Source of the DNA: Cycas panzhihuaensis
Taxonomy: Eukaryota; Plantae; Cycadophyta
NCBI GenBank assembly: GCA_023213395.1
Contig: CM041465.1
Coordinates: forward strand, 160,525,741-160,589,740
Direction: 5' to 3'
Length of the DNA: 64,000 nucleotides
Shown: positions 1 to 64,000 of the stretch, piece by piece
Layout: the number at the start of each line of letters is the position of its first letter
How positions within the stretch are numbered: the first letter of the stretch is position 1
Program-made: the position numbers and the translations under genes
The notes under the pieces: model-generated
The model's database searches: none
Told to the model about the DNA's origin: nothing
Seen by the model: the letters and a program-made list of their open reading frames with translations, nothing else

Positions 1-1135
1 CAAAATAATAGATTTAGGATTAATGCATTACTTCTTAGGTTTGGAAGTATGGCAGGACAAAAATAACATCTTCATCTCTCAAAGAAAATATACCTTGGGC
101 TTACTACAAAAGTTTAGGATATCCGACTACAAATCTTTACTAACTCCAACTGAAATAGGGATCAAGTTATCTAAACTAGATGATTCTACACATGTTGATC
201 TCACACTTTACAGACAATTAATTGGAAGTTTGATTTACTTAACTTATACTTAACCAGACATCATGCATTCAGTCAGCGTAGTTTCTAGATTCATGTAAGA
301 TCCCAAGACTACTCATTGATAAGAAGCCAAAAGGATTCTATGATATCTTAAAGGTACTATAGAATATGGTTTATATTATAAATCTTCATCAAATTTTAGA
401 TTGATAGGATATATAGATTTAAATTTGGTAAGTGACATCGATGACAGACAATCTACTTTAGGTTGCACTTTTAGTATGGGTTCAACAACCATAGCTTGGA
501 GTACTAAATAACAAAATACAATCTCTTTATCCACATCTGAAGTAGAATATAAAGGAATAGTCTTTGGCACATGCAAAACTATACAATTAAGATGACTTCT
601 ATAAGATTTTTTGATAGAGTCAAAAGGACCAACTAAAATCTAGTGTGATAATCAAAGCACAATTTAGATGACAAGGAATCCTATATTTCATGGTAGAATA
701 AAGCATATAGAAACTTAGCATCACTTCATTAGAGAATTAGTTCAAGCAGGTGAGATTGAATTGGCATATTACAATATAGAAGACCAAATAGTAAACATAT
801 TTACAAAGGTATTAGGAAAGATCAAATTTCACAAATTCAGGGACAAACTTGGAGTTCTACACAATGGCCATTATGGGGGAGAATGTTGGGATAATGCCCA
901 ATGTTCGAATAATATGCAACCATTCTTAGCCCCCCCAAAAGGCACCTCAGACTGCCTATAGCTGCTATGTAGCCATATAGAGTTGACATGCAACCACCAG
1001 AGCTGACTAAGATAAGTTATTTTAATAATTCATTTTATTATTTTTTGAATTTTTGGTTTAATGTCGAGTAGAGGTGCTTGTCACCTCTCCAAACCTATAT
1101 ATTGATGGGGAATGCCTCCCTGGTATTTTTTAACA
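1..1135 (+). mobile_element. 3' part of a Ty1/Copia LTR retrotransposon (end of RT, RNase H, PPT, 3' LTR)
   Basis: Copia RT motifs YFLGLEV, SQRKY and YRQLIGSLIYL. RNase H motifs LSTSEVEY, CDNQS and KHIE..HFIRE with stops. PPT GGGGGAGAA at 875-883, followed by TGTT at 884. Confidence 0.92.
884..1135 (+). repeat. Copia 3' LTR (~252 bp)
   Basis: Starts TGTT directly after the PPT and ends AACA at 1135 (terminal inverted repeat). LINE coding sequence begins shortly afterwards. Confidence 0.7.
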
Positions 1136-3400
1136 CTGCCTTTAAATCAGATGATGGTTAATTTATTTTGAGATGGCCTTGTAATCTTACTGCTCTGTCC
1201 TTAGCTCTAGCACTTGATTCTAAAAAGTGGCTTTCCATCCACCATCTACTAGTGGAGACCCATGAGTCTCTATAACACCTCATATAAGATAATAACTAAT
1301 GTTTTAGCTAATCAGCTTAAAGAGTTCCTCTTAAAAGTCGTTAATGAAAATTAAACAATGTTTATAAGAGGTTGACACATAGAAGATAGCATTATTATCA
1401 TTGATGAAGCTTTCCATGCCATATGTACAAAAAAGAAATAAGCAACTTTACTCAAATTGGACATCAACAAAACATATGATACATGGAATGAGACTTCCTT
1501 TTTTCCATTCATTCCCAAAAGGGTTTATAACTAGAATATATCAACTGGATCAAAGCCATGATTTCTTCAGTTTCAATGGCCATTAAAATCAATGGGTTAA
1601 TCAATAGCCTTATCTATATAAGTAGAGGAATACACCAGGGTTGCCCCCTATCTCCTTATCTCTTCATGATCACTATGGAAGGCCTCTCTTCCCTGCTAGT
1701 ATGGCTTTAATTAGTAGGTCTTCTCCAAGGGATTTCTATTGATGGAATAGAGAACAAAAAACATCAAATATTCGTAGATGATACCATTATGTTGGCTCAT
1801 CCTTCATAAGTAGAAATCAATATTTGGAGCCAAGTGCTTAGTGTTTTTTGCCTTTCCACTAGGATGAAAATCAATCACAGTAAATCCAACATCATTCTCA
1901 GTGAAGTGGATATAGAGGGTTAATCCACTTTGTCAACTATTCTTGCAGTCCCATCCCATTCACTCCTAGATCCATGATCTCAAATATTTAGGCATCCTTA
2001 TAGGCCTTTTTAGATTAAATTTTTTTTATTGACACTCTTACATCTTAATAATCAAGAAGAAGTTAGATGCTTAGCTAACCAAATCTCTAAACTTAGTAGG
2101 CCAATAGAGTTTAATAGAATTGACCCTATCCTAAATACCAAATTATTTAATGTCCATCATTCAAGCCCCCAAAGTAGTGTTATCTGCAATCTAGAGTTTG
2201 TTTATAAGATTTCTCTAGAAACCATGGTCAGTTGAAAAGAAGACCTTTTACTCTGTGAAATGGAGCATGGTTTTGAATCACAAGGGTCAAGGTGGCCTCA
2301 ATCTCAAAGACACTTTTATCATATCAAAGGTGAGAGAAGCTAAGTAGTTGTGTGACCTCTGAAATAGATAGAATGATAAATGGGCCTGCATTATTAGAAG
2401 AAAGTACTATTTTACATTTTCTATAAAATAACAACTAGCTACTCCAAACTACCTTAATAAAGGCTCTGTTATCTAGAATCAAATGGTAGTAGCCTGGGAC
2501 AATCTCCACTATAATACTATTTGTTCTCTATGGTCGATAGGCCTTCAAATTAACTTTTGGACTAAGTAATTACCTTTAGGGCTTTCCGTGCTAGTTAGAC
2601 AAGAGGAGTCTGTACCCTTAGCTCAGTTCTTTAGCTCTTACAATTGGCATACTATGGCTTAGTTCTATGATTTTGGTTAGCTTCATTAAAATGATTTTAT
2701 CAAACTCTTAATGGAGCTTAACTCTCAACTTGAACCTCTACTCCTATAATTGGTTGATAAACTCAACCTTTTTACGTAGAAAGTGGGCCTTTTTACTCCC
2801 TTTAAGGAATTAGAGAAGGAGGAAGGGCTTAGGTTCCTTTCCAAGGGTCAAAATTTTGAGTCCACAGAATTTTATTACCTATTACATAGTCAATAATATT
2901 AACATGTCCAATCTCAAGCTAAATAGGGTTAGATATAGTAGAAACAAGCATAACCTAAATACAATGTACTTCACTAGAGGATTCTATATAAGGCTTTTAT
3001 TTTCTAAGACATGTGGGACCTGTTGCCAATCTTACTACCTAGTATGTAGTGCTCATACTAATAGCTTCGATCACATTTGATGGTAATGTCCTCCAATCTA
3101 ATTCATGTGGTATACTACCTTTCATATTTTTAGTCTGGATCAAGGCTTCACTAAAAGTTGTAATGGTCACTTGCCCCTTCATTCCTGGTTAATTAAAGGA
3201 AGCTGCACAATGATATATGGTTGGTTGATGACTCACCAACACTTGATATACCTCTAGCTTCTTCTCTTTAAGACCATCCTACATGAAATTTGGAAAATTT
3301 ATACCATAGTTTACTTTTAAAAAGTAGTCTCATTCTTTAATCAAGCTTTTGGGTATATAAGGAAGGGAATTCTAATATGGTTAGTCTCATAATATTTTCT
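1136..3400 (+). pseudogene. Degenerate L1-clade LINE ORF2 (reverse transcriptase plus C-terminal zinc-binding region); end approximate
   Basis: Manual translation gives WRPMSLYNTSYKIITNVLAN (~1253), KLDINKTYD (~1455), RGIHQGCPLSPYLF (~1625), FVDD (~1770), KINHSKS, KYLG and a C..C...DHI.W.C motif (~3015-3090). Many stops and frameshifts. Confidence 0.88.
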
Positions 3401-4083
3401 TTGATTCTCTCTATAAGAAACTTAAGAAAAATCTTCATTTTGATATAACTATTTTAAGCGCACTGCATGTAAAAGATTGGGCAAGTACATCCATTTCCTA
3501 ACTACTAGGAATAGATTAGGAGATTTGTGACACAGGTAGGTGCATGTACATGCCTTCATCCTACATCCCTTTATATCCCTTATATTTATTGCTTCGTATG
3601 ATGTTTCTGCAACTATTAGATTCATGATTATTTGGTTTGCTTGGCTTGCTTGTGTCTACTTTTATGTCAATGGCAACCAAGACTCTGGTCCAATGACTTT
3701 AGAGCTCCCGTTATAGTCTCTCGGTCAGCAAGATGACTTTTCAATGTTCTTGCAATTTTATTTTCGTGTGGTCTTGACTCATTATTACTCATTTATTTCA
3801 TTCTCTTATCCTTATTACATGTGATCAGTCACTTAGAGGCATCAAGGCTAGTCTGCAGGAGTTTGGGGTGGGAGTTTAAAGCTTTTTGGTCAGTTTTTAC
3901 CAATTTTCATGCCCTACTATCACCCCACTTTGGTTGTTGTTGGCCTTGCAAAGTATCTCATGGTAATGTAGAGATCTTCATGGTACTGCAAAGAACTTTA
4001 TAGTGTAACTACTACGATAGTCCTCGTGATCAACTACATTCAAATCTTGTAATTAATGCATCCCTATGATGGCGGGTGCCTTG

Positions 4084-6335
4084 TGGCTAGCCTAGATCAA
4101 GGTGCAATGATCAAAAGTAGAATCCCAAGTAATCAAAAGGTAATTTTGATTTGAATTGAAAGATCTTTTGGGTTATTCTTGATAGGAAACAAATTAAAAA
4201 ACTCATATTTTGAAGAAAAGAGACAACAAAATTTAGATTTTAGAATAGGAACTTCAAAATCTTCTTTTAGGATCATCTAAAACTCACTCTTCTCTATAAG
4301 ATTCAAAGGGCTTCTCCAAGGTCACTCTTCCAAGGGTTACTAGTGACATTTTCCCACTAATTCAACTACAAACAACATGCTTTCTTGAATGAAGCGCAGA
4401 AGATCCATGTATATTTTTATTTCTTAATGAGAACCTCTTTGATTAGCTTTGACTTCAGTTATTTAATTCATTCTTACTTTGTTTCTTAAGCTTGGAGTTA
4501 GTGATTCATAGCTTTCATCAATTTCATTCCTTTGAACATTATAACGACCATCTTATATGAACTAGAAACTCCCCACAACTACCATCATAGCATTGGAGGA
4601 GGAGGTGAGTAACACACCAACTGCTCTAGGGAGCCTTGAGAAGGGTTATAGGTGCAAGTATCAACTTTTTCACCCCCTTACTCATTGGACAATCCCCTCC
4701 CAAGCCACACAGTGTTAAATCTTAAGGTGCATGCACCCTCCACTTTGATGTTTGGCGATGCACCCATATGGTTTTAGAACCCATCTTACCTTTTCACCAT
4801 ACCTTTCTCTTGGCTTGATATTTGGGTTGTAGGATTAGGAATCTCTTCTTGACTCCATTAGGGAGACCACCCTTATTAAGAGGCAAACATCATCTTGAGG
4901 CACTCCCCTTATCCCCTTCCTTCATTCTTCACACTCTTCATATACTTGGATTTTCTTGTAAAAAGGGCTAATATTTGCTTATGATGTTTATTTCCTTTAC
5001 TAGGCTCAATATAATTTGTAAAATATACATGTTTATATATATTGCAAATATCTCCTTTAGGTAATGTTTTGATTTGTGCATGTAGGGTGGAGAGCATACC
5101 TCTCTAACATAGCCAACAAGGCACAAAGAGGATCTCATCTCCCAAGGTAAGCACCAATTTGTATCTTAGCATTTTGTTTCCTTACATGTACATTATTTTC
5201 TTATTTCCTTTTTTGTTTATATACTATTCTAGTTAGACTCAAGGCGGGAAGTAGAGCTCTATTGTCTCCTACCTTTCTTATGGTAAAGAAGCTCTCAACT
5301 CTAGCAAAGGAAGATTAAGGAGCAAGGTTGGAATCATTTTCAAATTCTATGAATTGAGTACGTTCCTCTTAAATTCTTTCTTTCTCATAATCATCTTGTT
5401 CTTTTATTATAGTACTTACCCCCAAATCCCCTATTAAGGCAAACTTGCTTCCTTTTCTTTCGAGCTTGTTTTATTAATTGCATGCATGTATACATATAAA
5501 GTAAAGGTTAAAAATTAGAAGATCATATCTCCTTGCATGGATAAGAAAGGAAGTTATTTAAAAGAAAAAAATTTCTTCTCTCTGAGTTGTTTTGTTTTAT
5601 GTAAAGGGGAGGCATATTAGGGAAATATTGCATTGCACTTGCATATAAAAAGGAAAAAATATTGCTTCTTTCTTCTATCTTACATCACTCCCAATTGAAT
5701 AATTATCTTTTCATTATAGGCACATAACTCAAGTAGTCCCATTTAAGGCCAAAATATAAAGGGTGTGAATTGAGAGCGAGGTTTTGCATTTATTGCATAT
5801 TATTTATTATATTTACTAGTTGCTTTTTCTTTATCATAATGTGTATACAAACTCAAAACGTTACCTTTGAACGAAACACTATGCCCAAGTAAAAAAACAT
5901 TATATTATTACATAACCTAGAAGAAACCCATTAGACAAATAAGAAACTTATCAAGCCTCTTCTTTAACCCTTGTTTCCTACTTGGAATCATCCTCTATCC
6001 CATGAAGGAAACCTATCCTTTCTTTTAAAATGAGGAAAGGAGAAATCTGCTTAAGCAACTCATTAATCCAAGAAAACCAAGCCCCATACAACTTAAACAT
6101 ATCACTCACTAACCTAAAACTAAAGACCTTATAGATTAGAAAGGGAATGCACATCGTGTAGCTCCCTGAACCTGTGCTCATAAGGCACACAATTGTCCTT
6201 TGAGGGTGAGCTAAGACCATATCATACCTCTAGGCTTCCACACATTAAGCCTACCCATAGTTGATATGTAGTAGCTTTTAGTGACCCCCTAAAGGCATGC
6301 TTCTAACATCCACTTGACCCTTGGTCTATTCAACA
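4084..6335. repeat. Possible large solo LTR (boundaries uncertain)
   Basis: Non-coding block ending TCAACA at 6335. Candidate imperfect TSD CCTTG (4079-4083) / CTTTG (6336-6340). No second copy in the window. Confidence 0.25.
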
Positions 6336-6396
6336 CTTTGTATTATCTTGAATTTATAATTTATTGATATTTATTTTTTACCTTAAAAAAAAGAAA

Positions 6397-8321
6397 ACTC
6401 CTTCTTTTTATTATAGCCATTAATACTATATCACATTGAGAAAACATTATATAGAAAGACATAGATGTCAAATATTACAAGGCTTAAACAAAATAATGCA
6501 TAGTAGTTGAAGGTTAAATTAAATAATTATATGTTATAATAATATTATACAAATTATACCATACCTAAAACATAATTTAAAGTGATGTTATATCTTTTTA
6601 AAAGTACATGCTTAAGAATGTTAGATGATGCCTATCCTATATGCTATCTATTATCACATTTGTAATTTAGTTGTTTGTTTTATATGTGTGTGTATTAGCC
6701 CATTTAGGTAACAAAAAAAAATCATAAATATTTCACTATAGTTCACTAGTTGATGTTAATTAACTTATTTATGAGAGCGTAATTAGGTTTAAAACTATAT
6801 AGAGTACTCTATAATAGTAGGAGAGAATAAATATCACCTACATGTCATAAAAATATGATGTACAATTATGATAATATTTCCACCAAAACATATATTCAAG
6901 TGTAACAACAAAGACATGTTATCATAAGAAAATCCATCAACCATAATCTGATCAATGTAGAAACGTACAATAACTCTTACAGGTTTCTTCCTAATTCCAA
7001 TAGGAGATAACAATATCAACACTTGAGTATTATACAATATCAAAAATTGGAAGCAATACAATACCAATAACAACTCTAAATTACTTTAAAAAGAAGAAAT
7101 AGTGAATCAATAACAAACAAAGTAATGCAGAAAGAAAAAAAATAATTGAAAATATGGTAGCTTTACAATACGATAAAATAATATCTAATAATACAATTTA
7201 TACAACAGTACACACTAGTGATGAATATAACTACACATATGAATGTTGCTTAATGTTGAATAAAATTTCTATTTTATAGATATTTTTACATAATATTAGA
7301 GTGCACTTATGGGTTTTGATTTCTTTGTTTATGTTTTTCAAAAAATGAAATGACAACAAAAGTTTAAAACTATAACTATGTGAGTGTGATTGTAATGTCT
7401 AACTCCTCTTTATTATAGCTAGTAAGTGTTATATCACATTCATAAAACATTATATATAAAGAGGTTGATGTCAAATATCACAAGACTTAAACAACAAAGT
7501 TCATAGTAGTTGAAGGCTAAATTATAGATACTAAATAATTGTATATTACACTAATATTATATAAATTATACCATACCTAAAACATAATTCAAAGTGATAT
7601 CATATCTTATAAAAGTGCATGCTTAAGGTCAAATGTTAGATGATCCCTATCCTATATGTAATCTATCATCACATTCATAATTTAATTACTTGTTTTATAT
7701 GTGTATATGTTTGTGTATTAATTACTTTGGGTAACCAAAATAATTCATAAGTATTTCAATATAGTTCACTAATTAAGGTTTATTAAATTATTTATGAGAG
7801 TGTAATTAGTTTCAAAACTGCATAGAGTGCTTTGATTTGTAATAGGAGAGAGCAAATATCACCTGTATATAATAAAAATATAATGCATAATCATGATAAT
7901 ATTTTTACCAAAGCATGCATTCAAAAGTATCATCAAAGACATATCACCATAAGAAGATCTATTAACCATAACCACATCATCTTGAAAGACATGTATATAG
8001 AAAAATATAACTCATAGAGCTTTTTCACTAATTATAATAGGAGATAACAACATAACTACTTGAGTATTATAAAATATGAAAAAATTAAAAGTAATGCAAT
8101 ACCAATAACAATTTCAAATTATATTTGAAAAAAAATGGCAGTTAATTGATATTAAATAGAGCAATGCACACGGGAATAAACTAATTAAAAATATGATAAC
8201 AATTCCAAATTACATTGAAAAGAAGCAATAGTGAAAAATAGAGCAACACATAAAGGAATAAATCAATGACAAATATGTTAACTTTATAATACATTGAAAT
8301 AGTATCTAATAATACAACTTA
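6397..8321 (+). repeat. Diverged tandem duplication: units ~6397-7200 and ~7401-8321
   Basis: Collinear matches: AACTCC..TTTATTATAGC at both starts, AAATTATACCATACCTAAAACATAATT at 6552 and 7563, and TATCTAATAATACAA at both ends. Confidence 0.9.
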
Positions 8322-8329
8322 TCTTCATT

Positions 8330-10515
8330 ACAAGGCATTCATAAAATAACATAAATTATAAGCTTTCTAATATTTGTATTTAATACTACAAATCTAAACT
8401 AGTATAACCTTCTTATACGATAGCCATTTGAGCATTGCGTTTTCTTAATTTAAAGGCAATAAAAAGATATATGCCATGATCCATATTTCATAACCTAATT
8501 TATTTTATTTTAAGTTCACCATTGTAAAATAATTAATATTTTCTCATTTCTAAAGGTACATTGGTCCATTTGGGGGGGAAGGTACATAACAATTCCCTCT
8601 TTCTTAATATACATTGCCCTTGAAACATAGGTACTTATGGATCTTACTACCTCCATTATTTGCTGTCCCATGTTGTATCCTCTACCTTTGTACCTTTCTA
8701 TTTAACGAGGTACTTGTTAATTTATTTACTTCATAGTTGCCTTAAGCAAAATAAGATTAATTATTATTCTTCATTAAGTTATGATAGTTTTAATTGAAGG
8801 GCCACCTTTTTAACTATATTCATCTTTAAGTAGGACATATAGAAAATATTACAAATTTTATTTATAGGTAAATCAAGCTAGTATACAATTTCTCCCATCA
8901 TTTTGTGAATTTAGTAAGGTTCATAGAATTTGGGCTAGAGTTTCTCCTTATCATTCTTCTTTATTAAAGATTATTTATATGGTTGAAGTCTTAGATATAG
9001 TTAATATTATTAATCAAATTATTCTTAAGATCCATTAAGATATACTTATTGCTTCATTCTATTTTGTATAATGTTGAGGTTGTCCCTTAAGATGCATAAT
9101 ATTATATTCATCTATTTAGGTTGGTTCTTCATGGTTAGGACCTTAGTGTGGGTAACAACTTTATTTATAAGTCATAGAATTTTATACCTATAGAAATCTT
9201 GAAATGGTGATATTTTTGCTACTATATAACAAGTTTTGTTGTACCACCATTCTATAATATATAACTGTTTATGTTACATTTTTGTAACTGAGAAAAATAT
9301 TGACTTTAAATAGAATTAAAAAGGATTAAAACAAGGTTGTATTCATGCAACTGAAGGAAAATATAGGCTTTAAATACAACTAAAAAATGTTTAAAATAAT
9401 CAAAATAAGCCACTATATAAAGGCTCACTTATTAGACTTTAAAGTGATGGGTTTATTTTAATTTGGAATCTATTTCTTTTGGCACCTTTAGGGTCAAAGA
9501 TGATTTTGCTATAATTCAAGAATTTCACTTCTATTATAGCTTTGGATTCATCTTAATTTGTGATAATGGTTTTCTTTATTTTCAGTAAAGCACTTTAGGA
9601 ATCCCTTAATGCCTTTATCTATCCATCTACTTATGTGTGGTAGGATGTTCTCATTCTTAACTTTGTGTTGATAAGTGAAAATAATTCCTTCCAAAATTTA
9701 TATATAAACTTGGAATTATGGTCACTAACTATCACTTATAGGAAATGATGTAAGTTAGAGATCTCCTTGATAAAGAGTTTTCCATTTTCTTAGCCATGAA
9801 ATTTGTTTGTATCCTTTGAAAGTAGGAATACTTTGTTAATCTATCCATAATGACAAAAATAACATTCTTACCCTATGAGTTTTATAACCTAATAATAGAA
9901 TCCATAGAAATTTCTTACCATAGTTGTTTTAGAACATGGAATACTTAAAGTAACCTAAGTGATTTTACATTCCTTCTTTTCTACTAGTAGTATATTTTAT
10001 ACTTTAATATAAATTTATTGATGTCCATTTCTATATATTTTAAAAAATGATTGTTAGATGTCCTTTTATATTTTATTCATCCCTATATGACTTATGATTG
10101 GGGAAACATGGAATTCTTCTAATATAATATTTATCAACTTTGAATTTAGAATCAAGTATATTCTCCCTTTATACCATAGTATTATTTTTTGACAACCCCA
10201 CTTTATGTCATGTTGCTACATCTATGTTTGTCATTATTAAATGACTTTCTATATATCCTTATATTAGGACCATTATTTCTAAACTTACTTTATTTATTCT
10301 AGTGTAATAATGGTGGTTGCCTAAAGGGATGGTCCCTTGTCTACCCTTGAGAATATATCTACTACCATATTTTCTTTTTCTTTCTTATATATTATTTTAA
10401 AATCAAAGGCTTGAATGTTTATTACCCAATTATATTATCCATTAGACAATGTGGATTTCTTGAGAAGACATTTAATACTATTGTAATCTATCTTGAGCTA
10501 AAATTTGTTGTTAAT
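8330..10515 (-). mobile_element. 5'-truncated Ty3/Gypsy chromovirus remnant (end of RNase H, integrase, chromodomain, PPT, LTR); left end approximate
   Basis: Minus-strand motifs IQAFDFKIIYK (~10400), W*EISMD (~9910), EWWYN (~9250), NIFYMSYL (~8840) and KYLVK*KG..EDTTW (~8670-8715). PPT at 8593-8603, then TGTTA starting at 8591. Confidence 0.8.
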
Positions 10516-10835
10516 GCTTTATGTAAATGCACTAAGAATTTAACAAAACATAATAGAGTCACATGATATAATAAAAGTTCACAGAACACAATGAAGAGTC
10601 ATAATCATTAATGTGATGTATCATTTTGAGATATAAATATATAACTTTATTTAGTTAGAAATCAATTAATCAAAACCATTCCAACCAATAAATCAAATCT
10701 AACAAGATCTAGTGAAAATCAGTTGAAATATTATATTGTGTTTTAAGGTTGAGTGACCTTAATAGGTCATAAGATTTATATGTATTAAAAGGTATTTAAA
10801 TTGAAAGTGTTGGTGGATTTTCTTGAATAGGTTTT

Positions 10836-11225
10836 TGCTATGAAGCTAAGGGATTAACAATCTATATATTTTATTATGAAGTTAAGGGATGCACCCCCTT
10901 TGAACTAACCTATTTATTGGAAGTGGTACAAAGTCGAGGGATATGATCCCTCTTTGAATTGACATATCCATTGGAAATGGTCATTCATGAAATATTAAAA
11001 GCATATAAGTTCAATTAAAGAGATCATCATAGTAGAATATTTCGTAGAGATATGGCATTTGGAGGTAACTATAGGTAGTGTTGAATTTCAAGAGAACCCC
11101 TTGCCTCGAAAAGGACCAACTTCTAAACCTTTTGATTATTTTTCTATACTACTATTATTATTATTTAATATCATTTTCTAACTATTTGTGTAGATATGCT
11201 ATAAAACCTTGTTGGGTTTGTCATA
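10836..11225 (+). repeat. 5' LTR
   Basis: TG start, collinear with 16085-16485, followed by PBS. Confidence 0.85.
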
Positions 11226-13062
11226 AGTGATATCAAAGCATTAGGCTTACTCAAGTGTAAGGGGTTAAAATTTTCTTTTTTTTAATCTTTTCACTAAAAT
11301 TTTATACCCCTTAGTGGTTAACTTCTGATATTTTTTCATTGGGAATTCTAAATCCAATACCTATTATTCTGTCATGATCTACACTTATTCATTGTCAAAA
11401 TGGGTGGTTATACAGTATAGTTTAGTACCAAAAAAATTGAGTATTTAATCTCTATAGTTGCTTAAGAAAAGTTTTAAGGGGTTTGTAAGATTGAGAACTC
11501 AACTTCTAACAATTAAAGCTTAGCCATCTAGTAATAATGTTTAGTGATTTTTTTTTTTTTAAATTTGGGCAAATGTTTATAATCTTTACTCTTATGTATA
11601 ATTTAATAAGTGAAATAATTAAAATAAAGGCATTTTAGAGCTTCATTCTAAGATGAATACTAAAAAATAAGAAACTTCTATTTAGGAAGCATAAAACACT
11701 TTGGTACCTCTAGGAAATATAGCTTAGAGAATTAAAGATCTCATTAAACAAGTTAAATAACTCCAACAATTGACATATATTATAATTACACTATAAAATT
11801 TAGTAAAAGCACTATACAATTCAATAGATAAATTGTCCAAAGACATGCTCAATATAGTAGAAGTGGTGGATAAGATCCTACATAAAAAACAAAGGGAAGG
11901 CATACCAAGAGAAGACCAAGAAATTAAGAGGGAACCCCCACCTATGGAACCCCCACTTATGGAACCCAGAGATACAAATGTTCTAATATTAAAAATATAA
12001 AGGTTCAATTAGAATTTTTTGATTTAAATAAAAATCAAGAGTGTGGACATGGTTAGAAAAGATGCATGCCTATTTTGATATTCATCCATGCTCTAATAGA
12101 GAAAATAATCTTGTTTGCATCCTTATATTTGAGTAACCACACATTATAATGGTTTACTTGGTGGCATGATAACTATGTGAAAACCATAAACTTCAACTAA
12201 TTTATTTTTTTCTTACAATCTACAAATAATATGAAGGTACATGGGATAAATATTTCTACTCTAAACTCCTTTGACTCTAGCAAACAAGAACTATATAATA
12301 ATAATAAAATAATTTTAAATTTTACAATGCATATTTTCTGTCACCATAAATGAGAACATATTGATATAAATATATTGTGAAGGAGTGAAACCAAATATCT
12401 ATAACAGGTTAAAAACCTTAGGGGTTATAAATCCCTAATAAGCAATATTAAGAGTTAGAAGTATTAAGGCCGAATTCAATGTAAATCAATGTTATGATAC
12501 TAATTTTAGGAATAATTTTAGACCATTGCCAAAAAATTAGTCCATATGCTCATTCTAAAAACAAGAAAGTTCATTAATTTTTACCATGGCTAAATGCCTA
12601 CAAAGGGGAACATGTTTTAAATGTAATGAAAAATATATAAAGGGTCACTAATGGTGTGGTATGGATACTAAATGTAATTATTTTTCCTATAAAATTAACA
12701 ACAAATAATTGAGAAAGCATTAGAGGAACCTATTATCTAAGATGCACAAGTCATGAAAGAATTAGTATAGAGGATGAAGATGATCACCCTAAGGTAGAAA
12801 TCTCATTATAAATAATAACAAAAGTTTTGACATCATGTAGCTATAGTTGGTGGAAAGATAATACCATGTCTGGGATTTTGTCCAAAGGTCCCTTTGATAA
12901 TGCATGATTATATATTACAATCTATTATGTTTTCCATGCTAAAAGATAGTGTTGATATAGTTCTAAGAGTTTAATAGTTACAAACCTTAGGGTTAAATAT
13001 CATTAATTATAATAAATTATTCATAAAGTTTTAGAAAAGAGGGAATAAGTACGATTAGAAAC

Positions 13063-14051
13063 AAGAATGAAATAGATAAAATAGATCGTTTATATATATA
13101 TAATAAGCACATTAGATAGCAAGTACATAATACGATAGGTTTATGTGGGAAACCTTTCAGTAAAAACCCACTACTAAAAGATTAATAGATTACATTGATA
13201 CAAAATAATGATAGATATAATAGACTCTAAATCTCTTTATATAGATCTTGAAGGTGTACATTCGTTAATAATATGTTGGCCTATATTGGCCTTAATATCT
13301 ACAATATTTTTCAAATTATTCACACCATATATTTAACATCAGTCAAGTAAACTACCACGCTAACATCACCCCTTATGTAGATGTAGGGTTTTGAAGTCTT
13401 CATGAAGGCTAGATTATCCTTTATCCTTTCTAATACATCTACCCTTAAGGATAACTTTGCTAAGTCCAAAATTAGCATGAATTTTTATGAAGTGATCTTT
13501 AGTAAGAGTTTTGATGAATATGTCTATAAGTTATTCTTCACCTAGATAAAATTCTATGTATAACTTCCTTAATCTAATATGCTCATAGATGTAGTGGTGA
13601 TGGATCTCTATATGCTTCATACGTATATGGAATTCTAGATTCTTCAAAAGTCGAGTAACACTATAGTTATCAATAAGTATAATAGGTGTACTAGAGGATA
13701 TCTCAAGATTCTCCAAAAGTCTTTGAAGCCATATTGCTTCCCTCATATCTACACTTAGTCCTTGGTATTCTACCTTTATAGAAGATAATGCAACTAAGAA
13801 TAAAATAGGTTGTTTATGTATATAACAAGCACATAAGATAACAAGCACACAATATGATAGTTTTACATGGGAAACCTTTGGGTAAAAAACCACCACTAAA
13901 TGATTAATAGATTACATTAAATGATACATACAATGGGATTTGGATCTCTTTATATAGATCCTCAGGATGTACATCCATTAATAATACATTGGTCTACATT
14001 GGCCTTAATATCCACACTATTTTCTTTATTATTCATACCATATATTTAACA
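13063..14051 (-). mobile_element. Copia RNase H fragment flanked by two ~260-bp direct repeats (~13063-13338 and ~13796-14051)
   Basis: ORF 13531-13896 contains VALSSIKVEY, EAIWLQRLL and RMKHIEIHHHYI. Both repeats begin TGTTAAATATATGGT on the minus strand and share TGGGAAACCTTT..GTAAAAA and GATTAATAGATTACATT. Confidence 0.8.
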
Positions 14052-16084
14052 TTATAGCAAATATGTATTGTAAAGATCTCTTACACCCTTAAATTAAAAA
14101 ATCTCTTTACACACATAGAGATAATTTTGAGAAAGGAAATTTCATAATATATGATAAACTATTTCTTAATATCAGTGCCTAAAAATTAAGATATCCATCC
14201 CAAGATGAGCATATTAACATAAGAAGTACTAAAGAAATCACCAACTAATAAAGGACTGAAGAATTCCATTAAGCTTTAACTGAGTATAATCCTAATAAAT
14301 GTTTAACCATATCAAAATCCTCATCATCATAAGACTCATTAAAAGGCTAACACATGAGCTATTAGATCAAGGAAAAATAATTCTTAGCAAAAGTCCTTTC
14401 ATAGCACTAGTCATTTTGGTTCTAAATAAAGATGGATCTTTTGGAATGCGTGTTGATTATAAGTCTCTCAGTAAGACTACCATTAAGAATTTATTTTTGA
14501 TTCTTCAAATCAAAGATCTTTTAGATGAGCTATATGGTGCCTAGTTTTTCACAAAGATTGATCTTGAATTTGGCTATTAGTTCAGATCACCTAAATACAA
14601 AATATAATATATGAAGATATCACTCTTTAGGCTATGTTGATATTAGGCTTTGTATGGGTCACCTAAATACAACAAGAAAGTACACAAGACTTATATAAAT
14701 ATAAGATCATTCAATAGGTTAAGAATGACTAAAATCAAAATAAGAAATTTAAGTGGAGAAATAATATCCTCTAGTATAAAGAATGGATTTATATTTCTCC
14801 TACTTCAATATTAAATAATATAATATTTCAGGAGTGCCATTCTACTCCTATAGTAGGTCATATAGGGAAAAATATGACTTATAAAAATAGTAAACAATTA
14901 TTTTTTTAGAATAACTTAAAAGTGGATGCACATTAGTATATGGTTGAGTGTGATACTTACAAGATGAACAAATATAAAATAGTGCACATTCCCAACATTC
15001 ATCAACTGTTATATATCTCTAAAAGAAATTTAGAAGTGATATCCATGGATTTCATTATAGGCTTATTGTATTTAGATGAGAATAATATAATATTTATGGT
15101 TTCTAACAAACTTATAAAATATGCTCATTTTAGGTGGATATAATCAACTTTTAAGGTAAGCTAAATACCAAATGTTTTTACTAAAGAGATTCATTAATTA
15201 TATGGATTTCATAGAGTTATTATTAATGATCATGATCCTAAATCCACAAGTATTTTTTTGAATGAGATGCTTACTTTAATTGAAACTAAATTGAATATGA
15301 GTATAACATATCATCCTTAGATAGATTGTCATTTAGAAGTAATTAATAAATATTTGGGGGGTATTTTTATTACTTTGATTTAGAAAATTAATCTCATTTA
15401 CACCATTAGTTACATTTGATTAAATGGTAGTATAATACCACTTACCATATGAAAATATAAATGACTCCATTCTAAGCTCTCTAGTGGTATGATCCACCAT
15501 CTTTAATCTGTGTGGTTACTTAATGTAAAGTTTAAGTAATTAATGACTAAATAGGAAAATAGAACACATACTTAAGAACCATAAGGATAACCTAAAAATA
15601 GCAAGGAATATAATGAAATAACAATAAGATCTATAGTACACTAAAAGATAATTTAATGTCAATGATTGGGTATTTATAAGGTTACAAGCTTATAAATAAA
15701 TTTTATTAAAGAAATCATGAAAGCACAAGTCACAACCAAAATTCTATGACCCTTTTTAAGTGTAAAGAGAAATTGGTAAAGTTGCTTATTAATTGGACAT
15801 TCTAAGTTTAAAAATTCATAATGTCTTCCATGTATCTTACTTAAAACATAAACTTAGAGACAAAGTTACAATATAAACAACTTTACCAAAATTAAATGAA
15901 GAAGGATGTACATCATACAACCTAAGGAAATAATATAAGTAAGATCAAGACAACCATGCAATAGGGAAATAAAAGAATATCTTATCAAATGGAAGGACAT
16001 GGACATTAAAGATATGACTTAGAAAGATGAAAGCTGGGAGAAATAGAATTTATAGAGGTAAAGCATTTTTTGAGAGGGGGGACT

Positions 16085-16485
16085 TGTTATAAAGCCAGGG
16101 AATTAGTAATTTATATATTTTATTATAATGCTAAGGGATACACCCCTTCTAAAGTAACATATACATTAGAAGTAGTATGAAGCCAAGGCATATGACCCCT
16201 CTATGAATCGACATATTTGTTAAAAGTGGTCATTCATGAAATATTAAAAGGGTAAGAGTTTAATTAAAGAGATCATTATGGTGGAATATTTCTTGGAGCT
16301 TTCATATTTGGAGGTAACTATAATCATCAATGAACTTTGAGAGGAGCCCTTGCCTCAAAGCAAATTAACTTTTAAACCTTTTGATTATTCTTTTATATTA
16401 TTATTACTATTATTAATATTATTTTTTGATTATTTATGTATTATTATATGTGGATATATTATAGAATCCTATTAGGTTCATAATA
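16085..16485 (+). repeat. 3' LTR
   Basis: Follows the PPT, starts TGTTAT and matches the 5' LTR. Confidence 0.85.
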
Positions 16486-17552
16486 ATTTCCACAATAAAA
16501 ACTTATGTATCTTATTCTCTACTAGTTTTGTATGATCAACCTCTTACTAATAGAGTACATAGTTAAGGAAAAGTAAATACTAACCTAGAATGAATTAAAG
16601 GGTTATTTAATAATTGAATAGGGACAAGTAAGGAGGAGATGACATAAATACATGACCCTAGAATAAACCCAAAGGATGAGGAGGGATCTGAGTAGGGAGA
16701 GGCATGGATATGCATCCCTTTAGGGGGCGTATACATCTCTTATGCATAGGTGTGGGGATGATTGTTAGTATACTTGCTAGGTCGAGTAAGGGTAATGTAT
16801 AGATATATATAATATATTAGAAAAAGAAGAGAATAAAAGAGAAACTAAAAAGAAAAATAAGACTAACTAATAACTAAACTGTGTAATGCAATCATACAGA
16901 TGAGGTAGCAGTGCATCAATTAAGAAAGTGAATTGAAAACTAACTATAAAGCTTAAGATAATATCAATTAAACAAATAGTCAATGTTTGTAGGACCAAAT
17001 AATAAAATAAAATCCCTAATAATATGAGGGGATCTGTCTGTAGGACCAAACAATAAAATAAAATCCCTAATAATATGAGGAGGTCCATTGAGCATAGGTA
17101 CCCAAACTCTTATATGACTATGCACTTATCCTAATAAACTAAACCCACCTAAGTAGACTGATCTAACTTAACATAGAGTCCTACGTGACCCCAAGATAAT
17201 GGACTCAATGTATAAAAATAGGGGAAATGATTATCCATAGCAAGAGGTTTAAAGGAATCGAGACCATAGGATAGATTCACTTATGGATAAGTTAATGGGG
17301 ACTTACTTAAAATGTAAAGTAAAGTTAGAGACAAAATTACAATATAAATGACTTTGTCAGAATTAGATGAAGAAGGATTACATATCATATAACTTGAGAG
17401 AATAATATAAGTAAGATTAAGATAACTATTTAATAGGGAAATAAAATAATATCTCATCAAATGAAAGGACATGGACATTAAATATGTGACTCAAGAAGAT
17501 GAAAATTAGCACTAATAGAATTTATAGGGGTAAAGTATTTATTGAAAGGGGG

Positions 17553-18234
17553 TGTGTGTGCCTTAATCATACTATTAGCATACATAAATTCAGAAGAGAA
17601 AGACGCACACTTTGAGGGGTAAAATCATTCGAAATTACTTTAATTCAGAATAAGGCACTGTGTCTAGTCCTCTCACAACTAGACGCCTATCAGAATAGTA
17701 TAATTGGCTACCCTAACATGTGGCATAGCACAAATAATATACATGCATGCAAACTAGATGATTTACACATCGCGGTTCCAACTCTTATATACAATATAGG
17801 TTAATTACATAACTATTTTCGAACTAGTCCTAATAATAACTTATTTCTTTTCAACTGTCATTGGCCTACTCGCTGCCCAGACTGACCCATATTCTGCCCG
17901 AATAGCACCTGTAGTAGCAGCTGTAGCGCCTGGGTAGCAGTTGTCACACCTGAGTAGAAGTTGCTATACTTATGTAGCAGTTGCCACATCTGAGTAGTAG
18001 TTCACGCACCGTATGCCATTCACTTTGAGTAGTAGTTGTCGCACCTGAGTAGTGGTTGTCGCACTTATGTAGCAGTTGCTGCACCTACGTAGCAGCTCCA
18101 TAGTAGTTCTGTAGCAGTTGTAGTAGCATTGTAATAGCCCTATGTGATGCTTGACATCGTAGTAGCCACCAGTAGTAGTTGTAGCGATCAGTAGTAGTTA
18201 TAGCAATAAAATTAACTACTTTTACCTACACACA
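17553..18234 (-). repeat. 3' LTR (682 bp) with an internal ~20-bp minisatellite (~17905-18205)
   Basis: Matches 27121-27816. Repeated GTAGCAGTTG(T/C)C(G/A)CACCTGA-like units. Confidence 0.95.
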
Positions 18235-18292
18235 TCTTCCCAGCTGCCTCTTTTGAATGAGTAGCATACTCGTTCATAAAAATTCCACTATT

Positions 18293-19945
18293 TTAGCTTC
18301 TTCTTTGAGCCTCTTTTATCTTTATTCTTTCCTGGTGTATATACTCCATCTCTAGCTCAGCGATATGAGGGGGTATCTTTAATCCATTCTTCTTCAGATA
18401 TTTACATAACATAATCACATCCTGCATGGTATCTAGCAAGGCTGATGTTGGTTTTTCTCTCGATTATAGGTGGTCAATTTCTTGGTTGAGCTCCATATTA
18501 ACTCTTTCTGTTAATTCCAAATGATCCCTATATGCCTTGCACTCTTACCATAGATTCTTACATCACTCTGATTCTTCATCTGATTTTATAATCCATGCTC
18601 CCAGCTGATGATAAATTGGCTGTATATCCACCAAAATGTGTTTGTCAAATCTCCTTCTAAACTCCTCCACCTGTAGTCTGACTTCATTAATATCGTCTAC
18701 CCACTCCATTATGAATTCCTTAAGGGATTCCAATTTCTTTTTCGTAATCTAATGAATCTTTCTCAAAGATTCATCTGGCGGTTTAGCCTTACTTTTCAGT
18801 TCCATAACCAACTGCCTGGTTACTTTTGCCAGAAATGATGTTCTCTAATTTGCTACATCCTGCACATCGTACTCTATCAAATCTAACCCTTCTTCTAATA
18901 CCTCCATGTTCGTATTGAATTCTACTTTCGGTGGTTGGTTGTTCAACATTTCTATTATTTCCCTCTTTCTTTTCTCTTGTGCTACAGATCTTTGTTTTTG
19001 CTTATTTATTTCTGACCTGCTTCCTTTTCTCCTGTCTTCCGCCACTTTAAGCGTTTCTTGGATTCTTTCTTTTCTCGCTTCCTCTGCTACTGTTGGTGTG
19101 TCTTCAGTCCTTGAACTTGCTTCTGGTTCCCAGTTAACCTTCTCTTTTCCCTTCTGTGCTATAGGTTGTTGAACTTCTGGCGCCATTTCGTTCATTTGAT
19201 AGAGCTTCTCTATCTAAACTTGTACTTGTTCCTGTTTCTTTTCCCTCTTACTTGCATTCTCATTTGTCTAAATGGCCAAGGGAGATTGCTGCTCATTTCC
19301 CTTAGGCATACTAATGTTACGGCATTGAAACAAAAGTAAACCCTGCAAAATAGTAACATAGTAGAAAGGAACGATTTTACTTGATTTCCTAATGACCTGT
19401 AAAGTATCCAAAAGTTTTTGCTTTATAAATCTTGCCTAGTTTAAGACTTCCCCCTAGGCCACATCATTTAGCATTATTCGCAGATTACTAGGTGCAAAAG
19501 CGTTTTTCTACGTAAGTACAATTTTCAAAAAAATAAACTGGGCAATGAAGCATCTATTAGGGTCTACTATCCCTGCTATCCTTATTCCGACCATCGTCGC
19601 ATCCTTGCTTGCTGCTCCCATGATCTTCACTGCTTCTTTGTGAGATATCAGAGTATCTTAATGAATTTCTGTGCCATTACTCGGCAAACTCGTGGCTGCC
19701 ATTAACATGTCTTCCGTTATCTGTACCATTTATGGGTACTTAGCTAAGAGCGGAAGTATTCTTTACATAAAATTTTCTATATTTTTGAACACTCCCACTA
19801 TCACGAATTTTTGCAACTCTGCCTGACAGACTAACTGATGTCTCTTATCATCTTTTGGTATCATATGCCATTCCTCCCATATTCAAACGTCATCATTTTC
19901 TTGAATTAAGATTTTTGACACCATTTCTTCTACTGTACTAGCCAT
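18293..19945 (-). pseudogene. Extra ~550-codon ORF between integrase and 3' LTR (env-like position), broken by point stops
   Basis: AAAAATGGC start at 19945, in frame with ORF 18845-19195. Reads MASTVEEMVSKILIQ..QITEDMLMAATSLPSNG..GEVLN*ARFIKQKL, then E/K/Q-rich putative coiled coil. Confidence 0.75.
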
Positions 19946-20454
19946 TTTTAATTTCCTTGCTGTAGTCACTGAATTTGTTGTACCTGTGATGCAATAGTTG
20001 TAAACCAGCCTTCTAATTCCATGAGCTAAATACTACAACTATAAGCATACCGATCTGTGGCCGTTGTATGTTTTATTACCCTTACTTTTTGATTTGACAG
20101 ACTTTCATTTAATCATACTGTATTATAATCATAATTACGATCTTCGCAGCTTCCGTGTCTGTGTTATGATAACATTATTTATTATCGGTCATCTTCGCAT
20201 CATCCGTCAGTTCCGTCAACGCCACTTTCTAAATCATCGTCCTTTTCCTACCATCAGTCTATTTCCCCCGCTAGTCACCTTACCGTCAGTCATATTTTTG
20301 CCTGTTTCTACCACTGGTCACATTGCTGTTGATCCCATTTATGCTGGTTCCCACCGTTGGTCATATCTCCGCTGTTGGACACATCATGTTTTCATGCACC
20401 ACCTTTGTACTATCTCTTAATGACAATAATTTTACCCCCCCCCCCCCACCATTT

Positions 20455-23400
20455 TTTTTACATTCGATATAATTTCAATCTACTGCCATTGACTAATTTA
20501 GTTAATGGATGTCCATCCAACTGCTGCAATTTGACTACTCCATTCTCATAAATAAATTGAATCCTATATGGTCTTAACCATCTAATTTTTATTTTTCTTG
20601 GTTTAAATTTAAATTTACTATCATACAATAATACTAAATCATTTACCTTAAATTTAGGCTTTTTGATATGGCGATCATGCCGTGTTTTCTGTCTTTTCTT
20701 TTCTACTTTTATTTCTCATAGTGCTCGCGCTCTGGTCTTGTCCAGCTTCATTAATTGGATCAATCGCTGGTCGAGAGAAATCTTGGGATCTGTCCTGAGG
20801 TATTGCGCCACTCTCAGGTTTTTTGCTTGAAATTTGAGAGGAACTACAGCTTCCAATCCATACACCAACTGGAATGGTGTTTGTTTATGTGATCGCTTCT
20901 TCAACTTCTATCTCGCTGAAGGATCGAATCGACTTTTACTTGATCAGTTCATTGTCCATTGCAAATTTTCATCAAGGTGATCTTCAAAATTTTATTTGTA
21001 CTTTCTACTTGACCATTTGCTCTAGGGTAATATAACAAAGATTTGCGATGTTGAATAAAAAATTTTGTAGTCAAGTATTTGATTGTTTGATTCAGGAAAG
21101 TACCTCCTTGATCAGACACAATCTCCAAGGGATAACCAAACCTTATAATAATAACTTCATAAAAGAAGTGAGATGTGCTTCTTGCATCACACCTTTTCAT
21201 TGGTTTCACTTAAGTCCATTTAGTTAAAAAGTCTGTGGCTACCAATATATACCTTGCATTAGTCTTTCTTGCTAGTGGACTGATTAGTCCAATAAAATCT
21301 AATCCCAATTTTTTAAATAGAGCTTGGGCCAATATGGGATGAAGCGGCATAAAATTCTGTTTTGATGGCTTACGTGCTCTTTGATAAATATCACAGGTTT
21401 TTACCCACTTTTCTGCATCTTAAAACAATGTGGGCCACCATAATCTTGCTGTCAATACTTTTCTAGCTGTGACTTCTCCTCCATAATATGTTATAGTTAT
21501 CCCTTCATGAGCTTCTTTCAGTAATGGTTCTACTTCATGTTGAAATATACACCTTCACAAAATTTCATTAAGTCCTAATTTATACAACATACCACCTATT
21601 AGTTGGAATGGGAAAGTTTTCTTAATAAAACTTTTCCTTTCAACCTTTTCCAATCCTTGAGGTATTTGTCCCGTTGTTAAATACTCTGCATTTCCCTCGT
21701 ACCATACTGGCACGACCTCAACTGAGAATAATTTATGATCTGGAAAATCATCAAATACTCCCTTACCTGTTTCATTGTCTTTTATTCGTGACAACTGATC
21801 TGGTATTATGTGTTTCTCCCCCTTTTTCACCATAATTTTAAACATAAATTCTTGAAATAACATTAGCTAGCGGCTAATTCTCCCCTGCAGAATTGGTTTA
21901 TTAATCAAGTATTAAAGAGCCTGATGATCTACAAAAAATACAAATGGATTTGCCAACAAGTAATGCCTAAACCTTTGTAGGGCATACACCATGCCTAATC
22001 CTTCTCATTCAATAACTGTATAGTTACACTTAGTGGATGTCAATTTTCTACTTGCAAAAGTAATTGAAAGATCTATTTTTTAATCTTTCGGTTGGGCCAA
22101 CACACAACCAATGGCATACAGTGATGCATCTACATGGACATGGAACAGTTTGTTCCAGTCTAGAAATTTAAGAACAGGAGCTTCAACTATCTTCTTCTTC
22201 AGAGTATCAAAAGATAGTTGTTATTGTAATGTCTATTCCCACTTAGTGGTTTTTTCAACAAGGACTCGAGAGGATGGGCTATTCGAGCATAATTTCTTAT
22301 AAATTTCCAATAATAACTGGTCATTCCTAAGAAACCTTTGAGGTTTTTTGGTGTTTGAGGAATAGGGAATCTCAAAATCACTTCCACCTTTGCCGGGTCA
22401 GTCTTCAATCCTTCCTTTGAGATAATATGTCCCAACAACGATCCAAATGGTACCAAAAAGGTACATTTGTCTGGATTTAAACATAGTCTACTTTCCCTAC
22501 ATAATTCTAACATTAGCCTTAATTGAGATAAATGTTTTTCTACTATACTATACAGAGTCTAATCATCTAAATATACTTCCACTACTTTCCCTAACAATTT
22601 CCTAAAGGTGTTTAAAATAACCCTTTGAAAGGTTGCGGGAGCATTTGTCAGCCCAAATGGCATGACCCTATATGCATATGTACCCCATTCTGTAATAAAT
22701 GTTATCTTCAATTGGTCTTCAAGTGCAATATGAACTTAATTATAACCACTGAATCTATCTGTGAATGAGAAAATTTCATGTCCCGCTACTTTCTCTAGCA
22801 CATCTTCGGTGAAGCGTATGAGGAATGGATCTTTCTTCGTTGCTTTATTCAAAGCTCTGTAATCAACACATATGCATAATTTCCCATTCTTTTGGGTACT
22901 ACCACCATCGGGCTTACCCATTCACTGTTTTCTACCTCAAATATATATCCAGCTTCTAATAATTTATCTAATTCTATCTTTACTTGCTCCTTATAGCGTA
23001 AATTCATCCTGTAAGGTCTTTGCCTTACTGGTTTTGTATTTTCTATTAGCTCAATTCTGTGTTCTCCTAACTTTGGGGGAATTCCTTTTAGGTCTTTATA
23101 AGACCATGCAAAAACATCATTGAATTCCTGAAAAAGAGATGTAGCTTCTTGCATTATTACAGGTTCCTAATAATCACCTAATTGTATCCACTTGGGATTG
23201 TCCTCTGTCCCCACATTAATGGTTTTGAGCTACAGCTTTTCCCTCTGAATGGATTTTCCATCCAAATTCAATTCATAGGCTGGTGCCTACAAAATTTCTT
23301 TATTCCCATATTCAACAATAGAATATGTTCTAGGAAAGTTCCTTTCTTCTTTAGAGTCTTCTTTAGAACATACCATATTTTTAGACAATTCATACAAGTA

Positions 23401-24208
23401 ATCATTTTGTATTTTATTAAAGGGAAGAATTACGTCATCTTCTTTAGAATTCCATGATACATTGTTACCTTTACTTGGTTCATCCAGACACAATTCCATC
23501 AGATAACATTTTAAGGATTCTCCAGTTTCTTCCCAAGCTGATTGTAACCAGTCTAAAATATGCAGACGAAGTCTCACTTGCAATTTGTAGAGGGGTCTTT
23601 AATGCTTGGAACGTTGTCTCTGAACAGGGACTTACTGTCGTAGCTGTTGATGCTATTGTTGAGGGCATTCGATCTTCATCTTCTATTTTTTCAACATGTG
23701 GACCATCTGAACACTAAGGCAGTATAACTTTCTTTCCTGTAGAATACAAGGTAAGAGTCAATCTTCCCCAATCCTACAAAGCCTTTGTTGCCAGCAACCA
23801 TGGTCATCCTAATAGTGCTGGATATGTTTTACTATGATCCTGCATTCTGATGACTACAAAATCCAGATGAACTGTAATTCCTACTACAGTTACTGGGATG
23901 TTCAACAAGGACCCCATGGGTCAAACCTATAATCGGTTAGCTAACTGAATTGTATAATCCGAGGAAACCAATTTTGGCCATCCCAAAGAGATCCAAGAAG
24001 ATTCAGGAAGTACATTTACTCTTGATCCCCCATCCACCACTGTTTTGCAAATTAAGGTTCCCAATAACACCATTGGAACTCGTGGGTTAACTGCATCCAT
24101 CTTCATTGTTCTTAATACTGGTTTTTCCATATGATGCAGAAAATAACCAGCTTCCCACCATTTAAAAATCACAGATATAGGAATAGATATACCTGATTCC
24201 ATTAGCAA
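20455..24208 (-). pseudogene. pol: pol: protease, reverse transcriptase, RNase H, integrase
   Basis: VVDGGSRVNVL (PR); SEWVSPMVVVPK, CVDYRALN, MPFGL, YLDD (RT); HVDAS, DHQAL (RH); IVSDQG, YYPRANGQVE, TPFQLVYG (IN). Confidence 0.93.
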
Positions 24209-24490
24209 CTCCTTTACAATTTACAATTTTTGCCAAGGATTTTACTCTTCGTGTGCTAATGATCTTCTTTGGTATACCTATCCTTTGAATCGATTTGCTT
24301 ATTCCATCTCATCCAATTATATTGTCCTTGTAACCTCTTGTAGTGCATCAACTGCTTCCTGTAGTCTCTTCTTTTCCACCACTGGGTCTGGAAAATTTGT
24401 ATTGTCTGTTATGTTTGTGGCTTTTCTGCTTCTTGTTTGAACATATACTAGCTTTTCCTTGTCTAGAAATTTTGTAGCTAGATTTGAAGT

Positions 24491-25717
24491 TTACATTTTG
24501 AGACCAGGATTCTTTGGACAACTCGCCCATTCATGGTCTGCTGGGCCACATTCTTCATAGATATAATCCTTTCCTTGCTTCTCTAATGGATAGTCTGTCC
24601 TGAAATGTCCCCATCTTGAGCACAGATGACAGTGGACTAGTTTTGTCTTCCCTTTATATTGCTTAAAGGAAGAATTTTCTTTCTTTTGGTAAAAGGATTC
24701 TCTTAGTGGAGTTCCGTAATAATATTCCCATGTGTTATGGTTTTCCCTTTTACAGATTTCACACCATTTTTTTTCTCTTTGCTGGTGTTCATTTCTAAAA
24801 TAACCCTGTTGTCCATAAGAGGGTGGGCACCATATGTTCTCTCGTGATTTTCCCAATTTTAATTTAGCTATTTTAGTTCTTAACTTTTCAATCTCTTCAT
24901 TTTACTAATTTTTAGCAGGCATTATAAAGGGCCACTGTTTCAGTATTTTTAGTTCTTTTCTCAACTTTTTAATTTCTGGATTTGTGGACCATAAGGACAT
25001 TTGCCCAGAATTTTGGATTCCATTATATGCTATCCTCATCTGATTTTCAAATCGTAACACCAATTCTTTAACTTGCTCATAATTATTTAAAGGATAAAAC
25101 ATGATTTTTTCTTTTGAGTGAGGTAATAAACCTTGTACAAAATATTTGAGTGACAGCATTAGATTAATTGGAACAAGAGGATCCATTTTATTTAATATAA
25201 TCTTTAATCTACCATCAAAGTCATTAACTAATTCACCTAGAATTTGCCTGATTTCTTCTAGTGCCTGAAACACTACCATTGGATCTCTTAACCTTTGAAA
25301 TCTATCTAGAAATTTTGTTTGAACTACTTCCCAACTGGGATTTGCTCTTGCAATATATTGGTACCATGCGATTACTGTTCCTTGCAATGTGGAAAAGAAT
25401 CTTGCTTTGATTTCTTTTGGGTCTTTAATTTTCTTGATTTTTAATATATTAGAGAACAAAGCTAGATGATCTCTGGGATCTCTAGAACCATCAAACTGAA
25501 GATGTCCAAACATGGTATCATTTTGAACTACTACATATGGAGAAATTATTTGGCTTCCTCTGCTACCTTGTGACATCGTTCTTGGACCTAAAGATTCTGG
25601 TCTTGCTGGTTCAATTATGTTTAATTCTTCCTCACTTCCCCCTTGTCTTAATGTTGCACTTTCTGGGCTATCTTCAATGAATGATGATCTTGTAAACATA
25701 CAAGTCATTCTATACAA
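24491..25717 (-). pseudogene. gag: gag (capsid domain plus zinc knuckles)
   Basis: FDGSRDPRDHL, FFSTLQGTVIAWY, YFVQGL; knuckles CEICKRENH and CHLCSRWGH. Confidence 0.9.
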
Positions 25718-26009
25718 TGGGTTTAATACATGAGTGTGACCTTCTTTTACCTAAAGAATACAACAGTCCCACCCTACTGAGGTGGTGCTGTATACTTCTA
25801 ATTTTAACAAATTTTCTTCCCTTATATCAGTCTATAAACTTCCTCTTTGCTTGTTTATTAATTCTTGCTTTTCTTTGGGATTCAAGTCCTCCTGCAATGT
25901 TTCCTTATACCTTGGCAATTCTTCAGTATTTAATATTTTCTATGAATTTTTAGGATTTAACAGTAATTCTACATAGTTCTTCTATTGATTATTCCACCTG
26001 TCTATGTCT

Positions 26010-26666
26010 TCTTTAAGGCGCAACCCTTACTGGGTTTGCCGGTCTACTACTTGCTGAATTTTTAGTAGATTTTCAACTTCTTCTAGCTGCAACCCTTAAT
26101 GGGTTTTCCATCCTTCTTCTTACTACGTTTTTAGTAAATTTTCAGCCTCTTCTTAGTGCAACCCTTGCTAGGTTTCCTGCCCTTCTTCGTGCTGATTTTT
26201 TAGCAAATTTTTAGCGTCTTCTTGGCACAACCCTTGCTGGGTTTGCTGCCCTTCTTCTTGCTGATTTTTCAGCAAGTTTTCAACTTCTTCTTAGTGTAAC
26301 CCTTGATGGGTTTGTTGCCCTTCTTCATGCTAAATTTTCAGTAGATTTTCAACTTCTTCTTAGTGCAATCCTTGCTAGGTTTGCTGCCATTCTTTGTGAT
26401 AAAATTTCAGCAAATTTTTAGCTTCTTCTTGGTGCAACCCTTGTTGGGTTTACTGCCCTTCTTCGTGCTAATTTTTTAGCAAATTTTCAGCTTCTTCTTA
26501 GTGCAACCCTTGCTGGGTTTACTGCCCTTCTTTATGCTAAATTTTTAGTAAATTTTCTTTTTCTACTTGGTGCAACCCTGGCTGGGTTTGATGCCCTTCT
26601 TCTTGCTAATTTTTTAGTAAATTTTCTTTTTCTACTTGGCGCAACCCTGGCTGGGTTTGCTGCCCT
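26010..26666 (-). repeat. Ten-copy 69-bp tandem repeat (23 codons per unit) upstream of gag
   Basis: AA(C/T)CCT anchor at 26022, 26091, 26160, 26229, 26298, 26367, 26436, 26505, 26574 and 26643, an exact 69-bp period. Confidence 0.95.
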
Positions 26667-27105
26667 AAATCAACTACTTATTTTTGCTTTAAATTTTGAA
26701 TTATTCCCAAATTCTCCTGTACCTGATCATCTTCAAGATTTTGCAGGTTTATATCTTCTTAGTATTCTTTTTCCGCTTGGCTTGGCTCTTCTTTTTCGTC
26801 AGGAATTTTACCTTCTTTTTCCTCCTTTGGCTGACTCATGTCTTTTTAGGGCTCCTCATCCTTATTACATTCTATCAGTGCTACTAGGGTTTGGCTTTCT
26901 TCCTACCGCCCCTTCTAACTTTGCTTCTTTACTAGTTTTCTCTCTATTGGCTCCCTGGGTCTTCGCGCACCTTCCTGGCTCTTTTCTGCATCCTAGCGTC
27001 AGCTTCTTTCATCTTGCATCTTTGTCTTCTTCAACGAGATAACCCTAGGTGGTATGAGTGGCCTCTGGGTTTTAGCATTTCATCATGTTTCTATTAGGAA
27101 ATCTA

Positions 27106-27117
27106 GCAACGGAACCA
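27106..27117 (-). promoter_or_regulatory. Primer binding site, complementary to the tRNA-Glu 3' end
   Basis: TGGTTCCGTTGC, 3 nt inside the 5' LTR boundary; complement of plant cytosolic tRNA-Glu ...GCAACGGAA-CCA (from memory). Confidence 0.8.
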
Positions 27118-27120
27118 AGA

Positions 27121-27816
27121 TGTGTGCGCCTTAATCATACTATTAGCATACAGAAATTTAGAAGAGAAAGACACACACTTTGGGGGGTAAAATCATTCGG
27201 AATTACTTTTATTCAGAATAAGGCATTACATTTGGTCCTCTCACAACCAGACGCCTGTTGGAACAGTATAATTGGTTGCCCTAATATGTGGCACAGCACA
27301 AATAATATACATGCATGTAGACTAGATGATTCTGCACATCGTAGTTCCAACTCTTATATACAATATAGGTTAGTAACATAATTATTTTCGAACTAGTCCT
27401 ACTAATAACTTATTTCTTTCCAACTATCATTGGCCTACCCACTGCCTGGACCTACCCATATTTTGCCTGAATAGCACCTGTAGTAGCGATTCACTTTGGG
27501 TATGATTCACGCACACAGTGATTGCCACACTTGCGTAGTAGTTGCCGCACCTGTGTAGCAGCTCCATAGTAGTTCCGTAGTAGTTGCCGCACCTGAGAAG
27601 CAATTGCCGCACCTGTGTAGCAGCTCCATAGTAGTTCTGTGCTTGTAGACAAGATGCTTTATGTGATTGTAGTAGCACTGTAGTAGCCCTGTAGTAGTTG
27701 TAGCAGCACCGTAGTAGCCCTATAGTAGTTGTAGCATCACCGTAGTAGCCCTGTTGTAGTTGTAGTAGCACTGTAGTAGTTGTAGCAGCAAAATTAACTA
27801 CTTTTACCCACACATA
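27121..27816 (-). repeat. 5' LTR (696 bp) with an internal minisatellite (~27475-27790)
   Basis: Matches 17553-18234; flanked by PBS and TSD. Confidence 0.95.
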
Positions 27817-30800
27817 GGGGGTACTTATTATAAAGCCAAGGGATTATTAATTTATATAATTTATTATAAAGTTAAGGAATTCACCCCCTCTGTGAAATGA
27901 AATATTTGTTAAAAGTTGTCATTTATGAAATATTAAAAAGGTAGGAGTTTAATTGAAGAGATCATTATGATGGAATATTTCTTAAAGCTTTCACATTTAG
28001 AGAAACTATAAGCATTAATGAACTTCAAGAGGAGCTTTGACCTCAAAGAGAACTAACTTTTAAACCTTTTAATTATTTTTTTTGTATTACTATTACTATT
28101 ATTTAATATTATTTTTTTATTATTTATGTATCATCATGTGTGGATATATTATAGAATATCATTAGGTTCATAAAAATTTCCAAAATAAAAACCTATATAT
28201 TTTGTTCTCTACTAGTTGTATATGATCAACCTCTAGGTCACATATACATGCATTCTTTCTTATATAGTATTAAAGCTAATGGAGTACATAGTTGAGGTAA
28301 AGTAAATATTGACCTAAAATGAATTAAAGGGCTATTTACTAACTAAATAGGGATAAGGAAGAGGAGATGATGTAAATACATAACCCTAGAATAGATCCAG
28401 AGTGTGAGGAAAGATTCAAATAGGGAGGGGTATGGATATATACCCCTTATAGGACACTTATATATCTCTTGTACATAAGTGTGGAGATGATTATTGATAT
28501 GATTACTAGGTTAACTAAGTGCAATGCATAGATGCGTGTGATGGGTAAGAAAAAAAAGAGAATAAAAGAGAAACTAAAAGGAAAATAAGACTAAGTAATA
28601 ACTAAAATGTGTAATGCAATCAGGTAGATGAGTTAATGATGCATTAATTAATAAAGTGAACTAAAAACTAACTATAAAGCTTAAGATAATATCAATCAAA
28701 TAAATATCCAAAATCCTTAGGACCAAACAATAAAATAAAATCCTTAACAAAATAAGGGGGTCTATTAAGTATAGGTGCCCAAACTCCTATGTGACTATGT
28801 ACTTATCCTAATCAACTAAACCCACCTAAGTAGACTGACCTAATTTAACTTAGACTCTTACATGATCCTAAAACAATGAACTCGATCTATAAGAATAGGG
28901 GAAAGGATTACCTATAGAAAGAGGTTTAAAGGAATCAAGACCATATGATAGATCCACTTATGGATAAGTTAATGAAGACTTACTTAAAATGTAAAGTAAA
29001 GTTAGAGACAAAATTACAATATAAATGACTTTGTTAGAATTAGATGAAGAAGGATTATACATCATAAAATTTGAGGGAATAATATAAGTAAGATTAAGAC
29101 AACTATCTAATAGGGAAATAAAATAATATCTCATCAAATGGAAGGACATGGATAATAAAGATGTGACTCAGGAAGATGAAAATTAGCACTAATAGAATTT
29201 GTAGGAGTAAAGTATTTATTGAGAGGGGGACTTATTATAAAGCCAAGAGATTGTCAATTTATATATTTTATTATAAAGTTAATGGATGCACCCCCTCTGT
29301 GAAATGACATATTTGTTAAAAGTGGTTATTCATGAAAAATTAAAAGGGTAAGAGTTCAATTGAAGAGATCATTATGGTGGAATATTTCTTGAAGCTTTAA
29401 TATTTGGAGGCAACTATAAGCATCAATAAACTTTAAAAGGAGCCTTAGCCTCAAAGAGGACTAATTTTTAAACCTTTTAATTAATTTTTTATATTATTAT
29501 TACTATTATTTAATATGATTTTTTTATTATTTATGTATCATCATGTGTGGATATATTATAGAATATCATTAGATTCATAATAATTTCCATAATAAAAATC
29601 TACTGGTTGTATATGATCAATCTCTAGGTCACACATACATGTCTACTTTCTTATATAGTATCAAAGCTACTGGAGTACATAGTTGAGGTAAAGTAAATAT
29701 TGACCTAAAATGAATTAAAAGTATATTTAGTAACTAAACGAGGATAAGAAAGAGGAGATGACGTAAATACATAACCCTAGAATAGATCCAAAGGGTGAGG
29801 AGGGATTCGAGTAGGGAGGGGTATAGGCATACACCCCTTATAAGGTACTCATATATCTCATGTGCATAGGTGTGGGGATGATTATTGATATGCTTATTAG
29901 GTTGAGTAAGGGCAATGTATAAATTTATGTGATTTGAAAAAAAAAAAAGGAGAATAAAAGAGAAACTAAATGGAAAATTAAGACTAATAAACAACAAAAA
30001 TATGTAATGCAATTAGATAAATGAGGTAATGGTGTATCAACTAAGAAAGTGAATTGAAAATTGATTACAAAGTTTAAGATTATATTAATCAAACAAATAG
30101 CCAACATCCTTAAAGGGACCAAACAAGAAAATAAAATCCCTCACAATATGAGGGGGTCAATTGAGCATAGGTGTCCAAACTTCTATGTGACTATGTGCAT
30201 GTCCTAATCAACTAAACCCACCCAAGTAGACTGACCTAACTTAACTTAGACTCCCACATGACCCTAAGATGATGGATTTGATCTATGAGAATGAAGGAAA
30301 GGACTAATAACAAGAGGTTTAAAGGAATATGATAGAGCCACTTATGGATAAGTTAATTAAGACTTGTTAATACCAACAACCCAACTCATAAGATTATGAT
30401 ATAACTTAATAGTTCTTGTATTTAATTCTAATAGAACTCAAGCTCCTAAGTGATAAAAGAGGATATCGATCTTAATAAGATAAATGAAGTTTACTTGGAT
30501 ATCCATGCCCCATGAGTAATCATGTGGCAAGAATAGACACCCTTTATTAGCTTGTTCAAAACATAGATATGGAGGACTTAATGCGTCTAAAGGCACATGA
30601 CTACATCTCTTGTCTAATGATGAAATTCAAGTAGAGAAATTATAGTCCCCCTCTTAAGTATAAGAAAGGACCTTGAAACCTAAAAGAGACTAAAGAGAAA
30701 AGTAATAAATAATCTAATACATCTAGTATATAATTTTTAATTGGATGTAAATAACAAACAAACTACTTAGAAAATAAATATGTAGGCCACATGAATTTGA

Positions 30801-33800
30801 GGACTTGTAATAGGTACAAACCTCTCCCTTTTTGAGCAAACCTAGTTCTAAATAACCAAAATCAACCACCAGGATCTAACTATTTTACAACAAGTATAAG
30901 CATTTAAAACTATAAAAAATATAAGTATATAACCAATGATCATTTGACATACATAAGAAAGCATTCACATTACCAAGAACACTTGATATAATGTGGTGAA
31001 ACCCTAACAGAGTGTTAGGGAAACATCTACACAGGAAAGGTATCATCTTTATTTAATCAATAATGAAATATCTGTATATATAATTATTATAGGGTTCTCA
31101 CCACAACAACAATCAGTTGTTGCCCAAGATACAATGCAATGCAATACCACAATCATAATATAACAATAATTAGAAAAAGCTAATTATCCAAATTAGGTTA
31201 AAAATTTGCCATAATCAAATCTAGCATCTTTTTAATGAATGACCTAGATTCTTTTCACAATTTAGTAGGTTTCAACCCTATCTTTTTTCTTTGGGAGCTA
31301 CTACCCCTAAACCCCCACTTACAAGGGGGGTTCAAACACCCCCCACATGACTCGGCCAAGGGGGGCTCTCGACCCCCCTTAAAACCCCTGAGAAAAGTTG
31401 GTAGGGGATACTGTGCCAAAAAATCTCCAAAAGTTTAGCCTCCTTATACATTATTGTCACATATCCAACATTCCTCATTTAACCTTCGAAGGACAAACAC
31501 TTAAATAAAAATGTAATACAATATGTTAAAAGAAAAGATTCTTTTTAATCCCTCTTTTTTTTGTTTCTTTCTTATACACTTTTCTATTCTTGAAAATAAA
31601 AGTCTACATGTAAGTTAGAGGAGGAGCAAGTAATAATTGACAATCACTAAGTAACAACTTATTTCCCACACTTTTGCTTTTAAAATTAAACTATGAAATA
31701 GAAAGATAATTTTAATATTTTCTTTTTGGAAAATAAATCTTCAAAAAGAGGGTTTGAGGAATATTTAGAATAATGTACCAAATATCCAATACAAACCCTT
31801 TTTTCAAGCAATTTATTTTTAGCTCTCTAATTTATCAAAATGCTCACAATAAGGTTAGGCCAATGTCTAATACTGTAACCAATTTCTAGGAAACTTTTAG
31901 TAGCATTTTTGTTTGTTGAATTAACTTATGATGAAATATAAATTTGTTTATAAAATGAATTATTTTGGAAATCACTTTAAAACTAACTTGGGATACTAAC
32001 CTTTTTGGAGAATTTTTGGTAGAATTTTAACAACATAATAGTTGCATGACATACACTTGATTGTTATGGGAATGAAGTAAGAGAAGGGAGAGAGGAAGGG
32101 GGATTCCACTAGCTACTCCATGTACTCCAAATCCTATACACTTAAAGAGCTCCTCCACCTACATAAGTTAGTTGCATGTAAACTATATAATAATTTGATA
32201 GAAAAACTACTAAATGAAATAAAACTCAATTGTAAGCTCAAATAAGTAAGGAACTGGTGTGAAGGGAAGTCCAAAAAATGGCAATTTTGCCACCATATTT
32301 TGATCTTGACAAGTAATACTAAACCTTATTTCTCCCTATAAGACACCAAAATATATAAGGGCATAAGGAAATAATAGTGGAAAATGAAGTAAATAATGAG
32401 TATAAAAAAAGAAAGTAATTAGATGCTAAAAATGCAATGAGAAACACTCAACAAGAAGGTGAAAATTCTAGTAGTGTGGAGGGATTACCCCATTTTTTAG
32501 TGAAAGGGAGATGCCAATGACAATCTGCTTTAGTTAAGAGTGCTCCAACATCAACTAACCTTCAATCTCCAAGCCAAGTGAGGCAACCAATAATTAGGTT
32601 TATATGAAAATAAGAATTTTAGCCATATTTTGGCAATATAATGATAACATAATAACTCAAAATTTAACCTCCATTTTCTAATAGAAAGAGGGAGTATGCA
32701 TGGAGAAATGGAAGGGCTGGGACCTATGGTTTTGGCCCCATAGATTGGGGGGATACCATGGGATAAAACCATGGGCCAATTACCCATGATTTTTGGAAGA
32801 ATTAATTCCATAAGTATTAATTAGCATATGGTATTAGATTAAAACCCATAGGTAGCCCATGGTTTTGATGAAATAAGTGAATATGCCAGTATGTAGGCAG
32901 TATAAATTCATGACTAATTATGGGCTAAAAAAAAAAAGTAAAAGAATAAATACCATGAAGTTCTTAGTGGGATGATAAAGTTTGAAGTGGTACTGTTGTG
33001 AACTTTTCAATATGATAGAAATGACATTTTTACAAATGTAGAATAAAAGATCAAAATGAGATGGTAGTAATCATGGTGGTATAGTTGAAAATACCATTAC
33101 AAAAAAAAGCTTTGAAGAAAAAAAGTTTTAAACAAGTAGGATAGATAGATTAATACTGTAATTAGGAGGAAGAGAAGGATAATATGTGTCTTGTAGAGGT
33201 ATTAAGAGGCCTTTCTTTAACTTAATAAGCTTAGGTGGGTAACTATAAAACCACTTATTATGGTTATAATTATCATAGGCTAAGTATAGACATATTCATT
33301 CAATAGAACAATAGGAAAATGATAGCATATACATGTAAAAGAACCAATCTAAGTTAAACTAGAAAGTAAGAAGTACATACCCTTACTTACCTATTGGCAT
33401 GATGACTATGAAGCTTCTAAATTATAAGGAACACTTACCCCATTTGGTAGCAGAATCTCTTTAGATGATAGTTACAAGATAGTGAATGCTATCAATAATA
33501 CCCTAGTTATACTTATAATAAACCTATAGAAATAAAAGGGAAGACAACCTACCATTGTTTAACTTCTTTAATAGGTATTTGAAGAATGTTTCCGTTAGTT
33601 TAGTCTTATCGACAAGAACCTTAGAGGTATACTAAATAGGATGGGGATTGGCAAGTGGCTTAATCAAACTAAGATGAGATAATGACTATGATTAACCTAA
33701 ATGTAACATAAATAGGATACCATAGTTTATCCTCTTTAGTGACTATTTGTTAGAGCAATCTTAGGTAGTTGAGGGGTTGTCTCAGTGGCCAAAAAGGGTT

Positions 33801-34084
33801 GGGCTCAAAAGCCAATGATTGGCCTTAGAAGCCAAGGGTTATCATCATAGTTTAACCTCATTAATAAATGACCTTTAGAGGAGGAGTTATTTGGGCTCAT
33901 CTTGAAGCCATACTTTTTCTAGTTTTTGGTTTTAGAATTTTTTGGATCTTCTATTATTTTTAGATTTTTTTTAATTATTTGTTAAGAAAAATAAATAAGC
34001 TAAAAGAAAATGACATAAATAAGAAATAGCTAAACTATAGATGTCATAGAGAGGTTTCCCCCTTTAAAAAAATTATAATAACAA

Positions 34085-34440
34085 GTCAATTAATCTAAGT
34101 GTTATTTCCTCATAGGATATGATGGATTAATACTAACAAGAATTGTGATAACTATAACCTAGATTGGTTGCCAAGATTGGTAACTAGGGGCAATGGACTT
34201 GATAAACCTGATTGAGCTAGTAGATGACTAGTTAGGAGTCAAAAAATAATAAAATAGGGCCATGATAGACCTTCAATGCATAAATCAAAGCCTCAATAAT
34301 AGTAGTATACTTAGTAGTATTATTAGTCATTGCATGTAAGTAAACTCTAGAGTGAATCAAGACATACCCTAATTAGTCTCAGATGGTGCAAGTTGTAACA
34401 GAAAGACTAGGGTTCCCATAGCTACCTTTGTTGGTGTGAA
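34085..34440 (-). pseudogene. Archaeal-type RNase H (aRH) remnant
   Basis: Reads HTNKGSYGNPS..MTNNTTKYTTIIEAL..YHGPILL..DS*LV..VYQVHCP, collinear with ORF 62843-63334. Confidence 0.8.
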
Positions 34441-34831
34441 TGATTAATGCTATAAAGAGATGCAACAATAACTCAAATTCTATTTAATAAATAAGAGAAA
34501 TTAAGTGAGAATTAATAAATATAACTAGGTCTCAAGTTTGTATACTCACTGTCACTATAAAATAAGTTAAAAAATGGATCTTGTGAGTAGCTCATCATCA
34601 CTATCATCATAAGTTTTTAAAATTTATTTTGTCTTTCAAAGTGTTAAGTGAGTTTTGATCATGATTGAGGCCATGATGGACCTAAATAACTAGATCTAAA
34701 GGTCCTACATGACCCACATATCTGGAGTTGAACTACAAATCATAGGTGGGGATGAAACTGACGTATGACCAAGAATATGGAAAGAGGTCTATGTACAAAT
34801 ATACAACACTTCTTTTTCTATATTTTTTATT

Positions 34832-34856
<25 letters not shown>
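34832..34856. repeat. (AC)n microsatellite
   Basis: About 12 AC units seen directly. Confidence 0.95.
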
Positions 34857-34862
<6 letters not shown>

Positions 34863-34889
34863 TTCTTTTAAAATTTTCCAACACAAGAT

Positions 34890-36250
34890 TCTAAGATCAT
34901 ACTCCTATAGAAGCACTTCCTATATTCTTATTCATCTAGTTAAGTCTAACTTAGTCATTAGGAAATGTAAAGGGTTAGATTGGATAATGACATTAGTTAT
35001 TTTGCCTATTAGGTAATGCCTTAATTTTTTAGTGGTAAACGTAAGGGACAAACACTCTTTCTTAGTAGGAGTGTAGTTGAGGTTAGTCACAACTAGGGTT
35101 TGGATAATGAAGTATATAATCTATTCAATTTTAAAATCATCTTCTTAGGCTAAGATGGACCTAATTAGTTCACTTGTAAATGGCATATACAAGTTGAATG
35201 GATAGTTAAACCTAAAGGAAGCCAAGATAGGGGTTGAGACAAGACCATGTTTTAATTCTTAAAAGGCAATTTGAGTTGCTAAGGTCCAAACTAATAAACA
35301 CTCCTTCTTAAGGAGATTAGTTAAAGGTTTAGTATTCATGGTGAAGTTTTCCAAGAAGAACCATAAGAAACCTTATTATTACAAGAATGACTTAATTTGC
35401 TTTTGAGTTCTAGGTAGGGTTATTTAGGATTACTTTGACTTTCTCAAAATCAACTTGGACCCCTTTTTGAAAAATAAGAAAACCTAATAATTTACTAGCT
35501 ACAACCATGAATATGCATTTTTATGGGTTCAAGCTAACATGGAACTTTAACATATTATGAAAAATTTTCCAAGATCAGCTGGATGGTCATTCCTAGTTTG
35601 TAAGAAGCCTAGAAAGTTGTCCATGAACACCTGAAGAATCTTGTTGACGAGGTTATAGAAAATGAAATGCATAGCCTACTAGTAGGTTACACCAGTATTT
35701 TTGAGGCCAAAAGGCATGGTGATATATGCAAAGGTTCCCCAGGGAGTAGTAAATACCATCTTATGGTAGTCTTCAAGTGAAATTTAGATTTGATTATACC
35801 CCAAGAACACATCCATTAAGGGCATAACTTTGAAGTCTACTACCTATCAATTATTTGATCTATGAAAAAGAGAGAAAAATGTATTTTTAAGGCAGACATT
35901 ATTTATATCCCTAAAGTTAATACAGATGCAAATAACCTCATTCTTTTTTTTTTTTTTTATAGGCACAATATTAGATACCTATCATGGGTATTTAATTGAA
36001 GTGATTAAGGCATCATTATGAAAGTTTTCCATTTCTATTTTAATGTCTACCAAATGTTTAGGATGGATGGGGAGTTATTTTTACCTGACAGGCTTAGCTC
36101 CAAGAGTCCTCATGAGGTTATGGGTAATGATCTCAAGGTTTATACCCTTTATGTCAGTGTAATCCTATATGAAAATGCATCAAAATTCTTGAAACAACAT
36201 TGTGTATTAAACCACTTTATCTAGGGAGAATTCAACTCCAATTTTGATAA
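34890..36250 (-). pseudogene. pol: Reverse transcriptase and RNase H-like domain
   Basis: ICINFRDINNVC, MDVFLGYNQI, FTTPWGTFAYITMPFGLKN, NYTPTKKECL, KLRHYL. Confidence 0.87.
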
Positions 36251-37705
36251 TCTTACCTAAGGCCAAGGTAATATTAATGGCTTCTCTTGAAAGAAGGATG
36301 TTTCCTTCCTCAAATTGATGGGGTGCTTGATCAATAGGTGGATTTAGGGGAGGATGCATCATTATAGGCTCATAAAGAGGTGACCTAATGGCAAGGCATT
36401 TTTGAAACCCTAACTTATGGTGGTTTGGAGGAAGGTTGTGTGATTCACTTGTGAGATGTTCAAGTAGTGGTTCATCATTCTTAAAGTAATTATTGTTGTC
36501 TGTAATCTTGAATGGTGTGATAGGCTCAAGCTTTTCAATGTGTGAGTTTATACATTGATCAAATTCCTAGTCAATGTAATAAGGAAATTCCTTAGATGAG
36601 TTTAAGTATTAATGTTTAAGAGGTATAAGATTAAACCTTCCCATAAGGAGGTCAAGAGAAAAGGTGGATGGGTCTTGTTCTAGCTTTGTGTTAAAGACAA
36701 GGGGGACAATAGACTCATGGGAGAATAAAGAAGGAGAGAGTTATAAATAATAGACTTATCATAGGAAAAGGTTGAATTAGACTCACTATTTGAATAATAC
36801 ATGGGAAGGTTTTGGTCTAGATTAAGTTGGATGATGACTAGATCTACAAAGTCCCACACATGGTGAATCATATTAAGGATTCATGGTGGGGAAGGGGAGT
36901 GGACTTCAATGATCAATGGAATAGTGGTCTCAATTGGGAGGGCCTTAAGAATTAAAGTATATTACCCAAATGAGTAACTAACCACTAGAACCCTTCATGG
37001 TAAGTTACTTGGATGATAGATTTAAGGGTAGGTAGGGATAGGTCTTATGGCTTAGGGATTTCTTGGGGTGAATGGGATGATAGTTATGGATAAATTAATT
37101 GGAATGGTAAGCAAGCCAAGCATGCTAAAGAGGAGACATCCTATGGGGCCAAAGGGGTAGGGGCTTCACTTAAGTATTCTCAATAGAGTCCTACTAGGGT
37201 TCAAATAGGTGAAGAGACCTTTGGGAAGGGCCAAAAGGAGGGGGAATACCTATATGAGATGATTCCCTTGAGGTTTAAGAAATAATGGCTATTTGATATA
37301 TAGGATACTCAAGGCCTTCATCATCATATTCTAGGTTACTAAGGAGAGTCAAGTATCCATAGCTATTAATCCTAATTAGGGTAAAATGAACCATATTTGG
37401 TTTAAGAAAAGGAGGATCATCATCATATTGAGAGCCTAGACCTTGAAAGAAGTCATTAAGGGAAGGCTTTGGCTCAAAGATCTCATCATCTTCCAAATTA
37501 AAGATGGCTTGAATAATAGGTTGGGATGATCAAGAAGGGCACATTTCACATGTGACTACATACACTCTTCCATTAGTAATGAATTTCAATTGACCCCACT
37601 AGGATGAGTATACTACCCTAATCTAGTCCAACCATGGTTATCCCAAAGGGAGGTTGTAATCAATATCAATGTCAAGGATAATGATGTAAATGAAGATGGT
37701 TTTTT

Positions 37706-38079
37706 TGTTACATAACTTATTTGGATAAGTTATGTAAACCACTATGGAACTTTATGCATGTGTCATCTTGCAGGCCAATAGTATGCATGGGCATTGCCGT
37801 CCAATAGAATGTAAGACTGCTTAGGCCACCAATAGGATTACATATATAAGACCCTATTTTATCTATATAAGGGTCATAAATTATAAATGATGGTTATCTT
37901 AATAGAATACTTTTATAAAGATTATGCTACAGTACTTTCTATCTTTTGGTGATCATTTACTGCTCTGGTGTTCCTGTGAAACTCTTGGTTAGCTTATTTG
38001 CTCTGTTGGATATGAAGACATTGCTGCGATTGTTAAATTCTCTACTATCTCAAGAGTATTGGCGAGAAGAAACGTCCCA
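37706..38079 (+). repeat. 5' LTR (374 bp)
   Basis: TG..CA; matches 43725-44097. Confidence 0.95.
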
Positions 38080-38081
38080 AG

Positions 38082-38093
38082 TGGTATCAAAGC
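38082..38093 (+). promoter_or_regulatory. PBS for initiator tRNA-Met
   Basis: TGGTATCAAAGC versus canonical TGGTATCAGAGC. Confidence 0.9.
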
Positions 38094-39191
38094 TGCGTCG
38101 CGATCGTGGGAGGCTGCCCAAAAGTCCATAATTTTTTTTCTTTCTCTATCAGATCGAGTACTCTCTCTACCCTAGTAGATATCGAGGAAAGACCTTCGCT
38201 TAGTACTCTATCCATGGAGATTGAGGAATGGTATCAGGACAGTCCAAGAGTTGAGAGAAAGGGGAAATTCATTTCCCAGGTAACTCTAGTACTTTATCCC
38301 TTATCTTTCATCTGGTTTTAAATTTCATTCCTATTTTTTGATTCTGCTATTGAATTATATCTTAAGGGTAGATAACATCGCTAGGCGGATATGTTTTCTC
38401 CCTCCCACCTCCTTTCCTGGGTATCGCAGGGATGTGTTATTCTGGCTAAGTGCATAGTGGCCCTCCTACCCTTTGTGTGAAGGATTGGCATATCACTCCT
38501 GAGCCAAGCCCTAGATAGAACCTAGCTATGGTAGTGCGCCTCCACGTACCTTCGGGTATATAGGAAGGACCCCACCTTCAGATCCCAATCTTTTTCCAGC
38601 ATAGGCAACTATCAACCGCTGAAGTCTTATACTATAGTGGTTAGCAGTTAGTGTCACAAAGCTACTTGCCCTGAACTTCTACAGTTTATTAGCAGGCCTA
38701 TAAGACCAAGCACACCTTGTCTAGTGGTTGGTAGGATACTTTGGTTAAGACTGTAAGCCACCTCACAATTTGGAAAAAAAAGAAAGAAAGAAAAAAAAAA
38801 AAATTCAGTGAGGAAATTTATCCTTACATGTATATACCTCATTTTGATTAGCACATCATACTAGTCAATTTTCACTAGGTTGGTATATATTATAAATTTT
38901 TATAATTTTTAGTACCTAGTCATCAGTGGGCCCCACACCCCCCCCCCCCCTTTTTACACTTCACATGCCCCATTTGAACAAGCTTTTCACACTATTGAAA
39001 GAACTTTATATCTTGTTTATGTAACTTTCTTTGGGGTCAACAGGCTATAGAAACCCCATAATCTCCTTATTCACCCCCCTCAGTTTCCCTTAACAACCCC
39101 CTTTTTCTTACGTCTCGTTCTTTCTTGATCTTTCCCACTTCAATCATTCCCCTTCTTTCTACTTATTCCCGCCTCTTTACGCCCTTTCTCC

Positions 39192-42100
39192 ATGGCTCCT
39201 CAAAGCGATAGTGACAAAATCTCAACACTTGAGACTGAAGTCCATAGAATTAATGATACAATAAAGGATCTCGGCCACATATGTGATGAGGTTAAAAATG
39301 AAGTAGGTACCTTACATGCAAACTTTAGCTCAAAATTGTAAAACCTAGCATCTCATATTGATGTCTAAGATATAATTAAGAGGTTGAATAACTTCTCTCC
39401 TCCACCACTAGTTGGCCCTGCACAACAACAAATCATGCCTCCACCTCCACATCAGCAACAACCATTCCATCATAAGATCAACATACCCACATTTGATCCA
39501 GATCTCAACAAGGATAGTGCACAAAGTTGGATTAGCAAACTAGAGTCTTACTTTGCACTTAACCCAATGCCAGTGAATGACCAACTTACATTTGCTTCCA
39601 TTCACTTAGATGGGAAGGTATATTATTGGTTTCGATGGTGGAAATAGGAGTACCCCTCCAACTAATCTTGGGTGCACTTCTCTACCTATTTTTTCGAGCA
39701 GTATGAAGACACTTGGAGTCAATCTTTTTTTACACAGCTAACATGCTTGAAACAAGTATCCTCTATCGAAGTTTACATGGACGAGTTCCAATCTTTACAT
39801 AATTGGGTTGATCAGCAACTTGATAAATAGACAGAGATAGATACGTACGTATCCAGACTTAAAGAACGTATCCAAATGCACTTAAAGATAATCTCCCTAT
39901 CCACTCTAAAGGATGCAATTAATATGGCTAAAGTAGTAGAAGTAGAATTTGCTACAGAAAGACCTCCTCCATTCAGATGAGACTCCACGTGGTTTTCACG
40001 ATCCTGACAAGCTGATATAGCCTAGTCCCAGAGACCACGATCACGCCTACGACTAGAGGACACCCCAGCTACATCTCTCAAGCAACGCACTAAGGAATCA
40101 TTATTAAAGTCCATCCACATCACTCCTACAGAGGCACAACGTTGTCAGGAAGTTGGTCTATATATGTAATATTCTGAAAAATAGACCACTAGTCACAATA
40201 GAGTCTACAAAGCTAGGAAGATGGTCTTTACAATTGACCCAGACTTACCCTCAGATGATGACCCTAATGCTAAGCATGAATATGATGATGAACCCCAAGC
40301 CCACCTTATTGATGAGTTACCCCCAAACCCTGAGCCTGAAGTTTCCTTATCTACAGTTACCTCAATTGCATGTCCTGAACCACTTCCAGTCAAAGGAATA
40401 CTTAGGAAAACCTCGATTACCATTTTGATCGATGGTGGCACGTCGCTAAATTTCATCAATATCTCCATTACCCGCCAATTAAATCTTTACATAAAACCTA
40501 AAACTTGCTTCACTTGCTCCTTACCTAGTCATCACACACTCTATTATGTGGGAACAATAAAAAACCTCACAGCCCACATTGGCTCATATACCCTTGTCTC
40601 TGATTTTTATGCCCTTTCCATAGGTGGGTCAGATGCAATTCTTGGCGTATAATGGCTCTAGACTCTAAGGACTTATAGCACCAATAACTCACCCACGACC
40701 CCCTTCATTATGTTCAAAGATCACATGGGCCACTCTCATAAACTTTATGGGATGCAAGCCCCCCTAAATAAAGTAATCTCACCCTCAAGAATGCACCGCC
40801 AACTCAACGATAACATCAGATACATCATTCATCTTAACCATATCCAGGCCCTCTCAGGTATCCACCCTGATATCCAACAAGTATTGGATCGATACCAATC
40901 TATATTTGCTCTGTTACCTACTAGCCCCCTACCTAATCGAGGCTTTTACCATATTATTAAGTTACAAAGTTCGCATGACCCGATAAGCCTTCGACCATAT
41001 AGAAATTCCTATTTCCAAAAAAATGAAATTAAAAAAATCATGTAGGAATTATTGGACATGGGTATCATCCAACCTAGTAAAAGCCTATATGTAGCACCTG
41101 TCATCTTAGTTCGTAAGAAGGATGGATCTTTCTGACTTTGTGTTGACTATCGTGTGCTCAATAAAATCACCATAAAAAATAAGTTTCCCACGCCACAAAT
41201 CGATGACATATTAGATGAAATCTATGGCGCTACAATTTTCACCAAGCTTGATTTATAGTCAGGATACTACCAAATCCCCATCTTGCCGGAGGATCAACTT
41301 AAAATAGCTTTCTAAACCCACCATAGCCACTTTGAGTTCCAAGTCATGCCCTTTGGCCTATATAATGCTTCGGCCACCTTTCAGGCTCTCATGAACAAGA
41401 TCTTCTCCCCATACTTACAAAAATTTATCATCGTCTTCTTCGATGATATTCTTATCTATAGCTCAAACATGCTGGCCCATATCCCACATTTAGAAATAGT
41501 CCTTCAAATCCTAGCTGAGAATAAATTGTATGCTAAGCTCTCCAAATATGAATTTGGGCAATCTGAATTACAATACCTTGGGCATATTATATCCTTTGCA
41601 GGGGTTTCGGTGGATCTTGATAAAATCTCTGTCATCACTAATTGGCCAACCCCAAAAACCCTAACCCAATTGCGGTCTTTCCTAGGACTTACTAGATTCT
41701 ATCGACGGTTCATTCGAAATTATACCACACTCACTACTCCCTTAACCCACTTACTTCGGAAGGATTCCTTCCAGTGGTCCCCCTCAGCTAATGAGGCCTT
41801 CCTCCATTTAAAGGAGGTCATGACAACCACCCCAGTCTTAGCCTCCCTTGACTTTTCTCAGCCTTTCCAATTAGAATACGATGCCTCTGGGTTTGGATTA
41901 GGTGTGGTCTTAATGTAAGACTTCTACCCCATTGTCTTCGAAAGTTGAAAACTCAAAGATCATGAGTGTATTCTTTTTACCTATAAAAAAGAAATGCGGG
42001 CCATCCTCCATGCTGTTGACAAGTGGCGACAGTATCTACTTGGGTCTAAATTCACTATCCTCACTGATCATCATAGCCTTCGCCATTTACTAGATCAATC

Positions 42101-43697
42101 AGTCCTCTCAGAAGAGTTGGCGAAATGGGTCAACCACCTCCAAGTTTTTGATTTTACAATAACATATAAAAGGGTAAAGATAACATTGTGGCAGATGCTC
42201 TGTCAAGGTTGCCTTCACCTACACATGGCGATAACACTGGTCATACTGAGGACCCCACCATTTATGCCATTTCCTCCCCACAACTAACATGGCTATAGGA
42301 TTTAGCCATGGCTAACCAAAACCAACATGATTTTGTGCACTGGGCCAATAAGGTCCACACTCATAAGGATTGGTCCATCTATAATAATCTTCTCTTATAC
42401 CAAAATCGCATATTCGTACATCCCCTCTCAACTTTTATCCCACAAATTTTATCAGAATATCATTCTTCCCCTCTTGGCGGCTACTTTGGTTTTGATAAAA
42501 CTTACCGTAGGATTCGTTCTGACTTCTTTCGGCCAGAAATGAAATCCACCATCCTTACCTTTGTCTCATAATGTGATACATCCCAATGTAACAAAGCTGA
42601 TACAAAATCCCAACCGAGCCTCCTTCAACCATTGCATATCCCACAAGGTAAATGGCAAGATATTGCCATGGACTTTATAACGGGCCTACCACCATCTGTT
42701 GGATTTGACTCCATTTTAGTAGTCATAGATCGGTTGACAAAATATGCCAACTTCTTACCCGTCCATACAACCTATAAAGCCCCACGCATCGCTGACATCT
42801 ACATCCAGACAATATTTCATTTGCATGGTTTTTCATCCACCATTGTATGCGATCGCGATCCTAAATTCACTAGCTCCTTTTGGCAAGAGCTATTCTGCGC
42901 ATCAGGTATATCATTCAATATGAGTTCTACATACCATCCATAGACCGATGGCCAATTTGAGGTCCTTAACAAAACCCTGGAGACCTACTTACATTGCTTT
43001 GAATATGACTACTAGTATAAATAGACATCATGGCTAACTCTAGCTGAGTCTTGGTACAACTCCTCACACCATTCAGCGATTGGAATGTCCCCATTTTTGG
43101 CTCTCTATGGGTATCCCCATCCATCCCACCACACCTTAACTACCAACCTCTGTATGACAGCAATGCAAAAAAAATTACAGTATATGGACCAAATTCTCCA
43201 CACCCTTAAACAAAACCTATTCATGGCCCAAAATTGAATGAAACAATTAGCAGACCACCACTGCTCTAATCGCTGCTTCAATATTAGGGATTTAGTATTT
43301 CTTCGTCTCCAGCCTTATAAGCAACAATCCCTTCACCATCATAAGAACCACAAACTTAGCCCTCGATATTATGTCCCCTATAAGTCCTTAAATGTATTGG
43401 TGAAGTTGCATATGCTCTCGACCTTCCCCTCACCACAAACATCCATAATGTTTTTCATGTCTCCTATCTTCGGACGTGTCTAAGAAAACCCCATACTCCA
43501 CAGATAACCCTTCTAATTTTGGATGAAGAGCAAACCTTGTCTGTACCTCTAAAATATATCCTGGTTACTAGACAATGACATCTCTGGAATCAGTCTATTT
43601 CAGAATATTTGATACAGTGGACAGGCTACACCTCTGATGAAGTAACTTGGGAGTCTGATGAGTTTGTCAAAAAGCACCCATATCTCACTTGCCTTAA
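39192..43697 (+). pseudogene. gag-pol: gag-pol (gag, PR, RT, RH, IN, chromodomain) with stops and frameshifts
   Basis: WISKLESYF; LIDGGTSLNFI; MPFGL, FFDDIL; EYDASGFG, TDHHSL; WQDIAMDFI, CDRDPKF; EYLIQWTG..EVTWES. Confidence 0.95.
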
Positions 43698-43724
43698 GGA
43701 CTCGGCATCTTAAGGGAGGGGACT

Positions 43725-44097
43725 TATTACATAACTTATCTGACTAAGTTATATAAACCACTATGAAACTTTATGCATGTGCCATCTTGCAGGCCAATAG
43801 TATGCATGGGCACTGCCGTCCAATAGAATGTAAGGCCACTTAGGCCACCAATAGGATTACATGTATAAGACCCTATTTTGTCTATATAAGGGTCATAAAT
43901 TATAAATGATGGTTATCTTAATAGAACATTTTTATAAAGATTGTGTCGCGGTACTTTCTATATTTTGGTGATCATTTAGCGCTTTAGTGTTCCTGTGAAA
44001 CTCTTGGTTAGCTTGTTTACTCTATTGGATAAGAAGACATTGCTATGATTGTCAAATTCTCTGTTATCTTAAGAGTATTGCGAGAAGAAACGTCCAA
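43725..44097 (+). repeat. 3' LTR
   Basis: Follows the PPT; termini mutated (TA..AA); matches the 5' LTR. Confidence 0.93.
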
Positions 44098-47042
44098 TTT
44101 TTCCTTAAGGGAAAGGGGGAGGGTAATTATCTCAAGAGGTGCCTTTTTATTTCCATTATATCCTTAGCACTTCCATAGGATTAGGTAAAGGGCCCTAATT
44201 CCAAGTTTCTTAAGTATTTAGTAAAACATGGCATTCGTGGAGGACCCATTATCAATAACAAATCTTTTTAGAGTAATCTTTAGGGTCTTAATGGTGATGG
44301 TAAATGGATAATACCAAAAATATTTACATTTGTTAGTAGGTGGTACGCCATTAGGATTAAAAATGTTGATAGGTTAGTAAGGGAAGGTGGTGGTGACAAC
44401 ATGGATAAGGACTTTCTTATGCCCTGGGGCTTCTAGAAGTAAGTTTCTTTGATCAGGGAAACTTTATAGGATGTCCATTATGGACATACCCACAGAAATG
44501 GTATAAAGTTCCTCTATGATAAGGAAAGACTTCCCCTAATTAGTGGGTTAGGGAAGGGCCCTTCTAAAGTCATATTAACTAGGGAAAATAGGAATAATCT
44601 TGGGAAGTATAGGATCTTAGTTGAAAGGGGCTCAATAAGTGGTTATTAAGAAGTATAGTCTTCTCTAGCTTCCTTAGCTACTTAGGCATGAGTAATCAGA
44701 AATACCTAGGTTGTAGTAAGCATCAAAATGTCTCTCTTACCCATAACATTATAGTATTAGATGATTTAGGTTGGCTTTTAGATCTTAGAGGAGGAGCTTA
44801 TTGGCTTGAGTTGGGGTTTATCTTTGTCTTACTTTGGAGTTAGGCTAGGTAGATGCCTCCTCTAAGGTTGGGGTCATCCCCTCCCTCATTGGTTTTATAG
44901 TTAGTTTGGTGGTTTAGGGGCATCATGGCTTGGGAAGGGGTCCTAATGGACTAGCTACTCAAGATTAGGTTTGGATGTGGATTATGAAGAAGGATCCTAG
45001 GGCCATGCCTACTTAGGATGTTGGGTCTAATAATGAGCATTACCATGGGTGCAACTCCCTTAAATAAAACACCATCTCTTTTTAGGTGGTGTAGGGTATT
45101 TTTATATTAGGGAGGGCCAAGATTAGCCCTATTAGGTTGGGAAATTATTTAGGTAGCTTGATATACTATCTTATATTGTATGAAGGAATGTGTGGCTCTA
45201 GCTAATTAGAAGATGGTTAAAGTTTTAGGTCTTTGATCACTCGTTCAAATAAGCAAATGATAGATGTGAGGGAATCCATTATCTTATTGACATTATCGAA
45301 AGAAGGCCTTAAAGCCTATGGTTGAGGCCTTTGCTCCCATAGTGGAGGTAGTGTCTCATATTGTGGAGGAGGTTTATTGACCATTTTAAGCCTTACTTAG
45401 ATCTTAATGGACTCTAAAGTAAGGCACTTGGTAATTATCAAGTCACAAGTGGTCATACCCATCTTGAGTACTTCCACATAGAGTTCTTAGTAAAAGGTGT
45501 TCATAAAGATATCTCTTTTTAGTTCCTCATGTCGCATGGCCTTAAATAAATGGAACAACTCATGGATATGATGCATAAAGTATTTATTGGGTTCCTTATA
45601 GCCTTATTTAAGTGAGAGAAGGGATTTGGCCCCACTCTTAAAAGGGTGTACAACATCAAAATAGTTGACAAAAGTGTATACTAATTACTATAAATAGTAG
45701 ATAGAATAGGTATGAAAATGGTAAAACCATTTTAGAGCATCCCCATAGAGAGTTCTTGGGAACAACTTCATAAGGATATAGTCATGGTATCAATAATTAA
45801 TGTGTGCTGTATCAAATTCTCTAACATGATCGATAGGGTCTTATGAACTTGGGCACTTTAGGAGGATGGGGTGGTAGATTACTCATAAGGGCATCTAAAG
45901 AAAGTGGGATGGTCCCATAGTCAATAAAGGGATATGGCTTAAGTTGAGCCAAGGAATTGAGAGGCAAGAAGATGGGTTAAGGCTAATACAATTATTATAC
46001 TTAGGCCCCATCATAAGGAGCATACCCTTATTGGTAGGATGGCTATTGAACAATAGGTTAGTAGATGCCCCTAACCTAATAAGGGCATACCATTAGAGCA
46101 TAAGGGCTAGGCATATCTGGAGGGAGGCATCCATAGGCTAAGGCACCATATGAAGGGATAGGGTAAGATATGCCACTTAGTGTGATAACTCCCCAAGGAA
46201 TTAATACATAAGGTGGAATAAATGCTAGCCTAGGTTGGGCTTGGTAGGTTTGGGTGGGCAGCACTTAGTAGGTAGGGATAGGTTGAGAGGCCATCAATTA
46301 ATAATAGGGAATAGGGTAAGAAGGATAATGGGGAAGTAGATTCTACCTATATGGGCCTTTAATTAGAGGGGCAACCATATATGGGTGGAGAAGATCTACA
46401 TCATAAGTAAGTAAAAGATGAGGCCCATCTTGCCTTAACTATTAGGTGACATACCCAAGTGGGATAAACGTGGATTGGTTAGGTTAAGGTATAGGTTAAA
46501 TAAGTCAAATAAGATGAGGAGAAGGGTGAGTCATCCCCTAGAGTCCTATGGGATGAGGGTGAGGTGGAATAAGTATAACAAGAGGAGGGGTCCAAGTAGT
46601 AGTTGGTTATGGAATAGAGGTATGAAGACCACTTATTAAAGGAATAAGTAGGAGAATAGATGAAATATGCTAAGTAGGCTAAGAAACTACTATAAATGAA
46701 GGACCCACAAATAGGGCAACTATCAACTAGGGTTTAGGTGGAAGAGTGGCTTAGGAAATTAATTGAGAGTAACCTAAGTCTAAGAAGAGGGTAGACTTAG
46801 ATGGAGGAATCCCTTTAAGGTGGTAAGGGAATCATCACTTGTACAAGGGAGGTGTGAAAGAAGAAGAAGGTTATGTAGATATGACATATACCTAGTCTAT
46901 AAAGTTAAATAATGAATATAAAGGATCCTCACAAAGCTAGATAATAAAGCTAATAGAGTCTTACCCTATCTTAAAGGCCTCAAACAAAGAAGAAGAAGAT
47001 GGAGAAAGTAATACAATGCAAGGCTATCAACCTACTAGCAAG

Positions 47043-47060
47043 TCCCCAATATGGTTGCCA
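47043..47060 (-). promoter_or_regulatory. Degenerate PBS, tRNA-Arg type
   Basis: TGGCAACCATATTGGGGA directly after an LTR end (..GTTCA at 47062); resembles the TGGCGACTCC(A/G)CTGGGGA PBS of Ogre/Tat elements. Confidence 0.6.
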
Positions 47061-47061
47061 A

Positions 47062-47437
47062 TGAACACAAATACACAAGAGGAGAGGACATGTAAATCAT
47101 GACCCTATAATAAGCTTAAAGGGTGAGGAATACTTGAGTAGGGAGGGATGCATATAAATATCCCTCACGAAGTGTTCATATGTCTCTTATATATAAATGT
47201 AGGTATGATGAATATAATATTTGAATAACTAGGCTAAGAGCAATATGTAGGTGTGTGCAACATGCCAAAAAAATTGAAAATAAAAAGGAAATGAAATCTA
47301 TAGGTAATTAACTAATCAGAAGAAACACATTATACAAATAAGCACATGAGACAAATATGTATTAACCAATAAACATGAATTGAATGCTAACTACTAATAG
47401 ACTAAGATGAAATTGATCAAACTATAGTTAGCAACCT
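47062..47437 (-). repeat. End of the Tat-like 5' LTR, truncated by the Copia insertion; related to the flank segment of the tandem units (~16615-16990)
   Basis: Shared motifs CATGACCCTA.AATAA, GAGTAGGGAG and TGAATTGAA..CTAACTA. Confidence 0.7.
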
Positions 47438-50400
47438 TGAAAATGAAGGAAGGATGGATCTAGGGAATAAATCATTCATATGCACATAATAGAAATGGAG
47501 AATGAAAAGAGATAAAACAAGATATGAGAGCAACCTTAGAGGTGAGAATGAATAATTACTCCCTCATTGAGATTTTGCCTTTTATTATTGAGGGTGAGAA
47601 TTAGGTTTAGGATTTTTCTGCCAAATGATATAAATCTAAAATTACATCTAAATGCACATAAAATGCATTTCACATAATTAATCTACACAAATAACCTTGA
47701 TACATTAACCTCTTTTAATCCCCCCCTTAATGGTGGAAGGTTATTTTGAGAAAATCTATTCTATAAGGTCTTCATTTGAGCCTCATTATTATATTGAAAT
47801 TCTAAATGACACTTTTATGGGAAAACCCTAATGGGGAATAAAAACCCATGAACTTTCTAAGATATATAGCCCCTTTTATAAATCAAAATGACTAAGGTGG
47901 CTCTTTGATGTAGCTTGATAGCCAAGCAGCTTAAATATGTAGCTTAATCTACTAAGTTTCTATATACTATTTGGTCATCCTCTATGCCCTTTTGGGTTTT
48001 CATAGGTTATGATTTTCCAAAACTAGTACAACATTTATCCTTCCGTGCTTACATGGGATTTTCACAAATAGGATAGAGCATAGATTTACTCTTATTCTTC
48101 CACACCCATAAGGGATTTTCACGAAGAGAATAGAGTATGATGATCATGTTACCATATTCTTTGATCAATCAAAGATGGAGGCCCTAATGCCGAGATACCT
48201 TTGAAACTATTCAAGCTTCATCTTTTGTAGCAGTTTAGTGAAGATATCAGCCACTTGATCTTCTATGGGGTAGTATTTTAGTTGAACTGTGACATTATGA
48301 ACAAGTTCTCTAATCCTGTGGACTTTTGTACTTATGTATTTTGTACGATCGTGAAATATAAGATTTTTTGCCATGCAGATTACTAATTAATTATCCACAT
48401 GAAGACTCATAGGACTTATTTGGGTGATATTTAATGTTTCTAATAATTTTCTAAGTCATATCACCTCTTTACTGGTCTTAGAAGTAGTAATGTATTCAGC
48501 TTCAGTAGTTGAATATGCAACTATCTTCTGCCATCTAGATCTCCATGATATTGGTGTTGTTCCAAGAAACGTTACATACCTAGACATAGATCTTCCTATA
48601 TCTTTATCTCCTGCTAAGTCTGAGTTTGTGTATTTAGAAAGCTTGAAGTCTGAATTAGGTTCATATAACAAACCATATTTGCTAGTCATTTTAAGGTATC
48701 TCAACACTTGCACTACTGCCTGCTAATGATTCTACCTAGGATTTGTCATGTAACAAACAAGAATGCTAATAGAGTGTGCAATATCTAGCCTTATATTGGT
48801 AGTGTAGATGAGACTTCCTACAAGTTTCCTATAGAGTGTTATATCTGCGTCCCTAGTATCACCTTCAAATAAGAGTTTGGTATTAGGGTCCATAGGTAAA
48901 ATCATTGGTTGAGCATTTTTTAACTAAAACTTGGTTAGAAGATCGTTGATATATTTTTCTTAGGAGAGAAAAATTTTTCTATTCTTTTGTGTTACTTCAA
49001 TTCCCAAGTAATATTTCATCAAGTTGAGGTTAGACAATTCAAATATTTTGCCAAGGTTCTTTTTCAACTAGCTTATTACCTATTCACTATTACCCGTTAC
49101 TAGCATGTCATCCATAAAGATTATAAGATAAGTGACTTTATCCTTATGGTGCTTGATGAATAATGTTGCATCAATATCTTAGTAGTCACAAACCTCATAT
49201 CCAAGTTACCTCATTCTTTTAGACAACTTGGCAAACTAAGCACAAGGGGCTTATTTAAGGCCGTACAAGGACATTTTGAGCCTATAAACCTTATGCTCTT
49301 GACCTTTGATCTCATATCCTTCTGGATGAGCCATGCAAATTTCTTCTTCAAGATCTCCATTGAGAAATACAGTCTTAATATCAAGTTGGTGGATTTTCTA
49401 ACCCTATTGAGCAGCTAAGGCCACAAGAGTTCTAATTATAGGTAAGTTGGTTGTAGGTGCAAAGACTTCAGTGTAGTCAATACCTTCCCTTTATGAAAGT
49501 CCTTTAGCTACCAACCTCGCCTTATTTTTTTTAAGGGTTCCATCTGATCTATATTTATTTTTAAACACCCATTTATTTTGAACTACCTTTCTGCTAAGTG
49601 GTAGATCAATGAGCTCCCATGTACCATTCTTAATAAGAGATTGGTACTTTTCATTCATGGCATTTCTCTAAGTTTCATGCTTTATAACTTCTTAGTATAT
49701 TAGGGGCTCTTCATTAAGAGTAAGGTATGGTTCTGTTGGTTTAAGTTTAATATATAATGATTCCTACATCCTTACCCTATAGGCACTTCAAGTGCTAGTT
49801 TTACCCACCTCATCTGGTCGTATGTCATTATTGAGTTGGCAGGCTTCTCGAGATCCTCAAGTTAGGAATGAAGTCCTCATTTCCTCAACTTCTTAGTTCT
49901 TATCATATTCATTAAAATGATTATTTTGTGAGGAGGATGTTGATGCGCTTGAGGAAGATGGTTCTTCTAGCACTGTTTTACCTTTGTTGACTGAAGGTGG
50001 AGAGGATGGTTCTTCTATAATGGCTTTGCCTTTGTCAACTCTACTATCTTCAAAGGATGGTGCTAGATGTACACTCATCAGTTTAGAGTCACAAATTATA
50101 TCCTCTATTATTACCTTCTAATATTTGGAGTAATTTATGTCTGTCCCCCTCCCTTGATTTTAAAATTTAAACATTATACTTGATAATATAATTATAGTGG
50201 TGTTAGGGTAGTTTGAAGTCTAGTTTAAGTAATTGATCCTTTGTCTCCACAAAAGTGACATCTCTGGTAACGATGATTTTTTGTTGTAAAGGTATAAAAA
50301 CCTTATACCTTTTCTTATCCATAGAATATCCAACAAAGATATCTTTAAGTTCCCCTGGCTGGAGTTTATTTCGATTTGTATTTAGAATATGGGTATAGCA

Positions 50401-52400
50401 TATAGAGTCAAAAATTTTGAAATAGTGAGTAATGGGGGCTTGTCCTAACCACTTTTCATTAGGTGATTGTCCTTCCTTTGATGGGTTAACAACATTGATA
50501 TAATAAATAGTTGTCCAATTGGCTTCAGCCCATAAGTAGGTAAGTATATTTTTGTATACTAGTATAGCCTAAGCCATGTTCATGATTGTCCTATTCATGC
50601 GCTTTGTAACTCTATTTTGCTATAGGGTACCTGCTACTGTTATTTGATTCTTGATGCCATTGTCTCGAAGGTAGCTTTTAAACTTATGTAAGGTATATTC
50701 GCCACTATTATTAGTTCAAAGACATTTGAGTTGATAGCCTAACTCTTTTTCAGTAAGGGCTTTGAATTCTTTGAACACACGGAAGGCTCCATCTTTCTTA
50801 TGTAGAAAAACTACCCATACTTTTATAGTGAAATCATCTATGAAAGAGATGTAATATAATTTACCCTTTAGTGAAGGAATGGGCATTGGTTTGCACATAT
50901 TAGAGTATACTAATTGTAATGGATGGCTCGATTTCCATTGACTTTTGGGAAAGGGTTGTCAATGAGATTTGACAATGATACAAGCTTTACACTTAAAGGG
51001 GTTAGAGGAGAACTTTGGAAGATTTGGAAGAGTATTAGAAAGACCTCTAAGTATATCAATGTGAACATGACCCATGCAAGCATACCAAAGAGATTCTAGT
51101 GACAACATTAGATGGGTCAAGATGGAATTAAATACAAATTCTTAATCGACACAAGGGCTTTGGGAACAATGGGCTTCAGAGGATGGAGAGAGTTATTTAG
51201 TCAAAAGAGTTTGCCAAAGAGATGTCCAGTTAAGACCACTTGATTAGTTAGAGGGTGAATGACCTGGAGAGTCTGGTCATTTACAATTACACTTAGATTA
51301 AATCCACGAGAGATAAGTATGGACAAGAAGGGTAGGTTTTGTTTGAGATTGGGTATGTATAAGATATCAAGCAATATAAAATCTTTTAAGCTTAGGAGTT
51401 TCAGGCAAATGTTACCAATTCCTTCAATAGGTTATTATGATTTATCAACCATGTGAATAACTCCTTGAACATTTGAGCCAAATGTTTGATATAGACTATG
51501 ATTATACGTCATATGTTGAGTTGCTCCTATATCCATGATCCACTATCCTTCAATTGAATCCACACTATTGGCAATTCTAATAGGCCATGGCATTGGTGAA
51601 GGGAATTCACAAGTGATATATCCATATCGAGTTTCAAAGTATCTCTTTGGTTGGTCAATGGCATTTGATGTTGAAGATCCCTTAATTCTTTGAAAGTGTA
51701 CTTATATAAAACCTGTACCACTAAAGGATTCTTCACAAGTTTCTTCAACATTATGAGCCCCATGATTTGTTTGGAACTTAGCCAACTTATAAGTGGTAGT
51801 TCTATAGTCTTTTGTTAAGTGTCATTTATAGTTACATCGATCACGCATAATAGTTTAATTGCCAGTCCTTGAAAAGGTGCTGGTTTGGCCTAACTGTCTT
51901 GCTCTTTGTTGAGATGGGCCCTTGGCCTTGAGACTGTCGAGGCTGTGACTGAGGGTTTGGTTGACCTTGTGGATGATTTCCCATATTTCTTCCTCTTCCT
52001 CTTGCTCAGTTATTTTCTCTACCACGAGAGGGATCTTAATTCTTTGTATAGCAAGCTTCTTCTTCCACCTTAAAAGATGTATTTGGAAGAGAGTCAGAGG
52101 CTATAAAGTTGGTATCAAAGGTCTTCTCAAATTCTATGAACTTCTCAATAAGTGCTTTGAAGTTGAGTGTCTTCATTGTTCCACTAGATTGAAGACTTCC
52201 AAGCAAGTTTTTATAATCAAGGACATGTAGACATGATTAAATCAAGAATGCCCAAGTGATACATTGGGTCTTCAAATCTTTATCAATTAATTATTTGATT
52301 GGTTAAAGAAGATTTATTGTCTCATAAGCTCATCTCTTTTATATTTTTAATTTGTTCATTTTTAGAATAAGATAAATAAATTCTAAATCTGATTTAGTAT
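47438..52400 (-). mobile_element. Ty1/Copia element (3' LTR 47438-47717, PPT ~47719-47728, gag-PR-IN-RT-RH), cut in gag by the next insertion
   Basis: Knuckle CDRCNYK*HL (~51830); WIMDIGATQHMT (~51525); WYACMGH, YYISFIDDF, W.EA (IN); ARLVAKG, QLDIKTVFLNGDL (RT); YTNSDLAGD, STTEAEY (RH). Confidence 0.92.
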
Positions 52401-55400
52401 TGTTTTCTAGCTATTAAGAATGGGTTTTTGGCAAGTTGACTCAGGTAAGTACGGGTATGCTTCTAGCCTTTACCTTTATTACTTCTATAGAAAGGTAAAT
52501 CGAAGCATCCCTTTATTACATGGCTGACTAATACATTCAAGTGATTATCTTACACCCATTGCTTAGTCATATTGCTGGATACTCTTTAAGCATATGATGA
52601 TCAGTGGGACATGTATCCCCATGGCACTCTACAACCCTCCTATATACCTCTATATTGTCTTAGACATCACTCAGCTCGTGTGATCCATCACACACCCCCT
52701 TGCCACATTGTAGCCCTTAGCACCCTACTAAGTGTGATTGGTACATCTTTATTCCAGTTATCAGTTTCTTGAGAATATTACTGCCCCGGTAGCCCATCTC
52801 GTTTAGGTCATCCTCTTCACATGACTGTCCCTAACCATATGGACTGAGGGCCGGCCCTTCCTAGGCTTGGGGTACCCTCCTTTAAGGCTCCTAAACATCT
52901 ATTTTTGTCATGTTTTTGTCTCTATTACCGCACTATGGAAAATGTAGTGGTATCACAGTAAACTTCTCAGTATCGTGAAGTTTATTGTAGGGTGACTGTT
53001 ACTTAACATTTTTTAAAATCTGCCCTAGCAAATTTCACTTTTCTCATGAAATTACCATGCAGCTTTAACACCCCTTAGGTCTTACCCTAACCTTAATCAT
53101 CTATTCAGCCTAGGGTTAGGTATAAATCCCAAAAGAACTTCATTTTTTGTCTCTTCTTCCACCTACTCTCATCTCTTCTCCTTCTTCCACAGGCAGTTTT
53201 CTACAAGAATACCCTGTAGCACCTGAATTCCCTATGCTCCAGCTTGAGATCTACCCTCCTCATCTTGGATCTATAGTAGTAGGCTTACCAACAAGCTCTT
53301 TAAAGCAAGGATTCACTCCAAGTTTTGCCTCCATACCCTTTCAACAAGTTTCAACAAGTTTGTTTCTAAGTTGCAGCATCCTCCTAAGGACCCCCCTGGA
53401 AGCACCTTGGATTTGTTATTTCCTGCTATTTTAGGGGCAGACCTACCTCCAACTCAGTCTAACAGGTATTATCTTATTTTTACTCCATTTCTTTCCTTTG
53501 AACTATCTTATAAGAGGTTAGATCATTGAGAATATCTTTCCTTTCTTTATTCTTTAGTGCATACAAGAAGTAGTCCATCCGTTTCTTTTCTTTCTACCCT
53601 CTTCATCTTCTTGCCCTCTCCTAGTTTTTTTTAAGAAGGCTATGGGAGAGGATCCTAAAGAGTGAGAGAAAGGATCCAAGGTGGGTTTTGTACCTAACTA
53701 GGCCTGCTCCTCAAGGGTAACCCCCTTCTCCTCTTTCCTCTCTTCCATTCATGCCTTTCTTAAGCTACTAAGAAGTCTCCAAGAATTGGCCAGTGCTAGA
53801 TATCAGCGTATGAAACCCCTTGTTGTGCTATTTCCATGACTGTGTACCTCTTTTGGGAAGTTTTTCCAGCCCCAAATACTGTCTCTCATCCACCTTGGGT
53901 CTTGGCTTGGCTAATATTGCAATTTGCTGCATATAGCAACACATGCAACATAGGTAATATTTGTAAGCCTCGTGCTATTTGTTTCTCCTATTATTTACTA
54001 CCATTAGGCTATCCCAACCTATTGTTTCCTATGCTTAAGGGTAGTGTGGAGGTGCACTTATTGGAGGGTTAGCCATTTCAAGGCTAACCTTTCCCATACC
54101 TTATCTTGTGTTATTGGCTTTTGGGAGATGTAGAGTTATTCTTGGGCTGGAAGATCACTTAACTTGAAGTACTTTAACTTGCATTATTTTTAGTATTTTA
54201 CAATTACATATATACATATATTTACTTGGCATTTTAGTAGCTCCTTGGAAAAGAGCATAAAACCTTTATGATTGTAGGTTTATCGCACCATTCATGAAGA
54301 AGGACAAACCACAACAATTCGGGTACATTTCTTGGCTTTCCTTTTCCTTGGTTACTTCAACTTTTGTATAGTTCCATTTCTTTTGTGTTTTTCTTTCTTT
54401 CTTTCTTTTATTTTGGGGGAGGTAAGGAAGCCTCTACATCGCTCATGTGTTAGGAGAGGGAAAAGAAGAAGTGGATGTGGTGCAAGATGAAAACTTTATT
54501 TCAACTGCATCATCTTTCTAGGTACACTGCCTTTCTTTTGTAGGTCTTTTCTTACTTTTTTTTAGTTTATATATTCACATGAAAAGAACATAAAGGAATA
54601 AGGTAAAAGAGAACCAACTTACATCATTCATTTACACACTAGCTTGCATTTTAGGAAAGAGCATTTGACAGGAGATATCCCTTTTCCTCTTTTTATTTGG
54701 TCACATACAACCCCCTAGGGTTTACATCATTGATGTGCATTTTGCGTGATTGATTGGTATATCTCTTTTCTTCCCCTTTCCCTTGCTTAAAGTGAAATAA
54801 GAGCGAGGATTTATGTTTGAGAGAAAATGAGAGAAAAAAAGTATATTTATTATCTTTTATACATATATGCTTTATTAACCTCTTATTTACATACACAAAT
54901 AATTAGTCACTATTTCATTATTACACATAGGAGGTAGACTCCCTCACACATATAGTAGTGGGAACTTCTTCTGCCACCATTCTTTATTCCTCCCACACTC
55001 CCTTTAGGTGGGTTAGTTCAAGGAGGACTCATCCCCTAAGACCTCCTCCTTTTACCCCATTATACCTATACCAACTTAATAACCTTAGCACTTCCTCTTT
55101 TAGGTTGGTTTTGTGCATAAGGTGGTTATCTAATACCACCCTTATAAATAGATACCTCTTGCAACATACTTACACATATCCCATCTACATCCCTTCGTCT
55201 TCCACGAGGATCTGCTTTCTTGTTGGGTCTTGCCTTCTTCTTCTGGCCATCCAAGGGCAGGAATACCCCTATTTTGAGGTTACTCAGGCAGTCGAGGATA
55301 TCCATTGCTTACACTACTCTCCATAATCAAAGACTAAGTTACCTAGAGAAAGTTGTGCATCATTCGTGGGTCTCGAACCTGCGTTCTGATGCACGAATGC

Positions 55401-56349
55401 CCTGTGTGGGTGCTTCCTTTCACTTGTTGGATTAACCCCTTCACTCAGGAGCCTTCTGTTGATAGTCCTAATCTTAACCAGATGTAGTTACTAGGCAAAT
55501 AACCCTCTTGCTGATGTTATGGAAGCCTTGAGATAATGTTTCGAAGTTGCCCATTTGTAACCACATCCCAAGTGGTTTAAGAATGCCTTACGAAGCATTG
55601 TGCTTCCTTCTTCTATATCTCTTTCACCTTGCTCATCTCAACCAACTCCCTTACCCACGATGAGCCTGCCTCTTATCTCTTCTTCTTCTCCCCATGGTGT
55701 ATGTTCCTTAGGGACCACTGAGGGCATCTCATCTTCTCAACTCAGGTTGAGCATGCCCCCATCTAGTCAGATGACTAGTCCTTCTGCCACCATTATTTAT
55801 CTGCCACCTACTAGACCCAGGGGACCCATGTGTTCCCCTACTTCTAGTCATGTGGGGTTCTTCCTCGTATACTGCCAATACCAACCTAGGGACCTTTCTC
55901 TCTACGTACCTCCCATTTACACTACTCAACCATGGGGGCATGGTAAAGGGAACTCCCTACCTGCTTATGGGTTGGACCCTTTGCATCCTTATGGGGTCGC
56001 GCCACCTAGGGGCAGCCCATATAGGCAGAATCTGGTCCCTTACCCCTCCTTCCCGCTATCTTGTATGGCACCTCACATCATGCCTTTATAAGAAGGGCTA
56101 ACTCCTTCCCAAGGCATTTTCCCTCAAGCTCCTTTTTAACAAGGAGCGTTCCCCCTATGAGGGATGGATCCATCATAGCTATCCACTCCCATGCAGGTTT
56201 CTTCGAATGTGGAATTTGTGCCTCTTCACCAAGGAGTAGGAGGATAACATTCCCTTTTGAACCAAACCCTTTAAGTAGGATTTGGGCAAACCTACTCACC
56301 AGCATTTCTAGCTTCCATTGACCCAATGGTCTAGTCAAGGGCACATCCC

Positions 56350-57260
56350 TTTATGGACTATCGATTAAACCACTTATCTATTGAGGCGTTAAGAACTAAC
56401 TTACCGCCTCACCCTCATGAAGTCCCCAAACTCAATGGGACTTTCTCGTAGGAACCAACAGAGCATATCCATAGTTTCTCTATTGTATACATCGACTACT
56501 GGGCCTACGACCACATCTTCATGAAACTATTTCTGTGATCTCTTCAAGGTGATACCCTCAAATAGTTTTATCGCCTGCCCGCACATTCTATTTTTTTATT
56601 CCAATAGCTCGTGGATGAGTTCATTAACTATTTTAACGTGGCTCATCGATTTGGGAGTGGGATGAAATCCTTTTTGTCACTTAAACAAGGTCACAATGAA
56701 ATGAATCGTGACTTTGTGAGTTGTTTCCATGACCACCTTCATTCCACTAAGGTGGCTTTGCCTGAGGAGTTGAAGAGGGACCTTTTTGTCAATACATTTT
56801 GTCTAGAAGTCTATGTAGAAGTCCTCAAGATAGAGGCAACTACGTGTGACTCCACCATAGCGAAGTGCTTGGCACTCAAGGCCATTGAGATCTAGATTAG
56901 ACTCAAGAAGCCTCTAAAGTCCTCATAGTGACGTGAGGTACCTGCACCACCATGAGAAACCAAAACTCAACAACCCACTAGGTCTTCTTCCCATTCTACC
57001 AAGAAGACCCTAGATCCCCTCACTTCAGCCATATGTTCATTCGAATATACTATGAAGGAGCTCAAGCTCTAAGCTCCGTCATCCCACACATCTAATAAGC
57101 TAGTCCACTAGGCTTTCCAAGATGCTCCTTCTAAGGGTGACAACACCCAATCCTCTCAAGCAAGGAAACCCGATTCCTCCCTTAAGAAGAAGTGGTGCTC
57201 CATCTATGGGAAGTGCTTCTACGATGATTCATGGTATCAGGCCCAATATCCTAAGGCTAC
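56350..57260 (+). pseudogene. gag: gag (Retrotrans_gag-like capsid region)
   Basis: EPTEHIHSF..FMKLFL*SLQGDTLK*FYRLPAHSI..LVDEFINYF..LSLKQGHNE..DFVSCF. Confidence 0.85.
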
Positions 57261-57899
57261 CCTGCAACATGACTCTTCCCCTAATAGGCATCTAGGCCTA
57301 ACCTAGACCAACCCATTCATAGAGATCCCTTTCCCAAACATGGGGAACGTGATCATAACCCCTAGTAAAAGAACATCCAGAACTGAGGAAGGTCCTTAAA
57401 CCCTCGCCCTTCACAAGCTAAAGGGAAGGGTATGAGGAATTCATCCTCTTCCTCAGGTTCCTCTAACCAACATACCCCTTCACCTTTACGATCCTGGAAT
57501 AAAGAAACGAAGGTCATTCAGTTACTTGAGACTACCCCATTGTATGCCTTAACCTAGTCTCAAGCAGTTAAAGAGGTGAATGATGCCTCTTCATCCATAC
57601 CTCATCTTGATCCTCTTCTGGAGGTCCCTCCTCTAGAAGTCCCTATGCTTCCCAAGACCATTCCCGTGCGCCCTGGCCATTATGATTTTTGAACCATGCT
57701 TCCCCAACCTACTATGAAGGGGAAGCCCTTCTCTATTGTTGATGAGCTTCATATCGTCACCGCGGGAATGTCCTTGATGGATCTCTTGAGAAGCTGTCTT
57801 GAGTAACGTGCTCTTCTTCTTGAAGCTCTTGGCCAATAAGATGCTTCTATCCATATGATATGTGCCACCTCCCATGGATGACCTATCATCTCATTTAAT

Positions 57900-58300
57900 C
57901 ACTGAGATCTCCCATCTCTAAGTGAACAGGAGAGGTTTTTGCATTACCTATTTGTCATTTCCATTGACACTCCTGATTTTGTCATAAAGAGGACCATTAT
58001 AGATAATGACTCCTTGGTTAATGTTATGCCTATGCACATGCTCAAGGAGATGGGTATAGTAGCTCTTGACTTTATCCCTTAGAAATGCCAAGGGTATGAC
58101 CGGACTGAGAAGTCCCCCTTAGAGATAGTCTCCCTTTCCCTCACCTTAGGAGGGAAGACCGTTGATGTTGAAGTTGTTGTACTCAATATCGATGTGGAGT
58201 ACAACCTCTTATTGGGCTGACCATGGCTTGACCAAATGGAAGCAATCTGCTCCTTATATTGGGGGAAACTTAAATTTGTCCATGAAGGACAAGTTAAGGT
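57900..58300 (+). pseudogene. Aspartic protease
   Basis: KRTIIDNDSLVNVMP and YNLLLG*PWLDQMEAICS; collinear with the split protease at 37560-37705 and 44098-44300. Confidence 0.85.
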
Positions 58301-59719
58301 TATCACCCGTGAGCCTATGCCATCTCACACTTCTCATCTAACCTTCCAGGCTGTCTTCAATGATGAAGATAGCAATCCTGAGGAGGTTATCCCTTCCGTG
58401 TGGCCTCTATTTCAAGAGATTGACCTTCATTAGTTAGAACCTATGCCTTGTCATAAGCCAAACCTAGTCAGGTTCACCCTTATTGGTATAGGTAATTATG
58501 GTTATTTAGCCATCATGGGTGATTCTAAGTTGAATAACGAGGGTTATGAGCCCCCTCCTCAGTGTGTCACCCTAGTTTCATGAGCACCTATAGAGATACC
58601 TCAATTAGATATTCCTACTCCTCTTCATTCTACATTGGCTCTTGAGCCACTGGTTCCAAACTAACCACTTCTTTTATCTTCTCACCCTCCTTGAGCGGTT
58701 TCACGTAGGTATCTCTGTCGATGAGCCACTCGTAAAGGCACTTCTTCTTCACGCTCTGGATCCTCATCCAGGACCAGAGCCACTCCTACTGAGATGCAAC
58801 CCTACCACGTGATCCATTACATGCTAAGTCTGTCACACTCATCTGGTTCTGACCATAACTAGTTTGCTTATAGGCCTAGCCACATATGGCCTACCCTTCA
58901 TCACTTATTTCCAATTCTATATGTGACTACCCCTACCCCTGTTTGGGCTAAGAACACTTCCCTCTCTCTTGGTGCTCTGAAATGAGCCTAAACTACCACC
59001 CTAGGTGTGTCCCTATTCCCCCTAGTCATAGGTGGAATGGCAGCTTAGGGTGGCCTTCTTGCTTCTTTTGGGTTTATCACGTAGAACCCCTTATCCCCAT
59101 TTCTTTGGGGGGCTCATCTTCCTAATTGGGTGTGTTGTCTCTGTTGCCCCTGAGCTTGGAAACATTCCCTAATTAGGATGATATGCTAGAGTATTGTCAC
59201 TCCTTTCCTGCTAGCACTTCCTTTGCGTATCCCATTATGCTTCTATATGGACATGTATACTGCCCTACCTCCTAGCCTCACATATGTCCATCGCTGATTC
59301 TCATGGTGATCGTGTGTGCACCTACTAGGAATATGGCCTTGCATGAAAGGAAGTGTGTGTAACTCAAATAATCCTCTAACTCAAACCATATAATAAACAA
59401 CTTAAGAACACCATAATCTATAGCTCCTCGTGCATCTGTGTACCCTCATATATATACACACATGCATACACATAAAAGCAAACATAACATCATCCATCAT
59501 CATGTGTCATCATACACATCAACATATATCAAATAAGGTGCCAATGGCCCCGTCTATATATATAAAATAATCACGTGTCATATCATATAAATGGTATGGT
59601 ACATAATCTGCGGGAAGTCAGAATCCTTGTAAGGAGGAGTACAATCATGTGGCAATATATGGTGACTCCCTAGAGGTCTGGTGCTTTCTCATGTCAAATA
59701 AAAAACTACTGTATCATAC

Positions 59720-60342
59720 TCTCTAGTGCTGCTTTGCTCCTAAGATATCATCTCCTGGTCTATGTGATGTCTTTCTTGGGGACCACATGCCTCCCAGACT
59801 CCTCTTGCACCTCTCAGAGCTCCTTACCTTCCTCCCCTCATCTTAAGGCCTCCTCGGGGTCATCGTTGTTGTGTGGGTATATGTCTTGCTCCTCGTTGAC
59901 CTCGACACCATCTGGTCCACCAGCTGATCGTATCATATTTGGATACGATCCCTCTCGCCCTTCACTCCTCAAAGTTGCTCCTTTAGTACTACTACCCTGA
60001 TGTATCTCTCTACATCACCACCTACTCCTCCCTAAGCCTTTAGAGCCTGGACTTGACCTCCTAGAGCATCTCTCTCCACTCTAGTCATATCTAGCTCTCC
60101 CTATAGTTGTCCTACTTGAGCCTCGTGCTCTTGGGGACTTTGCCGCCCACATGTCTCTAGCCCTGACTAATGGGGCGAATGCTACTGTATAGGCCCCTGC
60201 TAACCATGGATCCTCTCCTACCTAGATAGGAGGCTATCCCTCCACATAGGCCTGGGGGAACATCTCCCAGACTACTGCTTCAACCAACCTCTCGATGTCC
60301 ACCGCTCCTGCAGAATCCAACATGCCATGTGTTAGTATGTAG

Positions 60343-60378
<36 letters not shown>

Positions 60379-62182
60379 ATATCCACATCTAATAAATCAA
60401 ATAAAGCACTGTAACTAGATATCTGGTGATCGAAAGATGGTAAGTAAATGTAGTATCTCACCTGCTGGAACTGCTAGCTCCATGATTCAGACAGTCACCT
60501 CCTCCTTAGGTCCTCCCCCTACTGTTGGTACCTCCTCCTCCTCTGGTACCACCTCTTTGATTGCCTAGCCTGTTGGGGCACCTCTACCCTCCTTTGTTGG
60601 TGCTACTACTACTCAGACTCTCCCCACTATCCTCAACTTCCAAACTAGTATTCGAGAAGCTCCACCTCTCCATGTAATCCTTGAAGGAGCCGCCTCTTCT
60701 CCTGTGACTCCTGATGGACCCACCTCTCCACTTGTTGCTCCTGATGGGTCAACCTCATCACCCCCATCATCTCTATCATCATCATCTCCCTCACTAGGAG
60801 TACCTCCTGATCCTCCTACCTCATCATTACTATCCTACCTCACCCCTCTATACAAATATGATGTATAGTCTACCATGGTAAGGAGGTCTAGTGATATAGC
60901 CTCCATTGATTGCCTAACATGTACTTAGTCCTCAGTTCTCCTGAACCAAGTCTGCCACCTATAGACTAGGGAAGCCCATGCTGAAATCAGGTGTGGCCCT
61001 CCTAGTAGTGCCACAGCTTCAAAATGATCGAAGAACCAACACTGCAACAACGTGCTGTAGGATATTCGTCGTCTCCTAGCTACCCTAATGGCATCTAAAA
61101 GGGTGACCAAGTTCGCAACTATCAACGTGGCCTAGTCCAATCTCTCCCCAGCCTTGCATCTCCTTACTGTGTCCATCCATACATCGGATATGTCCCTATA
61201 ATTCTGTTCCCAGGATATCTAGAACAGAATGCATAGTGTAATTAATTTCCTCACACGAGGAATCATGGACATAATCATACTCTGTATAGGTATGCCTCTC
61301 CTCTCCCACCAGTCTTGACCTATGAAATAGATCACTACCTCCTTGTATGCAGTGCCATTGTTAGGCAATATGCTTAGCGATGCTAGTACTCCTGCCACTG
61401 GTACTCCTAAGATCCTCCTAATATCTCCTGGTGTGACTGTGACATCTCCCACTTGTGGGAAATGGAATACGTACCTCTGTCGATCCCAATGTAAGATAAT
61501 ATCCACTAGGAGGCGTTGGTTGGATGTATATTGTAGTGTCTAGATGGCCTTCAATAGGCCACACCTCCCCAACACTCACCAGTCTCCTTGAGACATCATC
61601 TTAATAATGATGAGCATAGCTACTCCTATATTCTCACAGTTGTCCACTGCGATAATTGCCTGTAAAACACCCAAGAAACTAATCAAAATCCATCTAAACC
61701 CACTTACATGCCTTCAGGACTACCTCTCATTCCTCTTTGATCAAGGTTTGGCTCTCCTTTAGGCCATCTTTTATGTTTTTCATCTTATATGCCATTACAC
61801 CATGCTAAAATCTGTAGTACTGCAGAGTTTAGCATAGGGCCCACTAAGATTTTAGCATGATCTCAGTGGTGTGATGGCAAAGATCTCAACACTGTGATCT
61901 TCGCCGTGGTATCGATGTCACCCCACAAAATGGGGAGTTTTATACCCAAAAATAAAAAACTTTTGCCTGGGTGGGCCACGCTCAAGTCCATTAAGACCAG
62001 GGTTGCCTAATACCCTAGTCCCCCCTCTCGCTAGGTCTAATTCAGACTTTAGGAGCTTGCCATTCACACATAAGGGGCCCAAAACTACATCAAAAAATGC
62101 TAAAAAGCTATAAAAATTAAATGATGAAAATGGGTCAGGGAACGAGTGATCCACTCACCAGATCTGGCCTCGCTACTGCCAT
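59720..62182 (-). pseudogene. Spliced plant mobile domain (PMD) gene antisense to the element: exons 62159-62182, 60462-61659 and ~59720-60307; 3' end approximate
   Basis: PMD motifs ILHWDRQRYVFHFPQVGDVTVTPGDIRRILGVPVAG and D*ATLIVANL..TLLQCWFFDHF. GT-AG introns at 62158-61660 and 60461-60308; removing them joins the exons in frame. Confidence 0.8.
60343..60370. repeat. (AT)n microsatellite inside predicted intron 2
   Basis: About 14 AT units seen directly. Confidence 0.95.
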
Positions 62183-62340
62183 CTCGTCCCTCTAGTCTTA
62201 CTGACTGTTTCTGCATCCTAATCTGATGGCTTGATCTCTTCCTGTATGCCTTTGAAGTCATGCAACACTTCGTTGTATAAGGAGAAGGGCTCTGAATCGT
62301 TCGTGAGCCCGTGAAAATGAATTCTATTTTTGTTAAGTTT

Positions 62341-62351
62341 CCTTATATAGG
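62341..62351 (-). promoter_or_regulatory. Candidate TATA box for the PMD gene
   Basis: CCTATATAAGG on the minus strand, ~160 bp upstream of the predicted ATG at 62182. Confidence 0.5.
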
Positions 62352-62842
62352 CGGGGGCCCCGATGGGCACCTCTTCCGTTTCTCTTGTCACGATAGCCCT
62401 TGAGACCATTTCTCTTCCCTGATCATCTTTTCTTTCTGAGCATGTCTCCTATTTCACCTCTGTGGCCTTCTTTTTTCTTAACCCTCTAGGTGCATTTATG
62501 GCACCCCCATATTTGGCCTTGCGAGGCCCCTTCTACCTCATTTTGTGTGCCACTCCTATGCATGCTTGATTTTATACTTATTTAGCTTATTTTGCCATCC
62601 TGAATCCATTTTTGTTGCCCATTCACATATCTGGGGCTTCCAAAGGAAGCATCCCCTCCATTTGGGACCACATTTCGCTTCTTTAAGCAACCTTTAGCAT
62701 CCCAAAGGGGCCTTTTTTCCACCGGTTCTTTCCCCATCTACTAGATAGTCCTCTTTGACCTCAAGTAGTCTCATCTCTAGGTCTTCCTACCCTTCATGGC
62801 CTTTTATCGACAACCACTTGAGTCCTTTATGACTATTTCACA

Positions 62843-63334
62843 TTGTTGAGTCCTCTACACTCACTTATCTTGTTAGCACTTTTTCTCTACCAAGACCTCA
62901 ATCTTTTTGTCATTGTGTTAGTCATTTTCACCAATGGCAGAAGTCATGGTAAGCCTGGCCCTTCCATCATCGCGTGGATTCTTTGTGACCCTTCTGGATA
63001 TGACTTCATGTGTTCTAGGATCTTCCTTCCTGAGGCCACTAATAATGAAGTTGAGTACACAATTGTTATTGAGGCCCTTACCGATGCACTTTGCTTCCAC
63101 CATGGACCCATCATTCTCCTTTGCGACTCTCAGATTGTTGTGTCCCATCTCACCCTGGTCTACCAGGTGTGGTGCCCACGCTTAAGAGCCCTTACCTCGA
63201 CTGCCAGGTCCCTGTTGGCTTGTTTTTTATCTGTGGACATTCCACACATCCCTCGGGCTCTCAACATTGAGGTGGACAACTTGGTTCATCTCGTCCTTGA
63301 GTGTCAACTTCCTCTCCTTAGCGACTCACCTTGA
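62843..63334 (+). CDS. Archaeal-type RNase H (RNase HI / RVT_3-like); start uncertain, first catalytic Asp reads Asn
   Basis: FTNGRSHGKPGP, TNNEVEY..IEAL..AL, CDSQIVV and HIPRALN..VDNL match the DG.S.GNPGP / TNN.AEY / GDS / H.PR..N..AD.L pattern. Confidence 0.88.
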   Translation: MLSPLHSLILLALFLYQDLNLFVIVLVIFTNGRSHGKPGPSIIAWILCDPSGYDFMCSRIFLPEATNNEVEYTIVIEALTDALCFHHGPIILLCDSQIVVSHLTLVYQVWCPRLRALTSTARSLLACFLSVDIPHIPRALNIEVDNLVHLVLECQLPLLSDSP

Positions 63335-63834
63335 GAGACATTTTCAGTCACCCATGCACCCAACTCTCAGGTCATCTTACACTTCATATCATGATCTATT
63401 TGCACCTCTAAAAGTTGGCCGCTAATGAGGTTAAACTATGGTGACCAGTAGGTTTATTTTCTTTGCTCTACTCTTAGCATTTTAGCATATAACTCTTGTT
63501 ATTCTTGGCTTGAATATGTACATAACACTTTGTTCATAACATCTATCTAATCTTATGTGTGGTCCTTACCACCCTTCCATTCTACTCTTACGATGTGGGC
63601 ATCTCCCTCATCCACTATCATCGCTTGCTATCTATACAGTGATACATAGGCAGCCCTTATATTGTCTCGCCCTTGCCTCTACACCCACACACTCCACCAC
63701 GACACTCGCTATTGCCCTTGGCTCGCACCATTTTTATGATTATTTATATATATATGTTCTACTAACATTGTGTTACCAGTATTTGCCATCGCATTATGCC
63801 TCCAAGCTACGAGGCTCTGCTACCAAGGGGGCAG

Positions 63835-64000
63835 TGTTTCTCGGCTACTAGGAATGGGTTCTTGGAAATTCGACTCAGGTAAGTATATGTATGTTTCTAG
63901 CCTTTACCTTTATTACTTCTATAGAAAGGTAAACTGAAGCATCCCTTCATTGCATGGATGACTGATACATTTGAATGATCATCTTGCATACGTTTCTTAG
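63835..64000 (+). repeat. Start of the 3' LTR (runs off the window)
   Basis: TG start after the PPT; matches 52401 onward. Confidence 0.9.

Follow-up and report, generated by a model that had tools for sequence, protein, structure and literature searches.

A decayed antisense PMD gene with two candidate introns in an old, non-autonomous Tat-like retrotransposon of Cycas panzhihuaensis

The antisense gene and its host element

The stretch of Cycas panzhihuaensis DNA analyzed here (64,000 nucleotides, hereafter the window) contains an LTR retrotransposon that extends on the plus strand from position 52401 to beyond the right end of the window, and that carries a plant mobile domain (PMD) gene on the opposite strand (Table 1). 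The element is ordered as gag, protease, antisense PMD gene, archaeal-type RNase H (aRNH), polypurine tract and LTR, and is devoid of reverse transcriptase (RT), Ty3/gypsy RNase H (gRNH) and integrase. Between 58430 and 59720, no signal of RT or integrase was found, and Pfam returned no match in the 5' region, nor in the segment that separates the protease from the PMD gene. Pfam gave no significant match in the gag and protease regions either, and both were identified only by eye and through their homology to a second element present in the same window. This second, more decayed Tat-like element, here called element B, lies on the minus strand from approximately 47100 down to approximately 32500, and carries RT remnants, a gRNH (PF17917, 4e-10) and then an aRNH.

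Local tblastx showed that positions 55228-58622 of the host element are homologous to element B, with the best segment reaching 51% amino acid identity over 154 residues. In addition, the aRNH remnant of the host element shares 45% amino acid identity with the aRNH of element B at 34453-34166; it consists of 170 stop-free codons that hold the domain with no preceding in-frame ATG, and a homologous-protein search with this RNase H piece found nothing. Since an aRNH, a mark of the Tat lineage, is present, and since gag and protease are homologous to those of the Tat-like element B, we regard the host as an old, non-autonomous, Tat-like element, whose lineage cannot be placed on an RT/RH/INT tree because it has no RT.

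Table 1. Positions of the features of the antisense gene and of its host element, numbered along the window
Feature	Positions	Strand	Basis
TATA-like CCTATATAAGG	62341-62351	minus	sequence reading
Candidate exon 1, 8 codons (MAVARPDL), ATG at 62182	62159-62182	minus	sequence reading
Candidate intron 1, GTGAGT...TTTTACAG, 499 nt, GC 0.42	61660-62158	minus	
Exon 2, 1198 nt: divergent PMD (about 61560-60840), then acidic Gly/Glu-rich linker; 9 in-frame stops	60462-61659	minus	
Candidate intron 2, GTGAGA...TACTAAC...TGCAG, 154 nt, GC 0.28, (TA)n tract inside	60308-60461	minus	
Candidate exon 3: about 55 codons with 2 stops, frameshift near 60140, helix-compatible text, TAG at 59725-59723	59723-60307	minus	
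5' LTR start (TGTT)	52401-52566	plus	direct repeat with 63835-64000, 83-85% identical
Gag-like region with stops	56338-57084	plus	tblastx to element B: 56446-56907 against 45846-45385, 51% amino acid identity, 174 bits
Protease-like region and following segment, with stops	57637-58622	plus	tblastx to element B 44618-44098 and 37658-37236; retropepsin-like motifs by eye
aRNH remnant	62822-63331	plus	Pfam RVT_3 8.7e-14, RNase_H 7.7e-6
Polypurine tract CCAAGGGGGCAG, directly before the 3' LTR	63823-63834	plus	
3' LTR start (TGTT...), cut by the window end	63835-64000	plus	direct repeat with 52401-52566

On the minus strand, an earlier note on this DNA had described a TATA-like motif, a start codon at 62182 opening the short exon MAVARPDL, two GT..AG intervals and a 1198-nt coding stretch. 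All of these landmarks are present, and reading of the frames bears out that the exons run in one frame once both intervals are taken out. The placement of a PMD gene antisense inside an LTR retrotransposon holds as well, and nothing points to a separate insertion. Between 59723 and 62351, the exons follow the plan of an antisense accessory gene, namely an N-terminal PMD, an acidic Gly/Glu-rich linker and a helix-compatible tail. Two other ATGs lie upstream of the proposed start codon, at 62262 and 62216, and at least two further TATA-like motifs stand between CCTATATAAGG and exon 2, near 61945 and 61790.

PMD content and decay of the coding frame

Pfam was run on stop-free pieces only, and PMD (PF10536) was the sole match in three of them: the window piece 61222-61539 (E = 4e-4, 20 bits, profile positions 11-59 of 347) and two intact relatives, P0001 (E = 2.9e-5, 23.8 bits, profile positions 1-67) and P0002 (E = 1e-4, 22.1 bits, profile positions 38-179). 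With scores of 20-24 bits, every single fragment stays below the gathering threshold of this profile (34.9 bits); the three matches are collinear on it, covering positions 1-179 of 347. In a HMMER search over 1.8 billion representative proteins, a fragment of the canonical PMD protein P0007 (itself matching Pfam at 3.9e-41) matched the window piece with an E value of 2.5e-5, and only six relatives were retrieved besides, all of them short fragments from Logan assemblies. Close relatives, at 55-65% amino acid identity, are present as fragments in the assemblies of other projects, and a homologue search starting from P0001 added two further fragments. Moreover, the neighbours found in the ESM Atlas fell mostly into PMD clusters (22 of 30 for the window piece and 27 of 30 for P0002, with scores of 0.93-0.94). 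On the basis of the collinear sub-threshold Pfam matches, the match to P0007 and the mostly PMD neighbours in the ESM Atlas, we accept that exon 2 contains a divergent PMD, which, as judged by eye, spans approximately two thirds of the Pfam model from its start. By tblastn, no second PMD copy was found within the 64-kb window, element B included. Single-protein queries for related loci in metagenome and viral collections returned no relative, and a degenerate DNA pattern for the peptide GDIRRILGVP hit a single metagenome contig, which is unrelated.

As PMDs are known from MULE transposons and host genes as well (PMC9289625), the PMD segment might be an unrelated insertion in one retrotransposon copy, derived from a Mutator-like element or from a fragment of a host PMD gene. 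Flanking repeats of its own, which the earlier note had named as the mark of an independent insertion, were looked for around the 59.7-62.4 kb cassette, and neither a TIR nor a TSD was found there. Since no inverted repeat or duplication occurs at its flanks, a separate insertion of the PMD segment is unlikely. Further points against an unrelated origin are that no transposase accompanies the segment, that its composition and decay match those of the rest of the element, that its relatives occur in the assemblies of other projects, and that parts of the window DNA are present in sequencing runs from several organisms. Overall, we regard an unrelated insertion as scarcely credible.

Over its 399 codons, the exon-2 frame contains nine stops, whereas the two alternative frames contain 36 and 28, from which it follows that this is a real but decayed ORF. 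Each of the nine stops is one transition away from CAG, CAA, CGA or TGG, and the observed/expected ratio of CpG is 0.33, a stop pattern and a CpG depletion that fit methylation-driven decay. Two of the window stops are read through by P0002, which has Q and W in their place. Counting the two stops of exon 3, the copy accumulates 11 stops and at least one frameshift, and is a pseudogene, no longer functional and unable to give the protein. The two LTRs diverge by approximately 15% over only about 150 nt, which would roughly correspond to an old insertion of several million years on commonly used plant rates; at such an age, neutral decay is enough to explain the stops.

Exon 3 had been read in the earlier note as a coiled coil. 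After approximately 55 codons, the frameshift near 60140 interrupts the frame that had been claimed, and it is in another frame that coiled-coil-like text runs on to 59725, so that such text is indeed present, but not where it had been placed. The shifted frame is proline-free between 60133 and 59881, and 40% of its residues are charged or Gln. A crude heptad test of the a/d positions of the tail scored no better than shuffles (P = 0.42), and the similarity to a coiled coil is a resemblance only. A homologous-protein search with the exon-3 piece found nothing.

Candidate introns

In its full form, the two-intron model states that the family carries a self-promoted antisense gene with spliceosomal introns of 499 and 154 nt, of which the present copy is a decayed member, and that the introns outlast retrotransposition by virtue of their antisense orientation relative to the genomic RNA. 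That antisense introns would survive reverse transcription, as the earlier note had argued, is sound logic, though it brings no evidence that the two intervals are introns. A parallel exists in an animal retrovirus, HTLV-1, whose HBZ is a spliced antisense gene with its promoter in the 3' LTR; HBZ thus resembles the model in being an antisense, separately promoted and spliced accessory gene, while its protein is unrelated to PMD.

The model draws on the joining of the frames without the two intervals, and on their consensus-like GT..AG bounds: when the sites in 2.9 kb were ranked with a weight matrix that approximates plant splice sites only roughly, the claimed donors came 4th and 5th among 161 GT sites, and the claimed acceptors 6th and 9th among 309 AG sites. 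However, according to the same matrix, a donor of equal or better score turns up every 500-700 nt or so on either strand, and an identical nine-nucleotide donor, CTG/GTGAGT, is found at 61579 within exon 2, in PMD coding sequence that three relatives read through. Splice-like motifs at the candidate introns are no rarer than in chance controls. A search of sequencing runs for this stretch gave no RNA run among those listed, and the best DNA run contained 0.18 of the words of the stretch.

Concerning the first interval, homology to the relatives begins within a few codons of the proposed acceptor, as the two-intron model would have it. Nevertheless, the interval is not AT-rich (GC of 0.42, compared with 0.47 in the exon), and the exon proposed upstream of it, only eight codons long, lies behind the two upstream ATGs. 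The called ORFs of the relatives start 4-13 codons past the acceptor, and a conserved MAM, common to P0001, P0009 and P0010, is located just inside exon 2 and could be the true start codon, which also speaks against the model. Intron 1 is unnecessary for coding. At best, the 499-nt interval would represent a 5'-UTR intron, which we find rather doubtful; alternatively, it may belong to the 5' UTR or lie outside the transcript.

The second interval has a different composition, its GC of 0.28 contrasting with 0.47 and 0.52 in the flanking exons, with a sharp drop at both borders. An interval rich in AT (or U, in the transcript) relative to its exons is a hallmark of plant introns. Moreover, its borders read CAG/GTGAGA and TGCAG/G, and a TACTAAC motif lies approximately 27 nt before the acceptor. 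Against these features, ten frame-joining GT..AG pairs exist around the interval, among which the claimed pair is the second best and a 73-nt alternative scores higher, and the exon-3 frame is open across the whole interval, with an in-frame ATG at 60327. Judging from sequence features, this AT-rich interval of 154 nt is a plausible intron candidate, and we place the chance that it is one at about even or slightly above. For the family as a whole, the full two-intron model appears unlikely.

A different reading of the same intervals dispenses with introns altogether, the ancestral extra ORF having been continuous, or else two adjacent ORFs. The 154-nt interval would then be an insertion or expansion seeded by (TA)n, its length being by chance not a multiple of three, and the 499-nt interval a promoter or 5' leader. 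This is in agreement with the (TA)n tract, expected to mutate quickly, that lies inside the 154-nt interval, with the GCAGG repeated at both of its borders, as after an insertion, and with the presence of at least one other frameshift (near 60140) that no intron explains. Published surveys, which require at least 250 codons without interruption, also find the extra ORFs to be continuous (PMC6317226). The absence of introns is harder to reconcile with the fact that a consensus-like GT and AG bound the interval exactly, together with a branch-point-like motif and the composition drop at both borders. Two adjacent ORFs are possible, the exon-2 frame running 14 codons into the interval before it stops and the exon-3 frame offering the ATG at 60327; the resulting bicistronic arrangement, however, would be unusual, as bicistronic mRNAs are in eukaryotes. 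Altogether, we take an intron-less ancestor as a real possibility, although one that falls somewhat short of probable.

Relation to known antisense genes and significance

Tat elements are known to carry antisense extra ORFs towards their 3' end, which encode a PMD in lineage III and a PMD plus a coiled coil in lineage V (Ustyantsev et al. 2015, PMC4408406); that work cites Steinbauerova et al. 2011 as the first report of antisense Tat extra ORFs. Like the PMD and PMD-coiled coil ORFs of this system, the window gene is antisense to gag and has an N-terminal PMD, a linker and a helix-compatible tail, and the hosts are in both cases aRNH-bearing Ty3/gypsy elements (PMC4408406). The explanation that we favour, and that we consider likely, is that the window gene is a mutationally dead copy of the antisense extra ORF already described in Tat-lineage Ty3/gypsy elements, lodged in an old, RT-less, Tat-like host.

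Several differences from the published system were also observed. The window gene is located between protease and aRNH, in the 3' half of the internal region, whereas the Tat extra ORF lies between pol and the 3' LTR (PMC4408406); in addition, unlike in that system, the window host is without RT, gRNH and integrase, the ORF is broken, and there are candidate introns, of which the papers cited here make no mention. Three aRH positions have been published (PMC6317226), none of which is matched by the gene order of the window host, and the extra ORF has been published downstream of pol (PMC4408406). That the gene lies upstream of the aRNH, an arrangement matching no published Tat architecture, counts against the favoured explanation.

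Among the non-canonical domains of plant Gypsy elements, PMD is the most frequent (PMC9289625), and it is present in 57% of Ogre extra ORFs (PMC6317226). Ogre resembles the window element in having a PMD in a Tat-clade element and a protease fused to gag, and it provides a splicing precedent for a plant LTR retrotransposon. It differs in that its PMD ORF is in sense orientation, upstream of gag; likewise, its intron is on the sense strand, between gag-protease and RT, and is spliced out of some transcripts only.

A review of the antisense ORFs that lie between pol and the 3' LTR covers Grande gene23, for which a promoter of its own has been demonstrated experimentally (PMC7264820). The same review calls for a search for antisense and spliced transcripts, while the word "intron" is absent from it. 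Grande gene23, RIRE2 and Retand aORF-3R (PMC7264820, PMC11963269) share with the window gene the condition of an accessory gene antisense to gag-pol, within a long internal region that non-autonomous members keep. They differ from it in carrying a TRP28 domain or no known domain, and introns have not been described for them; for the Retand antisense ORFs, introns go unmentioned in PMC11963269. In the intact relatives of the window gene, transcription would presumably start from an internal antisense promoter, as for Grande gene23, and the product may be a PMD protein, nuclear or associated with DNA, acting for the benefit of the element.

The host proteins MAIN and MAIL1 contain a domain of the same Pfam family as the window PMD. 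They are, however, encoded by host genes of the PMD-C clade and, together with PP7L, take part in regulating genes and silencing transposons (PMC7156037), a function that is not transferable to the window gene. The suggestion in the earlier note that the PMD protein might modulate host silencing is pure inference.

Antisense PMD genes in Tat-type elements are thus already published, and the window gene is an ordinary dead member of this class in an unusual, non-autonomous host. Beyond the literature consulted, the locus would add only the candidate introns, putative as they are, and the position beside a detached aRNH in an element without RT. It is conceivable, though we consider it doubtful, that a Tat-like lineage of this genome, RT-less members included, carries a conserved cassette just upstream of the 3' LTR, composed of a spliced, self-promoted antisense PMD gene and, head-to-head with it, an RNase H detached from pol, with the introns kept because they are antisense to the genomic RNA.

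That the PMD gene and the RNase H were kept after RT and integrase had been lost hints at an importance of this region for the element; being a single dead copy, the locus raises this as a question only. If true, an intron-bearing antisense gene would argue that it had been acquired as genomic DNA and not in the form of a retrocopy. Moreover, antisense accessory genes are widespread in plant retrotransposons, and, should the introns be real, such genes would be under-counted and mis-delimited, as surveys based on ORFs would miss or split them.

Splice-like motif within the PMD coding frame

Within the coding frame of the decayed antisense plant mobile domain (PMD) gene, it was possible to observe at 61579 (minus strand) a perfect match to CTG/GTGAGT, the donor 9-mer of intron 1, the gene's candidate 499-nt intron. 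This copy is the source of the first in-frame stop in the PMD frame, a position at which relatives carry Glu or Gly, and it exemplifies how strong splice-like motifs arise here from chance or decay.

RNase H frame and 5' part of the element

The RNase H frame of the studied element, an old non-autonomous Tat-like LTR retrotransposon, runs for 170 codons without a stop, while elsewhere in the element one stop is found per ~40 codons. No in-frame ATG lies ahead of the RNase H domain, and, by eye, Asn stands in place of the first catalytic Asp. Moreover, the frame is arranged head-to-head with the PMD gene, and only ~500 nt separate it from the polypurine tract downstream. It may stand alone or may be linked to ORFs upstream of it through splicing of the sense strand. 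At the opposite end, a primer binding site (PBS)-like sequence, TGGTATCACAGT, is located ~546 nt downstream of the 5' LTR start. If this is a real PBS, the LTR would be short and would be followed by ~3.6 kb of unexplained sequence before gag, a stretch that contains a Pro/Ser-rich open frame.

Element B and the surrounding repeats

Element B, the second Tat-like element of the window, has gag and protease homologous to those of the studied element, together with RT remnants and both Ty3/gypsy-type (gRNH) and archaeal-type (aRNH) RNase H, its decay being further advanced; no PMD was detectable in it (32500-47100). It is interrupted by a nested LTR element, in which TGGTATCAAAGC differs by one mismatch from a PBS of the initiator-Met tRNA type. 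In addition, a separate region holds densely nested direct repeats (77-90% identity) and a tandem array, which are probably LTRs and arrays belonging to further nested elements.

Features of the studied element, element B and the repeat region
Feature	Position	Strand	Remarks
PBS-like TGGTATCACAGT	52948-52959	+	two mismatches
Pro/Ser-rich open frame	55561-56088		176 codons
RNase H frame	62822-63331	+	
Element B, Tat-like	32500-47100	minus	
gRNH of element B	34935-35120	minus	PF17917, 4e-10
aRNH of element B	34166-34453	minus	
Nested LTR element	37705-44095		
LTRs of nested element	37705-38077 and 43724-44095		90% identical to each other
PBS-like TGGTATCAAAGC	38082		directly after left LTR
Repeat region	15849-30365		
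Direct repeat pair (example)	27816-28981 with 29224-30365		
Direct repeat pair (example)	17041-17552 with 28718-29229		
Tandem array	26006-26666		period ~69-70 nt
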